This document shows, piece after piece, positions 1 to 55,828 of a DNA stretch of 55,828 bases; positions within the stretch are counted from its first letter, which is position 1; the number at the start of each line of letters is the position of its first letter. The stretch is from positions 78,615-134,442 of the forward strand of contig PFBI01000004.1 in assembly GCA_002773395.1 (NCBI GenBank), given 5' to 3'. The stretch is from Candidatus Kaiserbacteria bacterium CG10_big_fil_rev_8_21_14_0_10_47_16. Its GTDB lineage: Bacteria > Patescibacteriota > Minisyncoccia > Phycocordibacterales > UBA918. The position numbers and the translations under genes were made by a program. A model generated the notes under the pieces. The model had not been told where the DNA came from and ran no database searches. It saw only the letters and a program-made list of their open reading frames with translations.

Positions 1-385
1 AGAAAAATTCGGTGTCGGTACAGAGTTTACCTTCGTCGCAGAGAGCATCCAGTTCTCCCTTCCTGAGCCAGCCAGACCACTGCCATTCGCTTTCATCTAT
101 AGCAATATCCTCGTCTGTTGTGGTGATAAAGAGATGTGAGATTTGATTTATTTCTGGAGTATCAAAATCTTGTGTAAAAAGATATGTGACTGGAAGTGTA
201 AGACCTGTCTCTTCTTCCAATTCCCGCACTGCTGCTTCCTCGGGCGTCTCCCCCTCATCGACATGTCCGCCAGCGCCGATACCGTAGCGGTTTGGAAATA
301 CCTTCTTACTCGCAAGCCGCTGATGCACAAAAAACTTCCCGTCACTGTCTTGTATAAATATAATCGCAATTTCTTTTTTAGACAT
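1..385 (-). CDS. NUDIX hydrolase, N-terminal ~128 codons (C-terminus runs off the left edge of the window)
   Basis: Own translation of the minus strand from ATG at 385-383: MSKKEIAIIFIQDSDGKFFVHQRLASKKVFPNRYGIGAGGHVDEGETPEEAAVRELEEETGLTLPVTY... A complete Nudix box GX5EX7REUXEEXGU is present (GGHVDEGETPEEAAVRELEEETGL). It is missing from the ORF track because no stop lies inside the window. Confidence 0.85.
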   Translation of the reverse strand, partial: MSKKEIAIIFIQDSDGKFFVHQRLASKKVFPNRYGIGAGGHVDEGETPEEAAVRELEEETGLTLPVTYLFTQDFDTPEINQISHLFITTTDEDIAIDESEWQWSGWLRKGELDALCDEGKLCTDTEFF

Positions 386-404
386 ATTGATGTTGGTGCT
401 CCGT

Positions 405-440
405 AACTCTTGAATTAACTCTAGAGTTAATTCAAGAGTT
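405..440. repeat. Perfect 36-bp palindrome AACTCTTGAATTAACTCT/AGAGTTAATTCAAGAGTT between the 165-aa ORF and the NUDIX gene
   Basis: Checked base by base: the reverse complement of 405-422 equals 423-440. A T-tract (GTTTTATT) follows only on the plus strand, where there is no gene. Confidence 0.9.
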
Positions 441-448
441 GTTTTATT

Positions 449-946
449 CTACCAAGGACACTCTTTTGTCTCTGTTCCAGGGATTATTTCTTGTCTCCCC
501 CAAACAAGAGCGTGGTTTGACCAAAATTCTTTACTTCGTTCAGGTAGATAGTTTCCTCCTGGAAATGACGGGGTGAGTTCCCCAACGAATGCCGTATAAA
601 GATTATAAGTACCGTCGCTTTCTTTTCTTAAATCAACAGTTACAAAGGAAGTTGATACAGGTTTTCTATTTTTTACAAAGCGAGCATATTGTTCTCGATG
701 AGGTCTCTTTGCGTATAGAGTCTCATCTTCCGCATCGGTTTTAACGAGGTCACTGAGACCAATTTCTCTTCCTGTGTCGACGTCTGTACGGACCCAATCT
801 TCAGTGGGTGTAAGTGTAGGAATGATTTCTTTTATAATCTCCATGAGTCCAGGAGTATCATCAAAATGAGTTGAAGCATGTGATGATTCCATGTCAACGT
901 ACACACTCATTCCGTTTCCTGTCTTCCCTAGAAATTCTTTTTGCAT
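449..946 (-). CDS. Hypothetical protein, 165 aa, no family recognised
   Basis: Clean ORF whose ATG (946) lies 1 nt after the stop of the upstream ORF (948), so the two are probably translationally coupled. AT-rich relative to the neighbours. Confidence 0.6.
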   Translation of the reverse strand: MQKEFLGKTGNGMSVYVDMESSHASTHFDDTPGLMEIIKEIIPTLTPTEDWVRTDVDTGREIGLSDLVKTDAEDETLYAKRPHREQYARFVKNRKPVSTSFVTVDLRKESDGTYNLYTAFVGELTPSFPGGNYLPERSKEFWSNHALVWGRQEIIPGTETKECPW

Positions 947-947
947 A

Positions 948-2111
948 TCATTCAGTAATTACGAAAGTGAGTTGTTTGAGTGGAATATTGATTGAGAGGC
1001 CGTACTCGATTGCGTCTTTCCATGTGGTTTTGTCTGTCTTGCTGATGGTGAAGTTTTTATCTTTGTATACGACGAGGATGTCGTCGCTGGCGTCTTCCCA
1101 AAAATGGATATACCACGGACCGTCATCGAGATATTGTCCAAGCTGTTCCGCTTCCTCTCGCGAGACAAGCACATCATGGAGTTTCCAGTCACCCGCTTTC
1201 CACGATTTAACAATCTGAAGATCTTTCAGAATACCCGTGTCCTTCAAACTGTTTTCGATGATAGCACCTTTCATAAGGTCTAGATCTGGCACTTTTCTTA
1301 ATTTTTCTAAGAGAGGAAGAATTTTCTTCTTTGAGTCCTCTTCAAGATCTTTGTATATTAAACTAAAAAGTGCAAAAGAGTTTGATCTGCTCATATAAAA
1401 TGCAAATTTTATCATTCCTCTATATTCTGCAAATTGTTTTTTATAGAGAGTATGCGCATACTCATCGGTAGCGTTAGGACCCGCATGTACAAATGATGAG
1501 AGTTCCGAATACTCGGTAATAACCGCAGGGATCCATTGACTGCCTGGCGCGTCATGGTCTAGTAAATACTTAGCAATACTTTTATATTCAAACTTTTTAA
1601 TATTTTGGGTAATGATCTCCTTTTTTAATTTTCGTAGATTTGGTAAATGTTTACAAAGATGATCCCAAACATCCAAGTTCTTTGTTTCTGCGTCTAAAAT
1701 AATAGATACTTCTTTGAGAGAATTTCCATATTTTAATTCTTCTCCTATTCTCCCCAGACTGTAATATTCTTCGGCTACCTCTTCGTTGTCTTCCTTTACG
1801 TATCTCAAAAAAATATAGGTCGCTTTTAACCAATGTTCTAGGAAGACACGATAGAGGACTTTTGCACCGTAGATACTATGTGAACTAGAAAGATCGATAA
1901 TGTCATTTTTGAGAGTTGTTAAATGTGTATGAAAAGCAAACAAGATAAAAAATATTTTCTTATGTTCAGTTTTTCTAATAACCTCATCAGTAAAAGGCAT
2001 TATTTGTTCAATAGTTTCAAAGTGTTCATTATTAATATTTTCTAAAATATCAAGCCATGAAAAGAACTCAGACTCTTTTTCTTCATGAGTAGGATTCTTC
2101 ATGGATCTCAT
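948..2111 (-). CDS. Hypothetical protein (~387 aa): helical N-terminal region with an RX4H motif (YRVFLEHW) plus a ~95-aa C-terminal domain
   Basis: The track ORF is 948..2135. I prefer the ATG at 2111 (MRSMKN) or 2102 (MKN) because 2135 overlaps the pepA stop at 2119. Sampled 60-nt lines give about 20-28% GC against about 50% in the housekeeping genes. Confidence 0.6.
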   Translation of the reverse strand: MRSMKNPTHEEKESEFFSWLDILENINNEHFETIEQIMPFTDEVIRKTEHKKIFFILFAFHTHLTTLKNDIIDLSSSHSIYGAKVLYRVFLEHWLKATYIFLRYVKEDNEEVAEEYYSLGRIGEELKYGNSLKEVSIILDAETKNLDVWDHLCKHLPNLRKLKKEIITQNIKKFEYKSIAKYLLDHDAPGSQWIPAVITEYSELSSFVHAGPNATDEYAHTLYKKQFAEYRGMIKFAFYMSRSNSFALFSLIYKDLEEDSKKKILPLLEKLRKVPDLDLMKGAIIENSLKDTGILKDLQIVKSWKAGDWKLHDVLVSREEAEQLGQYLDDGPWYIHFWEDASDDILVVYKDKNFTISKTDKTTWKDAIEYGLSINIPLKQLTFVITE

Positions 2112-2118
2112 GTTGACT

Positions 2119-3504
2119 TTACAACTTCTCAGCAATTTTGAGGAGGAGGCGGGCTGGTTCGCCGGTACTTCCTTTTGCGAGGTGGTCGCCGGGAGCTTCG
2201 GTCATACGTGGCGCCATGTCGATGTGGACCCACTTCATGCCTTCGGTAAAGTGTGAGAGGAACATGCCGCCGTTGATACTACCACCATACTTGGTGTCGT
2301 TTGCAGGAATGTTGGCAATGTCGCCGTGGACGCCGCGGGTGTACTGCTTGTATTCGTCCCAGAGTGGAAGTGGATGCGTGTAGTCGCCGCTTTCTTCGCC
2401 GAGGTCGCGGAGGGTATCCTCGAGCTTTCGGTCCTTGGTCATAATCACGTTTGCGTGTGGTCCAACGGCAACAAGTGCTGCTCCCGTAAGGGTTGCCACG
2501 TCTACAACGAGCTTTGGGTTGTACTTCTTTGCGTACGTGAGCGCGTCTGCAAGCACAAGCCTGCCTTCGGCATCGGTATGAATGACATCAATCGTCTTCC
2601 CAGACATTGAAACGAGTACATCGCCAGGACGCATACTTTCGCCAGAAACGGCGTTCTCTGCTGCAGGAATGAGGCCGATGATGTTTTTCTTCAGGCCAAG
2701 CTTTGCTGCTGCAGTCACTGCTGCAATAACCATGGCGCCGCCGGACATATCCATGTGCATTTCAAACATACTCATGCCCGGTTTGATTTGAAGACCGCCC
2801 GTATCGAAGGTGATGCCTTTACCTGCAAAGACAATTGGCTTTTCAGACTTCTTCGCTCCCCAGTACTCCATGATGATGAACCGCGGTTTGTCCTTTGCTC
2901 CCTGCCCAACACCAAGAAGCGCACCCATTTTGAGCTTTTTGATTTCGGCTAAGCCAAGTGCTTTTACCTTCACTTTCGTACCTTTCGTTATTTGTTTTAC
3001 CTTATCTGCGAGGAGTGCAGGTGTCATGTCGCCACCGGGAGTGTTGGCGAGGTCGCGTGAAATGTTGATTTGGTTTGCGAGGATGGTGCCGCGTTCGAAA
3101 CCTTTTTTACCTGCGGCGCTCATCTCTCCGCATACGAGAATTTCGCGCGAAATGCGCTCAGGCTTTGATTTGTACACGGTGTATTCGTAGTCGGCGAGAA
3201 TGAGGTTTTCTGCGAGCGTGCTCATGATCCATGCTTCGTCGTATACAGCGAGTTTGGAAAATGAAGGATTACGAAGTTCGAGCGCGATTTTCTCAATTTT
3301 GTACTTTTTCATTGCGCTCACAATACTGCGCACGATGGTGCGGAAATTGCGCGGTGTGACATCAGCAAATTTACCTGCAATAATCTGCAGTTCCCCTACG
3401 CCGTTCTTTTCAGTGTATCGCTCGACGCCTTTTTCAAGGAGCGTGAGGCGTACGTATCCTTTGGGAGCCTTTGCGATTGGATTAGTCGTCGTTTTGAGTT
3501 TCAT
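2119..3504 (-). CDS. pepA: Leucyl aminopeptidase (peptidase M17)
   Basis: 461-aa ORF with M17 signatures NTPGGDMTP, GKGITFDTGG, MHMDMSGGA and HTDAEGRLVLADAL. Confidence 0.9.
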   Translation of the reverse strand: MKLKTTTNPIAKAPKGYVRLTLLEKGVERYTEKNGVGELQIIAGKFADVTPRNFRTIVRSIVSAMKKYKIEKIALELRNPSFSKLAVYDEAWIMSTLAENLILADYEYTVYKSKPERISREILVCGEMSAAGKKGFERGTILANQINISRDLANTPGGDMTPALLADKVKQITKGTKVKVKALGLAEIKKLKMGALLGVGQGAKDKPRFIIMEYWGAKKSEKPIVFAGKGITFDTGGLQIKPGMSMFEMHMDMSGGAMVIAAVTAAAKLGLKKNIIGLIPAAENAVSGESMRPGDVLVSMSGKTIDVIHTDAEGRLVLADALTYAKKYNPKLVVDVATLTGAALVAVGPHANVIMTKDRKLEDTLRDLGEESGDYTHPLPLWDEYKQYTRGVHGDIANIPANDTKYGGSINGGMFLSHFTEGMKWVHIDMAPRMTEAPGDHLAKGSTGEPARLLLKIAEKL

Positions 3505-4840
3505 TATTTTCAGTCTTAGAGAGTAGTGTGTCGATACGGTTCATGTCACGCGGGAAGAGTGATGCTTCTTTCACGTTTACCAAACCTGCCATTTTCATAG
3601 TGAGACGTTCAAGTCCCATACCGATTCCGCCGTGTGGTGGAAGTCCGTACTTGAATGCTTGAAGATAGAATTCAAACTTTGTGGGGTCGAGGCCCTTTTC
3701 AGTGATGCGTCCTACGAGCTCGTCGTAGTTGTGGACGCGCTGGCTACCCGAACACATTTCGAGACCGCGGAAGAGAAGGTCGAAGCTATCGGTGAATTCA
3801 GGGTTCTCTTTATTCTTTGCTGTGTAGAACGGACGTTTACTTGTTGGGAATTGGGTAATAAAGACAAAGTCACTGCCAAGATTTTGCGCGGCGTATTCAC
3901 AGAGGAATCGTTCGTCTTCTGGTTCAAGGTCTGGTTCGTTGGTTTTATCTTCTCCTGTTTCTTTTTTAATAAGTTCTTGCGCTTCGCGAAGTGTGAATGT
4001 TGGAAATGCATCTGGCGCAAGCGGTGCTGGTACACCAAGGAGCGCAAGTTCTGCCGCACAATCATTCGCGACTGCGCTACTGATTGCACCCATGAGCTTT
4101 GTGACGAGTGCCATGACATCTTCATAGCTTTCGATGAATCCCATCTCGAGGTCGAGCATGGCAATTTCGCTCATGTGGCGAGTCGTCGCACTCTTCTCTG
4201 CGCGGAAGGTTGCGCCCGTTGCGAATACACGCTCAAACGCACCGACAAGAATCTGCTTATAGAGCTGCGGGCTGGTTGCGAGGTATGCGTCATGACCATC
4301 GAAGTACTCAACTTTAAATACCTCAGCGCCTCCTTCTGCATCGCCTCCTACAAGCTTTGGTGCTTGGAATTCAGTAAAGCCTTCGCCAGCAAGAAAGGTA
4401 CGGTAGGTAGTAAGGATGGTGTGTTGGATTTTGAAAACTGCACGCTCGTGCTCACGACGGAGTGTGAGCGGACGGTTATCAAGGAGTGTTTCAAGGGTGA
4501 GGTCGGCATCCATATCAAACGGCATTGCAGCGGCTTCTGAGAGTATTTCAATGCCGGTGATTTCGAGTTCGATGTCGCCGTTTATGACACCTTCCTTACG
4601 CATCTTCTCAGGCCGTTCGTTGACGATACCTGTTACCTTCACGACGTATTCTTGCTTCAGTGTTTTTGCAACTTCAAGTACCTCTGGCTTTCCAAACACA
4701 ACACCCTGCACTTTGCCTGAGCGATCACGAAAATCAAAAAAGGCCATCTTGCCCTGATCACGCGCAACGTCCACCCATCCGCTGATGCTGACTTCCTTTC
4801 CGATATGTTCTCCGAGTGCCGCGATGAGTGTTCGTTCCAT
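3482..4840 (-). CDS. aspS: Aspartate--tRNA ligase, short archaeal/type-2 form (possibly non-discriminating)
   Basis: 452-aa class IIb aaRS. Motif 2 is FRAEKSATTRHMSE; FDLLFRGLEMCSGSQRVH and motif 3 PPHGGIGMGLERL are present. The RPFY...SGSQR pattern fits AspRS type 2 better than AsnRS or LysRS. Confidence 0.75.
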   Translation of the reverse strand: MERTLIAALGEHIGKEVSISGWVDVARDQGKMAFFDFRDRSGKVQGVVFGKPEVLEVAKTLKQEYVVKVTGIVNERPEKMRKEGVINGDIELEITGIEILSEAAAMPFDMDADLTLETLLDNRPLTLRREHERAVFKIQHTILTTYRTFLAGEGFTEFQAPKLVGGDAEGGAEVFKVEYFDGHDAYLATSPQLYKQILVGAFERVFATGATFRAEKSATTRHMSEIAMLDLEMGFIESYEDVMALVTKLMGAISSAVANDCAAELALLGVPAPLAPDAFPTFTLREAQELIKKETGEDKTNEPDLEPEDERFLCEYAAQNLGSDFVFITQFPTSKRPFYTAKNKENPEFTDSFDLLFRGLEMCSGSQRVHNYDELVGRITEKGLDPTKFEFYLQAFKYGLPPHGGIGMGLERLTMKMAGLVNVKEASLFPRDMNRIDTLLSKTENNETQNDD

Positions 4841-4850
4841 AGAATAATAT

Positions 4851-5825
4851 TTAAATTGTTACCCCAACTTTTGTTCGGACGTCTTCCATTTTCTTCGCTG
4901 CACGTTCGCGAGCTTTCTCTGCACCTGCCTTTAGTACTGCGCGGACATCGTCGTCGCTAATTGACGCGCGCTTCTCGCGCATAGGCGCAATCAGCTTCTC
5001 AATATCTTCAATGAGAGCTTCCTTAAGAGCTTTGTAATTTGATTTGTTTTCAGTATAGAGATCGTAAAATTTTTGCGGTGAATTTGTCTCTGTAAAATTA
5101 TTAGTTACCGCACCACGAACGATCTCGTGAATGTTATGAAGAACTTCTGGAATTTCTCCACCTGTGCCCGTCACGATGCTCATGACCGCCTTTTGAATTT
5201 CTTCTGGTGTGCCAAAGAGCGGAATGGTGTTCTTGTAGCTCTTACTCATCTTCTGACCATCAATTCCTGGAACGACGCCGGTTCCTTTAAGAATGTGTTC
5301 TTTTGGTTCGATAAACGTCTCGCCGTATGCGTTGTTGAATTTGGTAACCGCTTCGCGTGCGTACTCGATGTGCTGACGCTGGTCCTCTCCTACCGGTACT
5401 ACCTCAGTGTCATAGAGAAGAATGTCTGCCGCCATAAGCATTGGGTAGGTAAAGAGTCCGGCGTTCGCTTCGAGGCCTTTCGCCACTTTATCTTTGTATG
5501 CATGCGCCTGCTGGAGGAACGGTACGGTCACAAGACAATCAAGAATCCAACCGAGCTCGGTATGCTCAAGAATATCTGACTGCTTAAACATAATCACCTT
5601 CTCAGGATCAACGCCGACAGCGATGTAGTCTTTCACTACATCGATCGTGTTTTGGCGAAGTACCTTTGGGTCGCGTACTGAAGTCACGGCGTGGTAGTCG
5701 GCAACCATCAGATGACTATCGTACTCTTCGTACATTTCAACAAAGGGCTTGAGGGCGCCAAAATAGTTTCCAATGTGGAGTGTTCCAGAAGCTTGAAGGC
5801 CGGTTAGAAGTCGTTTCTTAGACAT
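4851..5825 (-). CDS. trpS: Tryptophan--tRNA ligase
   Basis: 324-aa ORF with the class I motifs GTLHIGNY (HIGH-type) and KMSKS. Confidence 0.9.
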   Translation of the reverse strand: MSKKRLLTGLQASGTLHIGNYFGALKPFVEMYEEYDSHLMVADYHAVTSVRDPKVLRQNTIDVVKDYIAVGVDPEKVIMFKQSDILEHTELGWILDCLVTVPFLQQAHAYKDKVAKGLEANAGLFTYPMLMAADILLYDTEVVPVGEDQRQHIEYAREAVTKFNNAYGETFIEPKEHILKGTGVVPGIDGQKMSKSYKNTIPLFGTPEEIQKAVMSIVTGTGGEIPEVLHNIHEIVRGAVTNNFTETNSPQKFYDLYTENKSNYKALKEALIEDIEKLIAPMREKRASISDDDVRAVLKAGAEKARERAAKKMEDVRTKVGVTI

Positions 5826-5891
5826 AGTGAAATATAGGCAAATAGTACCAAATATAAGGCTTGTTAGGAAGCGTGCGCTCTGGCTACGCTA

Positions 5892-7511
5892 TTACCCTTG
5901 TTTGAGCGGAATTTCGATGTGGAAGGTCGTACCTTGCTCAGGTTTGTTTGCGGTAAACCAGATCTTTCCGCCGTGGGCTTCGGTCACCGCTTTTGCAAAC
6001 GCGAGGCCGTATCCAGAGCTGTCGGTATTGTATTTTGTAGATTCTTTACCGCGTCCACCACTGGTGAAGATACGTGCTTTATCTTCTTCTGCGATACCAA
6101 TACCAGTGTCTTGTACGGAGAGGTGTGCAGCACGGTTTTCACACACAAGGTTTATTGTCACGCTTCCCTTCGGGGAGTTGTAGTGCCATGCGTTTTCTAT
6201 AAGATTACGAACTACTTCTCCGAGCTGTACTGCGTCTCCCACCACGTCACACCCGCTGTCTTCAATATGTGTCGTGAGCGTGAGGCCTTTCTTTTCAATT
6301 TTTTCTTTTTGATCCGCAATGGTCTTCTCTACCACTTCCTTAAAGTTCATAGGCTTCATATCGTACGGTAGCTGACCGCTTTCTGCGCTTGCTCCCTTCA
6401 AGATGCCCTGCACGTACTCGAGTGCACGCGTCGAGTCGTCATAGCCTTGGCTGAGCATAGTCTTTACCGCGTCAGGGAACGCATCGTACTTTGCATTGTT
6501 GAGAAGTTCATCAAATACAATTCGGTTGTTGAGGAAGCGCCCTTTAATTTGATGGTTCATCGAGTGGATCAAATTCTTCTGTCGCTGGTTTGCGAGTGCG
6601 AGTTGCTCCCGCGCTGCGATTTCACGCTTCACACTTCGGATTAAGCGAATACCGAAAAGGATTGTGAATAAAAGTGTAAGTGCCGCAATAATACGCGATT
6701 GATCTGACCGTACAACAAAGAGTAAAGAGCCAATAAGAACCCAAAGTGTAAGTACGAGAGCCTGCGATCCAAATACCTTTAGATTAAAGAGTCGATACTG
6801 TACAACAAGATACGTTAGCACACCAATGAAGATAGGCATTCCGAAAAGTCCGTACTGGGCAAGATCCCAGTTGCCAGTAGTACTACCAATAATGTTTCCG
6901 GAAGCAAAAGCAGCCAAAAATGCTATGACACCGAGCGCGAGGTAGATTGCTTTTTGTTTTTCATCTCTGGAGACTTTCGCGAAGATTCGTCGTATAGCAA
7001 TGAACAGGATTCCAATAATAAAGATGAACTCAAGAACATAGGTGTAGTACAACGCTAAAGGACCTTCTGCCGCGGTACAGTCGTACAGGTTGATTCCTGT
7101 TAAGTTCAAGTAGGTTGGCGTAAGTGCTAATAGCGGAAATAGAATAATAAAAATACCAAGATTGACCCGAAATCGCGGGAATTTTTGATGCACAAATACA
7201 TACAAAAGATAGAATGCCAATGCGTAGATGATTGGTTCAATGAGTACTATGGTCCCCCATCCGAACATGACGACATCAGGTCGATTTGTCGCCCATACGA
7301 TCACATCAATAATTGCCCACGCGGAAAAGATAATGAGAAGCAGCGAAAGAATGTTTGCTTCTAGTACATTACGTTTTTTCACTAGGAGAAAGACTGCGAG
7401 AAACAAAGATACGATGACTGCAGTAAAATGGGAATAAAATAAAAGGGATGGGACGTTGTCCGAAAAGATTAAATAGGTTGCGGCGTCCCAAGGACAAAGT
7501 TGCTCATTCAT
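5892..7511 (-). CDS. Membrane sensor histidine kinase (multi-TM N-terminus, HisKA_2-like H box, HATPase_c)
   Basis: 539-aa ORF with about 7 N-terminal hydrophobic helices. The H region is SMNHQIKGRF, the N box is VRNLIENAWHY, and the G boxes are QDTGIGI and GYGLAFA. No response regulator is found in the window. Confidence 0.8.
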   Translation of the reverse strand: MNEQLCPWDAATYLIFSDNVPSLLFYSHFTAVIVSLFLAVFLLVKKRNVLEANILSLLLIIFSAWAIIDVIVWATNRPDVVMFGWGTIVLIEPIIYALAFYLLYVFVHQKFPRFRVNLGIFIILFPLLALTPTYLNLTGINLYDCTAAEGPLALYYTYVLEFIFIIGILFIAIRRIFAKVSRDEKQKAIYLALGVIAFLAAFASGNIIGSTTGNWDLAQYGLFGMPIFIGVLTYLVVQYRLFNLKVFGSQALVLTLWVLIGSLLFVVRSDQSRIIAALTLLFTILFGIRLIRSVKREIAAREQLALANQRQKNLIHSMNHQIKGRFLNNRIVFDELLNNAKYDAFPDAVKTMLSQGYDDSTRALEYVQGILKGASAESGQLPYDMKPMNFKEVVEKTIADQKEKIEKKGLTLTTHIEDSGCDVVGDAVQLGEVVRNLIENAWHYNSPKGSVTINLVCENRAAHLSVQDTGIGIAEEDKARIFTSGGRGKESTKYNTDSSGYGLAFAKAVTEAHGGKIWFTANKPEQGTTFHIEIPLKQG

Positions 7512-7513
7512 AG

Positions 7514-8041
7514 TTACTTAGTTAAGGCTTTTATTTTCCGCTCAATAAAAGGTTGGAAGTGACCGCGGTATTTTTTTTGGAGGTCACTCCGTTTCCAGTC
7601 GTCCGCCGTCACTTTTTTCCTGCAGTTTGCCGCAGCACATTCACATTTCATGTTAAAGAGCTTTGAGGTAATGCAGGTTGCGTAGTCCATAGTAATTTCT
7701 TCACCCTTCGCAATATTGCGAAGGGTGACAAGATTGATTTCTCCAACAAAACCGCAATTTGCCTCACAGCTATGATTGAGGTATTCGATGACTGAAAATT
7801 GAGTCTTTGCAACAGGGCTAAAAATTAGATCGTCATCAACCTGGTATCCAATATCAAGAATTGTTTGATACGCGCTCTTGTTCGATTTCTGAATCTTGCT
7901 GAGATCGTTTATAGATACAACATAACCACCGAAAACCGCAACGCGTACCCCCTTTTTTATTGCCCGTTTTGCAAATACACCATTTTTGTTAATGTGTGAC
8001 TTGTTTGATATGAGCGCTTCATGTGTCCAGGATATTTTCAT
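7514..8041 (-). CDS. SET-domain protein (putative protein-lysine methyltransferase)
   Basis: 175-aa ORF with the SET core NHSCEANC and GEEITMDY, followed by a Cys-rich post-SET-like CECAAANC. Its stop lies 2 nt before the kinase start. Confidence 0.75.
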   Translation of the reverse strand: MKISWTHEALISNKSHINKNGVFAKRAIKKGVRVAVFGGYVVSINDLSKIQKSNKSAYQTILDIGYQVDDDLIFSPVAKTQFSVIEYLNHSCEANCGFVGEINLVTLRNIAKGEEITMDYATCITSKLFNMKCECAAANCRKKVTADDWKRSDLQKKYRGHFQPFIERKIKALTK

Positions 8042-8050
8042 TCTGACGGG

Positions 8051-8260
8051 TTAGTTTTTATAGATCTGGAGATCGACGTTATAACTTTCTGCTTGCGCAG
8101 CCTCTCCATAATCATCGTAAAAGAGCTCAAAATTTCTTGCTATAAAATATTCGTAATACGCTATCGCAACTGAGAGCGCGAGTAGAATAAAAAATAATAT
8201 GACAAGCGTCTTTGAACCGGGTGCCATTCTATTTTGTGCCATACACCTAGCATAACGCAC
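8051..8260 (-). CDS. Small membrane protein, hypothetical
   Basis: 69-aa ORF with one hydrophobic helix (TLVILFFILLALSVAIAYY). The start codon is uncertain. Confidence 0.45.
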   Translation of the reverse strand: MRYARCMAQNRMAPGSKTLVILFFILLALSVAIAYYEYFIARNFELFYDDYGEAAQAESYNVDLQIYKN

Positions 8261-8317
8261 TTAGGTAGTAGAAATCTGTAAGTTATCTACAAATCTATAA
8301 AATATAGAATGAGATCA

Positions 8318-9358
8318 CTATGCAAGCACAAATATGGTGAGGCCGAGAATTATGGCTATGATACAGATAAGCTGGAAGAGACGAGAGCCTTTCCGGACCC
8401 GAAATGCATCGAGCATTTCTGTATTCAACTGAAATCTAAAAATGGCGCCTGAATGTCGCCCCTTGCGTTTTAATGAATCATTGTAGTGTGTGAGTATTAC
8501 AGAAACTATCCATACGGGAATTACATGTAAGCCGATGATGATAGATGATGTTACTGAATCAAGTTCTTCGAGGCTGAGAAATTCAAAAAAGAAAACTCCC
8601 ATTCCCAGCAATTCCATTATTAGGATAGGTATAAAATATTGACGGAGTAATGGGATATTCTCACCGAATGATATTCGGTTTTCTTTTTTAATCATTACGC
8701 GCATTCCGATTGCAAAACCTAACCAGTAAGCTGGCAAGAGCGCGAGGATAAAATCGTGTGATCCGATATTGGTATGTTCAATACCCTTTCCAAGTGTTTG
8801 ATCGATAAGGACGATATACAGGACACTCAAAAGCACCATCGCTGCTAAATGGTGCCAATACTTCCCCTCCGACCGAGTACTGTCGTATGAGTATCGTTCA
8901 AGAAGCGCGAGCCCACAGGAGGTCAGAATGATACCGCATACAGCCCATGGTGAAATCTTGATCTCGTCAAAGAGGAGCCCAAAAGGAAGTAGAATGAGTG
9001 AGAAAACGAATACAAATATAGGTGTTGCAGCAAGCCAGCTTGCAATGATTGTACTGTCAGTATCCTCGCTTAGACAATGAAAGTAGTGATAGAGCACCTG
9101 TGCACTAAGAGCTCCTGCTACAAAGATGAGTAACCCGTACGAACTCCACCATGTGGTAAGTATTTCCCAGAGAATAGTGGTGTCAGTCCCCCCGAAGAAC
9201 CAGTACGCACTAGTGACGACTAATCCGAGCGCTGCGCCTGCGAATGAGCTGATAAAGAGAGCTTGTTTGGCGTCACCTTGGTAACAGTCGTTAACCATTA
9301 GTTTGTCAGCAATCACCATGAGCGCTAGACAGAGTCCACTGAGAATTGCGAGTATCAT
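8318..9358 (-). CDS. Polytopic membrane protein (~10 TM, DMT/EamA-like topology suspected)
   Basis: 346-aa ORF that is hydrophobic throughout. It lies immediately downstream of the DHS-like gene. The family assignment is not secure. Confidence 0.6.
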   Translation of the reverse strand: MILAILSGLCLALMVIADKLMVNDCYQGDAKQALFISSFAGAALGLVVTSAYWFFGGTDTTILWEILTTWWSSYGLLIFVAGALSAQVLYHYFHCLSEDTDSTIIASWLAATPIFVFVFSLILLPFGLLFDEIKISPWAVCGIILTSCGLALLERYSYDSTRSEGKYWHHLAAMVLLSVLYIVLIDQTLGKGIEHTNIGSHDFILALLPAYWLGFAIGMRVMIKKENRISFGENIPLLRQYFIPILIMELLGMGVFFFEFLSLEELDSVTSSIIIGLHVIPVWIVSVILTHYNDSLKRKGRHSGAIFRFQLNTEMLDAFRVRKGSRLFQLICIIAIILGLTIFVLA

Positions 9359-9418
9359 AGTAATCGTTGTTTGAAGGGGCGCGCGGTACTACCTTCTGGT
9401 AATCATGTACCCGAGCAA

Positions 9419-10468
9419 CTAGTCTTTTTTAAGAATCTTTGCAAAATTATGTTTTTTTCGTTTTTTCCAAGATCCGGTATGGTATGCATAACCAGCAAGT
9501 AGTGGCAGAGACGCGGTAGCTTCTGTGAAGACCATTTGCTCGTACACTCGATCCACTTTCCCCCATGAATGAGCTTCTTTCAGCGTTGACCCTGAGAGAG
9601 CTCCATCACGAGCATCAGCAACCGTAAGTTGCACCGTGTATTTGTGCATTGGTACTTCTTGACCGAGAATTTCAGCGCAGATGATAGTATCAGCAGTAAA
9701 GTTTTTTGGTACCCCTCCCCCGATCATAAGTACACCAGATGTACCGGATTTCATTTTAATGCGTGTTACATCATGGAAGTCTCGGACTGAATCAATGGTG
9801 ACATGTGCATCAGGGCGTTCGACTTGGTGTTTTACTAAACCAAAGCCTGCACTTGAATCAGAGAATGCTGGACAAAAAATAGGCACATTATTTTCGTATG
9901 CACGTTGGATAAGAGAATCTTTCTTTTTTGCACGTTTTGGATTTTGAGAAAGCCATTTACCAATTTCCCAAATAAATTCTTGAGAAGAGTACGGTCTTGG
10001 CTCAAGAGTGTCGGCAATTTCACGTATTACCATATCGGTGACCTGGAGTTCTTCTTCGTCGATGTAGGTATCGTAAATACGGTCAATGTAAAGCTTGCGC
10101 AGCTTCCCATCATCTTCGAAAGGGCTCCCGTGATAATGGTTGAAGCCAAGTGCTTCAAGAAGGTCCATGTCAATGATGCTCGCACCGGTTGAAACGATAA
10201 CGTCTACCATATTGTTTTTTACGAGGTCGACGTATATCTGCATACATCCTGCAGCACTGGTGCTTCCAGCAAGCGTAAGAAATATTCCGCAGTTTTTGTC
10301 TTTGAGCATCATGTCATAGATTTCACTTGCACGCGCAAGATCGCGGGCAGAAAATGACATTTCGCGCATATCTTTGATGAGCGCACGAGTATCATGCTTT
10401 GTAATATCAATATGCTTTACCTTTTTACTCAGTAATTTTCTTCTTTCCGCGATATCTTTTTTATTCAT
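9419..10468 (-). CDS. Deoxyhypusine synthase-like protein
   Basis: 349-aa ORF with features typical of the DHS family: LTLAGSTSAAG, VSTGASIIDMD and GGGVPKNF. Confidence 0.8.
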   Translation of the reverse strand: MNKKDIAERRKLLSKKVKHIDITKHDTRALIKDMREMSFSARDLARASEIYDMMLKDKNCGIFLTLAGSTSAAGCMQIYVDLVKNNMVDVIVSTGASIIDMDLLEALGFNHYHGSPFEDDGKLRKLYIDRIYDTYIDEEELQVTDMVIREIADTLEPRPYSSQEFIWEIGKWLSQNPKRAKKKDSLIQRAYENNVPIFCPAFSDSSAGFGLVKHQVERPDAHVTIDSVRDFHDVTRIKMKSGTSGVLMIGGGVPKNFTADTIICAEILGQEVPMHKYTVQLTVADARDGALSGSTLKEAHSWGKVDRVYEQMVFTEATASLPLLAGYAYHTGSWKKRKKHNFAKILKKD

Positions 10469-10484
10469 ATATTCAATTAGTTAA

Positions 10485-10967
10485 TTACCACGCCTCGCGC
10501 TGGTAGACTGCAAGTGTCATTGCACACACCGGTTTATCAATACATGTTGCAGACGCAACTTCATATTCTACCTCGCCCCACGTATAGTCTGTGCGGTACT
10601 CCATCATGGATTGGAGTGAATGTTTGATTTGTGAGATAACATCTTCTTTTGACCCTCCTGTGTGTTCAACAAATAGCCCCCATGACGGTTCTTCTGTGGT
10701 CATTACCCAACCCAAACCAGCAGCGATAGTAGTGTCAGGAATACTAGTACGTTGCTCTGCATAGACACAATAAATTCGATCACCTTGAAACTGGCCGTTG
10801 TAATTAACGGCTTCTTTTTTTACGGTTGTATTAAGAGGGACAACAGATGAGAGGTGGATTAGATTGTGGTCACCAACACCTAGGTTCCAAAGCGCATTAT
10901 CAAATGCCGCAAGTTCTGTTAAACCTTCTCCAGTTTTGCCTGAAACAAAAATATCCATACGTATCAA
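10485..10967 (-). CDS. pdaD: Pyruvoyl-dependent arginine decarboxylase
   Basis: 160-aa ORF. TELAAFDNALWNLGVGDHNLIHLSSVVP contains the Ser-Ser self-processing site characteristic of PvlArgDC. Confidence 0.8.
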   Translation of the reverse strand: MIRMDIFVSGKTGEGLTELAAFDNALWNLGVGDHNLIHLSSVVPLNTTVKKEAVNYNGQFQGDRIYCVYAEQRTSIPDTTIAAGLGWVMTTEEPSWGLFVEHTGGSKEDVISQIKHSLQSMMEYRTDYTWGEVEYEVASATCIDKPVCAMTLAVYQREAW

Positions 10968-11032
10968 TAATTATCTTTTCTTGTATTTATGAGGGTACCA
11001 TCTCTTGTTCAAAGAGCAAGATGGGTACGTTA

Positions 11033-11509
11033 TTACAGAAAGAAAAGGCCGATGAGGGGGATGATGAGCCACCAGAAGAAGCGGTCTTGTGGGGCGAAGA
11101 TTTCTTGGATATGTGAACCGGGAGTGATAAGGTCGGTTACAGGGAGAACGTGGTAGCTGTACGCCATTATGAGAATGGATGCCATGAGCGCAAAGAGAAT
11201 TTTCTTCCAGAATCCCTCAAAGGCGCTCTCGTAGGAATCGGTCGGCATCAGGCGACCAAACATAAATGTAGCCGCTATCGTAAAGAAAGCAAAGAGAGCG
11301 ATCATTGGTATCGTTCGGCTCTCAAAGTTTCCGAAGAGTGCGTCGTAGTATGGAAATTTGAGTGAGATGAGGAGTGCAAAGTAAAGACCGAGAATAAGGT
11401 TTACGACTGCTGCCCGACCGCGCACCATTGCATATAAAAGTGCGGCGGCAAATACGATAATGAGATAAAGTAAATCTTGCAGCAGTGCGACGATGCTTTG
11501 TGTATCCAT
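11033..11509 (-). CDS. Membrane protein, 4 TM (CvpA-like size and topology, family uncertain)
   Basis: 158-aa hydrophobic ORF. Confidence 0.55.
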   Translation of the reverse strand: MDTQSIVALLQDLLYLIIVFAAALLYAMVRGRAAVVNLILGLYFALLISLKFPYYDALFGNFESRTIPMIALFAFFTIAATFMFGRLMPTDSYESAFEGFWKKILFALMASILIMAYSYHVLPVTDLITPGSHIQEIFAPQDRFFWWLIIPLIGLFFL

Positions 11510-11529
11510 GGATTATATTATACGTCTAC

Positions 11530-11553
11530 AAAAGCCTCCGTGTGGAGGCTTTT
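11530..11553 (-). terminator. Rho-independent terminator-like hairpin (AGCCTCC-GTGT-GGAGGCT) flanked by A and T runs
   Basis: 7-bp GC-rich stem checked by hand. TTTTG follows on the minus strand. Confidence 0.6.
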
Positions 11554-11557
11554 GTGT

Positions 11558-11735
11558 ATAGTTTTTCTTAACGCTAGACTCACAAGTTACTAAATAAAAT
11601 TTTAAGTTCCTTAAAATTGTATTAAGTACTCGCGAGCCCACCTCGCAGTTTTTGGTTTTAAATATAAGCGAAAACATGGCTCCGCCTCATCTAGCTAAAA
11701 AACTATCCGCAGGGATAGTTTTTCTTAACGCTAGA
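11558..11735. repeat. Copy A of a dispersed non-coding element: a 136-bp insert bounded by a perfect 21-bp direct repeat ATAGTTTTTCTTAACGCTAGA (11558-11578 and 11715-11735)
   Basis: The direct repeat was checked base by base. The right copy overlaps the dnaJ stop codon. The interior shares the blocks CTCACAAGTTACTAA, TTAAGTACTCGCGAGCCCACCTCG and GCGAAAACATGGCTCCGCC with copies B, C and D. Confidence 0.85.
11697..11723 (-). terminator. dnaJ terminator, bidirectional hairpin (A6-CTATCC-GCAG-GGATAG-T5)
   Basis: It starts 8 nt downstream of the dnaJ stop. The stem was checked by hand. Confidence 0.7.
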
Positions 11736-12789
11736 TGCCCTCTTCTTTCAGTTGCTCGATAAGCTTCTTTGCTTGCTTGGAAAGTTTTTGTGGAATATCG
11801 ATTGCAATCTTTACAATGAAATCTCCACGCTTACTCCCTGCGCCAGGGACACCTTTGTTTTTAATACGAAGCATTTCGCCGTGTTTAATTCCTTCAGGAA
11901 TCTTCAGTGTGACGTTGCCATCGAGCGTTTCAACTTGGTAGGAACCGCCAAGAAGCGCATCAGAGAGCTTGATATTGAGAATACTCATAAGCTGCGTTCC
12001 TTCGCGTGCAATCGTTGCATGACGCTCAACGTGGATCTTGATGTAGAGGTCCCCGGGAGTACCGTTTGAGATCGCTTCCCCGCGACCAGTCATACGGATC
12101 ATTTCTCCGTTTTCAATGCCGGCAGGAATTGAAATTTCGATTTGTTCGCTACTGCGCTTGATGCCGTGACCATTACATTCGGAACATGGTTCTTTTGGCA
12201 CCTTCCCTTTTCCATTACAGGTTGAACACTCACGTACCGTGGTAAATGCACCGAGAATAGATTGGCGAGTCTCACGAATCTTCCCGTTTCCATTACAGGT
12301 ACTACACGTCGTCATTTCACTTCCCTTCTTTGCGCCAGTACCGTCACACGTCTCACAGACATTGTTCTTTGTGAGTGTTACCGTGCGCTTGGTCCCGAAG
12401 ACTGCTTCCTTGAACGAAAGTTGAATATCAATTGAAATGTCGTTTCCGCGAGCTTGTTGCGCACGTCCGCCACCAAAACCTCCGCCGAACATGTCGCCGA
12501 AGTTTTCAAAAATGTCGTTGATGTCGAACTCTGCGCCCTGCGCACCACCCCAGTTGAAACCGCCGGCACCTTGTGCGCCGCCTGCGTATGATCGGCCGTA
12601 GGTATCGTATTCAGCACGCTTCTTGTCATCAGAGAGGACAGAGTACGCTTCACTGAGTTCTTTGAACTTCGCTTCATCACCCCCTTTTTTGTCAGGGTGG
12701 TACTTCGCGGCAAGTCTGCGGAATGCCTTTTTTACCTCATCTTTTGATGAGCCTTTTTCAACCTCGAGAATCTTATAGTAGTCTTTCAT
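11731..12789 (-). CDS. dnaJ: Chaperone DnaJ
   Basis: J-domain HPD (KYHPDKK), a G/F-rich linker and four CxxCxGxG repeats (CETCDGTG, CSTCNGNG, CSTCNGKG, CSECNGHG). Confidence 0.95.
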   Translation of the reverse strand: MKDYYKILEVEKGSSKDEVKKAFRRLAAKYHPDKKGGDEAKFKELSEAYSVLSDDKKRAEYDTYGRSYAGGAQGAGGFNWGGAQGAEFDINDIFENFGDMFGGGFGGGRAQQARGNDISIDIQLSFKEAVFGTKRTVTLTKNNVCETCDGTGAKKGSEMTTCSTCNGNGKIRETRQSILGAFTTVRECSTCNGKGKVPKEPCSECNGHGIKRSSEQIEISIPAGIENGEMIRMTGRGEAISNGTPGDLYIKIHVERHATIAREGTQLMSILNIKLSDALLGGSYQVETLDGNVTLKIPEGIKHGEMLRIKNKGVPGAGSKRGDFIVKIAIDIPQKLSKQAKKLIEQLKEEGI

Positions 12790-12872
12790 AGTTATGGAGT
12801 GTTACGTGAGTGGCATTATGGCATAAAGCGCATAGCGGCGCAAAACCCTCTGGGTTTTGCGCCGCTCGCACA

Positions 12873-14780
12873 CTATTTTGCTTCGTCGTCCTTTTTTTCA
12901 GCCTCCCCTCCTTCATCCGTTACCTCAGCGTCACGCGTGTTTGCTTCGTCTGCGTTTGGTGCTGCCTCTGCACTTTGTCCAGCTGCTGCCATCGCTTCAC
13001 CAATCTTTTGCATTTCAGTCGAGAGCGCTTCCGTTGCAGATACAATCGTGTCTTTGTCATCTTTTCCTGCTGCTTCGCGAAGTGCAGTAATTTTCTCTTC
13101 GATACTTGTTTTCACTGCTGCGTCTACCTTATCTCCATGATCCTTCACGGCTTTTTCTGCAGTGTAGATCATTTGTTCAGCAAGGTTGCGTGCTTCAACG
13201 AGTTCTTTCTTTTTTGTATCTTCGTCCGCATGTGCTACTGCATCTTTCTGCATTCGCTCGATGTCTTCTTCTGAAAGTCCTGAGTTTGCTTCGATACGAA
13301 TTGATTGTTCCTTGCCGGTCGTTTTGTCTTTTGCGGTTACATTGAGTACACCGTTACTGTCGACATCGAAACTCACCTCAACCTGTGGCATACCTCGTGG
13401 CGCTGGTGGAATGCCGTCGAGTACAAATCGTCCGAGTGACTTATTGTCCGACGCCATTGGACGCTCACCTTGGGTAATGTGAATTTCAGTTGATGTCTGG
13501 TTGTCTGCCGCTGTTGAGAATACTTGCGACTTCTGCGTTGGAATGTGTGTATTCTTTTCGATAAGCTTCGTCGCAACACCACCCATTGTTTCAATACCGA
13601 GTGAGAGAGGAATCACGTCAACGAGCGTGATGTCCTGCACATCACCTTGGAAGATACCTGCCTGAATAGCTGCGCCGAGCGCCACTACCTCATCAGGGTT
13701 GATTGTCTTGTTTGGTTCTTTTCCAAAGAGTTCCTTTACCGCGTTCACGATCGCTGGCATACGTGTCTGTCCGCCGACGAGAATGATTTCATCGATATCT
13801 TCTTTCTTGAATGGAGACGCTTCGAGTGCGCGCTTGGTGATTTCCATTGAGCGATCAATGTACTCTGCGGCAAGATCCTCAAGCTTTGAACGTGTGAGTG
13901 TGAGGAGAAGGTGCTTTGGACCTTCTGCGTCAGAGGTGATGAATGGAATGTTGATTTCGGTATCGCCCGTCGTTGAGAGTTCGAGCTTTGCCTTCTCGGC
14001 TGCTTCGTCGAGTCGCTGAAGTGCGAGTTTGTCCTTTCCGAGATCAATACCTTCACTCTTTTTAAATTCATCGATAAGGTACCGTACGATTTTTTGATCG
14101 ATATCACGTCCTCCCATGTGTGCGTCCCCATCTGTTGACTGTACTTCAACGACGTCATCACCCACTTCAAGTACGGTTACGTCGAACGTACCGCCTCCGA
14201 AGTCGTACACCACAATCTTCTCGTCTTTCTTTTTATTAAATCCATACGCGAGCGCAGCTGCAGTTGGCTCGTTGATGATGCGACGCACCTCAAGACCTGC
14301 AATCTTTCCTGCGTCTTGTGTTGCCTTACGCTGCGCGTCATTGAAGTAGGCCGGTACGGTAATAACCGCTTCGGTAATTTTTTCGCCAATTTTTGCCTCT
14401 GCATCAGCTTTGAGCTTTGAAAGGATCATCGCAGACACTTCCTCAGGACGGTAATCCTTCTCACCCATAACCACCACAGCGCCGCCGTCAGGACCTTTCT
14501 TAACTTCGTACGGTACCATTTCTTTGTCACCCTGCACTGCCTTCTCGTCGAAATTATGACCCATGAAACGCTTAATACCGTAAATAGTATTGTGCGGGTT
14601 TGTAACAGCCTGACGCTTTGCAATCTGTCCTGCGAGTCGTTCTTTTGTTTTTGAAATAGCGACGACCGATGGTGTCGTGCGGGTACCTTCAGCATTCTCA
14701 ATGATTGTTGGTTCACCACCTTCGATGATTGCCATTGCAGAGTTTGTTGTACCGAGATCGATTCCTAGAATTTTTGCCAT
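12873..14780 (-). CDS. dnaK: Chaperone DnaK (Hsp70)
   Basis: 635-aa ORF with [17 protein letters not shown] and an acidic C-terminal tail. Confidence 0.97.
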
Positions 14781-14809
14781 AAGTATTTCAAATTATATTT
14801 CCGATAGTG

Positions 14810-15400
14810 TTACTCCTGTGCTCCCACGGTGACGCGTGCGTGACGGATGATGGTGTCACCTCGTTTGTATCCTTCCTGTAAGACTGCGATGACAGTGTCT
14901 ACTTGCTGCTCGTCGGTGACGGGCACATTGGATACTGCTTCATGTTCGTGTGGATTGAAGTGGGCTCCCACCGCTTCAAGTTTGCTCACGCCGTTTGCTT
15001 TCAGAATGTTCATGAGTTGGGCGTGAATCCCCTCAACTCCCTTCCGCCATTTCTCGTCGGCGCTCTGCCACGAGGGGCTCCCCATGGCCATATCGAAGCT
15101 GTCTGCGAGTGGAAGTAGTTCTTCGATGTGGCGCTCGGTAATACGCTCTCTGTCTCGTGCGAGTTGGTCCTCAAGCCGCCGTTTGCTATTGAGGAAGTCC
15201 GCTTTTGTTCGCTGGAGTTCCTCAAGAGCTGCACGCTTTGCTTCTTCTGCATCGGCAAGCTTCGCGCGTAGTTGCTTCATTTTCCCTCCTGCTAATGATT
15301 CTTCTTCTTCGAGCTCCATATCTTCAGGAGCCTCGCCGATATCTTCAAATGCAATATCGTCCTCCATCCGGAGGGATTTTTTATCTTTTCGTTCCTCCAT
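14810..15400 (-). CDS. grpE: Nucleotide exchange factor GrpE
   Basis: 196-aa ORF with an acidic N-terminus, a coiled coil and FNPHEHEAV. It is the first gene of the grpE-dnaK-dnaJ order. Confidence 0.85.
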   Translation of the reverse strand: MEERKDKKSLRMEDDIAFEDIGEAPEDMELEEEESLAGGKMKQLRAKLADAEEAKRAALEELQRTKADFLNSKRRLEDQLARDRERITERHIEELLPLADSFDMAMGSPSWQSADEKWRKGVEGIHAQLMNILKANGVSKLEAVGAHFNPHEHEAVSNVPVTDEQQVDTVIAVLQEGYKRGDTIIRHARVTVGAQE

Positions 15401-15409
15401 AATATACGC

Positions 15410-15438
15410 ATTATAAATGAAAAAAAGGTGCGTGTCAA
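15410..15438 (-). promoter_or_regulatory. Consensus sigma70 promoter TTGACA-N17-TATAAT for grpE-dnaK-dnaJ
   Basis: The minus strand reads TTGACAcgcacctttttttcattTATAATgcgtatattATG. The -10 element ends 9 nt before the annotated grpE ATG. Confidence 0.7.
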
Positions 15439-15460
15439 AAATGCGAAAAAGAAATTTTTA

Positions 15461-15672
15461 TTAACGTTTTAGTCACAAGTTGGTCATCGCTTCCCTCCCG
15501 AGTTGCTAAATAAAATACTTCACTACGTTCGTATTTATATTAAGCACTCTTGAGCACGCCTCGTTTGTGAAATAGTCCCCCAGACTATTTCACTACATTA
15601 GGAATAGTAAAAACATGACTCCGGCCGTCCAAGCGCAAAAAATGCCGCGAAGGCGGCATTTTTGTTAACGCT
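15461..15672. repeat. Copy B of the dispersed non-coding element (between rpsI and the grpE promoter)
   Basis: It starts at TTAACG and contains GTCACAAGTT, TTCACTACGTTCGTA, TTAAGCACTCTTGAGCACGCCTCG and AAAACATGACTCCGGCC. It ends with the hairpin A6-TGCCGC-GAAG-GCGGCA-T5 (15637-15663) followed by GTTAACGCT. Confidence 0.75.
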
Positions 15673-15747
15673 TTGTCCTCCTCGGCCTGCTTCGGCATTC
15701 GCCTCAGATTGGCCGCCCCTATCGGGGACAGAGTAAACGATAAGAAA

Positions 15748-16146
15748 TTATCGTTTACTCCAAGCTGGTCGCTTGCGAGCTTTTCGGAGACCGAACTTCT
15801 TTCGTTCTACTGAACGTGGGTCACGCTTGAGGAATCCGAGTGGTTTGAGGATAGATCGTCGTGACGCCTTCTCTTCGACGAGTGCGCGAGCAATACCGAG
15901 TCGGATTGCTTCTGCCTGTGATGAGAGACCGCCACCGTACACCTTTGCGGTAATTGAGTAGTGCTCGATACCTGCATCTTCAGCTTCAAGTACTGAACGT
16001 ACATCTGCCTGCAATGCTCCCTGACGGAAATATTCATCGAGTGACTTCTCGTTTACAACAATCTTTGTCTCCTTGGCAGGAGTAAGACGCACGCGTGCTG
16101 TTGCGGTTTTTCGTCGTCCGATTCCTTCTACGTATTTGTCTGCCAT
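15748..16146 (-). CDS. rpsI: 30S ribosomal protein S9
   Basis: 132-aa ORF with GGGLSSQAEAIRLGIARAL and the C-terminal KRPAWSKR. Confidence 0.95.
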   Translation of the reverse strand: MADKYVEGIGRRKTATARVRLTPAKETKIVVNEKSLDEYFRQGALQADVRSVLEAEDAGIEHYSITAKVYGGGLSSQAEAIRLGIARALVEEKASRRSILKPLGFLKRDPRSVERKKFGLRKARKRPAWSKR

Positions 16147-16154
16147 ATAAATAA

Positions 16155-16520
16155 TTACTCGGTTACGATTAGATTCTTCATGCGTGGCTTGTGGAGCTTG
16201 TTCTTTGGAAGCATACCACCGATTACTCGGGTAAGTACCTCTCCGTATCCACGTCGGTTTGCAAGGTGTCCAAGTGTTTCTACCTTCCGTCCACTTGGGT
16301 GTCCTGAGTATGTTTGAAATTCTTCTGTTGCTCGCTTCTCAGAGATATCGAGCTTACTCGCGTTTGTGATGAGTACTTTCACTGCTACCGTAACGTGCTT
16401 TGCGAAGTTTGTCTGATCCTTACCAAGAAGAATAGACGCAGCTTCAGTTGCCACACGTCCGAGACGCTTCCCTGTTGCGTCGATAGTGTATTCTCGTGTT
16501 GTCGTTGTTTTTTCTGTCAT
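16155..16520 (-). CDS. rplM: 50S ribosomal protein L13
   Basis: 121-aa ORF upstream of rpsI with an L13-like sequence (GRVATEAASILLGK, MLPKNKL). Confidence 0.9.
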   Translation of the reverse strand: MTEKTTTTREYTIDATGKRLGRVATEAASILLGKDQTNFAKHVTVAVKVLITNASKLDISEKRATEEFQTYSGHPSGRKVETLGHLANRRGYGEVLTRVIGGMLPKNKLHKPRMKNLIVTE

Positions 16521-16525
16521 ACGCG

Positions 16526-16879
16526 TTATACAAGTTCAATTACGGCTTCGGTACGGCCAGCACTTGTAAGGCCGAGTTTGATAATACGAGTGTACCCACC
16601 AGCGCGCTCTTTGTATGAGGGTCCGATTTCATCAAAAAGCTTCTTGATGATTGCGTCTTGTGGTTCTCCAAGCACTGATGCAGCTTGGCGGCGTGCTGCA
16701 ACGGTTGCCTTCTTCCCTGTTGTGATGAGTTTCTCAATGAATGGGCGGAGTTCCTTTGCACGTGCTTCTGTTGTTTGGATTTTGCCTTTTTCAATAAGAG
16801 AAATAGCAAGGCCACGAATAAGAGCCGTGCGCCCTCGGCGCGTTCGTCCTAATGTTCGGTTTTTTACGTGGTGTTGCAT
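16526..16879 (-). CDS. rplQ: 50S ribosomal protein L17
   Basis: 117-aa ORF after rpoA with RTRRGRTALIRGLAISLIEKGKIQTT. Confidence 0.9.
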   Translation of the reverse strand: MQHHVKNRTLGRTRRGRTALIRGLAISLIEKGKIQTTEARAKELRPFIEKLITTGKKATVAARRQAASVLGEPQDAIIKKLFDEIGPSYKERAGGYTRIIKLGLTSAGRTEAVIELV

Positions 16880-16888
16880 GGTTCTTAC

Positions 16889-17851
16889 TTAATCTTTAAG
16901 GCTGAGGCCGAGAGTTTTAAGGACGACTTCGATTTCATCGAGTCCTTTGTCGCCAATACCATCGAGCGCTAGAATATCATCTTTTTTCTTTCGCACAAGG
17001 CCACCGACCGTTCGGATACTCGCTTCCTCGAGTGCGTTTGCTGTACGAGTGCTGAGATCAAGAGTTTCAATACGTGTCTTGAGCGCATCAGTGTCTACAG
17101 ATTCGTCCTCGTCTTCACTCGGTGCGTCAGTTGTTTCTGCCACTTCTTCCTCTCGTTCTTCTTGGAATCCGATCACTGACTTGAGTTGGTGAATCATGAT
17201 TTCAATAGACTGTTCAAGTGCTTCACGTGGAGACACTGTCCCGTCAGTTTCAAGGACGATGCGAAGTCGGTTGTAATCAGTACGATCACCGACACGCATG
17301 TTCTCTACTTCGTAGTTTACACGGCGGATTGGAGTGAATACCGCATCGAGTGCGATGGTACCAATGTCCACCTTATCGCGCTGGTGGATTTCTCGGGGTA
17401 CGTAGCCGAGTCCGTGTTCAACCGTCATTTCGATTTCAAGTGAACCGCTCTTTGCAGTAATTTCTGCAATTGGCTGTTCAGGATTGAGGATTTCAATCTG
17501 ACTTGGCACCGTGATGTCTCCTGCAGTGATAATACCTTCACCTGAGGCTTTCAGTGTCATCGTGAGCGGCTCTGCTGAGTGTGACGCAATACGGATACGC
17601 TTGAGGTTAAGGAGGATGGTAATAACATCTTCCTTGATGTGATCAACAGCTTCGAACTCATGTCCGACACCATCAATTTTCACTTGTGTAATCGCAGCAC
17701 CTGGAAGTGATGAGAGAATAATACGACGAAGTGAGTTACCAAGTGTGTGGCCATACCCTGGGTAAAGACCGTCAATTTCATAAATCCCCCGAAATTCTTC
17801 TTCGGATACGACTCGTGGCTTTGATGGTAGTGATACATTTGTGTCTAACAT
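16889..17851 (-). CDS. rpoA: DNA-directed RNA polymerase alpha subunit
   Basis: 320-aa ORF with an NTD (GYGHTLGNSLRRILLSS-like), an acidic linker and a CTD (LDLSTRTANALEEASIRTVGGL). Confidence 0.95.
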   Translation of the reverse strand: MLDTNVSLPSKPRVVSEEEFRGIYEIDGLYPGYGHTLGNSLRRIILSSLPGAAITQVKIDGVGHEFEAVDHIKEDVITILLNLKRIRIASHSAEPLTMTLKASGEGIITAGDITVPSQIEILNPEQPIAEITAKSGSLEIEMTVEHGLGYVPREIHQRDKVDIGTIALDAVFTPIRRVNYEVENMRVGDRTDYNRLRIVLETDGTVSPREALEQSIEIMIHQLKSVIGFQEEREEEVAETTDAPSEDEDESVDTDALKTRIETLDLSTRTANALEEASIRTVGGLVRKKKDDILALDGIGDKGLDEIEVVLKTLGLSLKD

Positions 17852-17886
17852 GGTGAAGTAATTAGTATTGAATAACTACGGTTCAA

Positions 17887-18501
17887 CTATCGACTGTAAT
17901 ACTCGAGGATGAGTTCAGGGTCAAACAGTGTTTCAGATGGCACGTAGGTCGGTTCTGATTTCTTCTCTCCAGATAGTTTCTTAAGATCAAATGTGAGCCA
18001 GCTTGGTACTCCTGCTGCGCTGTGGTCTTCAACAATAGTTTGAAAGAGCCCAGAGCCTTTGCTGCCTTCACGTACGGTAATAACGTCGCCAACACGAGTA
18101 CGGTGTGATGGAATGCCGAGACGGCGTCCGTTTACGAAAATGTGTCCATGCGCAACCATCTGTCGTGATGCCTGACGAGTCTTTGCAAGTCCGAGTCGGT
18201 ACACAACGTTATCGAGACGTGATTCAAGACGCTCCATAAGAAGGTTGATTGGCTGGTTACTCTTTGAAACTGCCTCATCAACGTATCGTCGAAGTTGCTT
18301 CTCCGTAATACCGTATGTGTATCGCATCTTCTGCTTCTCAGTAAGCTGCTTACTGTAGTCACTCACCTGACGAGGTCGTTTTGTACGACGCTTGCCAGCT
18401 CGCGCTTCAGAAAGCGCAAACTTTTGTGTTTGAGTCTTCTCGAAGACAGGAGCTCCGAGTCGTTTTGCAATTTTAAATTTTGGACCAATTTTCATACGCA
18501 A
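17887..18501 (-). CDS. rpsD: 30S ribosomal protein S4
   Basis: 204-aa ORF with an S4 domain (RLDNVVYRLGLAKTRQASRQMVAHGHIFVNG). Confidence 0.95.
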   Translation of the reverse strand: MRMKIGPKFKIAKRLGAPVFEKTQTQKFALSEARAGKRRTKRPRQVSDYSKQLTEKQKMRYTYGITEKQLRRYVDEAVSKSNQPINLLMERLESRLDNVVYRLGLAKTRQASRQMVAHGHIFVNGRRLGIPSHRTRVGDVITVREGSKGSGLFQTIVEDHSAAGVPSWLTFDLKKLSGEKKSEPTYVPSETLFDPELILEYYSR

Positions 18502-18510
18502 TACTATGGA

Positions 18511-18942
18511 TTAAACACGACGAGCCTTCTTCGCACGTGGGCCGTTGTGTGGCACCGGAGTACGATCGATGATGCTGATAATAGAGACGCCTTTTCCAGA
18601 GAATGCGCGGAGTGCTGACTCACGTCCTGCTCCAACGCCTTTCACAACCACTGCAGCATCCTTCATGCTCATTTGCTGTGCCTTTTCTCCGATGATTTCA
18701 CCAACCTTTGCAGCGGCAAACGGAGTACTCTTTCGAGATCCTCGGAAACCGAGCGCACCACTTGATGCGGCGATGAGTGTATTACCCTTGCTGTCTGCAA
18801 GTGTAAGGATCGTATTGTTGAACGTTGCAACAATAGTGAGCGTACCGCTACTTACTTTCTTCTTTGGTACACGCGAAAGTGCACGCGATGCGCTATTTAC
18901 GTCAGAACCCCCTCTTTTTTTGATAATTCTTTTCTTACCCAT
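18511..18942 (-). CDS. rpsK: 30S ribosomal protein S11
   Basis: 143-aa ORF with FNNTILTLADSKGN, GFRGSRKSTPFAA and DRTPVPHNG. Confidence 0.95.
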   Translation of the reverse strand: MGKKRIIKKRGGSDVNSASRALSRVPKKKVSSGTLTIVATFNNTILTLADSKGNTLIAASSGALGFRGSRKSTPFAAAKVGEIIGEKAQQMSMKDAAVVVKGVGAGRESALRAFSGKGVSIISIIDRTPVPHNGPRAKKARRV

Positions 18943-18981
18943 AGTTCACTAGAATTGAAAATTTAAAAGACTGAAAAGTTT

Positions 18982-19359
18982 TTAAGTCTTTTCAAGCTTA
19001 CGGCGACCACTTCCCATCGTCTTTTTAGCTCCTTTGAGTGTACGAGAGTTCGTTTTTGTACGTTGACCGCGCGCAGGAAGACGTTTTACATGACGACTCC
19101 CACGGTATGATTGAATATCCTTGAGACGCTTGATGTTTCCAGAAACATCACGCTTGAGTTCTCCCTCAATACGGAATGACTCAACTTTCTCACGAATTGC
19201 GTTCTCTTGATCAGTAGTCAGATCAGTTGGCTTGATGAACGCATCAATCTTGAGCTCGGCGAGAATAGCTTCTGCACGTGGACGACCAATACCATAGACG
19301 GAGGTAAGGCCGAATGCGAGATGTTTTCCGTCTGGGATGTTGATACCTGCGATACGCAT
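18982..19359 (-). CDS. rpsM: 30S ribosomal protein S13
   Basis: 125-aa ORF with MRIAGINIP and SYRGSRHVKRLPARGQRTKTN. Confidence 0.95.
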   Translation of the reverse strand: MRIAGINIPDGKHLAFGLTSVYGIGRPRAEAILAELKIDAFIKPTDLTTDQENAIREKVESFRIEGELKRDVSGNIKRLKDIQSYRGSRHVKRLPARGQRTKTNSRTLKGAKKTMGSGRRKLEKT

Positions 19360-19399
19360 ATGAAATAATTGAAGCTATATATGTTAGATAGGACCGAGA

Positions 19400-19516
19400 T
19401 TAGCCTTGACGTTGTTTGTGTCGCGGCTTTCGCTTGTTGATAACGAATACAACACCACGTCGACGAACGATTTTATCATCAGGACTCATTTTCTTTACAG
19501 ATGATCGTACTTTCAT
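19400..19516 (-). CDS. rpmJ: 50S ribosomal protein L36
   Basis: Own translation gives [38 protein letters not shown] (38 aa). It is below the size cut-off of the ORF track. This is a non-zinc (C-minus) form. Confidence 0.9.
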
Positions 19517-19526
19517 AAAAGTGTGG

Positions 19527-19757
19527 TTATAAACGTTTTGTTATTCTCCCCTTCCCTCCGTATGGTTCAGGCAGGATCGCGACGCGATCACCAACAAGTA
19601 CACGAATTCTAAACTTGCGCATTTTGCCTGCAAGGTATGCAATTTGTGACTCATTCTCTCCATCAAGTACGACGCGAAAAAGCGCATTTGGAAGCGCTTC
19701 TTCGACTGTACCGAAGACGAGGTCTGTTTCTTTATCTTTTGCCTGATCTGACATCAA
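19527..19757 (-). CDS. infA: Translation initiation factor IF-1
   Basis: 76-aa ORF with an S1-like fold ([40 protein letters not shown]). Confidence 0.92.
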
Positions 19758-19853
19758 ACGAGGGCTAGTCTAACAGAACCAGTAAAAATGGTCAAGCGAT
19801 GAGCCTTTTTATGAATCCAAGCAATAGGGACTTTTGAGGCAATTTTGAAGAAA

Positions 19854-21185
19854 TTATCCATTATCTCCTATCATTATATCGAGCTTAATATCGTCTTTTT
19901 TATCAGGGAATGAACTCTTCCAGAATGGTCGAATTGTTGCTTCAGCACGCTCAATTGCTGGGTATCCTGACAGAATTGCAGGGAGTGCAGTCTTTGATTT
20001 GCCCGCTAAGTCGCTTACCAATTTGTCGTGATCGAAGGTCCATACGAGCTCTGCGTCACCACGAATATCGAATGTGATTTCATTCTGATCACTGAGCTTC
20101 ATTGCGGTCGTTGAAGAACCGGTTGTGCTGTAGGTAAAGGTCAGGGTGCTCGGGTCGGTGATGCTTATCGGCGAATTTTCATATCCGGCAATTGTGTTTT
20201 GTGCGAGGTATCCAGCGAACTCACTGTTTTCAAATATTGGTATTTGAAGTACGCCATGTTCTTTGATTGTTGCCATTCCATCGGTTGATTCAGTTGCGGG
20301 AAGTGAACTGTATGAGAAGGTAATCGCACTCTCGTAGAGTACAAAGCCTGCTGGTCGTTCTGATTCAAGTCGTGAACGAAGTGCCGCCTGCAATTCCTCA
20401 TGGAGTACGTCCTTTGTCTTCTGAAGATCAGCATCGTCGACAATGTACTTTTGTCCTGCAAAGCCACCCGTAAATGCATCAGAAGACTTTCCGTAGACGG
20501 CGTCGAATTCAGGATCACCCTTGAACCCTGGGATAGTGAACTTCCCAGCAGCAACGTTGTATTCAGGACCTGCTTCGTCGGCGAAGACCTTTGCAACTAT
20601 TGTGCCCGGAGTTTTATTACTGCCATCGCCTGTATAGCCCGGAACAACCGCAGATTCTGTGATGCGGAAAATGTGTCCATCGCTTGATTCAAAGCGGGTA
20701 TTTTTCACGAGACGTACAGAGTTCGTACTGTATTCGTTATAAATAGTGATCGTACCCTGTGCTTGTTCAGTAACCTCCTCTTTGCCGGTCGCGGTTACTT
20801 GTCGTTCCGCATCTGCTTCGAGTGTGAGTACTTCGTACCCGAGCTCCCCTGCCGCAGGTTCGGTCTTGGCAGTAAAGGTTCCTTGTACGTTCACGCTCTT
20901 ATACTTTGGGTGAACAATAATACTTGCTCCACCGAGGAGATACCCAAGAATGAGACCGAGCGCAACAATGACGGCGACAACAATAAAAATAATAGTATTT
21001 CGTTTTCCGCCAATAGATGATTTTCGGCTTGAACGAGTTGGAGTGTACTTTGGTGAGGAATCTGGTGCAGTTCTACGAGGTGCTTGTTCTTCCTGGGGAC
21101 GAGCTTGCTGCACCCCTTGCATACTCTTTCGTGGTGAAGGACCATCGGACGTCCTTATATCTTGAAGATTCCATTTTTGTGACAT
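19854..21185 (-). CDS. Hypothetical single-pass membrane protein with a large extracytoplasmic domain
   Basis: 443-aa ORF with a Pro/Ser/Arg-rich N-terminus and one TM helix (IIFIVVAVIVALGLILGYLLGG). No family was recognised. Confidence 0.6.
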   Translation of the reverse strand: MSQKWNLQDIRTSDGPSPRKSMQGVQQARPQEEQAPRRTAPDSSPKYTPTRSSRKSSIGGKRNTIIFIVVAVIVALGLILGYLLGGASIIVHPKYKSVNVQGTFTAKTEPAAGELGYEVLTLEADAERQVTATGKEEVTEQAQGTITIYNEYSTNSVRLVKNTRFESSDGHIFRITESAVVPGYTGDGSNKTPGTIVAKVFADEAGPEYNVAAGKFTIPGFKGDPEFDAVYGKSSDAFTGGFAGQKYIVDDADLQKTKDVLHEELQAALRSRLESERPAGFVLYESAITFSYSSLPATESTDGMATIKEHGVLQIPIFENSEFAGYLAQNTIAGYENSPISITDPSTLTFTYSTTGSSTTAMKLSDQNEITFDIRGDAELVWTFDHDKLVSDLAGKSKTALPAILSGYPAIERAEATIRPFWKSSFPDKKDDIKLDIMIGDNG

Positions 21186-21224
21186 ATGTATATATAGTAT
21201 ACCTAATCTGAATGATGAACAAAC

Positions 21225-22406
21225 TTAGACTGTGTGATGTACTTTGTGGAAAAAACGTGTCGTAACCTGCAGAAATGTGTCCATATGAGGGCCTGTGTGA
21301 GCTTGTTCTCCATAAAGCGCGGTAAGGTCGATGAGTGTGGCTGGAATCGGTGTGATGGCCCCTACAGCGGCCACAACGCTCTCCTGAAGGAGCGTATCAA
21401 TGCCAGTAGAACTGGTTAATACAATGTGTGGCGGTATATGTCCACTTTGAGCAAGAACTTTAAGCGCCGCAATCAAGGTCTTTTGGTATTCGGAAATACA
21501 CGCGGTCACTGCACCACGGTCAGACTCCTCGAGTGTGCCGTCGGTAAATGCACGAAGTGAGCTTGTGGCATGCGCAGCAGGGACGTGTTTTTTGGCGCTT
21601 TGGTTTCTGATGAGTGAATTGTATCCGGTTGGAATGTGCATGACGGTTCCTAGTATTCCATCTTCCATAACCCCGATCTCGGTTGCTTCGGCAGAAACGT
21701 CGATAAAGGTAGCGTTGTGGACGTTGGGCGCGAGGTCGCGAACCACGCTATAGAGTGAACATACATATGTATGAATCTTTATACGAGCGTGCGGAAAAAT
21801 ACGTGATTGTATATGTTCAACCAGATCAATGACTGGTTCTGGAATGAGCTGGATCATTTGGACGAGCTCAAATGAGGTACCCATTTTCCCTACGGGATTC
21901 ACGACGATGTAGTCATTTATTTTTGTATACACGGTTGCGTGTTCAACAACACGCAGTTCATACATACGAGCGACGTCGTTCTCGTTTACTGATTTCTCGG
22001 ACTCTTTGTTGGCTTTTTCCTGTAGTTCGGTAAAAAGCTCTTTCGTTATCTTGGTCGGTTCGTCGTGCTCGAGTCTGACAGTTCGTTTGACGGTGTACGC
22101 CCACGGCGCTGAGGAGGTTACCTGCAGGGTCGTGATGCGTGCGTGGGGATGAGTTTTGTGCAGAGCGGAGAGGCCGGCAGTATCAATACGTGATACGACA
22201 GTCATCAGTGCTTCCTTGAGTGCGTGGAGTAATGTTTTTCCGTCGCGGTTTTGTGTAAGACGCATCGGGACGCGGTCACTGAAAACAATCTCAGGCGCAG
22301 AGGCAGCAGGATTCGATGCAATGATCGCAATACCAACGCTCCCTGAGCCAATATCAAGACAGGCTGCATACGTTGTGTCACCACTTTTCTTTCCAATACC
22401 AAACAT
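21225..22406 (-). CDS. Actin-fold ATPase, FtsA/PilM-like
   Basis: 393-aa ORF with a phosphate-1-like motif CLDIGSGSVGIA near the N-terminus and a second FIDVSAEATEIGV block. Confidence 0.55.
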   Translation of the reverse strand: MFGIGKKSGDTTYAACLDIGSGSVGIAIIASNPAASAPEIVFSDRVPMRLTQNRDGKTLLHALKEALMTVVSRIDTAGLSALHKTHPHARITTLQVTSSAPWAYTVKRTVRLEHDEPTKITKELFTELQEKANKESEKSVNENDVARMYELRVVEHATVYTKINDYIVVNPVGKMGTSFELVQMIQLIPEPVIDLVEHIQSRIFPHARIKIHTYVCSLYSVVRDLAPNVHNATFIDVSAEATEIGVMEDGILGTVMHIPTGYNSLIRNQSAKKHVPAAHATSSLRAFTDGTLEESDRGAVTACISEYQKTLIAALKVLAQSGHIPPHIVLTSSTGIDTLLQESVVAAVGAITPIPATLIDLTALYGEQAHTGPHMDTFLQVTTRFFHKVHHTV

Positions 22407-22422
22407 AGTTGTGTATATAGTA

Positions 22423-22454
22423 TAGCCCGCCTCGGCGCAAGCCGAGGCGGGCTA
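22423..22454 (-). terminator. alaS terminator-like hairpin (TAGCCCGCCTCGGC-GCAA-GCCGAGGCGGGCTA)
   Basis: 14-bp perfect stem with a GNRA loop, 20 nt downstream of the alaS stop. There is no long U run. Confidence 0.6.
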
Positions 22455-22473
22455 TCTACATATGTACGTTTTG

Positions 22474-24408
22474 TTACTCGAGTACCGCTTTGATGCGCCT
22501 GACACCTGCAGATGAAGATTCCTCTTTTGTAATCTTGAAAGTGCCGTGAATAGCGCCGGTATCTGGTACGTGTGGACCTCCGCAGAGTTCGCGTGAGTAA
22601 ATGTTCCCCTCATTATCCTTTACCGTGTATACGGTTACTACGTCTGGATACTTTTCCCAGAAACTTCCTTCAATCGTTGGATCAGTTTCAGCCTCAGCTT
22701 TCGGCATAGTATCGATAGACACACTCGCGCCTGCTTTGATGGCGCTGTTTACGTACTCTTCAACGCGTGTAAGTACTTCCTTATCAACCTTCTCTGGGTA
22801 GGTGAAGTCAAAACGAAGACGTTCTCCGGTGATGTTTGAACCGGCTTGGTGTACACCTTCACCAAGTTCCTTGCGGAGTCCTGCAAGGAGTAAGTGCGTT
22901 GCAGTATGGTACTCAACTACTTTTTCTGAATGGTCGGCAAGACCACCTTTGAATTTGTGTTCAGCTCCTGCACGAGATTTTTCACGATGTTCATCCATGA
23001 GTTTTTCAAAACCTTCCATGTCGACGTTCATTCCCTTTTCTTTTGCAATTTCTTGTGTGAGTTCAATCGGGAATCCGTATGTGGTGAAAAGTTCAAATGC
23101 GTTTTGCGCGCCGATGCGCTTCGTTGCGGTCGGTTTCTTGCTTGGATCAACGGTCGTCTTTCCATCTTTTTGTATGACGGGAACCGTAAGACTTACAGAA
23201 ATTTTATTAAAGCGTTTGAGACCGTTCTCGAGTGTTGTACGGAATTTCGTCTCTTCAGTATGAATAGCATCCATAATGCTCTGCTCTTTTTCTGCGAGGT
23301 TGGTGTAGTAGTCTTTATAGGTTGCAATCACACTCTGTGCGAGGTTTTTGAGCTCTCCTTCTGGTACACCAAGCAAATCTGCGTATCGCACGCTGCGGCG
23401 AAGGAGGCGACGTACAAAGTATCCCTGTTCACTGTTGCTTGGGAATACGTTGTCGCCGATCATAAATACTGCACCACGTATGTGGTCGGCAATAACACGG
23501 AACGCACCCTTGCCTTCTTCATAGCGTCGTCCAGAGAGTGTCTCAATTTGGTCAATAACATTCTTAAGAAGGTCAACGGTAAATACATCGGAACTCCCGT
23601 TCCCTGCAGCAGCAATACGTTCAAGTCCACCACCGAAGTCTACATTTTGTTTTGGAAGTTTTTCAAACCCTTTTTCAGTTTTGATGTATTCCATGAATAC
23701 CGAGTTTCCAATTTCAAGAAAGCGACCGCAATCACAGTTTGGATGACAGTGCTCACCGAATGCAGGATTGTGTGCTGTTCCAAAGTCGTAGAACACTTCA
23801 CTGTCAGGCCCCCCGATTTCTCCTACAGGCATGTTCGCCGGTTTTCCTGCGCGACTCCACCAGTTTTTATCACCGTAGTAGAAAATACGTTCCCCATCTT
23901 TCATCCCGCGGGAAGCACCTTCTTCTTCAGTGCCCATGAACGCAGCTTCTGAAGAGACATTCTTTGTCGCAAAGAGTTCTTGCCAAATAGAAACAGCCTC
24001 ATCATCTTTTGGTACACCAGCACCTTCATCGCCTGCAAAGACCGTAACGTAGATTTTTTCAGGGTCGAGACCTACTTTATCCGTAAGGAATGTATAGAAA
24101 AAAGGAAGCTGTTCTTTTTTAAAATAATCTCCGAGTGACCAGTTGCCGAGCATCTCAAAGAAGGTTGTGTGACGATTGTCACCAACTTCATCAATATCTT
24201 CTGCACGGAAGCACTTTTGTGAGTTTGCGAGGCGGGTGCCCTTCGGGTGTGTTTCGCCCATGAGGTATGGCACGAGCGGCTGCATACCGCTTCCGGTGAA
24301 GAGTGTGGTGGGGTCATTTTCAGGTACGAGTGCAGAGGACGGGATAATTGCATGTCCCTGCTCTTGCATAAACGCTAGATATTTTGCTCGTATTTCGTTC
24401 CCTGACAT
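22474..24408 (-). CDS. alaS: Alanine--tRNA ligase, short form (644 aa, no C-Ala domain)
   Basis: N-terminal FTGSGMQP and RHTTFFEMLGNWS, with the editing-domain motifs HTATHLL and CGGPHV. It ends shortly after the editing domain. Confidence 0.9.
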   Translation of the reverse strand: MSGNEIRAKYLAFMQEQGHAIIPSSALVPENDPTTLFTGSGMQPLVPYLMGETHPKGTRLANSQKCFRAEDIDEVGDNRHTTFFEMLGNWSLGDYFKKEQLPFFYTFLTDKVGLDPEKIYVTVFAGDEGAGVPKDDEAVSIWQELFATKNVSSEAAFMGTEEEGASRGMKDGERIFYYGDKNWWSRAGKPANMPVGEIGGPDSEVFYDFGTAHNPAFGEHCHPNCDCGRFLEIGNSVFMEYIKTEKGFEKLPKQNVDFGGGLERIAAAGNGSSDVFTVDLLKNVIDQIETLSGRRYEEGKGAFRVIADHIRGAVFMIGDNVFPSNSEQGYFVRRLLRRSVRYADLLGVPEGELKNLAQSVIATYKDYYTNLAEKEQSIMDAIHTEETKFRTTLENGLKRFNKISVSLTVPVIQKDGKTTVDPSKKPTATKRIGAQNAFELFTTYGFPIELTQEIAKEKGMNVDMEGFEKLMDEHREKSRAGAEHKFKGGLADHSEKVVEYHTATHLLLAGLRKELGEGVHQAGSNITGERLRFDFTYPEKVDKEVLTRVEEYVNSAIKAGASVSIDTMPKAEAETDPTIEGSFWEKYPDVVTVYTVKDNEGNIYSRELCGGPHVPDTGAIHGTFKITKEESSSAGVRRIKAVLE

Positions 24409-24539
24409 TTCCGTGATTCTACCACAATATCACCATTTCTCTAGGGTTTATGATAAACTCTGAATTACACTTGTCCCCGTAGCTCAATGGAGTAAAACGA
24501 TATGGTATATCGTTTTACCAGTTGCGTCCTATAATATAA

Positions 24540-24644
24540 ATGTTCTTTAAAAAGGCCTCCCTGTAGCTCAATGGATAGAGCAACTCCGTCCTAAGGAGAA
24601 GATGTAGGTTCGATTCCTACTGGGGAGACCTTTTTAAAGAACAT
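24540..24644 (+). repeat. Perfect 16-bp inverted repeat ATGTTCTTTAAAAAGG / CCTTTTTAAAGAACAT clamping the tRNA-Arg gene
   Basis: Arms at 24540-24555 and 24629-24644 were checked base by base. They stack on the acceptor stem with a single C/A mismatch. Confidence 0.9.
24557..24628 (+). tRNA. tRNA-Arg (anticodon CCU)
   Basis: Hand-folded cloverleaf: acceptor CTCCCTG/TGGGGAG (two GU pairs), D stem GCTC/GAGC, anticodon stem CTCC/GGAG with loop GTCCTAA, 4-nt variable region, T arm GTAGG-TTCGATT-CCTAC, discriminator A. It has an unusual C1-G72 pair and no encoded CCA. Confidence 0.8.
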
Positions 24645-24695
24645 GGAGAAAACGATGTGGGTTCGATTCCTGCTGGGGACACTTGAACGGACAGT

Positions 24696-24752
24696 CTAAC
24701 GTAAAACACAAACGGCCGGCATTCCATGCCGGCCGTTTGTGTTTTACGTTAG
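24696..24752. terminator. 57-nt near-perfect palindrome (27-bp stem, 3-nt centre) between the tRNA locus (+) and the glutaredoxin gene (-)
   Basis: CTAACGTAAAACACAAACGGCCGGCAT-TCC-ATGCCGGCCGTTTGTGTTTTACGTTAG was paired position by position. It sits between convergent transcription units. Confidence 0.7.
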
Positions 24753-24757
24753 TCTAT

Positions 24758-24991
24758 CTAGACCTTTAGAAGTTCACGGAGTTTTGCTTCGTCAAATCCG
24801 ACGATAACATCGTCACCGATGCGGATAACTGGTACACCGAGTTGTCCCGTCAGCTCAACCATCTCCTGTCTCTTTGCAGCGTCTTCTGCAACATTGATAT
24901 CTTCGAATGCAACATTGTTTTCTTTAAAGAATTCCTTTGCTGCGTGACAAAAGTGGCAAGTGGGTGTGCTGTAAATTGTTACTGTTTCCAT
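24758..24991 (-). CDS. Glutaredoxin/NrdH-like redoxin
   Basis: 77-aa ORF with TIYSTPTCHFC (CxxC after beta1) and GVPVIRIGD. Confidence 0.8.
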   Translation of the reverse strand: METVTIYSTPTCHFCHAAKEFFKENNVAFEDINVAEDAAKRQEMVELTGQLGVPVIRIGDDVIVGFDEAKLRELLKV

Positions 24992-25032
24992 GATGGTACT
25001 CGTTATACTTTATAAGTTCGCCCAGTATACCA

Positions 25033-25446
25033 TTATCTCCAAAAGAGGAATACGTTATACCAATGCGGAGCCGTGAGTGTGTCGGAATTGTTTGATTGGG
25101 ATGCGTCTACATTCTTCTTTTCAGCGTTATCGACGATAATTACCACCTGCTCCCCTTCTTTTGCTGCATCAAAACGATTTCGAAGCTCTTCCTCCTTTCC
25201 GCGATCCTTTTTTAGATATTCCACCTTTCCTTCAAGTGTTGCCGCTCGCTCAGAGAGGCTTGCGAGTTCGGCAGTTTTTTCTTCACGTTTCTGATCAATC
25301 TCTTGTGCAACGGTAAATCGTTCAAATACACTTTTTCCGAGGAGGAAAATCAAAATAACAAGAATAGCGATTGTTACCTTTGAGTAGAGTAACCCGCGAA
25401 TCTTTCGTTTTTCGTAAAAGTCGAACATGTGGTAATATTTTAACAC
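25033..25446 (-). CDS. Septum formation initiator (FtsB/DivIC-like)
   Basis: 137-aa ORF with one TM helix followed by a coiled coil and a GEQVVIIVD-type tail. The start may be the ATG at 25428. Confidence 0.55.
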   Translation of the reverse strand: MLKYYHMFDFYEKRKIRGLLYSKVTIAILVILIFLLGKSVFERFTVAQEIDQKREEKTAELASLSERAATLEGKVEYLKKDRGKEEELRNRFDAAKEGEQVVIIVDNAEKKNVDASQSNNSDTLTAPHWYNVFLFWR

Positions 25447-25447
25447 T

Positions 25448-25567
25448 ATGTCATTACTTTTTCATAAGAAGACGAAATCAGCCCTCAAGTGGATTTGGAT
25501 AGTTGTTGCTACGCTCATAATCGTTAGTATGATTATGGTGTACTCAGGGGGCGCAGGTCTCTTTTAG
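25448..25567 (+). CDS. Possible 39-aa single-TM peptide
   Basis: Own translation gives MSLLFHKKTKSALKWIWIVVATLIIVSMIMVYSGGAGLF. It is one of the few plus-strand ORFs, has no clear SD and is below the track cut-off. Confidence 0.3.
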   Translation: MSLLFHKKTKSALKWIWIVVATLIIVSMIMVYSGGAGLF

Positions 25568-25572
25568 TCTGA

Positions 25573-27363
25573 CTATTCGTCAGAATCCTTCACCATTTTC
25601 ATAAAGACATCCTGCGGGATGTTTACTTTTCCGCGTTCGAGCATTCTCTTCTTCCCTTTCTTTTGCTTTTCTCGCAGTTTCATCTTTCGAGTAATATCTC
25701 CTCCGTAGAGCTTTGCGGTAACGTCCTTCTTCATCGCTGAAAGTGAGCGAGATGCAATGATACGTCCGAGTGCCTTTGTTTGAATCTTGGTCACAAACAT
25801 TTGCCGTGGAAGAATTTTATACAGACGCTCTACGACTGCCTTGGCGTCAGACTCAATACGACGAGCGCCAACAACACGTGAAAATGCAGGAACAAGTTCA
25901 TCAGCAATCAGTACGTCGAGTCGTGCAATATCAGCGGCACGCATTTCTGCAATTTCGTATGAGAGTGACGCGAAGCCACTGGTGGCGTTTTTTAGTTTAT
26001 CAAAGAAGCCGCGCATGAGTTCACGAAGTGGCATTTCGACAACCAAGAGATTGCGGCCATCACCAAATACTTCAGTATCAATCACCTGCGCTTCGTGGTC
26101 GTAGAGGAGTGTCATGGCGTTCCCCATATATTCTGGAGGAAGAATAATCTGTGCAAGAATCCATGGTTCACGCACGGTTACCTTCTTTCCATAATCAGGA
26201 AACCGTGAAGCGGCGTAGATTTCTTCAATTTTTCCATCTTCCCACGTTATTTCATATGAAATAGAAGGTGCCGTTACAATCAGTTCGAGATCAAACTCGC
26301 GCCGTAGTCGTTCGGTAATGATTTCGAGGTGAAGCATGCCGAGGAATCCACATCGAAAACCACGACCGAGAATACCAGATGATTCTTCCTCGTATGAAAG
26401 CGATGAGTCAGAGAGTTTGAGGCGATCGAGCGCTTGCTTGAGCATAGTGAAGTCGTCCTGACTCTCAGGAAAGACCGATGCCCATACCACGGGGTGCGAG
26501 TCACGGTATCCATCGAGCGGTTCCTTGGCGCCACGTTCGTGAGCGAGGGTGTCTCCGACGCGAGCGATGCCTGGTTCTTTAATACCGGTGACGATGTACC
26601 CGATTTCTCCTTCTCGAAGTTCAGGCACCGCTTGTTCTTCAGGTGAAAGTATTCCAATCTCAAGTGCGGTGAAGGATTTGTTTGCGACGAGAAATTTAAG
26701 TGTGTCTCCCTTCTTTACACTGCCTTCAAATACACGGAAGTAGACAGTGATGCCGCGGTGATTCGAGTAGTGGAAGTCAAAAATGAGTCCGCGAAATTCA
26801 GGTTTTTCAAACTGTGCTGGCGCGGGAATGCGCGCGCAGATTTCTTCAAGTAGTTCCGGCACTCCCTCTCCTGTTTTTCCAGAGACTGCGAGGATCTCTT
26901 CGGCATTGCATCCAAGTAAGGTTACGATTTCGCTGGTGACATCAGCGATGCGCGCGTGTGGAGCATCAATCTTAGTGAGGATTGGAATGATGGTGAGTTT
27001 TTGTTCGCGTGCCATTTGGAGTGTTGTGAGTGTCTGTGCCTGTACACCTTGTGTACTATCGACAAGGAGGAGAACCCCCTCAACAGCTTTGAGCGCACGT
27101 GATACTTCGTATGAAAAGTCGATGTGACCGGGCGTATCGATGAGGTTGAGTTCGTATTCTTCCGCGCCGCGCATATAGCGCATACGAACAGGCTGCATCT
27201 TGATAGTGATGCCGCGCTCGCGCTCAAGTTCCATTGAATCGAGCACCTGCGCCTTCATCTTTCGGGCTTCCACGGTACCGGTTACTTCGAGCATGCGGTC
27301 GGCAAGTGTCGATTTTCCGTGGTCGATGTGGGCGATAATAGAAAAATTACGAATTTGTTTCAT
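25573..27363 (-). CDS. lepA: Elongation factor 4 (LepA)
   Basis: 596-aa ORF with IRNFSIIAHIDHGKSTLADR, DTPGHIDF and a LepA C-terminal domain. Confidence 0.95.
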   Translation of the reverse strand: MKQIRNFSIIAHIDHGKSTLADRMLEVTGTVEARKMKAQVLDSMELERERGITIKMQPVRMRYMRGAEEYELNLIDTPGHIDFSYEVSRALKAVEGVLLLVDSTQGVQAQTLTTLQMAREQKLTIIPILTKIDAPHARIADVTSEIVTLLGCNAEEILAVSGKTGEGVPELLEEICARIPAPAQFEKPEFRGLIFDFHYSNHRGITVYFRVFEGSVKKGDTLKFLVANKSFTALEIGILSPEEQAVPELREGEIGYIVTGIKEPGIARVGDTLAHERGAKEPLDGYRDSHPVVWASVFPESQDDFTMLKQALDRLKLSDSSLSYEEESSGILGRGFRCGFLGMLHLEIITERLRREFDLELIVTAPSISYEITWEDGKIEEIYAASRFPDYGKKVTVREPWILAQIILPPEYMGNAMTLLYDHEAQVIDTEVFGDGRNLLVVEMPLRELMRGFFDKLKNATSGFASLSYEIAEMRAADIARLDVLIADELVPAFSRVVGARRIESDAKAVVERLYKILPRQMFVTKIQTKALGRIIASRSLSAMKKDVTAKLYGGDITRKMKLREKQKKGKKRMLERGKVNIPQDVFMKMVKDSDE

Positions 27364-27412
27364 GTGGGGGTTACTCTACAGTATGGCTCTAAAAAGTAAA
27401 CGGTTGCGGTCG

Positions 27413-29098
27413 CTATACCGACAATGAGTCTTCGTCTTGTACGGGTACGATGTCGGTCTTAAAGAGACGCTTCCGGAGAGCATTGTAAATCTCAACAACT
27501 TCAGGACTTCCGGTAAAGAAATAGGTGAGGCCTGCAGTGATGATACCAAGTACTCCCGCGAGCATACCTTGGAGGAAGATGGTGAGGAGGGTCTGTGTTT
27601 CAAGGACGCTTACAAAGAGATTAAGAATAGAGTACGCAACGGTACCTGAGAGAATCGCAGCAAGGAGCGCACGGAGGAAGTGCGCGGTAAGGTCTGAAAG
27701 TTTGAAGCCGAGTTTTCGTGCGGTAAGGACGAGGAGAACAATACTGTGCACAAGGAGCGCGACGGAATAGCCGAGTGCGAGCATGAGTACTTCAGTGCCC
27801 GGTACGCCCTGTACACGCATGATGGTTTCGATGAAGGTACGGAATCCTTCGTGGCTCACAAAGAATGCGTATGAGAAGAATGAACATGCCAATATACCAA
27901 ACGCTGAGACAAGTGTGATGTAGAACGGAATACGTGTGTTCTGAGCCGCGTAAAGCGCACGAACGAGGAGGAGGTTGATACCCTGCGCGAGAAGTGAGAA
28001 TGCAAAGAGTGCGAGTACCGCAGCAGTGAGACGGGTGTCATTCCAGTTGAAGGCACCGCTCCCGAGTACCACGCGCACAAACTGTGCGCGGATCACAATA
28101 ATGAGCGCAAGGAGCGGCAGTGACCAAAACATAATGTGTCGAAGTGCCGACGTAATGTGGAGCCGGAACTCGTTCATTTTTTGTTCTGCAAAGAGCTGGG
28201 CGAGCATTGGAAACGCCGCAACCGAGTAACTCACGCCGATAATTGCGAGCGGAACCGATTGTAGGTTAAAGGCAAACTGGAATACTGATACCGAACCAAT
28301 ACTCATTAAACTCGCAAAACTTACCAATCCAAGAAGTACTATTTGGTGAAGAGAGAGCGTGAGTGCTCGTGGAAGTGAGATGGTAAGCACGCCGCGAATT
28401 TCAGCGAAGCGCGGACGTACCCATGGCTTTGGCATGAGTTCGCTACTGACAACAAACGGCATTTGAATGGCGAGGTGAAGGAATGCGCCGATAATTACAC
28501 CGTACGCGAGACCCTCGAGGCCGAATATCGGATATAAAAAGAGTACACCACAAATAATACCCGCGTTATAAAGAAGCGGGCTTATTGCATAGAGTACGAA
28601 ACGGTGCCCGAGCTGTGTGATGACACCGAGGAGACTCGAGAGACCAAGAAGGAGCGGTTGGAGCAAGAGAATGCGAACGAGAAGTACAAGCTCGGAAGTA
28701 TGTTCAACAAAGCCGGGGAAAATAAGCGGTACGAGGTACGGCATGAAGATTCCAATACCGAGCGCGAGAATGATATAGATGATCAGGAAAAACGAAAAAA
28801 TCTGAGAGAGCAAGTTTTGCGCACGCTCACTATTTCTTCCGTCAATACGTTCAGCAACGAATGGAATGAGCACGTACACGGAGAGCGTTGACGCAAAGAG
28901 TACATAGAGTAAATCCGGAATACGGAATGCTGCGTAGTAGAGGTCGAGGGTTGTCCCTGCACCAAATTGGTGCGCGAGTAATCTGTCGCGCACCAATGCA
29001 AGAATTTGTGAACCAAAGGTAAATATTGCAAGTACGTACGCGGCCTGATGAAGACCTCGTACCTCCTTGTACATGACATTAAGTACTCTTCGAATCAT
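27413..29098 (-). CDS. murJ: Lipid II flippase MurJ
   Basis: 561-aa ORF with 14 or so TM helices. The N-terminus SQILALVRDRLLAHQFGAGTTLDLYYAAFRIPD is typical of MviN/MurJ. Confidence 0.85.
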   Translation of the reverse strand: MIRRVLNVMYKEVRGLHQAAYVLAIFTFGSQILALVRDRLLAHQFGAGTTLDLYYAAFRIPDLLYVLFASTLSVYVLIPFVAERIDGRNSERAQNLLSQIFSFFLIIYIILALGIGIFMPYLVPLIFPGFVEHTSELVLLVRILLLQPLLLGLSSLLGVITQLGHRFVLYAISPLLYNAGIICGVLFLYPIFGLEGLAYGVIIGAFLHLAIQMPFVVSSELMPKPWVRPRFAEIRGVLTISLPRALTLSLHQIVLLGLVSFASLMSIGSVSVFQFAFNLQSVPLAIIGVSYSVAAFPMLAQLFAEQKMNEFRLHITSALRHIMFWSLPLLALIIVIRAQFVRVVLGSGAFNWNDTRLTAAVLALFAFSLLAQGINLLLVRALYAAQNTRIPFYITLVSAFGILACSFFSYAFFVSHEGFRTFIETIMRVQGVPGTEVLMLALGYSVALLVHSIVLLVLTARKLGFKLSDLTAHFLRALLAAILSGTVAYSILNLFVSVLETQTLLTIFLQGMLAGVLGIITAGLTYFFTGSPEVVEIYNALRKRLFKTDIVPVQDEDSLSV

Positions 29099-29114
29099 TA
29101 TGCTACTACTCTAA

Positions 29115-31598
29115 CTATTGACCAGTTTTTTCGGTAGATGAACCGCCGACGCCGTTTACTGGAGTAAGAAGCGGACTGTCTGGATCTTCTGTGGTGGTAA
29201 CGTCGTCGTCATTCTTCCCTACCACGTCTGCTTCTGAAACAGTTCCGCCACTACCAGCATCAATTCCTGAGATCTTTCCGTTGGCATCAATCTCTTCAAG
29301 GAGACTAAGGATGAGTGTGTTACCTGGATTGAGTTCGAGTACTTTTTCAAGCTGTGTTCGGGCATCTGCTATCCGTCCAAGTTGGTTGTACGCGAGCGCG
29401 AGGTAGTATCGAGCGTTCGCATAACTTGGATCAAGTTGCACCGCGCCTTCGAATGCTGACGCAGCAGGCTGGTACTGGCGCTGTGCCATTTGAAGTACGC
29501 CGAGTTGGTAGTATCGAGCTGGGTTTTGTGGTTCGAGCGCTACGATCGACTGTACGATCTGTGTTGCGCGTGTCGCGTCTCCTGCTGCAATATCAAGCTG
29601 TGCAAGGAAGAAGAGCGCATCGGTGTAGTTTGATTTGAGAGAGACTGCCTTTTCTGCGAGCGAGCGAGCGGTGTCGGTATCTCCTTGTGTGCTTGCAAGC
29701 TGCGCTTCCTCAAGAACACGAAGTGGATTTTGTGGATCGAGTGCACGCGCTTTTTCAAACGCTTCTTTCGCAAGACTTCCTGCACCTTCAACACCTGCTG
29801 CGGTAAGGAGGTAATACACGCGACCAAGTACTGACCAGTTTTCTGGATCAGTAGAATCGTCTTGCGTTGCAAGACGAGCTGCCTGTACACCATTTGTCAT
29901 TGCTGCTTGGAATTGTTGTTGTTCTGTTGCAGATGGGTCTTGCACTGCAAGAAGGTTGCTCATGCGGGCAATCTGAATTTCAGCAACACGGCGAGCGAAG
30001 ATATCATTCTTTGCAAGTGAGTATGCTTTCGCTGCCTCTTGCTCAACGGTATTGATGTCGCCGCCTTCTGCAGCGATAACACTACTGTTGGTGAAGTGAT
30101 AGAGTGCCGCAAAATAACGTCCTGCACCGTACATACTAGAAACTGATCCTACAATCACCGCAATAACGAGAAGTGTAAGGATGAATCCGGTACGTCGTCC
30201 AATAGCGAGAGTGATTGTGCGTGGCTTTCGTGTATCGAGTGTGCGCTGTGCTACGAGCGTGATACCTGTACAGAGGGCTGCAATAATGAGCAAAGTGATT
30301 CCCGGTACGTAGAAAATAGACATTCCCCAGATAAACGCAGCGCCAACAAATGACGATGTTGCGACGAAATACCAGAGACGATCCTGATTTTCTGTACGAA
30401 GCAGGGTTCGAATACTGCTGATAAAGAAGAGGGCGAGAAATACAATCCAGAGTATACCGCCGATAACACCGGTGGTGACAAAGAATGTTGGAATGTAGCC
30501 ACTTCCCGCTTGGAAGTCAGTGTTCCAGAAAAGAGTTGTATTAATTGAAGGGTCTTTGTGGAGACGCCATGCATCTGCGAAGTGGTTTGCACCATTTCCG
30601 AAGAATGCTTGATCGCGGTATACCGAACGAACGATATCCATCGTTGCGGTTGTTGATGGGCGAACTTCAATGTATGAGACGTTGATGTGTGTGCTGAGGA
30701 ATCCGCTAATAGCAGATCCACTGAGCATAAAGAGGACAGAGATAGCAAATACAGGAAGTGTAATGAAGAGTGATCGTCCTTTCGGTCCTTCAACGCGAAG
30801 TGATCCGAGTGGTGAGGTCTCTCCTTGTGTGAATCGGTCCTTTCCAAGTGTGTAGACGATCATCACGAGACTCACGAGTCCGAGTACGATCCATACAAAT
30901 GAGAAGTTGATGATAGAGAGCATGAGGACTGCAGAGGCAACCACAACACCGAGAACGATGTGACCAATACGAGTGAGTGGAAGTTGCTCGAGGGTCACGA
31001 GTGCGATAAGTACGGTAACAGCGAGGAAGAGGGCGAGGTCATTCCAGCCGCCAATTGGCGTACTAACGGTGTTTGTGAAGATACCAAATGAAAGGAAATC
31101 AACACCAAAGATGATACGGAGTACATGGTAGAGCACCAAAATAACGGTACTTATCATGAAGAATGTATAGAGTCGTACCACTGTTTCTTTGGTAATATCG
31201 AAGAACATCCACGCAGTCATGGTTGCAGCGAGAATTGCCATGAAGATGACGGTATGGATTCCCATAACGTTACCAATCAGTGCGTCACGAATATCTCCTG
31301 AAAGAAATCCTGAAATTGCTGACGCAACAACAAGAAGCCAAAAGACGATCAAGACGTATGGTGTTGGCCACGAGATTGTCCCTGACCGAAGTACTGAAAA
31401 ACTGTAGAAAATAGCAGCGAGTGCCAATCCACAGATAACGATAAAGATTTTGGTGTACTCAAGCGGTGCGCTTGCGAGCGGAATGAAGAGTATTGGTAGA
31501 AAACCAAAAACAACTGCTAATATTCCTTGCGAAATTCTGTTAAAAACGTGAGCGAGTCTGTCCGACGAATTACGAACAACTGATGTTTGTTCCTCCAT
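29115..31598 (-). CDS. Polytopic membrane protein with a Wzy/O-antigen-ligase-like block and C-terminal TPR repeats
   Basis: The track ORF begins at TTG 31613; the first ATG (MEEQTS) is at 31598. It has at least 12 hydrophobic helices followed by about 300 aa of TPR-like repeats (A..Y..LG/A..A...). Confidence 0.7.
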   Translation of the reverse strand: MEEQTSVVRNSSDRLAHVFNRISQGILAVVFGFLPILFIPLASAPLEYTKIFIVICGLALAAIFYSFSVLRSGTISWPTPYVLIVFWLLVVASAISGFLSGDIRDALIGNVMGIHTVIFMAILAATMTAWMFFDITKETVVRLYTFFMISTVILVLYHVLRIIFGVDFLSFGIFTNTVSTPIGGWNDLALFLAVTVLIALVTLEQLPLTRIGHIVLGVVVASAVLMLSIINFSFVWIVLGLVSLVMIVYTLGKDRFTQGETSPLGSLRVEGPKGRSLFITLPVFAISVLFMLSGSAISGFLSTHINVSYIEVRPSTTATMDIVRSVYRDQAFFGNGANHFADAWRLHKDPSINTTLFWNTDFQAGSGYIPTFFVTTGVIGGILWIVFLALFFISSIRTLLRTENQDRLWYFVATSSFVGAAFIWGMSIFYVPGITLLIIAALCTGITLVAQRTLDTRKPRTITLAIGRRTGFILTLLVIAVIVGSVSSMYGAGRYFAALYHFTNSSVIAAEGGDINTVEQEAAKAYSLAKNDIFARRVAEIQIARMSNLLAVQDPSATEQQQFQAAMTNGVQAARLATQDDSTDPENWSVLGRVYYLLTAAGVEGAGSLAKEAFEKARALDPQNPLRVLEEAQLASTQGDTDTARSLAEKAVSLKSNYTDALFFLAQLDIAAGDATRATQIVQSIVALEPQNPARYYQLGVLQMAQRQYQPAASAFEGAVQLDPSYANARYYLALAYNQLGRIADARTQLEKVLELNPGNTLILSLLEEIDANGKISGIDAGSGGTVSEADVVGKNDDDVTTTEDPDSPLLTPVNGVGGSSTEKTGQ

Positions 31599-31723
31599 AA
31601 TATTACTTCCCAAATAATTACTAATTTGTCCTTATAGCATACCACGGTCATATCCGTAGCTTCGGTTTTTAGTGTGTTGATATACAGAAAAAGGCACCCT
31701 TTCGGGCACCTTTTTCATGTATA

Positions 31724-32058
31724 TTTGTCTATAAGCCGGATTCTGTTCTCACGTGAGTGAGTGATAGTCATTTACCTAGGTGTACTGTTGCCAGTACACT
31801 CGAGCGGCTCAAACCTACGCGAACGTAGGAGTACGGCCTTGCATGCAGGTAAGGATTTAGCCGTTTCACCTCTCATGTTGCCATGAGAGCTATTCCACAA
31901 TTGCGGAATCCCGTTTCTTTCGATCGGGGCGTCTCTGCTCGCACCTCTACCGCTCTCGCGGTCGACGGGTGTTACCCGCTACCCTCCTCCACGGTAAACC
32001 GTGGGCATGTCCGGACTTTCCTCTAACTACCGAAGTAGTTAGCGACTATCAGACATCG
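31724..32058 (-). ncRNA. rnpB: RNase P RNA (bacterial type)
   Basis: The minus strand carries the universal P4 strands GAGGAAAGTCCGGAC (complement of 32006-32020) and ACAGAATCCGGCTTAT (complement of 31731-31746). P3 is a hairpin TAACTAC-TTCG-GTAGTTA. P1 is TGTCT/AGACA and P2 is ATAGTC/GACTAT. A TATAAT lies about 10 nt upstream. The ends are approximate. Confidence 0.9.
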
Positions 32059-32089
32059 GTATTATACAATAAAAAGTTATTGAGAGCAA

Positions 32090-32563
32090 TTACCTCGAAA
32101 TGTGTGGAATAGTGATGTCTGTAGCCGTTGCAATATTAAATCTTGCCGCATCACCTGCTGGTACCTCAAGCACATAGAGTGCGGGAGATGCGGGTTTGTA
32201 TACGTGAGGGTAACTTTCGGGTGTTACATTGTCTGCGATATATACCACGCTTCCCTCCCCTGTAATCCAAATAATATCAATTGCAAACTGCATGTCCTCC
32301 ATCCAAAATCCGTAGTAGTTCTCTTTTGGAAATACAAAGAGCATACCGTCTGCGTCACCGATGCTGGTACGCCCCCCGAGACCTTTTTGTAAGTCTGAGG
32401 CACTCGTGACTACTTCAACTGACAGTGACGCGTCTCCTACCTGAAGCGTAAGAAACGGTGAGTTTTCAGATTGGGGTGCTTCTGCAGCACGACCGATGAA
32501 GAGTATCGCGAGAAGAACGATGAGAATGATGCCAGAGAGTATAAGAAGTCCCGTTCGTTTCAT
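32090..32563 (-). CDS. DUF192 family protein (secreted or membrane-anchored)
   Basis: 157-aa ORF with an N-terminal TM helix and GLGGRTSIGDADGMLFVF...FWMEDMQFAIDIIWI, which is typical of DUF192/COG1430. Confidence 0.75.
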   Translation of the reverse strand: MKRTGLLILSGIILIVLLAILFIGRAAEAPQSENSPFLTLQVGDASLSVEVVTSASDLQKGLGGRTSIGDADGMLFVFPKENYYGFWMEDMQFAIDIIWITGEGSVVYIADNVTPESYPHVYKPASPALYVLEVPAGDAARFNIATATDITIPHISR

Positions 32564-32566
32564 GAA

Positions 32567-33073
32567 TTATAATTTTTGCGCAAAGGTACCAAAGTATCCT
32601 TCGAGGAGTGTAAAGAGTTCATTACGTGCGAGGTTCTGTTTGCAACTGTTGAATCGGTACATCGTTTCACCAATACGAATTTCATATTGATATGCAATTC
32701 CATCGCTGTCCGCGGTGCAGGTTTCTGCACTTGTTGAATTGGTCACTGCGCTGAAGTCTTCTTTCTTGAGAATACTCTTGAGCTTAGCAAAGTCAGTTGC
32801 AGAGATTGTCCCCTCTCCACGTTCGTCGGTACTTCCGCGGTGTGAACGGATAACGGTGTATGTGCCATCGTCAGCGATGTGATACGAGATACAGCCGAGT
32901 TTCAAACATCCGCCGTATGAGTCGGCAATAATTTCAAAGCCGCGTGCAACGTTATTGCCGCCAAAATTAAGGATAGACGGGGTGCTGTCTTGTGTCGTAA
33001 AGTACACAAACACTCCAGACATAACTCCCATACTGAAAGTTGCAACGAGGAGAAGAAAGAAGTGTTTAAGCAT
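32567..33073 (-). CDS. Hypothetical membrane-anchored protein
   Basis: 168-aa ORF with an N-terminal TM helix and four Cys residues. No family was recognised. Confidence 0.55.
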   Translation of the reverse strand: MLKHFFLLLVATFSMGVMSGVFVYFTTQDSTPSILNFGGNNVARGFEIIADSYGGCLKLGCISYHIADDGTYTVIRSHRGSTDERGEGTISATDFAKLKSILKKEDFSAVTNSTSAETCTADSDGIAYQYEIRIGETMYRFNSCKQNLARNELFTLLEGYFGTFAQKL

Positions 33074-33076
33074 AAT

Positions 33077-33499
33077 TTATTTCAGAGTCATGAAGAGTGC
33101 GCCTGCGGTAATAAGTGTAACGCCGATGCCGGTTTTCCACGTGAGTGACTCACCGAGGAAGAGTGCAGCAAGGAGAACCACAAAAACCACACTGAGTCGA
33201 TCGAGTGAGGCAACTGCTCCTGCAGGTCCACTACGGAGTGCGACAAAGTAGAAGAGCCATGACAGTGCTCCTGCAATACCTGAGAGCACAATAAACATGA
33301 ACGTTTTATTGTCGATTGTACTGAGGAGCTTCGCCTTCCCGAGCATGAGTGACACACTGACCAAGAAAAACGCCATCACAATTGCGCGGACGGTTGTTGC
33401 CAGTGTTGAGTCGATATTTTGGATACCAATTTTTCCGAAAATGGCCACAAGTGCAGCAAACGCTGCAGAGAGGAGTGCATATATAATCCAAAGTTCCAT
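33077..33499 (-). CDS. Small EamA/DMT-family membrane protein (140 aa)
   Basis: I place the start at MELWIIYALLSAAFAAL (ATG 33499). The 53-codon upstream extension in the track ORF is not hydrophobic and looks non-coding. There are 4-5 TM helices. Confidence 0.65.
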   Translation of the reverse strand: MELWIIYALLSAAFAALVAIFGKIGIQNIDSTLATTVRAIVMAFFLVSVSLMLGKAKLLSTIDNKTFMFIVLSGIAGALSWLFYFVALRSGPAGAVASLDRLSVVFVVLLAALFLGESLTWKTGIGVTLITAGALFMTLK

Positions 33500-33923
33500 T
33501 GAGATAAGTATAGCGTAATTATGAAATTGATATGAGGTCTCCTGTTTATGACGTTGTTTGACAAAAGTGGCCTGTTGGGAGAGTATTTTGATTGGGTCCA
33601 CACAAGTAAATGAGGGGAATTGCGATGTTGACGGGTATCTATGCCCTGTTACGGGCAACGGAAGACACTCAGGACGCAGAAGTACGAGCGAGGGAAATCT
33701 TTTTCATTTTTTTTCAAGATCGGAGATGTGACTGCCGGAGGCAGTACATCAACTCGCGGATCTGCGATACAAGCCCCGGTGGGCTTGCTCGGTTCTTGAG
33801 AGAAATTTCAGTTTCTCTCACATGGCGTCAAAGAGAATTGCTCAATACCGCCTGTTGGTTTATTGCAGGAGCGTTGTATGAAAAGAAAGCTCATGCGAAA
33901 TTGCTTGAGTCGAAGTAGTGACG

Positions 33924-33965
33924 AAAAAGGCCGACCCTTCTCAGGGTCGGCCTCGTTATTTATTA
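33924..33965. terminator. Bidirectional terminator (A5-GGCCGACCC-TTCTCA-GGGTCGGCC-T-rich)
   Basis: 9-bp GC stem checked by hand, with an A run upstream and a T-rich tail downstream. Confidence 0.7.
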
Positions 33966-33991
33966 TTTTCGATATGTGGCGGAATAACGAA

Positions 33992-34024
33992 AGGGCCTTG
34001 CAGGTATAGAATCTGCAAGGCCCT
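33992..34024 (-). terminator. Terminator-like hairpin downstream of the 90-aa ORF (AGGGCCTTGCAG / CTGCAAGGCCCT)
   Basis: 12-bp perfect stem, 8 nt after the stop at 34032. Confidence 0.6.
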
Positions 34025-34031
34025 GTCTTCG

Positions 34032-34304
34032 TTAATGAACGGGATAGATATGGCCGACAATCTTGAAACGCGGGAATTCCCCTCGTTGTATCATATGCCA
34101 CAGCGCTCCGAGGGCGCTTCTCGGTACGACGACGTCATTACCGTTGTCGCCTACCTCGAAGGGCATATCCGCCAACTCAGGGTTTGCATCGAGTGCTCGT
34201 ATAGCCTTCAGGATTCTCGATACAATCGGGAATTGTATAACCAAGAGCGGTGTGTGGTTTTTATGATAACCACGCACTGAATCGTGTTCCCATTTTATAC
34301 TCAT
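34032..34304 (-). CDS. Hypothetical protein, 90 aa
   Basis: ORF divergent from the wHTH regulator gene and followed by its own hairpin. No family was recognised. Confidence 0.5.
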   Translation of the reverse strand: MSIKWEHDSVRGYHKNHTPLLVIQFPIVSRILKAIRALDANPELADMPFEVGDNGNDVVVPRSALGALWHMIQRGEFPRFKIVGHIYPVH

Positions 34305-34393
34305 GACACATCTCCCTCACGTGTATGACAAACCCATTTTTACTATACGCCTCTCAACTTTTTATAAAAGAAGGAATTGGTACTAACTTTGGA

Positions 34394-34431
34394 GAGCACT
34401 ATACATTTTTTATATATATTGTATAGTGCTC
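34394..34431. promoter_or_regulatory. Operator-like inverted repeat GAGCACTATACA-N14-TGTATAGTGCTC in the divergent promoter region
   Basis: 12-bp perfect arms at 34394-34405 and 34420-34431 flank the A/T spacer TTTTTTATATATAT. A second 8-bp inverted repeat, CTACCAAG/CTTGGTAG, lies at 34436-34456. Confidence 0.65.
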
Positions 34432-34477
34432 AGAACTACCAAGAGTGGCTTGGTAGCTGTACTCAAAGGAGACCTTG

Positions 34478-34810
34478 ATGAATAAGGAAGTCGCGGTCGT
34501 CCGCGGACCCCCATCGTTGTCACTTGAAGGAGTGCGACGAGTCATTGCCGCATGTCCTGAAGAGATTGGGACGCTTACGCTTCGGCAGCTTGAAATCATT
34601 TTATTTCTAAAGTTGCAGAACACATGTGAGGAGAATCGGACAGTCCGCGCGATTGCCGCTGCTCTCAACATGACGAAGTCGGTCGTCTCCCGTGCCCTCG
34701 ACACGCTTGAAGATTGCAAGTTTGTTAGGCGGCGGAAAGACCTGAACGACGGCCGCTCGGTCTTCGTCGATGTTCTTCCGCGCGGGGAAGCGTTCCTTGC
34801 CGAAATTTGA
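34478..34810 (+). CDS. Winged-helix (MarR-like) transcriptional regulator
   Basis: 110-aa ORF from the ATG at 34478, preceded by AAGGAG 7 nt upstream. It contains TVRAIAAALNMTKSVVSRALDTLEDCKFVRRRKDLNDGRSVFV (HTH plus wing). Confidence 0.65.
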   Translation: MNKEVAVVRGPPSLSLEGVRRVIAACPEEIGTLTLRQLEIILFLKLQNTCEENRTVRAIAAALNMTKSVVSRALDTLEDCKFVRRRKDLNDGRSVFVDVLPRGEAFLAEI

Positions 34811-34847
34811 AGAAGTTCTTTTCATACCACGCAGCTCGACTACGGTA

Positions 34848-34885
34848 AGGCCTCCCACTGTTACGGGAGGCCTTTACTCTTTTTA
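34848..34885 (+). terminator. Rho-independent terminator (AGGCCTCCC-ACTGTTAC-GGGAGGCCT-TTACTCTTTTT)
   Basis: 9-bp stem checked by hand. It is nearly identical in design to the terminator at 36185-36222. Confidence 0.75.
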
Positions 34886-34897
34886 TAAAACTTTTGT

Positions 34898-35067
34898 GGT
34901 CACGAGTTGCCAGTTCGTTCGTGGGGTCAAGTTCGTAATTCACTACGTTCATAACGACTCCCTCCCCGAGCTCACCTGTTTTCGCATTAGATATAGCGAA
35001 AACATGGCTCCGCTTTCCACACACTAAAAAACTCCCGCAGGGGAGTTTTTCTTAACGTGTGTGGACC
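34898..35067. repeat. Copy C of the dispersed non-coding element, ending against a tRNA-3'-end-like sequence
   Basis: GGTCACGAGTTGC, TTCACTACGTTCATAACG, GCGAAAACATGGCTCCGC and the hairpin A6-CTCCC-GCAG-GGGAG-T5 (35026-35053) are followed by CTTAACGTGTGTGGACC. Confidence 0.75.
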
Positions 35068-35359
35068 GAAGCGGGGCAGACCTCGAACTTTGGAAGTTGT
35101 CAAGCACCTGCAAAACGCTGTCATCAAGACAGCACTCGATACATCATATAAACCACCATTAAAAAACAGAGACACGTAATATTGCCGGTGTGACAATACC
35201 TTCTCTCGATTGACTATTATTCATATGATCGTACTATCTCACCTAGATAGTCCCCTTCTTAGTCAGTCACAGCCACGAGATGCCGATCCTTTCGGCAGCC
35301 GGTGGCTGTGACTGCTGGGAATGGCCCGAGCAGCCGGCACAATAGAAAGGTGTGTCGCC

Positions 35360-35944
35360 ATGAGCGGTGCGTCGAACTTTGGCCAGGATCATGGTCTCAT
35401 CCATGAAGCTGTGATTACCGGCCGCAAAGCCGGCTGGACTTCCTCTGAGTGGGCAAAGCTTGCCCATGACGAGGGTCTGATGCTCCGGATCCGGGAAGTA
35501 ATGCATTCGCGTGCCCGGATAGAATGTAACAACAATATCATCGAGCTCAGTTCGATGCCGAAGGATATTCCTGATAAACTTATGCTTTTTAAGCATCAAG
35601 TAATTCCACGCGAGTGGGTTTGGGATGAGTGCGAAGTTGAACTCAAACTGGTGCCAGGTCAATCTCCAGGCGTTCTCACAGGTCAGGACATCGATAGCAT
35701 CATCCAAAGCTTGGGGTGGAATTGCCTCAATAGCGCTGTCCAGCAATTCCTTCTCGAGAACCAGGCGTTCATTCCTGGGGCGTGGAGGAACTGCAAGATC
35801 TTCTTTTGGGGATCGATATTCACGGATGGTTTCCGGGGATGGGTCCCCTACATGGAGTGGCAGGGTGATATCTGGAGAGGATCCTTCAGAAAGCTGTCAG
35901 AACGGTGGATCGCCCAAGAGCCCGCTGCCGTGTTCACGAGATAA
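35360..35944 (+). CDS. Hypothetical protein (~194 aa), GC-rich, Trp-rich
   Basis: Plus-strand ORF (the track gives 35321..35944). I prefer the ATG at 35360, preceded by GAAAGG. A strong terminator follows directly, so this ORF is favoured over the overlapping minus-strand ORF 35267..35746. Confidence 0.55.
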   Translation: MSGASNFGQDHGLIHEAVITGRKAGWTSSEWAKLAHDEGLMLRIREVMHSRARIECNNNIIELSSMPKDIPDKLMLFKHQVIPREWVWDECEVELKLVPGQSPGVLTGQDIDSIIQSLGWNCLNSAVQQFLLENQAFIPGAWRNCKIFFWGSIFTDGFRGWVPYMEWQGDIWRGSFRKLSERWIAQEPAAVFTR

Positions 35945-35966
35945 CGCTACCGCGACCGCATCAACG

Positions 35967-35999
35967 CCCTCCCCAGCTTCGGCTTGGGGAGGGTTTTTC
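35967..35999 (+). terminator. Rho-independent terminator (CCCTCCCCAGC-TTCG-GCTTGGGGAGGG-T5)
   Basis: GC-rich stem with a UUCG loop and a T5 run, 23 nt after the stop at 35944. Confidence 0.8.
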
Positions 36000-36184
36000 T
36001 TATCTCCGTACTCCGGTTGCAGAATTACAGCAACGTCCTATACTACTATCAGTACAGTTCATGAGGATGGTACGGGATACGCTTGGGTCTTTACAAGGAA
36101 AGTGAGCCGGAAACGGTCCTGTATGATTCTGTTGAGAGCAATCTCTTCAGCAAAGACATTTGTCGCCATCCTCCCTTCTATATA

Positions 36185-36222
36185 AGGCCTGCCAACTCTC
36201 TGGTGGGCCTTTACTCTTTTTT
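36185..36222 (+). terminator. Rho-independent terminator (AGGCCTGCCA-ACTCTC-TGGTGGGCCT-TTACTCTTTTTT)
   Basis: 10-bp stem with two GU pairs. Its flanks TAAGGCCT...GGCCTTTACTCTTTTT are shared with the terminator at 34848. Confidence 0.7.
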
Positions 36223-36432
36223 ATTCTCTTCACGCTCACGCACAATCCGTTCAGCCATCCTCCACAGAATCCGCGTAAGACCTTTCACATTCTCAAGCGC
36301 ATCAAGATGCTCCTCATACGAGGCATCAGGCAGTGCTTCTTGTATGAATGTAGGGATCGACTGTTTCTCTTCCTGCATATACCCCGACTCTACTCCCCTC
36401 ACTTCTACGCGCAAGACGGTGGGGTTTGCCAA
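36211..36432 (-). CDS. Hypothetical protein, 73 aa, acidic and helical
   Basis: ORF 40 nt downstream of the 207-aa ORF on the same strand. The competing plus-strand ORFs would have to read through the terminator at 36185-36222. Confidence 0.5.
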   Translation of the reverse strand: MANPTVLRVEVRGVESGYMQEEKQSIPTFIQEALPDASYEEHLDALENVKGLTRILWRMAERIVREREENKKE

Positions 36433-36472
36433 AGTGCACAGCGTGCAATTGCGGACACGCTCTTGTCTATAT

Positions 36473-37096
36473 TTACCCTAGTAAATCCTTATATCCTGCT
36501 AATTCTTTGAGTTTATTCCACAATGGAGTTGTGGTAATTAGGTTAGTTGAACTGAGATGTCTATCCATCTGGGTCTTTATTCCAGCAGGCGAGTAGGAAC
36601 TTGTGTTCTCAAAATACAAGGAAAGACTCTGCTCAATCTGTTCTTTGTAATCATCGTCCTCGATCGTAGGATTCTTAAACGCATATTGGGCAGCTAACTG
36701 TTCGTTTTGCCTAGCCCTTTCCTCTGTCGTGATCCAAAAAAAGTTATGATTCTTTTCAATGTATCTCTCGAGTGACTCACATTTCTTAAAATACTCGTTA
36801 AGCTGATCGTACTCGTCGTTTGTAAGTTTCTTTATAAACAAATGTGAATATCGCGCCCAACCTTTGTACGGTGTGAGTCGGATGAGGTCAGTAGAGTAAT
36901 TCCCGCCGGCATTTTTAATCTCTAAGAGTGACCGAATCACCCTCTCAGATTCTTTAATTTCTAAAATAATAATGCGAACTCCATTTTGAAGTTCATCTGC
37001 CTTGCTTGCTCGATAAATGATATAAGCAACTACTGCAGTAAGAATGGTCGCAAATGTCGCCGCTTGAGTGGTCAGTATATAAGTAAGTGTTTCCAT
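36473..37096 (-). CDS. Hypothetical protein, 207 aa, N-terminal TM helix, AT-rich
   Basis: TQAATFATILTAVVAYIIY forms the TM helix and the rest is a helical domain. A sampled line gives about 30% GC. No family was recognised. Confidence 0.6.
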   Translation of the reverse strand: METLTYILTTQAATFATILTAVVAYIIYRASKADELQNGVRIIILEIKESERVIRSLLEIKNAGGNYSTDLIRLTPYKGWARYSHLFIKKLTNDEYDQLNEYFKKCESLERYIEKNHNFFWITTEERARQNEQLAAQYAFKNPTIEDDDYKEQIEQSLSLYFENTSSYSPAGIKTQMDRHLSSTNLITTTPLWNKLKELAGYKDLLG

Positions 37097-37193
37097 AAAT
37101 AAAGAGTAGTTTATTTCATGAAGATGTAAATGGAACTGTACTACTAGGAAACGGATATGCGACGGTAGTCAAGGACACGCGTGTTGTGTCATC

Positions 37194-37222
37194 AAAAACG
37201 ACCGCTTTGAGCGGTCGCTTTT
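37194..37222 (-). terminator. Terminator downstream of tRNA-Ala (A5-CGACCGC-TTTGA-GCGGTCG-CTTTT)
   Basis: 7-bp stem checked by hand, with T runs on both strands. Confidence 0.65.
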
Positions 37223-37290
37223 GTGTAGACGTGAGATGTTACCAATTTGGCAAAATCTCCAGTCTCGACAAAACCTTAAAATATTGTGTG

Positions 37291-37365
37291 TGGACCCGAC
37301 TGGGCTCGAACCAGCGACCTCCTGAGTGCAAAACAGGTGCTCTAGCCAAACTGAGCTACGGGCCC
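37291..37365 (-). tRNA. tRNA-Ala (anticodon UGC)
   Basis: Hand-folded: acceptor GGGCCCG/CGGGTCC with the G3:U70 Ala identity pair, D stem GCTC/GAGC, anticodon loop TTTGCAC, T arm GCTGG-TTCGAGC-CCAGT, discriminator A. CCA is not encoded. Confidence 0.9.
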
Positions 37366-37483
37366 AAGTGAGATCAAGGAAATCATTGGGTTGAGGGAAT
37401 TCTATGCACGTATTTCCTCAAGTGAGAGCTATGATACGGCATATTGGGAACAAGTCAACCGTGGAAGTTCGAGTAAGTCCTCC

Positions 37484-38140
37484 TTAGTTGCATCTGAGTG
37501 CCGTGAGACACTGTGTCCGCGCGCCGGTATCAGAAATTTGTGCACATGCGCCACATTGGTTCTCAGTATTTCCGTTCGTACCCATCATCATTCCCTGCAT
37601 GAGCTCTGCTTGTGTTTTGAACTCAATAGCTGCCGGTGGCGTAAATTCAGATTCATCAACGGTCCACGGACGGCAGTCATACTCAATATGTTGATTGAGA
37701 TCAACGCCCTGTGAAGCATTTGTATCCCCTGTTTCTCCTTCTGTTGCTGTGCTCATTTTGAGCGCAGTGATACCTCCTGGGGTGAGTGTCCAACTATAGA
37801 GCATTTCATCTTGGTGGATGAAGTGAGATTCGAACGTGTTGTCTTTTGTCTCGATGGTAAAGTCCCCACGTACTCGATTTTGTGCAATATAACTGGTACC
37901 GGTAACGACAGAGTTTTCATCGCTATAGGTAACGTCACATACTGCAGTGTGTCCAAGATTGAGAAGATCTCTGAAGCTGCCGCTTCCTGAGAATGGTGTT
38001 TCAGGGTCAGTATCGGAAGCATCCGTATCAGTGTTTACTTGTTCAGTGGGAGTACTTTTATGCTTTACGACGTATACACCTCCGCCAATAAGAACAACAG
38101 CAAGGATTGCGATGATGATTGTCTGAGGTAATCCAAACAT
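37484..38140 (-). CDS. Hypothetical secreted or membrane-anchored protein with a Cys-rich C-terminus
   Basis: I place the start at MFGLPQTIIIAILAVVLIGGGVYVV (ATG 38140). The longer track ORF would overlap the upstream gene by 82 nt. Confidence 0.55.
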   Translation of the reverse strand: MFGLPQTIIIAILAVVLIGGGVYVVKHKSTPTEQVNTDTDASDTDPETPFSGSGSFRDLLNLGHTAVCDVTYSDENSVVTGTSYIAQNRVRGDFTIETKDNTFESHFIHQDEMLYSWTLTPGGITALKMSTATEGETGDTNASQGVDLNQHIEYDCRPWTVDESEFTPPAAIEFKTQAELMQGMMMGTNGNTENQCGACAQISDTGARTQCLTALRCN

Positions 38141-38157
38141 AGTACGGAAAATTAGTT

Positions 38158-38574
38158 CTAACCCCAGAGTCCAAGAATGAGACCAAAACAGATAAAGAGC
38201 ACGAGCTGGTAGCCTCCTTGAATAAGGAAACGAGCCCATGAGATTTTTGCGGAATCGTTATTCCACATTGATGCTGCAGCGAGGGTTGGCATAATGAAAC
38301 CAAAGAAAATCCAAAGAGATGTCTCAACGCCAGTTGCATTCACCCACCCCTTCACAAAGTGCGCAAGAATATAAACTTGAAACAGGACTAACAGAAATTG
38401 TACGCCGTAGAGTGGGAGTGCTTTGCGTTGCATCTCCTTTCGTTTTTCGACATCCATTTCAGTGGCACCAATAACCTTCATCCACATTTTTCCGAAGATT
38501 GGTCCATACCAAAGTGCCCCGAGTACCATCGCGAGAACGCCGCACGCAAGTATTGCAATATAGTGTATTTCCAT
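38158..38574 (-). CDS. DUF1761 family membrane protein
   Basis: 138-aa ORF. ILACGVLAMVLGALWYGPIFGKMW is typical of DUF1761, and there are 4 TM helices. Confidence 0.65.
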   Translation of the reverse strand: MEIHYIAILACGVLAMVLGALWYGPIFGKMWMKVIGATEMDVEKRKEMQRKALPLYGVQFLLVLFQVYILAHFVKGWVNATGVETSLWIFFGFIMPTLAAASMWNNDSAKISWARFLIQGGYQLVLFICFGLILGLWG

Positions 38575-38614
38575 AGCAGAGAACTATGATGAGTAATACG
38601 TACAGTATATCACG

Positions 38615-39793
38615 CTAGTGGTGGTGGCTATGATCAGCAAGGTGAGCTTTTTCGGCAGCAAGAATAGTCTCTGAAACAGGTACTGCTGTGGGGCGGACAA
38701 GGAAATATGTTGCCACAAATGTGGTCACAGGAACCACAAGAATCACACCAACACTACCTACGATTGTTCGTATAATCTCAGCGGCGATTACTTCTTGATT
38801 GAAAATCATCAATATATCTGCGTCAGTGGTTGCAAACAAAAGAAGGAGTGGTAATGAGGCACCTACATATGCAATTGCAAGAGTGTTAATGAGGGCGCCG
38901 ATGTGTTCGCGACCGATACGGAGTGCCCGCGTATAAATAGTTCGACGTGATACGTGTGGGGCAAGTCTGTGAAGCTCTTCAACAGACACAGCTTGTCCGA
39001 TAGCGGCATCATACATGACACCGAGAAGTCCAATAAGAATACTCCCCATAAGAAGACCGACAAAATCAATGCTACCGCGTGTATTGAAGTTTAGTGCAAC
39101 CGTTTCTTCTGCACTGAATCCAGTAAGGTGAGATGTGTGGACTGATATGTATGCAAGAATACCGGTTACGATAACCGTAAGTACCATACCGAGTACTGCG
39201 GTTGAGGTTGTTTTGGTAAAACCATGTGTGATGTATGAACCGACGGTGACGATTAGGGATGCGACGATGACGCTGATTATGATTGGCGAATATCCTGCAA
39301 GAATCGCAGGCAAAAGTACGTAGAAAATAAGAATTAAACTTCCTGCGAGGGAGGCGAGTCCGCGCAATCCCTGTATACCGCCAAAAACGAATACCACTAC
39401 AAGAAAGAGTAATAGAAAGACAAAGAGTGCAGGAAGGCGGTATGGTTCAGAAACAGAATAATAATCGCGCCCGTCGTAGATACTTACCGTGTGCCGCAGG
39501 TAGAACGTGTCTCCTTCCTGTAAGTTAAGGTAGTCATTTTCTACAATGACAATGTCACCTTCCTGCGTGCCGTCAAGAATTTTGACACGAATGGTTTGGA
39601 AGGCACTTTCTGTGTCTGTACCAGGAATTGTCTGTATTCCCTCCTCTAGTACCTCCACCACACGAGCCTTCATGGTGGCGGTTTCATCGAGTGATACTTC
39701 TTGAGCGTTCGAGAGCGGTGGACATACGGTGAACACAAAGAGCATGAGACAGAGGCCCATCACTCCTTTGAAAAGCAAACTATACGCAGTCAT
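38615..39793 (-). CDS. YibE/F-like polytopic membrane protein with a His-rich tail
   Basis: 392-aa ORF with a signal/TM helix plus a soluble N-domain, then about 7 TM helices. The C-terminus is HLADHSHHH. It lies downstream of zur and ZIP. Confidence 0.5.
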   Translation of the reverse strand: MTAYSLLFKGVMGLCLMLFVFTVCPPLSNAQEVSLDETATMKARVVEVLEEGIQTIPGTDTESAFQTIRVKILDGTQEGDIVIVENDYLNLQEGDTFYLRHTVSIYDGRDYYSVSEPYRLPALFVFLLLFLVVVFVFGGIQGLRGLASLAGSLILIFYVLLPAILAGYSPIIISVIVASLIVTVGSYITHGFTKTTSTAVLGMVLTVIVTGILAYISVHTSHLTGFSAEETVALNFNTRGSIDFVGLLMGSILIGLLGVMYDAAIGQAVSVEELHRLAPHVSRRTIYTRALRIGREHIGALINTLAIAYVGASLPLLLLFATTDADILMIFNQEVIAAEIIRTIVGSVGVILVVPVTTFVATYFLVRPTAVPVSETILAAEKAHLADHSHHH

Positions 39794-39823
39794 AAATGAC
39801 AGTATAGCAAAGTATATGTGCGT

Positions 39824-40546
39824 TTAGTGGGCTGGTCCAAATTGAATTGCTACGAAGATAAGAAGCATTCCAGCAAGCGTAGCAAGTGTCGTCCAAATAA
39901 CCGGATGACGGTGATGACTTTCCGGAAGAAGATCACTCGCGCCAATATAGATAAAGAATCCAGCAAAGAGCGCGAGCATAAGCCCAATCATTTCTTCCGG
40001 AAGGAAAAAGAATTGCGCCACGATAATACCCGCAACTGGTGCAAGTGCATCAAGAGCGAGCCATATATACGCACGACTTTTTTCGCCACCGCTGCGAAGA
40101 ATCATACTCACGGTATTGATTCCGTCAGAAAAATTATGAAACAGTACCGCTGCAGCAACCGTAAGTCCAAGTGTTGGTGATACCGCAAACGCGAGTCCGA
40201 TACCAATACCATCAATAAAGCTGTGGAATACAATGCTCCCCGCACTAAATGCCCCACGTGGACTATGGTCGTGGGTGTCGTCATTGTGACTGTGTTTCCA
40301 TACGAATCGGTCAAGAAGCAGAAAGATAACAAAACCGATGGCGATAAGTGTGGTTACAAAATGTACTTCATACATTTCCCCTACGATTTCAATTGATTCT
40401 GGAAGGAGGTCGAAGAATGCAACGGCAAGAATAGCGCCTGCACTAAAACCAAGGACGAGGTGGAGTTGATCGCGGAGTTTGAGTGCAAAAAGTCCTCCAA
40501 GAAATGTGGAGATGAAGGCCGCGGCGCTAATACCAATAAGTAACAT
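39824..40546 (-). CDS. zupT: ZIP family metal (zinc) transporter
   Basis: 240-aa ORF with HSFIDGIGIG, HNFSDGI and a His-rich loop HSHNDDTHDH. Confidence 0.8.
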   Translation of the reverse strand: MLLIGISAAAFISTFLGGLFALKLRDQLHLVLGFSAGAILAVAFFDLLPESIEIVGEMYEVHFVTTLIAIGFVIFLLLDRFVWKHSHNDDTHDHSPRGAFSAGSIVFHSFIDGIGIGLAFAVSPTLGLTVAAAVLFHNFSDGINTVSMILRSGGEKSRAYIWLALDALAPVAGIIVAQFFFLPEEMIGLMLALFAGFFIYIGASDLLPESHHRHPVIWTTLATLAGMLLIFVAIQFGPAH

Positions 40547-40557
40547 AGTAGGATAAT

Positions 40558-41028
40558 TTAATTTTTAATATGATGCAGGTGAGGTACGCATGATGTACAG
40601 GTTCCAAAGAACTCGAGTGCATGGGTGTCTAACCTATGGAAAAACTTTGATGCGTGGAGCGCCTCTTTTTCGAGAGAATCGTCATGACAAAGTTCAATAT
40701 CTTCAATGCGTCCACAATCAGTACATACAACATGATGGTGATGATGTTCCTCATCACGAAGTTCGTAGTAGGGTGTTTCATCTCCAAGGTTAACACGCAT
40801 AAGAATGCCTGCAGCAAGCAAGCGCTCAACTGTTCGATAGAGTGTTGCAAGGTGTGCATCAGTGCGAATCGTTTGTTCGAGTGTGTCTATACTAATCGGC
40901 TTTGATGATCCTAAAAAAACTTCAAGAATCGCAATGCGTGACCCTGTTGCTTTCAGTCCTGCATGTTGCAGTAATTGTGTTGAGTGAGCATCGGTATCGC
41001 ATCTCCCTCCGTCTGTATGGTCTGTCAT
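40558..41028 (-). CDS. zur: Fur-family regulator, probably Zur
   Basis: 156-aa ORF with a wHTH domain, then HHHHVVCTDCG...CTSC (two CxxC pairs). It lies directly upstream of the ZIP transporter. Confidence 0.8.
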   Translation of the reverse strand: MTDHTDGGRCDTDAHSTQLLQHAGLKATGSRIAILEVFLGSSKPISIDTLEQTIRTDAHLATLYRTVERLLAAGILMRVNLGDETPYYELRDEEHHHHHVVCTDCGRIEDIELCHDDSLEKEALHASKFFHRLDTHALEFFGTCTSCVPHLHHIKN

Positions 41029-41043
41029 ATGGAGAGGATATCA

Positions 41044-41066
41044 TAATTGCGAAAAATTCGCAATTA
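41044..41066. promoter_or_regulatory. Zur/Fur-box-like palindrome TAATTGCGAA-AAA-TTCGCAATTA
   Basis: Perfect 10-bp arms located 16 nt upstream of the zur start codon. Confidence 0.65.
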
Positions 41067-41108
41067 GATAAGACATAGAATATCGTGCAATGCTTTAGGA
41101 ACCTCGTG

Positions 41109-42566
41109 TTACTTCTTCTTCGCCAAATCGAGCGTTTGGTCGATGCGAATCTTTTCAACAAAGTCTGGCACGTGGGATACCAGTATCATCGTACCTTCGT
41201 AGGTATTGAGCGCTTCTGCGATAACGGGAATGTGACGGAAGTTGATGTGGTTGGTTGGCTCGTCGAGAATCAAAAGTCCGGGCTTCTGGAGCGTGAGCTG
41301 CGCAAACGCCACGAGACCCTTCTGCCCTTCTGAGAGCGAACCGATTTTTGTATGAATAACGTCTTTTGTCAGCAAGAAGCCTGATGCGACACTTCGCATA
41401 TCTTCTTCAATTTTCTTGTCCATGGCGTTCATCAGACAGTCGAATACCGTTTCGTCGAAGTTGAGTGTTGAGAAATCCTGTCGGTAGTAACCAATCTTTA
41501 CTTCAGGAGCAACATGTTCACCCTTTGCGTGACCACTCGCAAGAGCCTCAAGAAGGGTACTTTTTCCGATACCGTTTGGTCCCACAATCTGGAGATGTTC
41601 TCCACGCTTGAGCACGAGGTCTGCTTTTTGCTCCTTCGGGGTGTGATCTTTGATAACGCTGTATGAGGTAATGTGCAGAATCTGCACAGGCAAATCTTTT
41701 TGTGCAGGAATGGTAAAGGGTCGAATCGTACGATCTTCTTTTCGGACATCTACTTTATTTTCCTCATATTCTTCAACCTTCTCACGCATACGCTTTGCAA
41801 CGAGTCGCATCTGCCCTCCTTTGTTGGCGAAGAAGTTTGCTTTATCTTTGTTTGCTTGAATTTCCTTTGCGAGCTGTGCGTTCTTTCGTTGCTCTTTTTC
41901 TACACGAATAGTAATTTCGCGGAGTACGTCGTGATAGTTTCCGTCGTACTGTTCAATGATGTGTGTGTGGACATCAAGATAGAGAACGCCTTGGGTAAAC
42001 GCGTTGAGAAACTCGGCATCGTGAGAAATAACGACGACGGTCTTTCGGTACTCACGCAAAAATTCGGTGAGGTGTGCGATGCCCTCTACATCAAGATTGT
42101 TCGTCGGCTCATCAAGAAGGAGTACGTCAGGATCTTGAATGAGCGCCGACGCAAGCAAGAGACGAGCTTGCTGTCCGCCGGAAAATGATCGAATGATACG
42201 GTCTTTCGGCGCGTTAAGGTGCACAATCCCAAGAACGGTATCAATGCGTGGGTCAATATCATAAATCTTCTCAGAAAAGCACTTTTCAAAAAACGCTCGG
42301 ACGGTGAGATCGAGTTCATCACGAGGGATGACCTGTCGCGAGGTTGCAACGGTCGTGCGTGGCATGACGTTAATTTCCCCTGACTCCGGTGTATAGCTGC
42401 CGGTAATAAGGCCGAAGAGCGTACTCTTCCCTGCCCCGTTCTGCCCCATGAGCGCCATTTTCGAACCACGGCGTAACGCAAAATTAGCTCCGACCAAAAT
42501 CGGTTTGTTGTGCGTGTATCCAAAGGAGACATCGCGGAATGTGATAATACCGTCGTTTCGAGACAT
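41109..42566 (-). CDS. ABC-F family ATPase (two ABC domains, no TM domain)
   Basis: 485-aa ORF with two Walker A motifs (GQNGAGKST, GPNGIGKST), two signatures (FSGGQQ, LSEGQK) and an inter-domain linker. Confidence 0.85.
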   Translation of the reverse strand: MSRNDGIITFRDVSFGYTHNKPILVGANFALRRGSKMALMGQNGAGKSTLFGLITGSYTPESGEINVMPRTTVATSRQVIPRDELDLTVRAFFEKCFSEKIYDIDPRIDTVLGIVHLNAPKDRIIRSFSGGQQARLLLASALIQDPDVLLLDEPTNNLDVEGIAHLTEFLREYRKTVVVISHDAEFLNAFTQGVLYLDVHTHIIEQYDGNYHDVLREITIRVEKEQRKNAQLAKEIQANKDKANFFANKGGQMRLVAKRMREKVEEYEENKVDVRKEDRTIRPFTIPAQKDLPVQILHITSYSVIKDHTPKEQKADLVLKRGEHLQIVGPNGIGKSTLLEALASGHAKGEHVAPEVKIGYYRQDFSTLNFDETVFDCLMNAMDKKIEEDMRSVASGFLLTKDVIHTKIGSLSEGQKGLVAFAQLTLQKPGLLILDEPTNHINFRHIPVIAEALNTYEGTMILVSHVPDFVEKIRIDQTLDLAKKK

Positions 42567-42592
42567 GAGTGACTAGCCTATCATTTTTAGCG

Positions 42593-42865
42593 CTATATCG
42601 AAAGCGTTGCAATTAAGGTTTCTTTTTCTGCGCGCGTGAGTTGCTTGATTTCGTATTCCCGCGAAAGTGCCGCACCTTTCGTCGACGCCTCTTCTTGGTA
42701 GACAAGATGCACTGGTCGTCGAGCTTTCGTGTACTTTGCGGCAGTATCTTTCGTGTTGTGTGCCTCTACCCGAGCGGTAAGATTGTTGGTAGTTCCCGTG
42801 TAGTAGGTCCCGTCAGCGCACTTGAGGATGTACACGAAATAGAGAGATGTGTTGGTCTCGTTCAT
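42593..42865 (-). CDS. GIY-YIG domain protein (UPF0213-like)
   Basis: 90-aa ORF from MNETN. YFVYILKCADGTYYTGTTNNLTARVEAHN is present. The upstream part of track ORF 42593..43141 overlaps the SGNH gene and looks non-coding. Confidence 0.8.
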   Translation of the reverse strand: MNETNTSLYFVYILKCADGTYYTGTTNNLTARVEAHNTKDTAAKYTKARRPVHLVYQEEASTKGAALSREYEIKQLTRAEKETLIATLSI

Positions 42866-42867
42866 AA

Positions 42868-43569
42868 TTACGGTAAAGGAATTGTCTGGAACCACAGTTT
42901 GTATCCTGCTGAAGAAGGATGTAATCCATCCTCCGCAAGGTACACCTCCGGCTCTTTGGTAAACGGATCCTCTGCAGGTGGAAGGTATAAATTGACGTAT
43001 ATGCCGCCAATGTCTGTCACCACAGTCTCGAAGACATCGTGGTATCGAAGATTGAGACGGGTATGGAATGGACGTATGACACGCGGGAAGAGCGTGGCAG
43101 CGCCGACATTGCCTGCAGAGAGAAGGTACAAATTTTCCCACGTAGGTAACTGCGACAACATGCGTGCGAGTTCGTCTCCTGCAGCGCGAGCATTATGAAA
43201 TGCAATAATATCGTTTCCGCCAATCTGTATCAAAACGTACGTGTAGTCTTGCCGCGTAATGTGTTGCATTTGAGAAGCAAGATCAGCGACTGTTGCTCCT
43301 GAGACTGAATAATTTTCAACGTAGGTCGCACCGACGTGTTGTGCGAATTGCCCTGCAACTGAATCAAGAGGACGAGTTGCACCAACACCAACTCCGGTGC
43401 TGTCACCGAGTACGAGGAGTGTCGTGGTGTAGTCCGTACTTTCAAGCGAATACGGTTGTGCATGCGCCACGAGTGTTCGTGACGTACGTATCTGTTGGTA
43501 AAAAGAAACGCTTGAGTAAATAAGAACAACAACGACGATACCGATTCCGATAAGAAGGGCGTTACTCAT
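42868..43569 (-). CDS. SGNH/GDSL hydrolase, membrane-anchored
   Basis: The start at MSNALLIGIGIVVVV (ATG 43569) overlaps the upstream stop (ATGAGTAA). The motif blocks are LVLGDSTG, IQIGGNDI and DGLHPS. Confidence 0.75.
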   Translation of the reverse strand: MSNALLIGIGIVVVVLIYSSVSFYQQIRTSRTLVAHAQPYSLESTDYTTTLLVLGDSTGVGVGATRPLDSVAGQFAQHVGATYVENYSVSGATVADLASQMQHITRQDYTYVLIQIGGNDIIAFHNARAAGDELARMLSQLPTWENLYLLSAGNVGAATLFPRVIRPFHTRLNLRYHDVFETVVTDIGGIYVNLYLPPAEDPFTKEPEVYLAEDGLHPSSAGYKLWFQTIPLP

Positions 43570-43876
43570 GGTCAAGATTTTTGTCTTTTGGGAGTCCCCA
43601 TGTCCACTTCGGCTTCTCACCTTTCTTGCAGGTGATGCGAATGAACGTGGCGGTTAGAATTGCTACAGGAATTACGAAGGTGAACATAATTTCTCGAGTG
43701 GGCGATTGCTCATCAAGAGTGAGTGCAAGCCCAATCACAAGTGCGATATATACGATAAAGACGAGCCATCCTTCCCATGTTGCAGGCGTCCAGCCCCACC
43801 CGAAAAGCTTCCGTTTAAACCAGTAGTGGTTTGGGTTGTCTTTTAAGTAGGTGATGTATGTGTTCCAGAGTGACAT
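43562..43876 (-). CDS. Hypothetical membrane protein, 104 aa
   Basis: Two hydrophobic helices and a Trp-rich sequence. No family was recognised. Confidence 0.55.
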   Translation of the reverse strand: MSLWNTYITYLKDNPNHYWFKRKLFGWGWTPATWEGWLVFIVYIALVIGLALTLDEQSPTREIMFTFVIPVAILTATFIRITCKKGEKPKWTWGLPKDKNLDHE

Positions 43877-43914
43877 AACTTGTTTAGTATATCACTTCTC
43901 GGTAGTATAAGAAT

Positions 43915-44271
43915 ATGGAAACACAGACATATGTAGGCGGTTGTCATTGCGGCAAGGTGCAGTACGAAGTAGACATGAATCTTGAAAATGTCATGGAGTG
44001 TAATTGCTCACATTGCGCGAAGAAAGGATTCCTGCTGAGCTTTGTGCCTGCAACGCAGTTTCGCCTGCTTCGCGGCGAAGATGCATTGAGCGAATATCGT
44101 TTTAATAAAAAGCACATTGCTCATCTCTTTTGTACAACGTGTGGGGTTGAATCGTTTGCGCGCGGTACCGATAAAGAAGGAGCTGAGACGATCATGATTA
44201 ACGCACGGTGTCTTGATGATGTTGTCCCCGACACGCTCACCATTACCAAGGTTGATGGCAAGAATTTTTAA
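43915..44271 (+). CDS. GFA family protein (glutathione-dependent formaldehyde-activating/CENP-V fold)
   Basis: 118-aa ORF with GGCHCGKVQYEV, CNCSHCAKKG and FCTTCG zinc-binding cysteines. Confidence 0.8.
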   Translation: METQTYVGGCHCGKVQYEVDMNLENVMECNCSHCAKKGFLLSFVPATQFRLLRGEDALSEYRFNKKHIAHLFCTTCGVESFARGTDKEGAETIMINARCLDDVVPDTLTITKVDGKNF

Positions 44272-44273
44272 AT

Positions 44274-44308
44274 AAAAAACCCGCGGCCTTCGGCCGCGGG
44301 TTTTTTAT
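44274..44308 (+). terminator. Rho-independent terminator (A6-CCCGCGGCC-TTC-GGCCGCGGG-T6)
   Basis: 9-bp GC stem immediately after the GFA stop. Confidence 0.85.
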
Positions 44309-44508
44309 TTCTTTCGTTACTTCCCTACTTTCTTTGGCTTCTTCTTTTCTTTTTTCCGATCCATTCCTTTTGACATACGATGAGTGATTAGATAAATAAT
44401 GCTGTTTCAAAAACGGTTACATTTTCATTGGTAGATTCATCCTATGAATAAGTACTCTTAGTATACCTAAGGTACGCCTTCTTAGGGATTGAGGAGTTGT
44501 GCACAATG

Positions 44509-45030
44509 CTACTTCGTGAGAACAAACCGAAGCTTTTTATCTGCCCACGCTCCCGCATAAGAGACACCGATACGCGGCGTCATGCTGACACGAGACTCGG
44601 GTATAGGTTCTCCCCCTTCAATCCATATACCACTTTTCTTCCCAAGCGGAAGGTTATCAAAATCTCTTGTGACCTTGAGTGCTTTGGTAAGCTTGCCGGG
44701 GCCATCGTACTTTCCTGCACCGCGAATGAGTACTGCAGCAGGATAGTCTTTTACTCCAGTAACCACGTTCAGCATCGAGTACATGCCGTAGATAAGGTAT
44801 ACGTAAATTGTCCCTGCATCATGAAAGAGAGTCTCAGTTCTCTTCGTCCGCCCCTTTGATGAGTGGCACGCGAGGTCGTGTGGCCCAAGGTAGGCTTCGG
44901 TTTCGGTAATGATGAGACGGTGGACATCTTTGGAACCTATCGGTTGTACGCAGAGCGTACAACCGAGTAATTCCCGCGCCACCACATCTGCCTCTCGTTT
45001 AAAAAAATCTTTTTTAAACATCTGTGCCAT
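44509..45030 (-). CDS. mpg: DNA-3-methyladenine glycosylase (MPG/AAG family)
   Basis: 173-aa ORF with VARELLGC, ITETEAYLGPHD.ACH, IYVYLIYGMYSMLNVV, VLIRG and GPGKLTKAL. Confidence 0.85.
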   Translation of the reverse strand: MAQMFKKDFFKREADVVARELLGCTLCVQPIGSKDVHRLIITETEAYLGPHDLACHSSKGRTKRTETLFHDAGTIYVYLIYGMYSMLNVVTGVKDYPAAVLIRGAGKYDGPGKLTKALKVTRDFDNLPLGKKSGIWIEGGEPIPESRVSMTPRIGVSYAGAWADKKLRFVLTK

Positions 45031-45075
45031 AGATAAAATCTTATAACCATCTCAAAGTTTTTTACAAGTTTCGGC

Positions 45076-45768
45076 TCATTCAGCTTTTGTTGCAACAAGA
45101 GAGAATGAGAGAGCAACCATGTCACTAATTGCGTTGTCTGCGAGATTGTCGAAAAATGTACCTGAACCAAACGTGAGGCCCCATTTTGTACGGTCAATTT
45201 CAAGATTTGCGTATGCGTAAAGAGTGCCGTCTTTCTTTTTGTAGATTATTGCAGGAAACATTATTTCGTGAGTTTCACCTTTGAGTGTGAGATCTCCACG
45301 AACATCGTACATGAAGGTGGTTACAGCGTCTGAATGTGCTGAGATATCACTGATTGCAAATGCTGCCGTTGGATAGGTTTCGATATTGAACCATTGCTCT
45401 CCTTTCAAATGTCCTTGGAGCGCTGACTCTTTCCCTGGCTTTGCTTTCGTTTCTGAAACAGTAAGCGTGTTCATATCAATAATAAACTCACCATCCCCAC
45501 TTCCTTCTGCAACAGAAATAGTTCCACTCTGTACATTAATGCTTCCAGAATTGACGTATCCTTCAATAAGGGGTTTTTTACCAGACCAGTTTACTTTACT
45601 TTCCTCTGCAACGACGGTGTATGTCCCGTCTTCTACAAGTGCTGCCTCCCCATCAACCTCTGAGTTTCGCTGTTCGCTGTCAGGAGATTCTATTGGTGAG
45701 GGATTCCAGAATATAAATCCTGCGATTATGAGTAGTAGTATAACTCCTGCTGCAATGCCAACTTTCAT
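45076..45768 (-). CDS. YceI-like domain protein, membrane-anchored
   Basis: 230-aa ORF with an N-terminal TM helix and YceI-type beta-barrel blocks (SKVNWSGKK...G; TAAFAISDI; GDLTLKGETHEI). Confidence 0.7.
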   Translation of the reverse strand: MKVGIAAGVILLLIIAGFIFWNPSPIESPDSEQRNSEVDGEAALVEDGTYTVVAEESKVNWSGKKPLIEGYVNSGSINVQSGTISVAEGSGDGEFIIDMNTLTVSETKAKPGKESALQGHLKGEQWFNIETYPTAAFAISDISAHSDAVTTFMYDVRGDLTLKGETHEIMFPAIIYKKKDGTLYAYANLEIDRTKWGLTFGSGTFFDNLADNAISDMVALSFSLVATKAE

Positions 45769-45819
45769 ACAAAATCTTGATTATCATTTAATTATGAAGG
45801 TAGTGTACCACAGCCTATT

Positions 45820-46713
45820 TTAAGCACGATGAGCCGTTTCAAGTTCAGCGATATTAAGTTTTTTCATGGCGAGCATTGCTTTCATAACGCGTTCACGTTT
45901 TTGAGGATCAGTATCTTGTAGTAAGGTGTTCAGTACGGTTGGAACAATTTGCCACGAGACGCCATATGTATCTTGCAACCATCCACACTGCTCTGCTTCC
46001 GGTACTGCCGAGAGTGCATTCCAAAGCGTGTCTATTTCTTCTTGTGTCGTACAGTTCACTATAAGTGAAATAGCTGGCGTGATCGTAAATTTATGATCTA
46101 TGCCACTGTCGGACGCCATAAGCTCTTCGCCATTAAGTTCAAACGTTGCATGCATCACGATTTCCTTCCCGTTTTCTTCACTTGGGTAAAGGGAAGTAAT
46201 TCTACTGTTCTCAAATAGTGAAGTATAAAATCCCATCGCTTCTTTTGCTTTTCTAAAGTTTTCTCCAGTAAACATGATAAACGGCTCAATCTTTTGTTTC
46301 ACCGTACTATAATCTGGAGCCAGATTGAGTTGCCACGAGACGCCATATTTATCAGCAACCCATGCAAATCTTGGGCTGAAATCATATTTTTGAAGCGGCA
46401 TAAGAACCCCTCCTCCTTCAGAGAGTGCTGCGTATAGCTTATCGATTTCTTCTTCTGTCTCACACTGTACGGATAATGAGATTGCGGGAGTGAACGTAAA
46501 ATTCGGTCCGCCGTTCATTGCAAGAAAGGTGTATCCTGCAAGATAGTATTCAATTGTAAGGATTGAACCTTCAGGTTGTCCTGATACTTCAGCACTCGCT
46601 TTGTCGTAATGCAGGGTGTTAAGGATTTCTGAATCAGGAAAAAGTGAAAGGTATAAATCAACCGCTTTTTCGGCTTGTGTATCGAACCATAAACACGGAA
46701 CTATTTTTTGCAT
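45820..46713 (-). CDS. Tandem VOC/PhnB-like protein (two '3-demethylubiquinone-9 3-methyltransferase'-type domains)
   Basis: 297-aa ORF. MQKIVPCLWFDTQAEKAVDLYLSLFPDSEI recurs in a second copy (IEPFIMFTGENFRKAKEAMGFYTSLFENS), and both copies end in YGVSWQ. Confidence 0.75.
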   Translation of the reverse strand: MQKIVPCLWFDTQAEKAVDLYLSLFPDSEILNTLHYDKASAEVSGQPEGSILTIEYYLAGYTFLAMNGGPNFTFTPAISLSVQCETEEEIDKLYAALSEGGGVLMPLQKYDFSPRFAWVADKYGVSWQLNLAPDYSTVKQKIEPFIMFTGENFRKAKEAMGFYTSLFENSRITSLYPSEENGKEIVMHATFELNGEELMASDSGIDHKFTITPAISLIVNCTTQEEIDTLWNALSAVPEAEQCGWLQDTYGVSWQIVPTVLNTLLQDTDPQKRERVMKAMLAMKKLNIAELETAHRA

Positions 46714-46798
46714 ACTGTAAGATATTCTATGGACAGTTGTAACGACCTTCTAAAGACATGCTACCATTTAAGTATAGAATAATAAGTATAAAAAGAAT

Positions 46799-46945
46799 AT
46801 GAATAATACACTCGTTACCGTTCTCGTCATTTTGGTAATTGTCATTATCGGATGGCTTGCGTACTCACAGGGATACTTTAAGGGAGCAGACGAAGAGCAG
46901 AATGATGGACTTGAAATCAATATTGGAGGTTCTACAGAAGGTTAG
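46799..46945 (+). CDS. Possible 48-aa single-TM peptide
   Basis: Own translation gives MNNTLVTVLVILVIVIIGWLAYSQGYFKGADEEQNDGLEINIGGSTEG. A strong terminator follows. It is below the track cut-off. Confidence 0.4.
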   Translation: MNNTLVTVLVILVIVIIGWLAYSQGYFKGADEEQNDGLEINIGGSTEG

Positions 46946-46959
46946 AATGTTAGCGTTTG

Positions 46960-46995
46960 AAAAAGCCGCGGCACCTTTGGTGCCGCGGCTTTTTC
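46960..46995. terminator. Bidirectional terminator (A5-GCCGCGGCACC-TTT-GGTGCCGCGGC-T5)
   Basis: 11-12-bp GC stem between convergent genes. Confidence 0.85.
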
Positions 46996-47020
46996 TATAG
47001 AGTCTGCAACTTATTCTAGT

Positions 47021-47293
47021 CTAGCGATGCGGACAGCCGGGCCAGCAGCACGGCCGCCGCTTCCCTTTTATAAGTTCTGCACGCGCCCGTTCAATATGAT
47101 GTTTTCGCGTCTCGGCCTTTTTTACCGATATAACCCAACAAATCCACTCATTTCGTGCGAGTGGCGTGATATCTTCCCACGCCGTGTGCATTGCAGGTGA
47201 AGATGTAATTGCCTTTCGTAAATCAGCAGGAACGGTATGAACAACACCAGAAGAAATTTTTTTAGGAGAAATATTGCCAGACTTCTTTTGCAT
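47021..47293 (-). CDS. YdeI/OmpD-associated (OmdA) family protein
   Basis: 90-aa ORF with AWEDITPLARNEWICWVISVKKAETRKHHIERA. Confidence 0.7.
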   Translation of the reverse strand: MQKKSGNISPKKISSGVVHTVPADLRKAITSSPAMHTAWEDITPLARNEWICWVISVKKAETRKHHIERARAELIKGKRRPCCWPGCPHR

Positions 47294-47325
47294 ATAGATA
47301 TTCTACCAGTTTCTCGTATGAAATA

Positions 47326-47544
47326 TTATGGTCGATATGTCTCAAACTCTTCAACTGCTTCTACCAAAATCTCTGTTTCGTCATCATCAAGTCGCCCATG
47401 ACTCATGCGTTCAAGCACAGAGAAAATTTCTTCTGGTGAATACCCCTTCCCCAGTAATCGCATCGCTTCCGTAAGGACAGCATTGTCTGTGGGCGTGCTC
47501 TTGCTGAGCGCTGTTTCAAACATTTTTGCGAAAGGATGCCCCAT
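47326..47544 (-). CDS. Hypothetical protein, 72 aa
   Basis: Acidic helical ORF. No family was recognised. Confidence 0.45.
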   Translation of the reverse strand: MGHPFAKMFETALSKSTPTDNAVLTEAMRLLGKGYSPEEIFSVLERMSHGRLDDDETEILVEAVEEFETYRP

Positions 47545-47558
47545 AGATAAAATATCTG

Positions 47559-47915
47559 CTAGAGTCCCTCCATTCCTGGTAGTGGATTGATTGGCATGAT
47601 TTCAATCGATGCTCCGGGGATACCAAAGTGTGGGTGGCCTACAAAAAGTTCTGCCGCCGCGTCAGGTGACGCCGCTTCGACGATGGAGTACATCATGATG
47701 TCGTTCTTTGTATCGGTAACGCCGTCTGTGGTAATGCGTTTTGTCTTACCCAATCCTGCAGTTATACCGGTGAGCGCACTTCGATGCGCGTCCATCCACT
47801 CATTCCACTCCTGTTCCATTTTCTTTTCCTCTGATTTACGGATCTCTGGATCAGTTTTCATCCATTCGTCGAGGATGGCGGCTGGTGCAAGATAGATTGC
47901 AATGAATTTTTGCAT
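47559..47915 (-). CDS. Hypothetical protein, 118 aa
   Basis: ORF in line with its neighbours. No family was recognised. Confidence 0.5.
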   Translation of the reverse strand: MQKFIAIYLAPAAILDEWMKTDPEIRKSEEKKMEQEWNEWMDAHRSALTGITAGLGKTKRITTDGVTDTKNDIMMYSIVEAASPDAAAELFVGHPHFGIPGASIEIMPINPLPGMEGL

Positions 47916-47974
47916 AAATATGTTGTATTACAGGAATAATTATTTTTTAGTATATACCCCCACTTAAGATTCTT

Positions 47975-49162
47975 CTACTGATACTGAATGTAGATTGGTG
48001 AAGGTGTCAGATTGAGCACTTCATCCATTGTGAGGAGGCGAGTTGATGGTGCTTTGAGATCGTTTCCGTAGAAGAGTTTAACCCCTGTAAATTGCACTGG
48101 CTCAGGGTAGATGACACGATTGTACGTCCCTTTCTTTTTTGCAGGTTCACCCCAGCCGTCCATGTCCATGACAACCTGTACTTCAGGAAGTGGTTTGATG
48201 TTTTGGTAATTGGTCACCATATCTTGAGTGAAGCGGTGGATGACAAGAATCTTTGGTGGGAGTTTGTTGTCGCGAACAATCTGCGCAAGGTATTCAATCG
48301 CGTAATTGATGTCAGTCGCATCGAAGGTACCGATTACGTGACCAGGAGCATCGCCATATTTCATAGAAAACTCTGGATCAAGTCCAAGGTGTACGTTTGG
48401 TTTTTTCAAGAATTCAGAAATAGCAGGAAGTTCGTTTTCAATCGTACTCTTTCCGATTTGCAGATCGAGGAATAAGAGACCGTCAATTTCATTTGCCATG
48501 GTGAGTGCCTTTTCCATCTCTGCGTCTGGCATCTGTGCGCGGTAGTATCCGAGTTTCCCTGCATCAGCTTGCGCGACGGCGGCGATATAGTGAATTGCAG
48601 GAATCGCAGGTGTCTCTGGATCTGCTTTTGTCCATGCTGCTACCTCGTCTTTAAGTTTTTGCACGACCACTTCTTTTGAATATTCGCCAAGGACACCCAT
48701 GCGGGTTGAATAGAAATTACCGTAGTACGCAATGATGCGAGAGAATGGAAGAATAGCACCGCCGTTTGGATAGGCTGCTGGGGCTGGCCATAAACTCTTT
48801 GGCACTGATACGCTCATGGTTTCGGTAGATACCGGCAGTGCTACTTGCGGTGTAGTGCTTGCAGTCGTGCTTGCAACCTGTGGTTGTGGCGGCATGTAGT
48901 GCGCAAGTGACAGCATTTTCTGGTTGTACGCATCAATATCAAGTGGTAATGGCCATACAGGGTCTTTCTTTAATATTTCCGGAGTTACATCTGCGACAAT
49001 CTGTTCATAGATTACTGGATTGAAATCAGTGGAAATACCCACAAACGCGGCACCAATAAGCAAAAATCCGCTTCCGTAGAGCGCGACAGTTCCTACTTGT
49101 TTCGTATTGAAAGAGAAAAACGCTTTTGTGCGTGTGCGGAGCTTCTGGAAATATTCACTCAT
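47975..49162 (-). CDS. Hypothetical membrane-anchored extracytoplasmic protein, 395 aa
   Basis: N-terminal TM helix (VGTVALYGSGFLLIGAAFVGI) followed by a globular domain. No family was recognised. Confidence 0.6.
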   Translation of the reverse strand: MSEYFQKLRTRTKAFFSFNTKQVGTVALYGSGFLLIGAAFVGISTDFNPVIYEQIVADVTPEILKKDPVWPLPLDIDAYNQKMLSLAHYMPPQPQVASTTASTTPQVALPVSTETMSVSVPKSLWPAPAAYPNGGAILPFSRIIAYYGNFYSTRMGVLGEYSKEVVVQKLKDEVAAWTKADPETPAIPAIHYIAAVAQADAGKLGYYRAQMPDAEMEKALTMANEIDGLLFLDLQIGKSTIENELPAISEFLKKPNVHLGLDPEFSMKYGDAPGHVIGTFDATDINYAIEYLAQIVRDNKLPPKILVIHRFTQDMVTNYQNIKPLPEVQVVMDMDGWGEPAKKKGTYNRVIYPEPVQFTGVKLFYGNDLKAPSTRLLTMDEVLNLTPSPIYIQYQ

Positions 49163-49202
49163 ATCGGGTTTATTGTATCGGCATGCGACCTAAAAAGCGA
49201 GG

Positions 49203-49235
49203 GACTCTCTCTAAAAAAGTGAACCCTCTGCCAAG
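49203..49235 (-). terminator. Terminator of the beta-barrel-like gene (CCCTCTG-CCAAGGA-CAGAGGG, then T6 on the minus strand)
   Basis: 7-8-bp stem checked by hand, 29 nt downstream of the stop at 49264. Confidence 0.7.
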
Positions 49236-49263
49236 GACAGAGGGTCAGGTGAAGACAGGGTCT

Positions 49264-49758
49264 TCAAAACTTATTTCGGAAGCGCAGGAGCAATTTGTCG
49301 CCCTCGCTCCCGTAGACTGCGAATTGGTAGTCCAAGGTGATGGAGCTTCGTGGCGATGGGCCGTCACTCCAAAGTTGAGTACCTACGAGGGCAACCACCC
49401 TGCTGTGCTCGATGTATTGTCGGTAATCGAGCTGAACATGGATAGAGAGAGTCTGCCACGGCTTGTACTCATAATAGAGAGAACAGCCGTAGGAACCACC
49501 CCCGTCAGCGCTAAAGGAAACCGCGCCTCGGACGATTTGTTGGGAATCTAATGCCCACTTCGCGTCCACCATAATATTTTGGTTTTGCGAGTTGAGCTTA
49601 GCAGTAATACCAAGACTAAGCTCTTCTCCGAAGAGCGGCTTCTTCTTGGGCGCGGCCTTGAAACGCTCGAACTGACTCGAGTTATCCGCCCATGCCGGTG
49701 CGCCGCTAAGACCAAGGGCAACGGCGATACATATAAACCAACATCGAATGTTGTACAT
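49264..49758 (-). CDS. Secreted protein with outer-membrane beta-barrel-like features (signal peptide, alternating strands, C-terminal Phe)
   Basis: 164-aa ORF. The signal peptide ends in ...GLSGAPAWA/DN, the amphipathic strands are rich in Tyr and Gly, and the C-terminus is LLLRFRNKF. A sampled line gives about 53% GC. It is monocistronic with its own terminator. Confidence 0.5.
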   Translation of the reverse strand: MYNIRCWFICIAVALGLSGAPAWADNSSQFERFKAAPKKKPLFGEELSLGITAKLNSQNQNIMVDAKWALDSQQIVRGAVSFSADGGGSYGCSLYYEYKPWQTLSIHVQLDYRQYIEHSRVVALVGTQLWSDGPSPRSSITLDYQFAVYGSEGDKLLLRFRNKF

Positions 49759-49884
49759 CAGTCGTTCCCCTTCCTAATTTGTGTGTGAACAGGTACTAAA
49801 CTTAGTAATAACACAATTTCCTCTCTATGAAAATTTAGAGGTGTTTAAAGTGAGGATAAACTGGTTTATGAGCGATTTAGAACC

Positions 49885-50271
49885 TCAAATGAGGTAGTGT
49901 CCAAAGATAAATACTCCAATAACGACCGCAATAAGGGCAGCGATGAGTACGGCACCTGCCGCAACATCTTTTGTATCCTTCGCGTAGGGGTGGAAATCTG
50001 GAGACGTAAGATTGATGTCTATTTCGATAGCGGTGTTGAACGCCTCTGCAACGAGCACGAGCCCACCAGCCAAAACAAGCATCATCCACTCAACGACGGT
50101 AATTTTAAAATATATACCAAGGACGATAGCGGCAAGAAAAATAACGAGGTGGATCCAAGCATTGTGGGTTGTTTTAATAAAAACCAAAATCCCTCGCCCT
50201 GCATGACTAAAACTTTTTGCACGTTTGATAAAAGAAAATTCTTCTTTGGTGTCGAGTAATTCGTGATCCAT
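49885..50271 (-). CDS. dgkA: Diacylglycerol/undecaprenol kinase (DgkA family)
   Basis: 128-aa ORF with 3 TM helices and VAEAFNTAIEIDINL (E..NTAIE motif). Confidence 0.8.
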   Translation of the reverse strand: MDHELLDTKEEFSFIKRAKSFSHAGRGILVFIKTTHNAWIHLVIFLAAIVLGIYFKITVVEWMMLVLAGGLVLVAEAFNTAIEIDINLTSPDFHPYAKDTKDVAAGAVLIAALIAVVIGVFIFGHYLI

Positions 50272-50298
50272 AGAGCAAAGTATATCAAATAGTAATCC

Positions 50299-50874
50299 TT
50301 ACATTGATTCCCCTTCAAAATCAGGCTCTACGATGGCCCACATCATATCTTCAGGGACCAATTTGAGGTACGCACTCTTCCCGATTGATGGCTGGGCGGT
50401 CATTGGCTCGTTAGGTGCACGGTCGACATAATTAAAGACAACCACATTCTTATGGCGTGGGTTCGGACTTACGTCCGTAGACTGAGGTGCGATTCTATCA
50501 CCGAGTAAATATCCGTCTGTTCCAACATATCCTCCGTCAGTCATAACGGCGCCAACTGCGTAATAGAATACTCCTGACCCTCCCGTTTCTTGTGTAAGGA
50601 TAAACGCAACGTCCTCTACACCGTCGCCATTGAGATCAATTGGAAGTTCATTCCCAAAATAGCGGGTGACGATTTTTGTTGTAGAACCTGGAGCTGCTTC
50701 GGTTTCTGCAAACCCGTTCACCAACTGAACGGGCTCACCATTGAGTACGTACGTCGCGTCTTTGTAATCGGAGATTACTTCCGCTTGTTTTTCATTATAG
50801 ATATACGAATTGAGAACGTAAAAAGATCCAACTAATACGACCAAAAGTATCAACACTCCAAAAAATATTTTCAT
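50299..50874 (-). CDS. Hypothetical secreted or membrane-anchored protein, 191 aa
   Basis: N-terminal TM helix and a DLNGDGVEDV (FG-GAP/calcium-loop-like) segment. Confidence 0.55.
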   Translation of the reverse strand: MKIFFGVLILLVVLVGSFYVLNSYIYNEKQAEVISDYKDATYVLNGEPVQLVNGFAETEAAPGSTTKIVTRYFGNELPIDLNGDGVEDVAFILTQETGGSGVFYYAVGAVMTDGGYVGTDGYLLGDRIAPQSTDVSPNPRHKNVVVFNYVDRAPNEPMTAQPSIGKSAYLKLVPEDMMWAIVEPDFEGESM

Positions 50875-50914
50875 ATCCTTAGTATAGCAGAGCCGCTTTT
50901 ACTTTAAGCACCAA

Positions 50915-51112
50915 TTACTTATGTCGGTAATCGTATGCTGCGCCAATTGCAATTCCCAAAGCGATGCCGAGACCAATGCCGGTGCTCGAGCCGTTGTCAC
51001 CAAATACTATTGGGCCAAAAATAATTCCAAAGACTATACCGAACACAACCCCAAGAGCTATTCCCCTAGGCTCCTTTGAGCCAATTTCTTTTTTTGTTTT
51101 GTCATCTTTCAT
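50915..51112 (-). CDS. Small glycine-zipper membrane protein, 65 aa
   Basis: GIALGVVFGIVFGIIFGPIVFG and GIGLGIALGIAIGAA repeats. Confidence 0.5.
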   Translation of the reverse strand: MKDDKTKKEIGSKEPRGIALGVVFGIVFGIIFGPIVFGDNGSSTGIGLGIALGIAIGAAYDYRHK

Positions 51113-51136
51113 ATATGAAGTATAACAAATTGTATT

Positions 51137-51153
51137 AGCTGCCCGACAGGGAC
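51137..51153 (-). repeat. Truncated tRNA-Gln 3'-end copy 3 (17 nt)
   Basis: AGCTGCCCGACAGGGAC is identical to 53437-53453. Confidence 0.85.
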
Positions 51154-51196
51154 GATGTTGGAACTTTTTTAGAGGAAGAAACTATCAGAGTGATGC

Positions 51197-51760
51197 TTAA
51201 TGTATCTCAGCAAAATCGATAATTTTCTTGGCGACTTCTTCGGGTGATACGTCAGTATTATCAATAATCAGATTATTCTGTAGAGGCGCTGTCTTAAAAT
51301 AATCATATTTTGCTAGCGAATCTTTCAGTATTTCTATAGTTGATATCTTCCCCCATTCCTTACGATTACTTTCAGTAACCCGTTGGAGTAGTGTTTCATT
51401 TGAGGTGGTGAGGTTCACACCGTAAAATTCTCCACCATTTTTCTGAGTTATCTCTTCAAGCCGTGTTGCATACCACTCGTCACTTTCGCCATTGGGATAC
51501 AGGTAATTATGAGCATGTGCACCTGTCATAATGATACCACTTACATTTTCCTGAAGAGCCATTTCTAGAATTTCAAATCGTAACTTAACAATGTACATAT
51601 CACCTTTTGGATTTCCACGTTCAAATATTGAACGTACCAAATCAGTAGTGAGGTGATTATGAGCTAATTTAAAACCGGTAGCCAAACTCAAGGCTTTTGC
51701 TGTGGTGAGCTTTCCTGTCGCAGGAGCTCCGTAAATATAAATTACTTTGGTTTTTTTCAT
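51197..51760 (-). CDS. P-loop NTPase/kinase-like protein (AAA_33 or small-molecule-kinase-like)
   Basis: 187-aa ORF with Walker A GAPATGKLT at the N-terminus. It is flanked by the 12-bp direct repeat CGATGTTGGAAC (51153-51164 and 51829-51840). Confidence 0.6.
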   Translation of the reverse strand: MKKTKVIYIYGAPATGKLTTAKALSLATGFKLAHNHLTTDLVRSIFERGNPKGDMYIVKLRFEILEMALQENVSGIIMTGAHAHNYLYPNGESDEWYATRLEEITQKNGGEFYGVNLTTSNETLLQRVTESNRKEWGKISTIEILKDSLAKYDYFKTAPLQNNLIIDNTDVSPEEVAKKIIDFAEIH

Positions 51761-52106
51761 ATAAAAAGTATATCAAAGTCTCAAAGCACTCTACCTGTCA
51801 TTCGAATAAGCCAGCTAGTTGTCTGTTGCGATGTTGGAACTCGTGTGTAAATAAAATAACCCCTGGACATGCTTGCGCACGCCAGGGGTTTGTCGCGGAA
51901 GGTCTTCACAGGGTATGCTCCCGCACACAGATTCCCTGCTAAGGTTGAGAATTCAAGTCAGCGTACCCAACCTAATATAGCTGACAGGTTTGGTCTTAAT
52001 GATGCATAAGCCCATACACAAGCTCGGAAAGACCGAAAGCCTTACTTGTGCAAACTTAGACTCGCACTTGGTAAGATAACATATATAAAAATACTGTCAA
52101 CCCCCC

Positions 52107-52128
52107 AGCTGCCCGACAGGGACTCGAA
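52107..52128 (-). repeat. Truncated tRNA-Gln 3'-end copy 2 (22 nt)
   Basis: AGCTGCCCGACAGGGACTCGAA is identical to 53437-53458. The sequence diverges where the T-stem 5' strand would be, so no T arm can form. Confidence 0.9.
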
Positions 52129-52373
52129 GCTTACAGCTTCAGTACAGGTTGTCGATATTTTTGTTCGGTTGTCGCCTCCTAAAATATCAGGCAACAATAT
52201 CAGGCAACCTTTTCGAGCCCTTAGAAAACAGTCCACTGGACTATTTCCTCGGCCAGCTTGTAACGCAAAAATCCGCTCACCGCGGATTTTCACTAACAAG
52301 CTGGCCTCGTCGGTCTCGTAATTTTTTCCATCAAGCCCCAGAAGGCTTTTTTACTGATATCTATTTTATCATT

Positions 52374-53225
52374 TTAACCCTCTTCGGAATAAGGCTTTAT
52401 TTCATCATCAAAAATATCAAATCCAGAAGGCAATCTTCTTTTTAAAATAGAGGCTGCCAACGTCCAATACATCAAAGTCATAATTAAAAATAAAATATAT
52501 TTTATAAAAACAGGAGTTTCCAAGCCACTTTTAGGTATAAATTCTGTAACTAAAACAAAAAAAGGTGTGATTATCAGAAAAATTCCTAAGATTTTTATTC
52601 TACTCCTCCTTTTTATCTTTTTAAAATAATCTGAAATAGAAGGAATTCTGTTTGCAATTGGATCACCTATTTTTCTCACAGAACCGAAACCTTTTATGTC
52701 ACCCGTAATTTTAATATTATCACCAGAATCACCAGTATGAGAAAATTGAATTATTATACCTTCATTCTTGTCAAAATAATCAAATTTTATTTCTAATTCA
52801 TTTTGTAAATGTTTACCTGGGTCATCAGGATTAACAACAGGAACAATATTAAAACCATTAGATTCATTACTTTTATGGATTATCTCAAAAGCAAGAAAAT
52901 TAGAACCATTAACGCACTTAACTTTCATAGGATTGCTCTTTGCAACATCATCGTAATTTATTGTTTCACTTCCGGAATTCCAAAGTGCCACCCTAGCAAT
53001 AGAGAGATTTTCAACTTTTGAGCCCAGGTAGCTTATATCTAAATCATTTATTCCACCTACAGCATTCTTAATTAAGTTAGTGCTTCTAACAGCATAAAGT
53101 GGCTTTCTGTTTTTTATACTTTTTCTATAAAAAACAAAAGTTAAGATAAAACCAATAATTGTCAAAAATACAAATATGTAATCTGTTGGAGTAATATTAT
53201 TTATAATTTCTTTAATTTTTTCCAT
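52374..53225 (-). CDS. Hypothetical membrane protein, 283 aa, very AT-rich
   Basis: One N-terminal and two C-terminal TM helices flank a beta-rich middle domain. Two sampled lines give about 25-27% GC. No family was recognised. Confidence 0.6.
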   Translation of the reverse strand: MEKIKEIINNITPTDYIFVFLTIIGFILTFVFYRKSIKNRKPLYAVRSTNLIKNAVGGINDLDISYLGSKVENLSIARVALWNSGSETINYDDVAKSNPMKVKCVNGSNFLAFEIIHKSNESNGFNIVPVVNPDDPGKHLQNELEIKFDYFDKNEGIIIQFSHTGDSGDNIKITGDIKGFGSVRKIGDPIANRIPSISDYFKKIKRRSRIKILGIFLIITPFFVLVTEFIPKSGLETPVFIKYILFLIMTLMYWTLAASILKRRLPSGFDIFDDEIKPYSEEG

Positions 53226-53267
53226 GAAATAATTCTAACACCTCGTACTCCGAACCTATCTCAAACT

Positions 53268-53286
53268 TGCTGCCCGACAGGGACTC
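53268..53286 (-). repeat. Truncated tRNA-Gln 3'-end copy 1 (19 nt)
   Basis: GCTGCCCGACAGGGACTCG is identical to 53438-53456. Confidence 0.9.
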
Positions 53287-53436
53287 GGTCACGAGTTACT
53301 AACTCACTCCGTTCATAAGTACTCTCGACCCCGACGGGTAAAACAGTCCACCGGACTGTTTTCTTCCGTCTTTCTCGTTCCTGTCTCGGCGCTACGACAC
53401 GTAAAAAGACTTGCAGAAGCAAGTCTTTTTACGTGT
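53287..53436. repeat. Copy D of the dispersed non-coding element, lying exactly between a tRNA-Gln 3' fragment and the intact tRNA-Gln
   Basis: GTCACGAGTTACTAAC, CTCACTCCGTTCATAAGTACTCTCGACCCCGACGG, the hairpin AAAACAGTCC-ACC-GGACTGTTTT and the hairpin A5-GACTTGC-AGAA-GCAAGTC-T5 are followed by ACGTGT. Confidence 0.75.
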
Positions 53437-53438
53437 AG

Positions 53439-53509
53439 CTGCCCGACAGGGACTCGAACCCCAATTACTTGGACCAAAACCAAGCGTCCTACCATTAGAC
53501 GATCGGGCA
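53439..53509 (-). tRNA. tRNA-Gln (anticodon UUG)
   Basis: Hand-folded 71-nt cloverleaf: acceptor TGCCCGA/TCGGGCA with the bacterial Gln U1:A72 pair, G73 discriminator, D stem GTCT/GGAC, anticodon arm CTTGG-TTTTGGT-CCAAG, T arm TGGGG-TTCGAGT-CCCTG. Confidence 0.9.
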
Positions 53510-53633
53510 ATATTCTTTTGTGTTCTTGCCCATGTTTTTGAGTGTAACCAAAATCGATCGGGCAAGATCATCTACTCGACGCTCTTTCAAGCGGAGTGCA
53601 CCTATAGTGCCGAAAAAACAGTACTAAATCAAG

Positions 53634-54110
53634 TCACTTCATGGGTACGGTGTGTTTTGCTATATATCTCACCCATACCAGTGCCCACAGTGCCCCAACT
53701 GCATAGCCGCCAAGTACCTGCAGTGGTGTATGGACATGAAGGTATAAGCGACTCCAACCAATCGCAAGAACAAGTGCAGCAAGGACGATGTAGAGTGTGT
53801 AGCGAACAGGCTTTGAGTACGTCCGTGAAAGATATGCTCCTGTAACTCCAAGAAACATAACTCCCGCTGCGTGTCCGCTGGGGAACGCGTAGCTCGTAAG
53901 CGTGATGAGCGCGTCGGCTGGTCGCGCAACCGCAAAAAGATTTTTAAGAATCACCACGGAGAGTGCGAGTCCAAGGTAGCTGCCAAAAAATATGCCTGCA
54001 CTATACCGTCCGTATTTGAGTAGAAGATAGAGCGTGATGAGAATCGCGAGTATGGCAAATGACTCAGTGCTGGCGAGTGTCGTAAAAAAGAAAAGAAATG
54101 TTTGACTCAT
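53634..54110 (-). CDS. PAP2 family phosphatase (undecaprenyl-diphosphatase-like)
   Basis: 158-aa ORF with the PAP2 motifs KNLFAVARP, PSGHAAG and SRLYLHVHTPLQVLGG. Confidence 0.8.
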   Translation of the reverse strand: MSQTFLFFFTTLASTESFAILAILITLYLLLKYGRYSAGIFFGSYLGLALSVVILKNLFAVARPADALITLTSYAFPSGHAAGVMFLGVTGAYLSRTYSKPVRYTLYIVLAALVLAIGWSRLYLHVHTPLQVLGGYAVGALWALVWVRYIAKHTVPMK

Positions 54111-54179
54111 ACGAGTATTCTAGCAGGCCAACGCGCCACTTGGTATACTGAAGTTCTATTTCATTCTAACTATCAACAT

Positions 54180-54497
54180 ATGATTTTAACAACAACTGAA
54201 CACATTACCGGAAAAGACGTTACTGAAATGCTTGGCGTGGTGCGCGGAAGTACGATTCGTGCAAAACATATTGGAAAAGATATCCTTGCAGGCCTCCGTT
54301 CGATTATTGGCGGAGAAATCAAAGAGTATGTTGAGGCAATTAATGACGCACGTGAAGAAGCAATGCAGCGTATGATTACAGAAGCCGAAGGACTCGGTGC
54401 TGATGCGGTTATTAATATTCGGTTTACCACGTCACAGGTGATGGCAGGGGCTGCGGAGCTGATGGTGTACGGCACTGCAGTAAAGCTCAAGAACTAA
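54180..54497 (+). CDS. YbjQ/UPF0145 family protein
   Basis: 105-aa ORF from MILTTTEHITGKDV, with GGEIKEY...EAEGLGADAVINIRF. The upstream 26 codons of the track ORF overlap the PAP2 gene. Confidence 0.8.
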   Translation: MILTTTEHITGKDVTEMLGVVRGSTIRAKHIGKDILAGLRSIIGGEIKEYVEAINDAREEAMQRMITEAEGLGADAVINIRFTTSQVMAGAAELMVYGTAVKLKN

Positions 54498-54559
54498 TAT
54501 TTAGAGCCTTTTTATCAACATGACGTCGATAAATAAGGCAAAAAATTTTGTATAATATA

Positions 54560-54589
54560 CGTTGTAATTAAAGGTTTTTAATTACAACG
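54560..54589 (+). promoter_or_regulatory. 13-bp perfect inverted repeat CGTTGTAATTAAA-GGTT-TTTAATTACAACG between a TATAAT (54551-54556) and the start of the large surface-protein gene
   Basis: Arms checked base by base. It would form the extreme 5' end of the mRNA or act as an operator. Confidence 0.6.
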
Positions 54590-54598
54590 CGCTTCATT

Positions 54599-55828
54599 AT
54601 GTCTAGCGGTTCTCCTAAATCAAAAAAGGGTGTTTATGTGCGTGTCTACGTTCTGGTTTTTTTAATACTTTTCTCTCCACTCCTTTCGTTCGCTGCAGCC
54701 CGCTCTACACCGTTTGGTATTGGAGAAACGCTCGATCCGGGGGCTGACGGTGAACCATGTGGTCCAACTGATTCAAACTGTTTCCCCTCCATTCTTTCTA
54801 CGGCAGATGAAGGGTCGAACCTTTCTTCAAACGTACTTCACCTCAACTTTGTGGGAACTGGTGTCACGGCGACACATTCAGGCGCGACAACGACGGTGAC
54901 GATTGCTGGAGGGTCGTCCCTCACGGGAACAGCGGGCCAGACACTTTATTTTTCTGCGGCAGATACACCAACGGCAACCTCAACACTCTTTGTTGCAAGT
55001 ACTGGGAGGGTTGGTATTGGTACCACTACCCCAGGCTCACTTTTTTCGGTAAGTGGCATCACTAATTTCACTACTGCAACTTCAACCTTCTACGGTACGG
55101 GAGGAATTAATCTCTCGGGAGGATGTTTTGCGGTAAATGGTTCATGTGTAGGAAGTGGTGGAACCACATACACCGGCACGTACCCTGTGCAAGTGTCAGG
55201 ATCGATTATCTCCTTGGCTTTTGGGACAACAACTGCTAACACATGGTCTGCACTTCAGCAGTTCAATGCAGGTGCATCAACAACACAACTCACCACAACG
55301 GGCAGTACCTATCTAGCAACTAACGGCGGCAATGTCGGCATCGGCACCACTTCTCCATACGCGAAGCTCTCAGTGGCGGGTACTGTTGTGGGAGACAACT
55401 TCAACGCCACGTCTACCACCGCAACCTCAACCTTCGCTGGCGGCTTCTCCGCAGCATCATCCCTTTATGTCCTTCAGAATGGAAAGGTAGGCATTGGGAC
55501 AGAAACTCCAGGTACAAATGCAGACTACTGGTTTGAAGTGAAACCGGGATCAACCATACAAGCAGTCATCGGACGTACTGCGCTCGGCGGATGGTACGGT
55601 AATACAGGATACGGGTCTATTGGATACAAGGGAGCAAATTACAACACGAACTTCGCACTGCGGTACAGTGCCACCGACACGCACCTCAATGCAGAGAGTG
55701 GACCGATCTATTTTAGTCATGCAAACGTGGAGCAGGCCGTTTTAACCGCAGCAGGTAATTTCGGTATCGGCACGACATCACCATACGCAAAACTCTCAGT
55801 GGCAGGACAAGTAGTAGGTGCATATTTC
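54599..55828 (+). CDS. Large secreted repeat protein, N-terminal 410 codons (continues beyond the window)
   Basis: Own translation gives MSSGSPKSKKGVYVRVYVLVFLILFSPLLSFAAARSTPFG... It is Gly/Thr/Ser-rich with a recurring G(N/R/K)(V/F)GIGT(T/E)(T/S)P..KL.V.G motif at about 55010, 55330, 55485 and 55755. It is missing from the track because no stop lies in the window. Confidence 0.8.
   Translation, partial: MSSGSPKSKKGVYVRVYVLVFLILFSPLLSFAAARSTPFGIGETLDPGADGEPCGPTDSNCFPSILSTADEGSNLSSNVLHLNFVGTGVTATHSGATTTVTIAGGSSLTGTAGQTLYFSAADTPTATSTLFVASTGRVGIGTTTPGSLFSVSGITNFTTATSTFYGTGGINLSGGCFAVNGSCVGSGGTTYTGTYPVQVSGSIISLAFGTTTANTWSALQQFNAGASTTQLTTTGSTYLATNGGNVGIGTTSPYAKLSVAGTVVGDNFNATSTTATSTFAGGFSAASSLYVLQNGKVGIGTETPGTNADYWFEVKPGSTIQAVIGRTALGGWYGNTGYGSIGYKGANYNTNFALRYSATDTHLNAESGPIYFSHANVEQAVLTAAGNFGIGTTSPYAKLSVAGQVVGAYF

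Follow-up and report, generated by a model that had tools for sequence, protein, structure and literature searches.

A tRNA-Arg(CCU) gene and its 16-bp clamp nested within the remains of an older tRNA-Arg gene in a Kaiserbacteria genome

How does a complete tRNA gene, enclosed by complementary flanks, come to lie inside the remains of a second gene for the same tRNA, and what might those flanks do? The question is raised by a locus of Candidatus Kaiserbacteria bacterium CG10_big_fil_rev_8_21_14_0_10_47_16 (GTDB lineage Bacteria; Patescibacteriota; Minisyncoccia; Phycocordibacterales; UBA918). The window, i.e., the whole stretch of DNA that was analyzed, comprises 55,828 nt of contig PFBI01000004.1 (GCA_002773395.1; positions 78,615-134,442, forward strand); the data cover these 55.8 kb of the genome and pieces of approximately 10 kb from its relatives. 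The locus is a nested tRNA gene, in which a tRNA-Arg(CCU) and a 16-bp clamp are situated within the remains of an older tRNA-Arg gene. Its features, read 5' to 3', are as follows.

24473-24491, + strand: 5' piece of the outer tRNA-Arg-like gene (tRNA positions 1-19, G1 type), with the acceptor 5' strand, the D-stem 5' strand, and the D-loop
24492-24518, + strand: perfect hairpin with a 12-bp stem and a 3-nt loop, from the inverted-repeat search
24519-24539, + strand: spacer with GCGTCCTA and a TATAAT (24530-24535)
24540-24555, + strand: left arm of the clamp (leader strand), with 16 perfect Watson-Crick pairs to 24629-24644
24557-24628, + strand: inner tRNA-Arg(CCU) with a C1-G72 pair (ARAGORN, Rfam); the discriminator A is 24628 and CCA is not encoded
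24629-24644, + strand: right arm of the clamp (trailer strand), pairing with the left arm
24645-24681, + strand: 3' piece of the outer tRNA-Arg-like gene (positions 39-73, C72 type), with the anticodon-stem 3' strand, a 7-nt variable loop, an intact T arm (GTGGG/TTCGATT/CCTGC), the acceptor 3' strand, and the discriminator
24690-24758, no strand assigned: long hairpin (arms of 33 nt, complementary at 94%) that separates the tRNA unit from a convergent glutaredoxin gene

All elements described in an earlier note on this DNA were recovered in place by ARAGORN, Rfam, and repeat searches. The inner gene, which the note took for a canonical tRNA-Arg(CCU), is called as tRNA-Arg(cct) at 24557-24630 by ARAGORN, scores 58.6 bits with the Rfam tRNA model at 24557-24628 (gathering score 29), and qualifies as a canonical bacterial tRNA. 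An inverted-repeat search returns the clamp as arms 24540-24561 and 24623-24644 (22 nt, 95% complementary): the perfect 16-bp inverted repeat reported around the inner tRNA is followed by a C/A mismatch, after which the acceptor stem begins, the arms standing 1 nt off each tRNA end. The 12-bp hairpin and the TATAAT are likewise present, the former with a perfect stem. The outer 3' piece is also there, but its extent had to be revised: it starts at tRNA position 39 and so includes the anticodon-stem 3' strand and the variable loop. Both outer pieces closely resemble the inner tRNA. The 5' piece (24474-24491) is identical to the inner 5' end at 17/18 positions, the local alignment covering inner positions 2-19, and the 3' piece (24647-24682) is 83% identical to the inner 3' end over 36 nt (31/34 over positions 39-70, aligned with a 3-nt gap). 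An imperfect direct repeat (18/19, one indel) brackets the insert. The D-stem 3' strand and the anticodon arm of the outer gene are missing, although GCGTCCTA is a possible remnant of its anticodon loop. The nested unit contains no ORF and has housekeeping genes on either side.

Folding of the 209-nt unit gives nested helices (z-score -6.8), a result that none of 200 shuffles equals. A survey of 1.4 Mb of related DNA covered 232 tRNAs, of which 226 have flanks that pair over 0-7 bp and six have flanks that pair over 13-24 bp. For the outer halves, the scores are 15.5 and 21.0, compared to at most 9 at approximately 90% of 107 control loci. Within the 55.8-kb window, the clamp arm has no further copy besides its own partner, and the 12-bp hairpin has no second copy. 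The fold, the flank-pairing survey, and the single-copy arm, together with the clamp pairing statistics given below, rule out a chance origin. An assembly artefact is ruled out by four independent assemblies (JGI metagenomes 3300025018 and 3300008255, and two Logan SRA assemblies, SRR6053076 and SRR6240789), which are 100% identical over 560 nt at and around the locus. Exact-protein look-ups with the window's own Grx and AlaRS returned identical copies only, without variation. The earlier note had also considered that the outer halves might belong to a known structured RNA, but they match no Rfam family at E <= 10, nor does Rfam support a known family for the whole unit. A phage origin was rejected as well, as phage records match the inner tRNA only, none spans >=80% of the unit, and the two tRNAs on viral contigs are plain G1-C72 genes without a clamp.

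An uninterrupted gene, the empty site that the earlier note had proposed looking for, occurs in four relatives (L215-L218; LepA 81-83% identical). Each carries a single plain, unclamped G1-C72 tRNA-Arg(CCU) in the Grx-adjacent slot, without extra halves, and shares the MurJ-LepA-DivIC-Grx block with the window; in L217, 60 nt separate the tRNA from Grx, and the two genes converge, as they do in the window. Since a Grx homologue is found on the same locus as tRNA-Arg(CCU) in approximately 30 sampled loci, the Grx-adjacent slot is considered ancestral. The outer gene of the window is itself of the G1-C72 type, matching the residents of L215-L218, and its 3' half agrees with the resident tRNA of L216 and L218 at 29/34 positions, compared to 25/34 for the inner tRNA. 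On the AlaRS side, no tRNA was found upstream of AlaRS in the 60 loci scanned of 80 AlaRS-anchored GTDB loci (45-70% identity), a distance at which synteny is gone, and AlaRS homologues at 73-75% identity have another upstream neighbourhood, from which the tRNA is absent.

A nested orthologue is present in L206 (AlaRS 80%, LepA 88% identical), which has the same layout as the window. Identity is approximately 85% within the unit and collapses at the outer ends, the sequence beyond the unit being unalignable. The inner tRNAs are identical at 70/72 positions. In the clamp, 11 pairs are unchanged, two have changed on both sides and are still paired (compensatory changes), and there is one internal C.A. 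The arms therefore do covary in homologues, a point on which the earlier note had made its proposal depend, and the related loci are not two ordinary adjacent tRNA genes, the other arrangement that it had weighed. In the outer gene of L206, on the other hand, only 5/7 acceptor pairs are formed, one both-sided change breaking a pair, and the 5' piece is only approximately 55% conserved. The outer T stem is identical to that of the window. The hairpin is kept; one pair has changed on both sides (T-A to C-G), one position is an A.A mismatch, and the loop measures 5 nt. In the spacer (24519-24539), CGTCCTATAATA is invariant. Between the two organisms, conservation of the outer 3' half and of the 12-bp hairpin far exceeds that of neutral DNA, which is not what one would predict for a shell that is purely dead; co-option, or gene conversion with the inner copy, may account for this.

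Because relatives have an unclamped resident and the outer acceptor decays in L206, the outer gene of the window is, judged by its sequence, a dead shell and not a spliced tRNA. As a tRNA it gives no Rfam hit (E <= 10), and ARAGORN finds no valid tRNA after removal of the insert in silico. The proposal in the earlier note that the insert could be an intervening sequence in a functional tRNA is thus not supported for the window locus; it may hold for L109, L188, and L168, whose outer genes become valid tRNAs.

The explanation that we favor, with a probability of roughly 0.68, combines an insertion, a takeover by the inner gene, and a role for the clamp. In an ancestor common to the window and L206 organisms, a unit in which two complementary sequences flank a complete tRNA-Arg(CCU) would have been inserted into a loop region of a resident tRNA-Arg(CCU) gene in the ancestral Grx-adjacent slot. 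Decoding would then have been taken over by the inner C1-G72 tRNA, and the resident G1-C72 gene would have become a shell, losing positions 20-38 while its acceptor pairing eroded. Consistent with such a history, flank remnants are enriched at C1-G72 genes (5/14 vs. 4/93, p = 0.0017). The outer pieces of the window have a gap at positions 20-38 and share the 18/19 direct repeat, and the window alone therefore fits one insertion followed by a deletion, or more complex histories; a single-insertion origin is what we infer for it.

The first reading of the earlier note, according to which a tRNA-carrying element inserted into and replaced an ancestral tRNA-Arg gene, is thus sustained by the empty site in L215-L218 and by the decaying outer gene in L206. 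Its mobility component is not: the locus lacks a target-site duplication and a recombinase, and the window contains the unit only once. The direct repeat, though real in the window, is not kept in L206, where only 6 nt remain, and it was rejected as a target-site duplication. With respect to MITEs and IS elements, the locus has terminal inverted repeats (the 16-bp perfect arms) and lacks both a target-site duplication and multiple copies in the window; with respect to att duplications, the repeat is not conserved in L206 and the insert contains no recombinase or element end.

The nested layout recurs in other Patescibacteria, for tRNA-Arg(CCU), tRNA-Phe(GAA), and tRNA-Ala(UGC), and probably for tRNA-Gly(CCC). 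The metagenome sample covered one tRNA core pattern, with at least 120 matches. Inserts are 105-153 nt long and lie in D, anticodon, or T loops, and the outer genes range from intact and precisely interrupted to nearly erased. In L109, L188, and L168, removal of the insert restores an exact tRNA of 72-75 nt that is accepted by ARAGORN; in these three and in L138, the two outer pieces abut exactly, without overlap or gap. The outer gene of L109 has every stem paired despite many differences from its inner tRNA. At the other extreme, the outer genes of L140, which has a 27-nt internal deletion, and L144 are as degenerate as that of the window. Where the outer gene is intact (L109, L188, L168), a single precise insertion is the simplest reading. 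The contigs of L188, L140, L144, and L092 carry bacterial markers, which rules out archaeal hosts for them. L110 was rejected as a nested locus; its 13-bp flank pairing occurs in a repeat-rich spacer after two tRNAs, the gene is G1-C72, and outer halves are absent. The pair L109 and L086, whose homologous inserts seemingly lie 10 nt apart, was not counted as proof of mobility, because the outer 3' piece of L086 is nearly identical to its own inner tRNA, suggesting gene conversion. No earlier description of a tRNA-inside-tRNA layout was found in the literature searched.

Selection acts on the clamp. In six loci whose arm sequences are unrelated, 77 of 78 pairs are formed when counted in a fixed register, compared to a shuffle mean of 40.3, and none of 2000 shuffles reaches the observed value. 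L138 and L140, which have one T-loop insertion site in common, share 13 homologous clamp pairs, with three both-sided changes and no mismatch. Complementary direct flanks and compensatory changes (two between the window and L206, three between L138 and L140) are the marks of a leader-trailer helix. Folding predictions point to what such a helix could contribute. The probability of the inner cloverleaf is 0.94 with the native clamp, equal to that of the tRNA alone; with shuffled arms it is 0.82 for the full unit and 0.56 for a transcript starting at 24542, and the acceptor stem probability is 0.67 and 0.28, respectively. The clamp probably acts as a leader-trailer helix, shielding the inner tRNA against interference by the near-identical outer halves. 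It may also be a double-strand processing site. Leaders and trailers of bacterial pre-tRNAs are normally unpaired for RNase P; nevertheless, the RNase III-type processing stem suggested in the earlier note fits a helix that is conserved and covarying, the processing itself being a candidate role.

If the inner gene is expressed from its own promoter, the conserved TATAAT at 24530-24535 is the candidate -10 box. We infer this role only, since no convincing -35 box accompanies it and no TATAAT-like box stands upstream of the other RNA genes in the window. Transcription would start just downstream, at or near the start of the left arm. The 16-nt leader and the trailer would pair and stack on the acceptor stem, closing the inner tRNA into a domain of its own, and the near-identical outer 3' half would therefore be unable to compete for the acceptor strand. 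The resulting helix of approximately 23 bp would offer an RNase III-like enzyme a double-strand cut site, after which RNase P and 3' trimming would produce the mature ends, followed by CCA addition. The transcript would end at the hairpin at 24690-24758, likely a bidirectional terminator; a terminator-like hairpin occurs at the equivalent place in L206 and L217. The only Rfam matches of this hairpin, to miRNA models, are sub-threshold hits of a generic hairpin kind.

Could the arms instead matter at the level of DNA? They could be terminal inverted repeats that bound a small transposable cassette, or a quasi-palindrome that template switching during replication keeps perfect, in which case the RNA helix would have no function. 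The arms are nearly pure Watson-Crick in their cores (81 pairs vs. 4 G.U), unlike the tRNA stems of the same loci (1-3 G.U each), their length of 13-24 bp fits terminal inverted repeats, and the right arm of L168, an exact inverted copy of 9 nt of flank and the first 7 nt of the tRNA, looks templated. Template-switch correction would also produce 'compensatory' changes automatically, without RNA function. However, the precise junctions of L109, L188, and L168 have no target-site duplication, the arms and hairpin are single-copy in the window with no transposase found nearby, and arm sequences are unrelated between lineages. An internal C.A in L206 and an internal G.U in L144 are tolerated, both arms are transcribed with the tRNA if the promoter is upstream, and the helix rescues folding in silico. 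We regard a purely DNA-level origin as unlikely.

Two separate events are another conceivable history. Two tRNA-targeting elements would have integrated independently, and each time one end of the resident gene would have been pushed away and a substitute brought in; the outer 5' and 3' pieces would be what is left of these integrations, and the clamp would be later or accidental. These genomes indeed contain elements that target tRNA T-loops, with a duplicated tRNA 3' end as the result: the tRNA-Gln of the window has three copies of its 3' 18-mer, and a displaced 3' end borders on the same element end (CTGTACTGAARCTGTAAG/YTTCGA) at tRNA-Gln (window), tRNA-Arg(CCU) (L216), and tRNA-Gly (L121). 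A 283-aa ORF lies inside the tRNA-Gln insertion and has no Pfam or PHROG match. There are also loci with a 5' remnant only (L092, L166, L122, and the tRNA-Arg(TCT) of L188), and the outer pieces of the window do not abut. Nevertheless, this element end is absent from the nested locus and no integrase was found, the exact abutment in L138, L109, L188, and L168 is not expected from two independent events, and the complementary flanks around the inner tRNA in every nested locus are left unexplained. Such a double origin is accordingly quite unlikely.

A still functional outer gene is highly improbable. Clamp and tRNA would then behave like an intron, excised by RNase P and RNase Z or by a splicing endonuclease, with the outer halves ligated or acting as a two-piece tRNA. 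In favor of this are the restorable outers of L109, L188, and L168, the fully paired and divergent stems of L109, and insertion in D-, anticodon-, and T-loop positions, as in archaeal non-canonical introns. Against it, the window outer is not a tRNA under any excision tried, the outers of L140 and L144 are equally degenerate, pairing in the outer acceptor stem is not kept in L206, bacterial markers are present on the contigs, no BHB-like 3-4-3 motif is visible in the MFE folds (the folds alone were inspected), and excision of the inner tRNA alone would leave a clamp hairpin of approximately 30 nt in a loop. RNase P and RNase Z cuts leave a 3'-OH and a 5'-phosphate, and by analogy the clamp could hold these ends together.

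Returning to the favored insertion and takeover, a bolder version of it is possible, though doubtful: a self-targeting replacement cassette, in which a tRNA with its clamp precisely enters a loop of a gene for the same isoacceptor without target duplication, disables it, and substitutes for it. At loci with an intact outer gene, the unit could serve as an intervening sequence in the shape of a tRNA, taken out by RNase P and RNase Z. Such a cassette could spread and persist as an 'addictive' gene replacement in Patescibacteria, and would explain the alternation of G1-C72 and C1-G72 tRNA-Arg(CCU) at one conserved slot. Such an intervening sequence would add a third kind to the known tRNA introns, and in Bacteria it would be the first that is processed by proteins.

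What the nested loci have in common is a recurrent bacterial architecture, a complete tRNA in a covarying leader-trailer helix inside a second gene for the same tRNA. Should the helix be a processing or insulating device, the leader-trailer principle of rRNA would extend to tRNAs. If mobile or duplicative, the unit would represent a new route of tRNA gene replacement, and tRNA pseudogene debris in reduced genomes would have a newly recognized origin. Intact outer genes, if expressed, would contain a protein-processed tRNA intervening sequence in bacteria. Because tRNA finders report the inner gene only, such loci go unnoticed in MAG annotation, and their outer halves may be mistaken for att sites or tRNA fragments.

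Several known systems share parts of this architecture. In organellar tRNA punctuation, a tRNA is likewise embedded in a longer RNA, and RNase P and RNase Z cuts separate its flanks; here, the flanking RNAs are tRNA-like gene halves, paired through the clamp. Phages and islands reportedly use tRNA genes as integration sites and leave the 3' end of the tRNA in duplicate (Williams in 2002). These elements also leave a functional tRNA beside a partial self-copy, and the class is present at the tRNA-Gln of the window, in L216, and in L121. They leave a distant 3' direct-repeat fragment, whereas the nested locus has tightly placed 5' and 3' pieces, inverted-repeat flanks, and no element genes. To our knowledge, group I introns are the only known interruptions of bacterial tRNA genes; Reinhold-Hurek and Shub are said to have described them in 1992 in anticodon loops, including that of tRNA-Arg(CCU) of Agrobacterium. 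Interruption of a bacterial tRNA-Arg(CCU) near the anticodon loop is thus shared, but the inserts here are 105-153 nt long (vs. approximately 200 nt or more for group I introns), carry a tRNA, and have no group I core; Rfam detects no intron family in the unit, even at E <= 10.

In Archaea and some eukaryotes, disrupted tRNA genes occur as BHB introns (at canonical and non-canonical positions), split tRNAs, and permuted tRNAs, as covered by two reviews (PMC4090602, PMC3978253). Archaeal disrupted tRNAs share with the nested loci insertions in D-, anticodon-, and T-loops, sometimes several per gene, and the split tRNAs of Nanoarchaeum have a long helix formed from complementary flanks, as in the clamp. 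Exact restoration is shared by L109, L188, and L168 and is impossible for the outer gene of the window. In contrast to the archaeal cases, the hosts are bacterial, and the insert is a complete tRNA of the same isoacceptor. The leader-trailer helices of 16S and 23S rRNA, i.e., the RNase III stems, resemble the clamp in that complementary flanks close a structured RNA into a domain. These helices covary, and that of E. coli 16S is essential for an active product (PMC10250234). The clamp is comparable to these helices in length once stacked (16 + 7 bp) and likewise covaries; unlike them, it encloses one 72-nt tRNA and lies inside the remains of another tRNA gene.

In this 55.8-kb stretch of a Patescibacteria (CPR) chromosome, whose closest AlaRS and LepA relatives carry the labels Paceibacteria, Parcubacteria, Nomurabacteria or Kaiserbacteria, a complete tRNA-Arg(CCU) gene (inner) lies between two pieces of a second tRNA-Arg-like gene (outer) and is flanked by an inverted repeat (the clamp). 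Every element listed by the earlier note was recovered with a repeat finder, and the sequence of the locus is identical to the base in four independent assemblies.

22474-24408, minus strand: short AlaRS gene, one flank of the nested tRNA locus
24492-24518: hairpin with a perfect 12-bp stem
24540-24561 and 24623-24644: clamp arms of 22 nt (95%); 16 perfect pairs lead via a C/A mismatch into the acceptor stem
24557-24628, plus strand: inner tRNA-Arg(CCU), the sole tRNA at the locus by ARAGORN and Rfam (58.6 bits)
24758-29098, minus strand: glutaredoxin (Grx), DivIC, LepA and MurJ genes, the other flank

By local alignment, the outer pieces correspond to tRNA positions 1-19 and 39-73; the 5' piece is identical to the inner tRNA at 17/18 positions (repeat finder), and the 3' piece matches the inner 3' end. 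The unit folds into nested helices (-79.9 kcal/mol, z = -6.8), and its arms and hairpin are single-copy within the window. Rfam contains no family matching the outer halves or the whole unit, even at E <= 10, and detects no group I core in the unit.

The clamp pairing is not due to chance, and the nested locus is not unique to the window. Public metagenome contigs were scanned for the core of the window tRNA, with all stems and flanks left free, which yielded at least 120 loci (L-numbers below). The fetched DNA as a whole contains 232 tRNAs, of which 226 have 0-7 bp of pairing between their flanks and six have 13-24 bp: the window, L138, L140, L188, L110 and the tRNA-Phe of L144. L110 represents a different, repeat-rich situation and was set apart; in the others (5/5), the clamped tRNA has on either side one half of another gene for that tRNA. 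The arm sequences are unrelated across lineages, and their cores show perfect Watson-Crick pairing (81 Watson-Crick and 4 G.U pairs). In fixed register 77 of 78 cells are paired, a value reached by 0/2000 column shuffles (mean 40.3), and sliding the partner out of register reduces pairing to ~50%. Selection on the clamp pairing is evident in two independent orthologous pairs, which display five both-sided substitutions against one internal mismatch.

One of these comparisons involves L206 (AlaRS 80%, LepA 88%), which has the same LepA-DivIC-Grx order and carries an orthologous nested unit. Within the unit, identity to the window is ~85%; it disappears right at the 5' and 3' limits of the outer gene. 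The inner tRNAs differ at 2/72 positions, while 11 of the 16 clamp pairs are unchanged, two are altered on both sides and still paired (G-C to A-T and A-T to C-G), one has become C.A, and the outermost two are lost. Comparison of the 12-bp hairpins reveals a single both-sided change, and the outer T stem is unaltered; the outer acceptor in L206 retains 5/7 pairs, one pair having been broken by changes on both sides. Conservation of the outer 3' half and hairpin exceeds what a dead shell predicts. L206 also contains three unannotated ORFs (2040-3940; 98, 239 and 123 aa; no Pfam family on record), which sit among Grx, the nested tRNA unit and AlaRS and are absent from the window.

In the relatives L215-L218 (LepA 81-83%), the same block holds one ordinary G1-C72 tRNA-Arg(CCU), without a clamp or extra halves; in L217 its distance from Grx is 60 nt and the two genes are convergent, exactly as in the window. 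Since a Grx homologue accompanies tRNA-Arg(CCU) in about 30 sampled loci, the Grx-adjacent slot is ancestral. The relatives' gene matches the window's outer 3' half at 29/34 positions and the inner tRNA at 25/34 (outer versus inner, 31/34). The simplest reading is that the nested state would have arisen in the ancestor of the window and L206 by insertion into a resident G1-C72 gene, which would have been decaying ever since. The plain gene of L215-L218 supports the earlier proposal that a tRNA-carrying unit was inserted into, and replaced, an ancestral tRNA-Arg gene. The alternative of an intervening sequence in a tRNA gene is rejected for the window locus, where the outer gene is degenerate and not a tRNA.

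While G1-C72 is usual in tRNA-Arg(CCU), a C1-G72 first acceptor pair is found in the window (24557/24627) and, among the matches listed, in 14/107 sampled loci. It is present in all strongly clamped tRNA-Arg genes, and the conserved Grx-adjacent slot holds a G1-C72 gene in some lineages and a C1-G72 gene in others.

Nested and remnant loci: position of the inner tRNA and state of the outer gene
L138: inner in the T-loop of the outer; outer a full cloverleaf fold around the inner, needing a relaxed threshold to be called as a tRNA
L140: inner at the same T-loop site as in L138; outer like that of L138, except that 27 nt (positions 22-48) are deleted
L188: inner in the D-loop of the outer; removal of two inserts leaves a valid 72-nt tRNA-Arg(CCT)
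L109: inner between outer positions 21 and 22; outer a valid 72-nt tRNA-Arg(CCT) after removal of two inserts, the second a 41-nt hairpin at the canonical 37/38 site
L168, 1061-1296: inner tRNA-Ala(UGC) inside the anticodon of a near-identical copy, broken between TTTG and CAA; spliced outer a valid tRNA-Ala
L144 (Phe), L175 (Gly) and the window: inner replaces the middle of the outer gene; outer degenerate, no tRNA
L144, about 220-510, minus strand: tRNA-Phe(GAA), clamp about 22-24 bp, inside a degenerate tRNA-Phe shell (GCTGGGG...CCCCAGC)
L092, L166, L122 and L114: remnants or closed shell only; inner position not applicable
L114, about 30-130 nt upstream of tRNA rc 586-656, minus strand: closed tRNA-like shell just upstream of a C1-G72 tRNA-Arg(CCU)

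Inner and outer genes of nested loci are always one and the same isoacceptor, and the markers on contigs of nested or remnant loci (L188, L140, L144 and L092) are bacterial (RsgA, DprA, DivIC, FtsH). Among the matches listed, self-similar remnants accompany 5/14 C1-G72 tRNA-Arg(CCU) genes versus 4/93 others (p = 0.0017); they also occur at 12/109 bystander tRNAs of other isotypes. The L144 shell acceptor differs from the inner acceptor by two compensated pairs, and two more hairpins lie within the shell. In L114, the shell acceptor (GCGCCCT/AGGGCGC) encloses a CCCCGAC/GTCGGGG hairpin, the loop of which, GCCCAAGGG, resembles the two ends of a CCCC...CAAGGGG tRNA joined together; this shell may be a scar from loss or relocation of an inner tRNA. 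Downstream of the L096 tRNA (rc 4456-4526, minus strand), whose positions 8-61 are identical to the window inner tRNA, a structured, GC-rich stretch of about 130 nt is flanked by two copies of the tRNA 3' end, one inverted and one direct (CCCCTCGGCAGGAATCGAAC ... TTCCTGCCGAGGGGA).

The junctions of L109, L188 and L168 are precise, lie in loops and are duplication-free, which argues against DDE transposition and a typical tyrosine-recombinase overlap. The 18/19 direct repeat at the window locus was considered as a target-site duplication and discarded, because it is specific to the window, L206 retaining no more than 6 nt of it. On the low-coverage L168 contig, the right flank contains 16 nt that exactly repeat, in inverted orientation, 9 nt of the left flank together with the initial 7 nt of the tRNA; this copy would compete with the acceptor stem, and it hints at templated DNA synthesis. 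The L109 outer gene, intact yet divergent, hints at either a foreign inner tRNA or a still-functional outer one. Homologous hairpin inserts (CCGCGCC...GCGGGCGGG) occur in the outer tRNA-Arg(CCU) anticodon loop (position 36-38) of L109 and L086, and inserts after GGTTCG (T-loop 57/58) in L122 and L086; loop-specific hairpin insertion therefore recurs independently of a nested tRNA. A phage origin was rejected, as phage records match the inner tRNA only and viral-contig tRNAs are unclamped.

Separate elements also target tRNA T-loops. The 3'-terminal 18-mer of the window tRNA-Gln(TTG) (53438-53509, minus strand), GAGTCCCTGTCGGGCAGC, recurs as a direct repeat within window 52108-53509 (minus strand): besides the copy in the gene there are two others, at 53269-53286 and 52108-52125, and the farthest is preceded by CGACAACCTGTACTGAAGCTGTAAG and, directly after it, CTTCGA. 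Between copies lies a 1143-nt segment that looks like one or two insertion elements in the tRNA-Gln T-loop; its 283-aa ORF (52374-53225) matches nothing in Pfam or PHROG. Three different tRNA genes, each on its own contig, directly adjoin a common element end, CTGTACTGAARCTGTAAG, which is followed by YTTCGA and then by the displaced 3' end of the tRNA: Arg(CCU) in L216 (8198-8410), Gly(CCC) in L121 (451-660) and Gln(UUG) in the window (52126-52147). Complete inserts in L216 and L121 are short, at about 115-120 nt. These elements form a promiscuous T-loop-targeting family with miniature derivatives, which shows that tRNA genes are active insertion targets in genomes with nested loci. Unlike the nested units, the family lacks the clamp architecture.

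Selection on the clamp pairing could be explained by competition, since the outer halves nearly duplicate the inner halves. In folding calculations, the inner cloverleaf has a probability of 0.94 with native arms, the value for the tRNA alone, and of 0.82 with shuffled arms, falling to 0.56 (acceptor stem 0.28) for a transcript from 24542. That the clamp would guard the inner tRNA against such pairing is thus an inference with some support. Directly 5' of the left arm lies CGTCCTATAATA, invariant between the window and L206, which would set the transcription start at the first bases of this arm; the arms would therefore be true leader and trailer. Neither a -35 box nor a parallel example was found in the window to support CGTCCTATAATA as a promoter. 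A divergent class-A RNase P RNA, with several helices weakly aligned or shortened, is encoded at 31716-32061 on the minus strand (Rfam 117 bits, gathering score 100), and an RNA-based RNase P is available to the organism for processing the clamped precursor. An RNase III-type processing stem, as also proposed by the earlier note, would be plausible.

The folds showed no bulge-helix-bulge (BHB) motif. A search of full-text literature, with subscription journals mostly outside its scope, turned up no account of bacterial tRNA genes that are nested or clamped, which is absence of evidence only. Among known devices, the clamp comes closest to the leader-trailer helix of rRNA, a covarying structure that formation of active 30S requires (PMC10250234). 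The nested clamped tRNA gene may be considered a variant of disrupted tRNA genes and leader-trailer helices, with a substantial chance that it represents something more.

Follow-up and report, generated by a model that had tools for sequence, protein, structure and literature searches.

The 2.3 kb of DNA behind the tRNA-Gln(UUG) gene of this Candidatus Kaiserbacteria contig is a stack of three small insertions, each of which is closed at its tRNA-distal side by a short junction module and, after it, a copy of the tRNA tail on the same strand, which begins within the T loop and extends slightly beyond the tRNA 3' end. At least two of the three are members of families that are widespread and undescribed: tiny hairpin elements that encode no protein and that, in groundwater-type bacteria, pile up behind tRNA genes, sometimes with cargo genes. 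The window, meaning the whole stretch of 55,828 nucleotides that was analysed, had been read once before from its letters alone, and the suggestion then made that the copies mark serial insertions at one tRNA is supported by the present data. The explanation that we favour, with moderate confidence, is a serial, trans-mobilised, DNA-level insertion of small units into the T-loop region of the tRNA gene; the related loci described below fit the earlier idea of a cassette-array-like system that uses a tRNA-derived site and is mobilised in trans.

The array is anchored by an intact tRNA-Gln(UUG) gene (53438/9–53509), whose place on the minus strand was confirmed by ARAGORN and the Rfam tRNA model (56.8 bits); the gene does not encode CCA. 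The 16-mer GCTGCCCGACAGGGAC occurs exactly four times in the window, always on the plus strand (51138, 52108, 53269 and 53438), against 0.04 copies expected by chance from shuffles, none of 100 of which reached four. One occurrence is the 3' end of tRNA-Gln(UUG) and the other three lie downstream of it in one orientation. The description of three exact, same-orientation tail copies therefore stands, except that the first had been placed one base off (53268–53286): copy 1 lies at 53269–53287 (19 nt; minus strand) and starts at C56 in the T loop, ending one base after the discriminator. Copy 2 (52107–52128, 22 nt, minus strand) is the 3' arm of an element designated E, and copy 3 (51137–51153, or 51136–51153 and 18 nt counting two bases beyond the tRNA end; minus strand) marks the outer end of the array. 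Since all three start inside the T loop, none forms a T arm, as the sequence-only reading had it. The neighbours of the tRNA gene encode PAP2 and YbjQ-domain proteins.

Collapsed or chimeric repeats had been named as something that might explain the pattern away. Four independent assemblies (JGI, NCBI GCA_009991995.1, ENA and Logan) carry the whole array at 99.7–100% identity, among them contigs of 396 kb and 134 kb, so that the chance of an artefact is negligible. Short Logan contigs do break at 52128–52153 beside tail copy 2, which would point to one, but these breaks are explained by the conserved core, which stands at about 30 times genome depth in the community and for that reason breaks short-read assemblies.

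Cassette 1 (53287–53437, minus strand) consists of element D, assigned by nhmmer family matches to the kind here termed type-2. In the tRNA sense it begins with a bidirectional terminator hairpin (53397–53436); a degenerate inverted copy of the tRNA tail (53374–53394 on the plus strand) and a hairpin (53340–53362) follow, and its core ends in ...AACTCGTGACCG, adjoining tail copy 1. That D belongs to a dispersed family, as proposed earlier, was confirmed by nhmmer matches to three other copies in the window (11580–11714, 15496–15655 and 34898–35045; E 1e-25 to 1e-37), and relatives outside the window were recovered at loci L090, L067 and L068. The junction YSTGACCG together with an upstream-repeated tRNA tail was found at six loci including D, as against none for two control motifs, and the layout of D is shared by the five other contigs. 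Rather than mere filler between junctions, D is the same kind of element as the module at tail copy 2.

Cassette 2 carries a gene for a 283-amino acid membrane protein (52374–53225, minus strand; from the ORF list) composed of a TM helix, a beta-sandwich and two further TM helices. As had been remarked, it is very AT-rich, with a G+C content of 28% compared with 46% for the window. The protein has no Pfam match; its AlphaFold2 model (pLDDT 91.6) gave weak, CBM3-like fold matches, and an exhaustive search placed it in a family of 3808 clusters at E<=1e-3. A word-based search returned the protein itself only, a misleading result beside this large family. PADLOC and NCBIfam yielded nothing useful on the cargo, and a defence-gene reading of it was rejected on this account.

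The same cassette ends in element E, a 'type-1' element of about 150 nt that includes tail copy 2 (52107–52258, minus strand) and is matched by covariance model R1 (78.3 bits on 52107–52222, E 1.7e-18). Its parts in the tRNA sense are G1, an inverted copy of the acceptor 3' strand (52248–52258); a hairpin (52225–52246); G2, an inverted copy of the T loop and T stem (52212–52222); the core AAGGTT...AACCTGTACTGAAGCTGTAAGC (52129–52211); and tail copy 2. The window thus presents all that defines type-1: G2, a three-way-junction core and a tail copy, downstream of a same-strand tRNA. Element E is separated from the tRNA by 1.3 kb that includes cargo, an arrangement also seen in L033, L045 and L085. 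Tail copy 2, which had passed for a bare att scar, is an integral 3' arm of this structured element with its split inverted tail copy.

Cassette 3 starts with the best sigma-70-like promoter predicted in the region (TTGACA, 16 nt spacer, TG, TATCTT; 52073–52100, minus strand), directly after tail copy 2; TTGACA promoters likewise follow tail copies in L031, L033 and L123. This promoter is part of a non-coding stretch, F (51841–52106, minus strand), which also holds a terminator hairpin, folds better than shuffles (z = -3.4) and has no relative among all the loci retrieved. Next comes the upstream 'type-3' junction motif GTTCCAACATCG (51829–51840, minus strand), followed by degenerate tRNA-tail-like sequence, while a downstream motif (51153–51164) is joined to tail copy 3 (51136–51164 in all, minus strand) at the outer array end. 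These motifs form the 12-nt direct repeat CGATGTTGGAAC that had been reported around a P-loop kinase-like gene, and both positions were verified. The gene (51197–51760, minus strand; 187 aa, with weak AAA_18/AAA_33 matches in Pfam and NCBIfam) is a cassette nested in cassette 3. It has 33 homologues at 52–74% identity, and the one at 73% sits in a different tRNA-Gln(UUG) array, L123. In L123/L124 the kinase homologue likewise sits between copies of GTTCCAACATCG with tail-like sequence, and the motif occurs twice in the tRNA-Gln(CUG) array L064, the comparators for the type-3 junction being three tRNA-Gln arrays only.

A scan with the 21-mer adjoining tail copy 2 returned 99 metagenome stretches. 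In most loci with enough upstream DNA it lies 70–190 nt behind a same-strand tRNA, the isotype of which varies, and in most loci the 21 nt after it are the tail of that tRNA. Model R1 detected 131 copies in this set of contigs, tandem ones included. Among the 115 distinct tRNAs in those contigs, 51, spanning 17 isotypes, have a tail copy within 5 kb downstream and none has one upstream. Two of the three junction modules of the array belong to families of protein-less elements, about 100–190 nt long, that lie directly behind tRNAs of many isotypes in numerous metagenome contigs. The usual order in the tRNA sense is terminator hairpin, inverted tail copy, core and direct tail copy, with a variable hairpin often dividing the inverted copy into G1 and G2. 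Among 83 elements, 52 have a G2 that is perfectly reverse-complementary, over 9 nt, to the start of the tail, and 15 have a G1 that agrees at 10 or more of 12 positions, compared with 4 of 409 controls. The core forms a three-way junction in which G2 and the tail copy together form stem A, stem B consists of AGGUU..AACCU and a variable hairpin, and stem C is a 5–6-bp hairpin with the loop UGUAA, compensatory variants being seen. In a model-fitted alignment, the first element set of which was pre-selected by exact 21-mer and G2 match, 95% of cells pair, double changes occur in 15 of 19 pairs, and none of 500 shuffles equals this.

Compensatory changes in all three stems would also suit a set of small-RNA genes associated with tRNA loci, whose structured products might be tRNA-linked regulators, processing signals or decoys, expressed either as part of the tRNA transcript or from promoters of their own; on this view the units would not be mobile, and the arrays would arise by local duplication. 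The terminators and TTGACA promoters that flank the units, the good fold of stretch F and the occurrence of family members in contigs of metatranscriptome runs agree with this, and the last of these, RNA libraries being the source, counts against a DNA-only reading. The RNA-library contigs are, however, of low depth, directionless and perhaps DNA carry-over. Nor is there strand asymmetry in folding energy (sense minus antisense -1.0 +/- 3.7 kcal/mol) or in GU pairs (55 sense, 88 antisense), and stem A contains GU and AC in roughly equal numbers. One core serves tRNAs of at least 17 isotypes, and its inverted and direct tail copies are specific to the locus every time; one contig has an identical core at two different tRNAs; the units enclose unrelated cargo genes; and array content varies among genomes. 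Only tRNA and RNase P models matched when the window and 12 loci were searched with Rfam 15, self-cleaving ribozymes and tRNA-like RNAs included, in gathering mode, and E-value mode over the region and 5 loci gave chance-level matches over the elements, which do not come near a gathering threshold as members of a described RNA family would. We therefore regard a small-RNA origin as unlikely. Two related ideas were discarded as well. A hammerhead-like three-way junction lacks the conserved hammerhead core and is Rfam-negative, and a tRNA-like structure (acceptor stem and T arm with an inserted loop) does not fit G1 and G2, which are reverse-complementary to the 3' strand, past the limits of the stems, instead of being copies of the 5' half.

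The tail copies, running from the T loop to the 3' end, have the extent of the classic att identity block, and one cargo gene is of foreign G+C content. Tandem accretion with scattered partial tRNAs is documented for Prochlorococcus tycheposons (bioRxiv 10.1101/2020.12.28.424599). The remains of three integrase-carrying islands or prophages, inserted in tandem at tRNA-Gln and mostly deleted, would account for such features, and decayed integrase islands had been offered earlier as an alternative, with the tail copies as bare att-like remnants. This we hold to be improbable, because the DNA beside each tail copy is a specific, conserved junction module present at many tRNAs and genomes, not random debris, because each unit has an inverted tail copy, and because the intervals are small (about 100–1300 nt) across about 100 loci. 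They hold only the membrane-protein gene, the kinase-like gene and non-coding DNA, with no integrase gene or fragment. The absence of an integrase from the window was borne out to the extent that no recombinase domain was found by Pfam in 28 window proteins, a subset of the window ORFs. When the 150 ORFs closest to elements were assigned to Pfam families, the 25 commonest families included no recurrent recombinase, transposase or reverse transcriptase. Searches of phage collections matched tRNA-Gln only, plasmid collections gave no match, and IMG/VR had no match to the core motif. Classical tyrosine-integrase logic fails to explain either the inverted copy or one core family serving at least 17 isotypes.

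Direct repeats of 17–22 nt flank the units, and one window member of the D family, copy A, which does not lie at a tRNA, has a perfect 21-nt flanking repeat (11558–11578 and 11715–11735). Both would be in keeping with cut-and-paste or Cas1-like transposition of a miniature element that leaves a long target-site duplication at the tRNA 3' end, and it speaks for this that casposons make 14–15-bp duplications at tRNA 3' ends. Here the repeat is not of fixed length, its extent varying between 17 and about 70 nt (L106); constant terminal inverted repeats are missing, the arms being specific to the tRNA; and some tail copies differ from the adjoining tRNA. No Cas1 gene or transposase was found nearby, either among the window proteins or among the frequent families near the elements, so that the casposon hallmarks (Cas1, terminal inverted repeats, 14–15-bp duplication) are wanting, and we give transposition of this sort little credence.

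Under trans-mobilised insertion, units would enter the T-loop region of the tRNA one after another, the newest adjoining the tRNA, through a putative recombination activity encoded elsewhere. The element would act as DNA, its inverted and direct copies folding as single strands into a duplex that mimics the target; integron attC sites and the folded attP of CTX phage would be parallels. The variable direct repeat is awkward for any single fixed cut geometry. Moreover, the inverted copy is closer to the upstream tRNA tail than to the element's own tail copy at 11 loci, versus 2 with the opposite relation, which a simple model of a folded att site carried by the element does not predict. A bolder version, which we put forward as a doubtful possibility, is a mobile DNA that retargets itself: a core some 100 nt long would enter the T loop of any tRNA gene, or the DNA beside the gene, and write an inverted and a direct copy of the local tail into itself as a locus-specific 'guide', giving an integron-like capture of promoter-bearing cassettes behind tRNA genes in host genomes without classical mobile elements, in Patescibacteria and possibly beyond.

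Two other sources of the inverted copy were rejected. Self-primed snap-back at the terminator fails because the spacers on either side of the terminator are not complementary (L024). A primer-binding site is contradicted by the complement, which follows genomic bases and not CCA: in L037 GTGACCCTA is preceded by gct, not TGG, and G1 lacks a CCA complement where CCA is unencoded.

Exact-sequence and keyword searches of the literature found no description of these elements, and comparison with known systems shows partial likenesses. Tycheposons, proposed as the source of Prochlorococcus genomic islands (bioRxiv 10.1101/2020.12.28.424599), also use tRNA genes as insertion hotspots in a streamlined genome, leave integrated DNA between partial tRNA copies, and carry small cargo modules, with later arrivals pushing earlier ones outward. 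They have their own integrase and are kilobases long, whereas the units here are 100–1300 nt without a recombinase, end in a conserved structured module holding an inverted tRNA tail, and draw on one core family for at least 17 isotypes. The distal direct repeat of the tRNA 3' part that typifies tRNA islands, beginning in the T loop or the anticodon loop, is present, and an integrase inside the element is not.

Integron cassettes are alike in forming one-orientation arrays, each cassette closed by an imperfect palindrome able to fold as a single strand, in having the recombinase outside the cassette, and in placing the newest next to the platform, an order that would also apply at the tRNA-Gln locus. 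They differ in that the platform here is a tRNA gene with no adjoining IntI, attI or Pc, the cassettes begin with TTGACA promoters of their own, most units have no ORF, and the palindrome arms are tRNA-tail copies. Read by eye rather than with an attC model, the junction AAGGTT...AACCTGTACTGAAGCTGTAAGC|TTCGA lacks the attC boxes (R''/L''-L'/R', RYYYAAC...GTTRRRY).

IMEX elements, of which CTX phage is an example, rely on the XerCD recombinases of the host and on an attP that folds as single-stranded DNA. Like the present elements they have no recombinase of their own, carry inverted repeats that fold to mimic the chromosomal target duplex, and build up in tandem at one chromosomal site. The target here, in contrast, is the T loop and 3' end of a tRNA and not dif, and the elements are tiny, are not phages and show no sign of an Xer link. 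MITEs, REP, BIME, Correia and RPE sequences are likewise small, protein-less, hairpin-forming, multi-copy and presumably trans-mobilised. MITEs, however, are bounded by terminal inverted repeats that stay constant and by a short duplication of set length, whereas here the arms (G1/G2 and tail copy) differ from one tRNA to the next, the repeat is long and of no set length (17 to about 70 nt), and orientation and position relative to tRNA genes are strict. Target-complementary segments inside the element recall IS110 bridge RNA, group II intron EBS/IBS and retroviral primer-binding sites. Unlike those systems there is no DEDD recombinase, reverse transcriptase or intron ribozyme, and the complement is a simple interrupted 21-nt reverse complement. 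Nor does it fit tRNA-primed retroelements, since it matches genomic bases past the tRNA end instead of the mature-tRNA CCA, and no RVT was among the 25 most frequent families near the elements.

Multi-unit arrays were found in other genomes, and their content differs between genomes that share one cassette. Promoter-bearing cargo occurs in L031, L033, L078 and L123, and L058 is a further cargo array; the cargo genes, under TTGACA promoters of their own, occupy the space between the module and whatever precedes it, be it the tRNA or an earlier tail copy. Several observations point to mobility. In L029 an identical core stands behind tRNA-Lys and tRNA-Leu on one contig, with G1 and tail copy locus-specific. 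L126 and L127 are 98.7% identical up to the exact tRNA 3' end and unrelated beyond it. The 28% G+C of the cargo gene in cassette 2, foreign to a window at 46%, points the same way. The comparison across genomes for variable intervals, which had been suggested as a check, was positive: L123 shares the kinase cassette bracketed by GTTCCAACATCG, and its remaining cassettes differ. Close relatives for presence/absence were not found, the nearest homologue of the flanking PAP2 protein being 61% identical on contigs that end inside tRNA-Gln, and the single GTDB genome match having 51% identity without synteny. Logan contigs of six aquifer or groundwater runs (X1–X6), which drop rare variants, gave no supported empty site, excised circle or alternative junction at this locus, and all near-identical assemblies carry one and the same array; both results speak against the favoured reading. 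The joints 51153->53440, 53297->53438 and 53302->53436 were dismissed as empty-site evidence, being 25–33-nt matches in short contigs of other organisms, and a focused read-level check of 51060–51260 showed a single junction and did not reproduce the joint at tail copy 3.

Patescibacteria (CPR) have tiny genomes, and their gene exchange is poorly understood. Recombinase-less, tRNA-anchored cassettes, if real, would provide them with a route of gene gain and loss and would explain small hypervariable patches behind their tRNAs. Should the inverted copy direct insertion, or result from it, it would offer a testable and possibly re-programmable principle of target recognition. For annotation, the modules create pseudo-tRNA fragments and can pass for integrase att scars.

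Upstream of the tRNA gene, an 11-nt copy of the tRNA-Gln 5' end was confirmed at 53555–53565 (minus strand; exact match to 53500–53510). It is what remains of a larger and older duplication of the 5' half, and a longer 5' fragment is present at the homologous place in the relative L018.

The intact tRNA-Gln(UUG) gene lies on the minus strand at 53438/9–53509, as located by ARAGORN and Rfam. The 16-mer GCTGCCCGACAGGGAC, which is the reverse complement of the T-loop end, the 3' strands of the T and acceptor stems, the discriminator and one further base, occurs exactly four times in the window, on the plus strand only (51138, 52108, 53269 and 53438). Shuffled sequences predict 0.04 copies, which confirms the serial tail copies described in the sequence-only reading. 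The three copies downstream of the gene were real: fragment 1 (53269–53287, 19 nt; placed one base off in that reading), fragment 2 (52107–52128, 22 nt) and fragment 3 (51136/7–51153, 17–18 nt). Also exact are the 12-nt repeat bracketing the kinase-like gene and the 11-nt duplicate of the 5' end of the tRNA. An assembly artefact is excluded because the JGI, NCBI (GCA_009991995.1), ENA and Logan assemblies all carry the array at 99.7–100% identity. Part of the 5' half of the tRNA also remains upstream of the gene (53510–53633). In the relative L018 (1940–2132), which has a 61% identical PAP2, a fuller 5'-half copy consists of the acceptor strand and D arm, a 74-nt palindromic insert, and the anticodon arm up to its loop; the window copy has an internal deletion. 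The duplication on the 5' side is therefore old.

The sequence adjoining fragment 2 belongs to a widespread family, here called type-1. When aquifer and groundwater contigs were mapped to the array region, positions 52120–52161 reached a depth up to 30 times that of the window genome, and in other contigs this stretch was preceded by different tRNA-3'-end-like sequences. An exact-match search of JGI metagenomes with the 21-mer GCTTACAGCTTCAGTACAGGT (52129–52149) returned 99 stretches from many habitats. In most loci with enough upstream DNA the 21-mer lies 70–190 nt behind a same-strand tRNA gene, the isotype of which differs between loci, and in most loci the next 21 nt are identical to the final 21 nt of this tRNA (T54 to discriminator). 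In these 99 contigs a copy of the last 16 nt was found within 5 kb downstream for 51 of 115 distinct tRNAs, representing 17 isotypes, and upstream for none of the 115.

In the tRNA sense, a type-1 element reads: tRNA, usually a terminator hairpin, G1, a variable hairpin, G2, the core, and the tail copy. G1 and G2 are the two pieces of a split inverted tail copy. G2 corresponds, as reverse complement, to the opening 9–11 nt of the tail (nnnnTCGAA), perfectly so in 52 of 83 elements. For G1, the reverse complement of the remaining tail, at least 10 of 12 positions agree in 15 of 83 elements, compared with 4 of 409 controls. The core folds with the tail into a three-way junction: G2 and the tail pair in stem A, stem B consists of AGGUU..AACCU together with a variable hairpin, and stem C is GAAGC-UGUAA-GCUUC, its 3' strand overlapping the first TTC of the tail. 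Compensatory variants of stem C are GAAAC/GTTTC, GATCC/GGATC, GAACC/GGTTC and GGTCA/TGACC. A covariance model (R1) built from 46 elements identified 131 copies in the 99 contigs; in the alignment, which is fitted to the model, 95% of cells are paired, both sides have changed in 15 of 19 pairs, none of 500 shuffles gave pairing support as high, and slid controls scored far lower. The folding energy and GU pairs of type-1 elements show no strand preference, which is compatible with pairing at the DNA level, or with arms too young for drift, and is not what a long-selected RNA would show. Family members appear in RNA libraries at low depth, compatible with a role as either RNA or DNA.

R1 has a single match in the window (52107–52222; 78 bits, E 1.7e-18), with the variable hairpin at 52225–52246 and G1 at 52248–52258. 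This G1 departs at a single position from full complementarity to the acceptor 3' strand, perhaps because the element derives from a slightly different tRNA-Gln. The best-scoring type-1 element, which has a tRNA-Ser-like tail, was found at 386–483 of L055 (Ga0210043_1000328), a contig from the same metagenome as the window contig. In the aquifer/groundwater run X1, a contig carrying the L055 left flank has a depth of 15.7, compared with 16.1 for the window genome. From the shared metagenome and near-equal depth, the window genome probably has further copies at other tRNAs.

Fragment 1 is associated with a different core. The dispersed family to which the sequence-only reading had assigned element D was recovered by nhmmer, with four copies in the window and more in L090, L067, L068 and other loci. 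In the tRNA sense D ends in ...AACTCGTGACCG, followed by AGTCCCTGTCGGGCAGC. Six independent loci (the window, L031, L033, L068, L092 and L113) have the junction motif YSTGACCG with a tRNA tail after it and the same tail again upstream; two control motifs gave no such locus. D also contains a terminator, a degenerate inverted tail copy (53374–53394) and a hairpin (53340–53362) of the same kind as in one type-1 subfamily. Junction, inverted tail, terminator and hairpin together indicate that D is a second core type (type-2) with the overall layout of type-1, and in L031 and L033 both types occur in one array behind one tRNA. The other window copies, A (11558–11735), B (15478–15660) and C (34898–35050), lie not at tRNAs but at the 3' ends of protein genes, e.g. 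after dnaJ and near grpE. Their flanking repeats have the motif CGTTAAGAAAAA in common. In copy A the flanking repeat is 21 nt long and perfect (11558–11578 and 11715–11735); an interrupted inverted copy of it lies inside and, with the upstream repeat, makes up the terminator hairpin.

Fragment 3 is preceded by GTTCCAACATCG. The same 12-mer, followed by degenerate tail-like sequence, stands ahead of the kinase-like gene. This junction motif (type-3) also occurs twice in the tRNA-Gln(CUG) array L064. The 187-aa kinase-like protein has 33 homologues at 52–74% identity, one of them assigned to Candidatus Taylorbacteria. The 73% homologue lies in contig L123, behind a different tRNA-Gln(UUG). The L123 array consists, in order, of two type-1 units, a promoter with a 78-aa ORF, the motif GTTCCAACTTCG with tail-like sequence, the kinase homologue, TTCTAACATCG with tail-like sequence, a 130-aa ORF, TTCCAACATCG with tail-like sequence, a type-1 unit and further units. 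Behind tRNA-Gln(UUG), two different genomes thus differ in their sets of cassettes and yet have one cassette and its bracket in common, which is the variability that the sequence-only reading had proposed to look for. Elsewhere the kinase family resides in ordinary operons, such as the histidine-biosynthesis operon of L125, where a 64% homologue (3001–3564) has hisD-like and aminotransferase genes on either side; being mobile cargo is thus not an intrinsic property of the family.

Tandem units behind one tRNA were seen in L058, L080, L078, L047, L090, L098 and L031, the last with four tail copies. The cargo genes inside units are mutually unrelated and without family assignment, encoding products of 152 (L033), 179 (L045), 134 (L085), 72 (L078) and, in the window, 283 residues. 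A TTGACA promoter is often present at the start of units, after a tail copy, and the best promoter-like site of the window region directly follows fragment 2. The 283-aa protein (52374–53225, minus strand) appeared to be an orphan by word-based search; its family comprises 3808 clusters at E≤1e-3, of about 270–280 aa, uncharacterised and without Pfam match. An AlphaFold2 model (pLDDT 91.6) predicts a TM helix, a beta-sandwich and two TM helices, with weak CBM3-like matches only in fold comparison. The 266-nt non-coding interval 51841–52106 (minus strand) contains a strong promoter (TTGACA/TG-TATCTT) and a terminator hairpin, folds with a z-score of -3.4 and may be a small RNA gene; it had no Rfam match and no relative among all fetched loci.

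Two observations point to movement of the units. On a single contig, L029, an identical core lies behind tRNA-Lys and tRNA-Leu, with G1 and tail copy specific to each locus. L126 and L127 are 98.7% identical over 3.9 kb and then unrelated exactly at the 3' end (2695/2696) of a tRNA-Ser-like gene (anticodon 'act' by ARAGORN), where L127 carries a type-2 unit whose tail copy is truncated, and L126 only a terminator, then a PAP2 gene. No recombinase, transposase or reverse transcriptase was detected among the 28 window proteins tested, and none recurred in the 25 commonest Pfam families of the 150 ORFs nearest the elements. Contig-level read sets yielded no empty site or circle, weak joints from initial mapping not being confirmed on a focused re-check. 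No close relative of the window genome was found; the nearest genome match belongs to Minisyncoccia, a Patescibacteria (CPR) class. The kinase cassette common to otherwise different sets in the window and L123, with no linked recombinase, supports the earlier proposal of a cassette array mobilised in trans. The alternative offered with it, decayed islands, is not supported, since conserved junction modules adjoin tail copies at many tRNAs and genomes.

How the units are oriented and placed with respect to tRNA genes is strict, and every unit has a distal tail copy and an internal inverted copy; they have conserved cores, stack, carry variable cargo and lack a linked enzyme. Units would be inserted serially into the T-loop region of a tRNA gene by an activity supplied in trans, the newest lying next to the tRNA, and the hairpin of inverted and direct tail copies would be the recombination site, like integron attC sites and the folded attP of CTX phage. 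Any model must account for four features: the junction falls within T-loop positions 56–60, several tail copies consisting of TTCGAR, one or two additional bases and the tail sequence from around position 59 onward; the repeat may continue beyond the tRNA and into the terminator, reaching about 70 nt in L106; at loci where the tail copy is not identical to the tRNA, it is usually the tRNA that the inverted copy follows (11 loci versus 2); and G1 is complementary to genomic bases, not to CCA.

The elements had no match in Rfam, phages, plasmids or IMG/VR, and no description of them was found in the literature. The closest documented behaviour is that of tycheposons, in which cargo elements accrete in tandem at tRNA genes with scattered partial tRNAs (bioRxiv 10.1101/2020.12.28.424599); however, tycheposons have their own integrases and are far larger than the units at tRNA-Gln. 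Integron cassettes and Xer-dependent elements are nearest in logic, but the tRNA-Gln array lacks their defining features. We class the locus as a novel variant among tRNA-targeted integrative cassettes, built of protein-less hairpin elements from at least two families not previously described.

A second window tRNA with a tail copy is tRNA-Arg(CCU) (24557–24630): 16 nt beyond it, its final 36 nt recur at 83% identity (24647–24682), and a hairpin with 33-nt arms comes next (24690–24758). The gene is bracketed by a 22-nt inverted repeat (24540–24561 and 24623–24644), and R1 has no match at 24540–24758. The window also contains a bacterial class A RNase P RNA on the minus strand (31716–32061; 117 bits).
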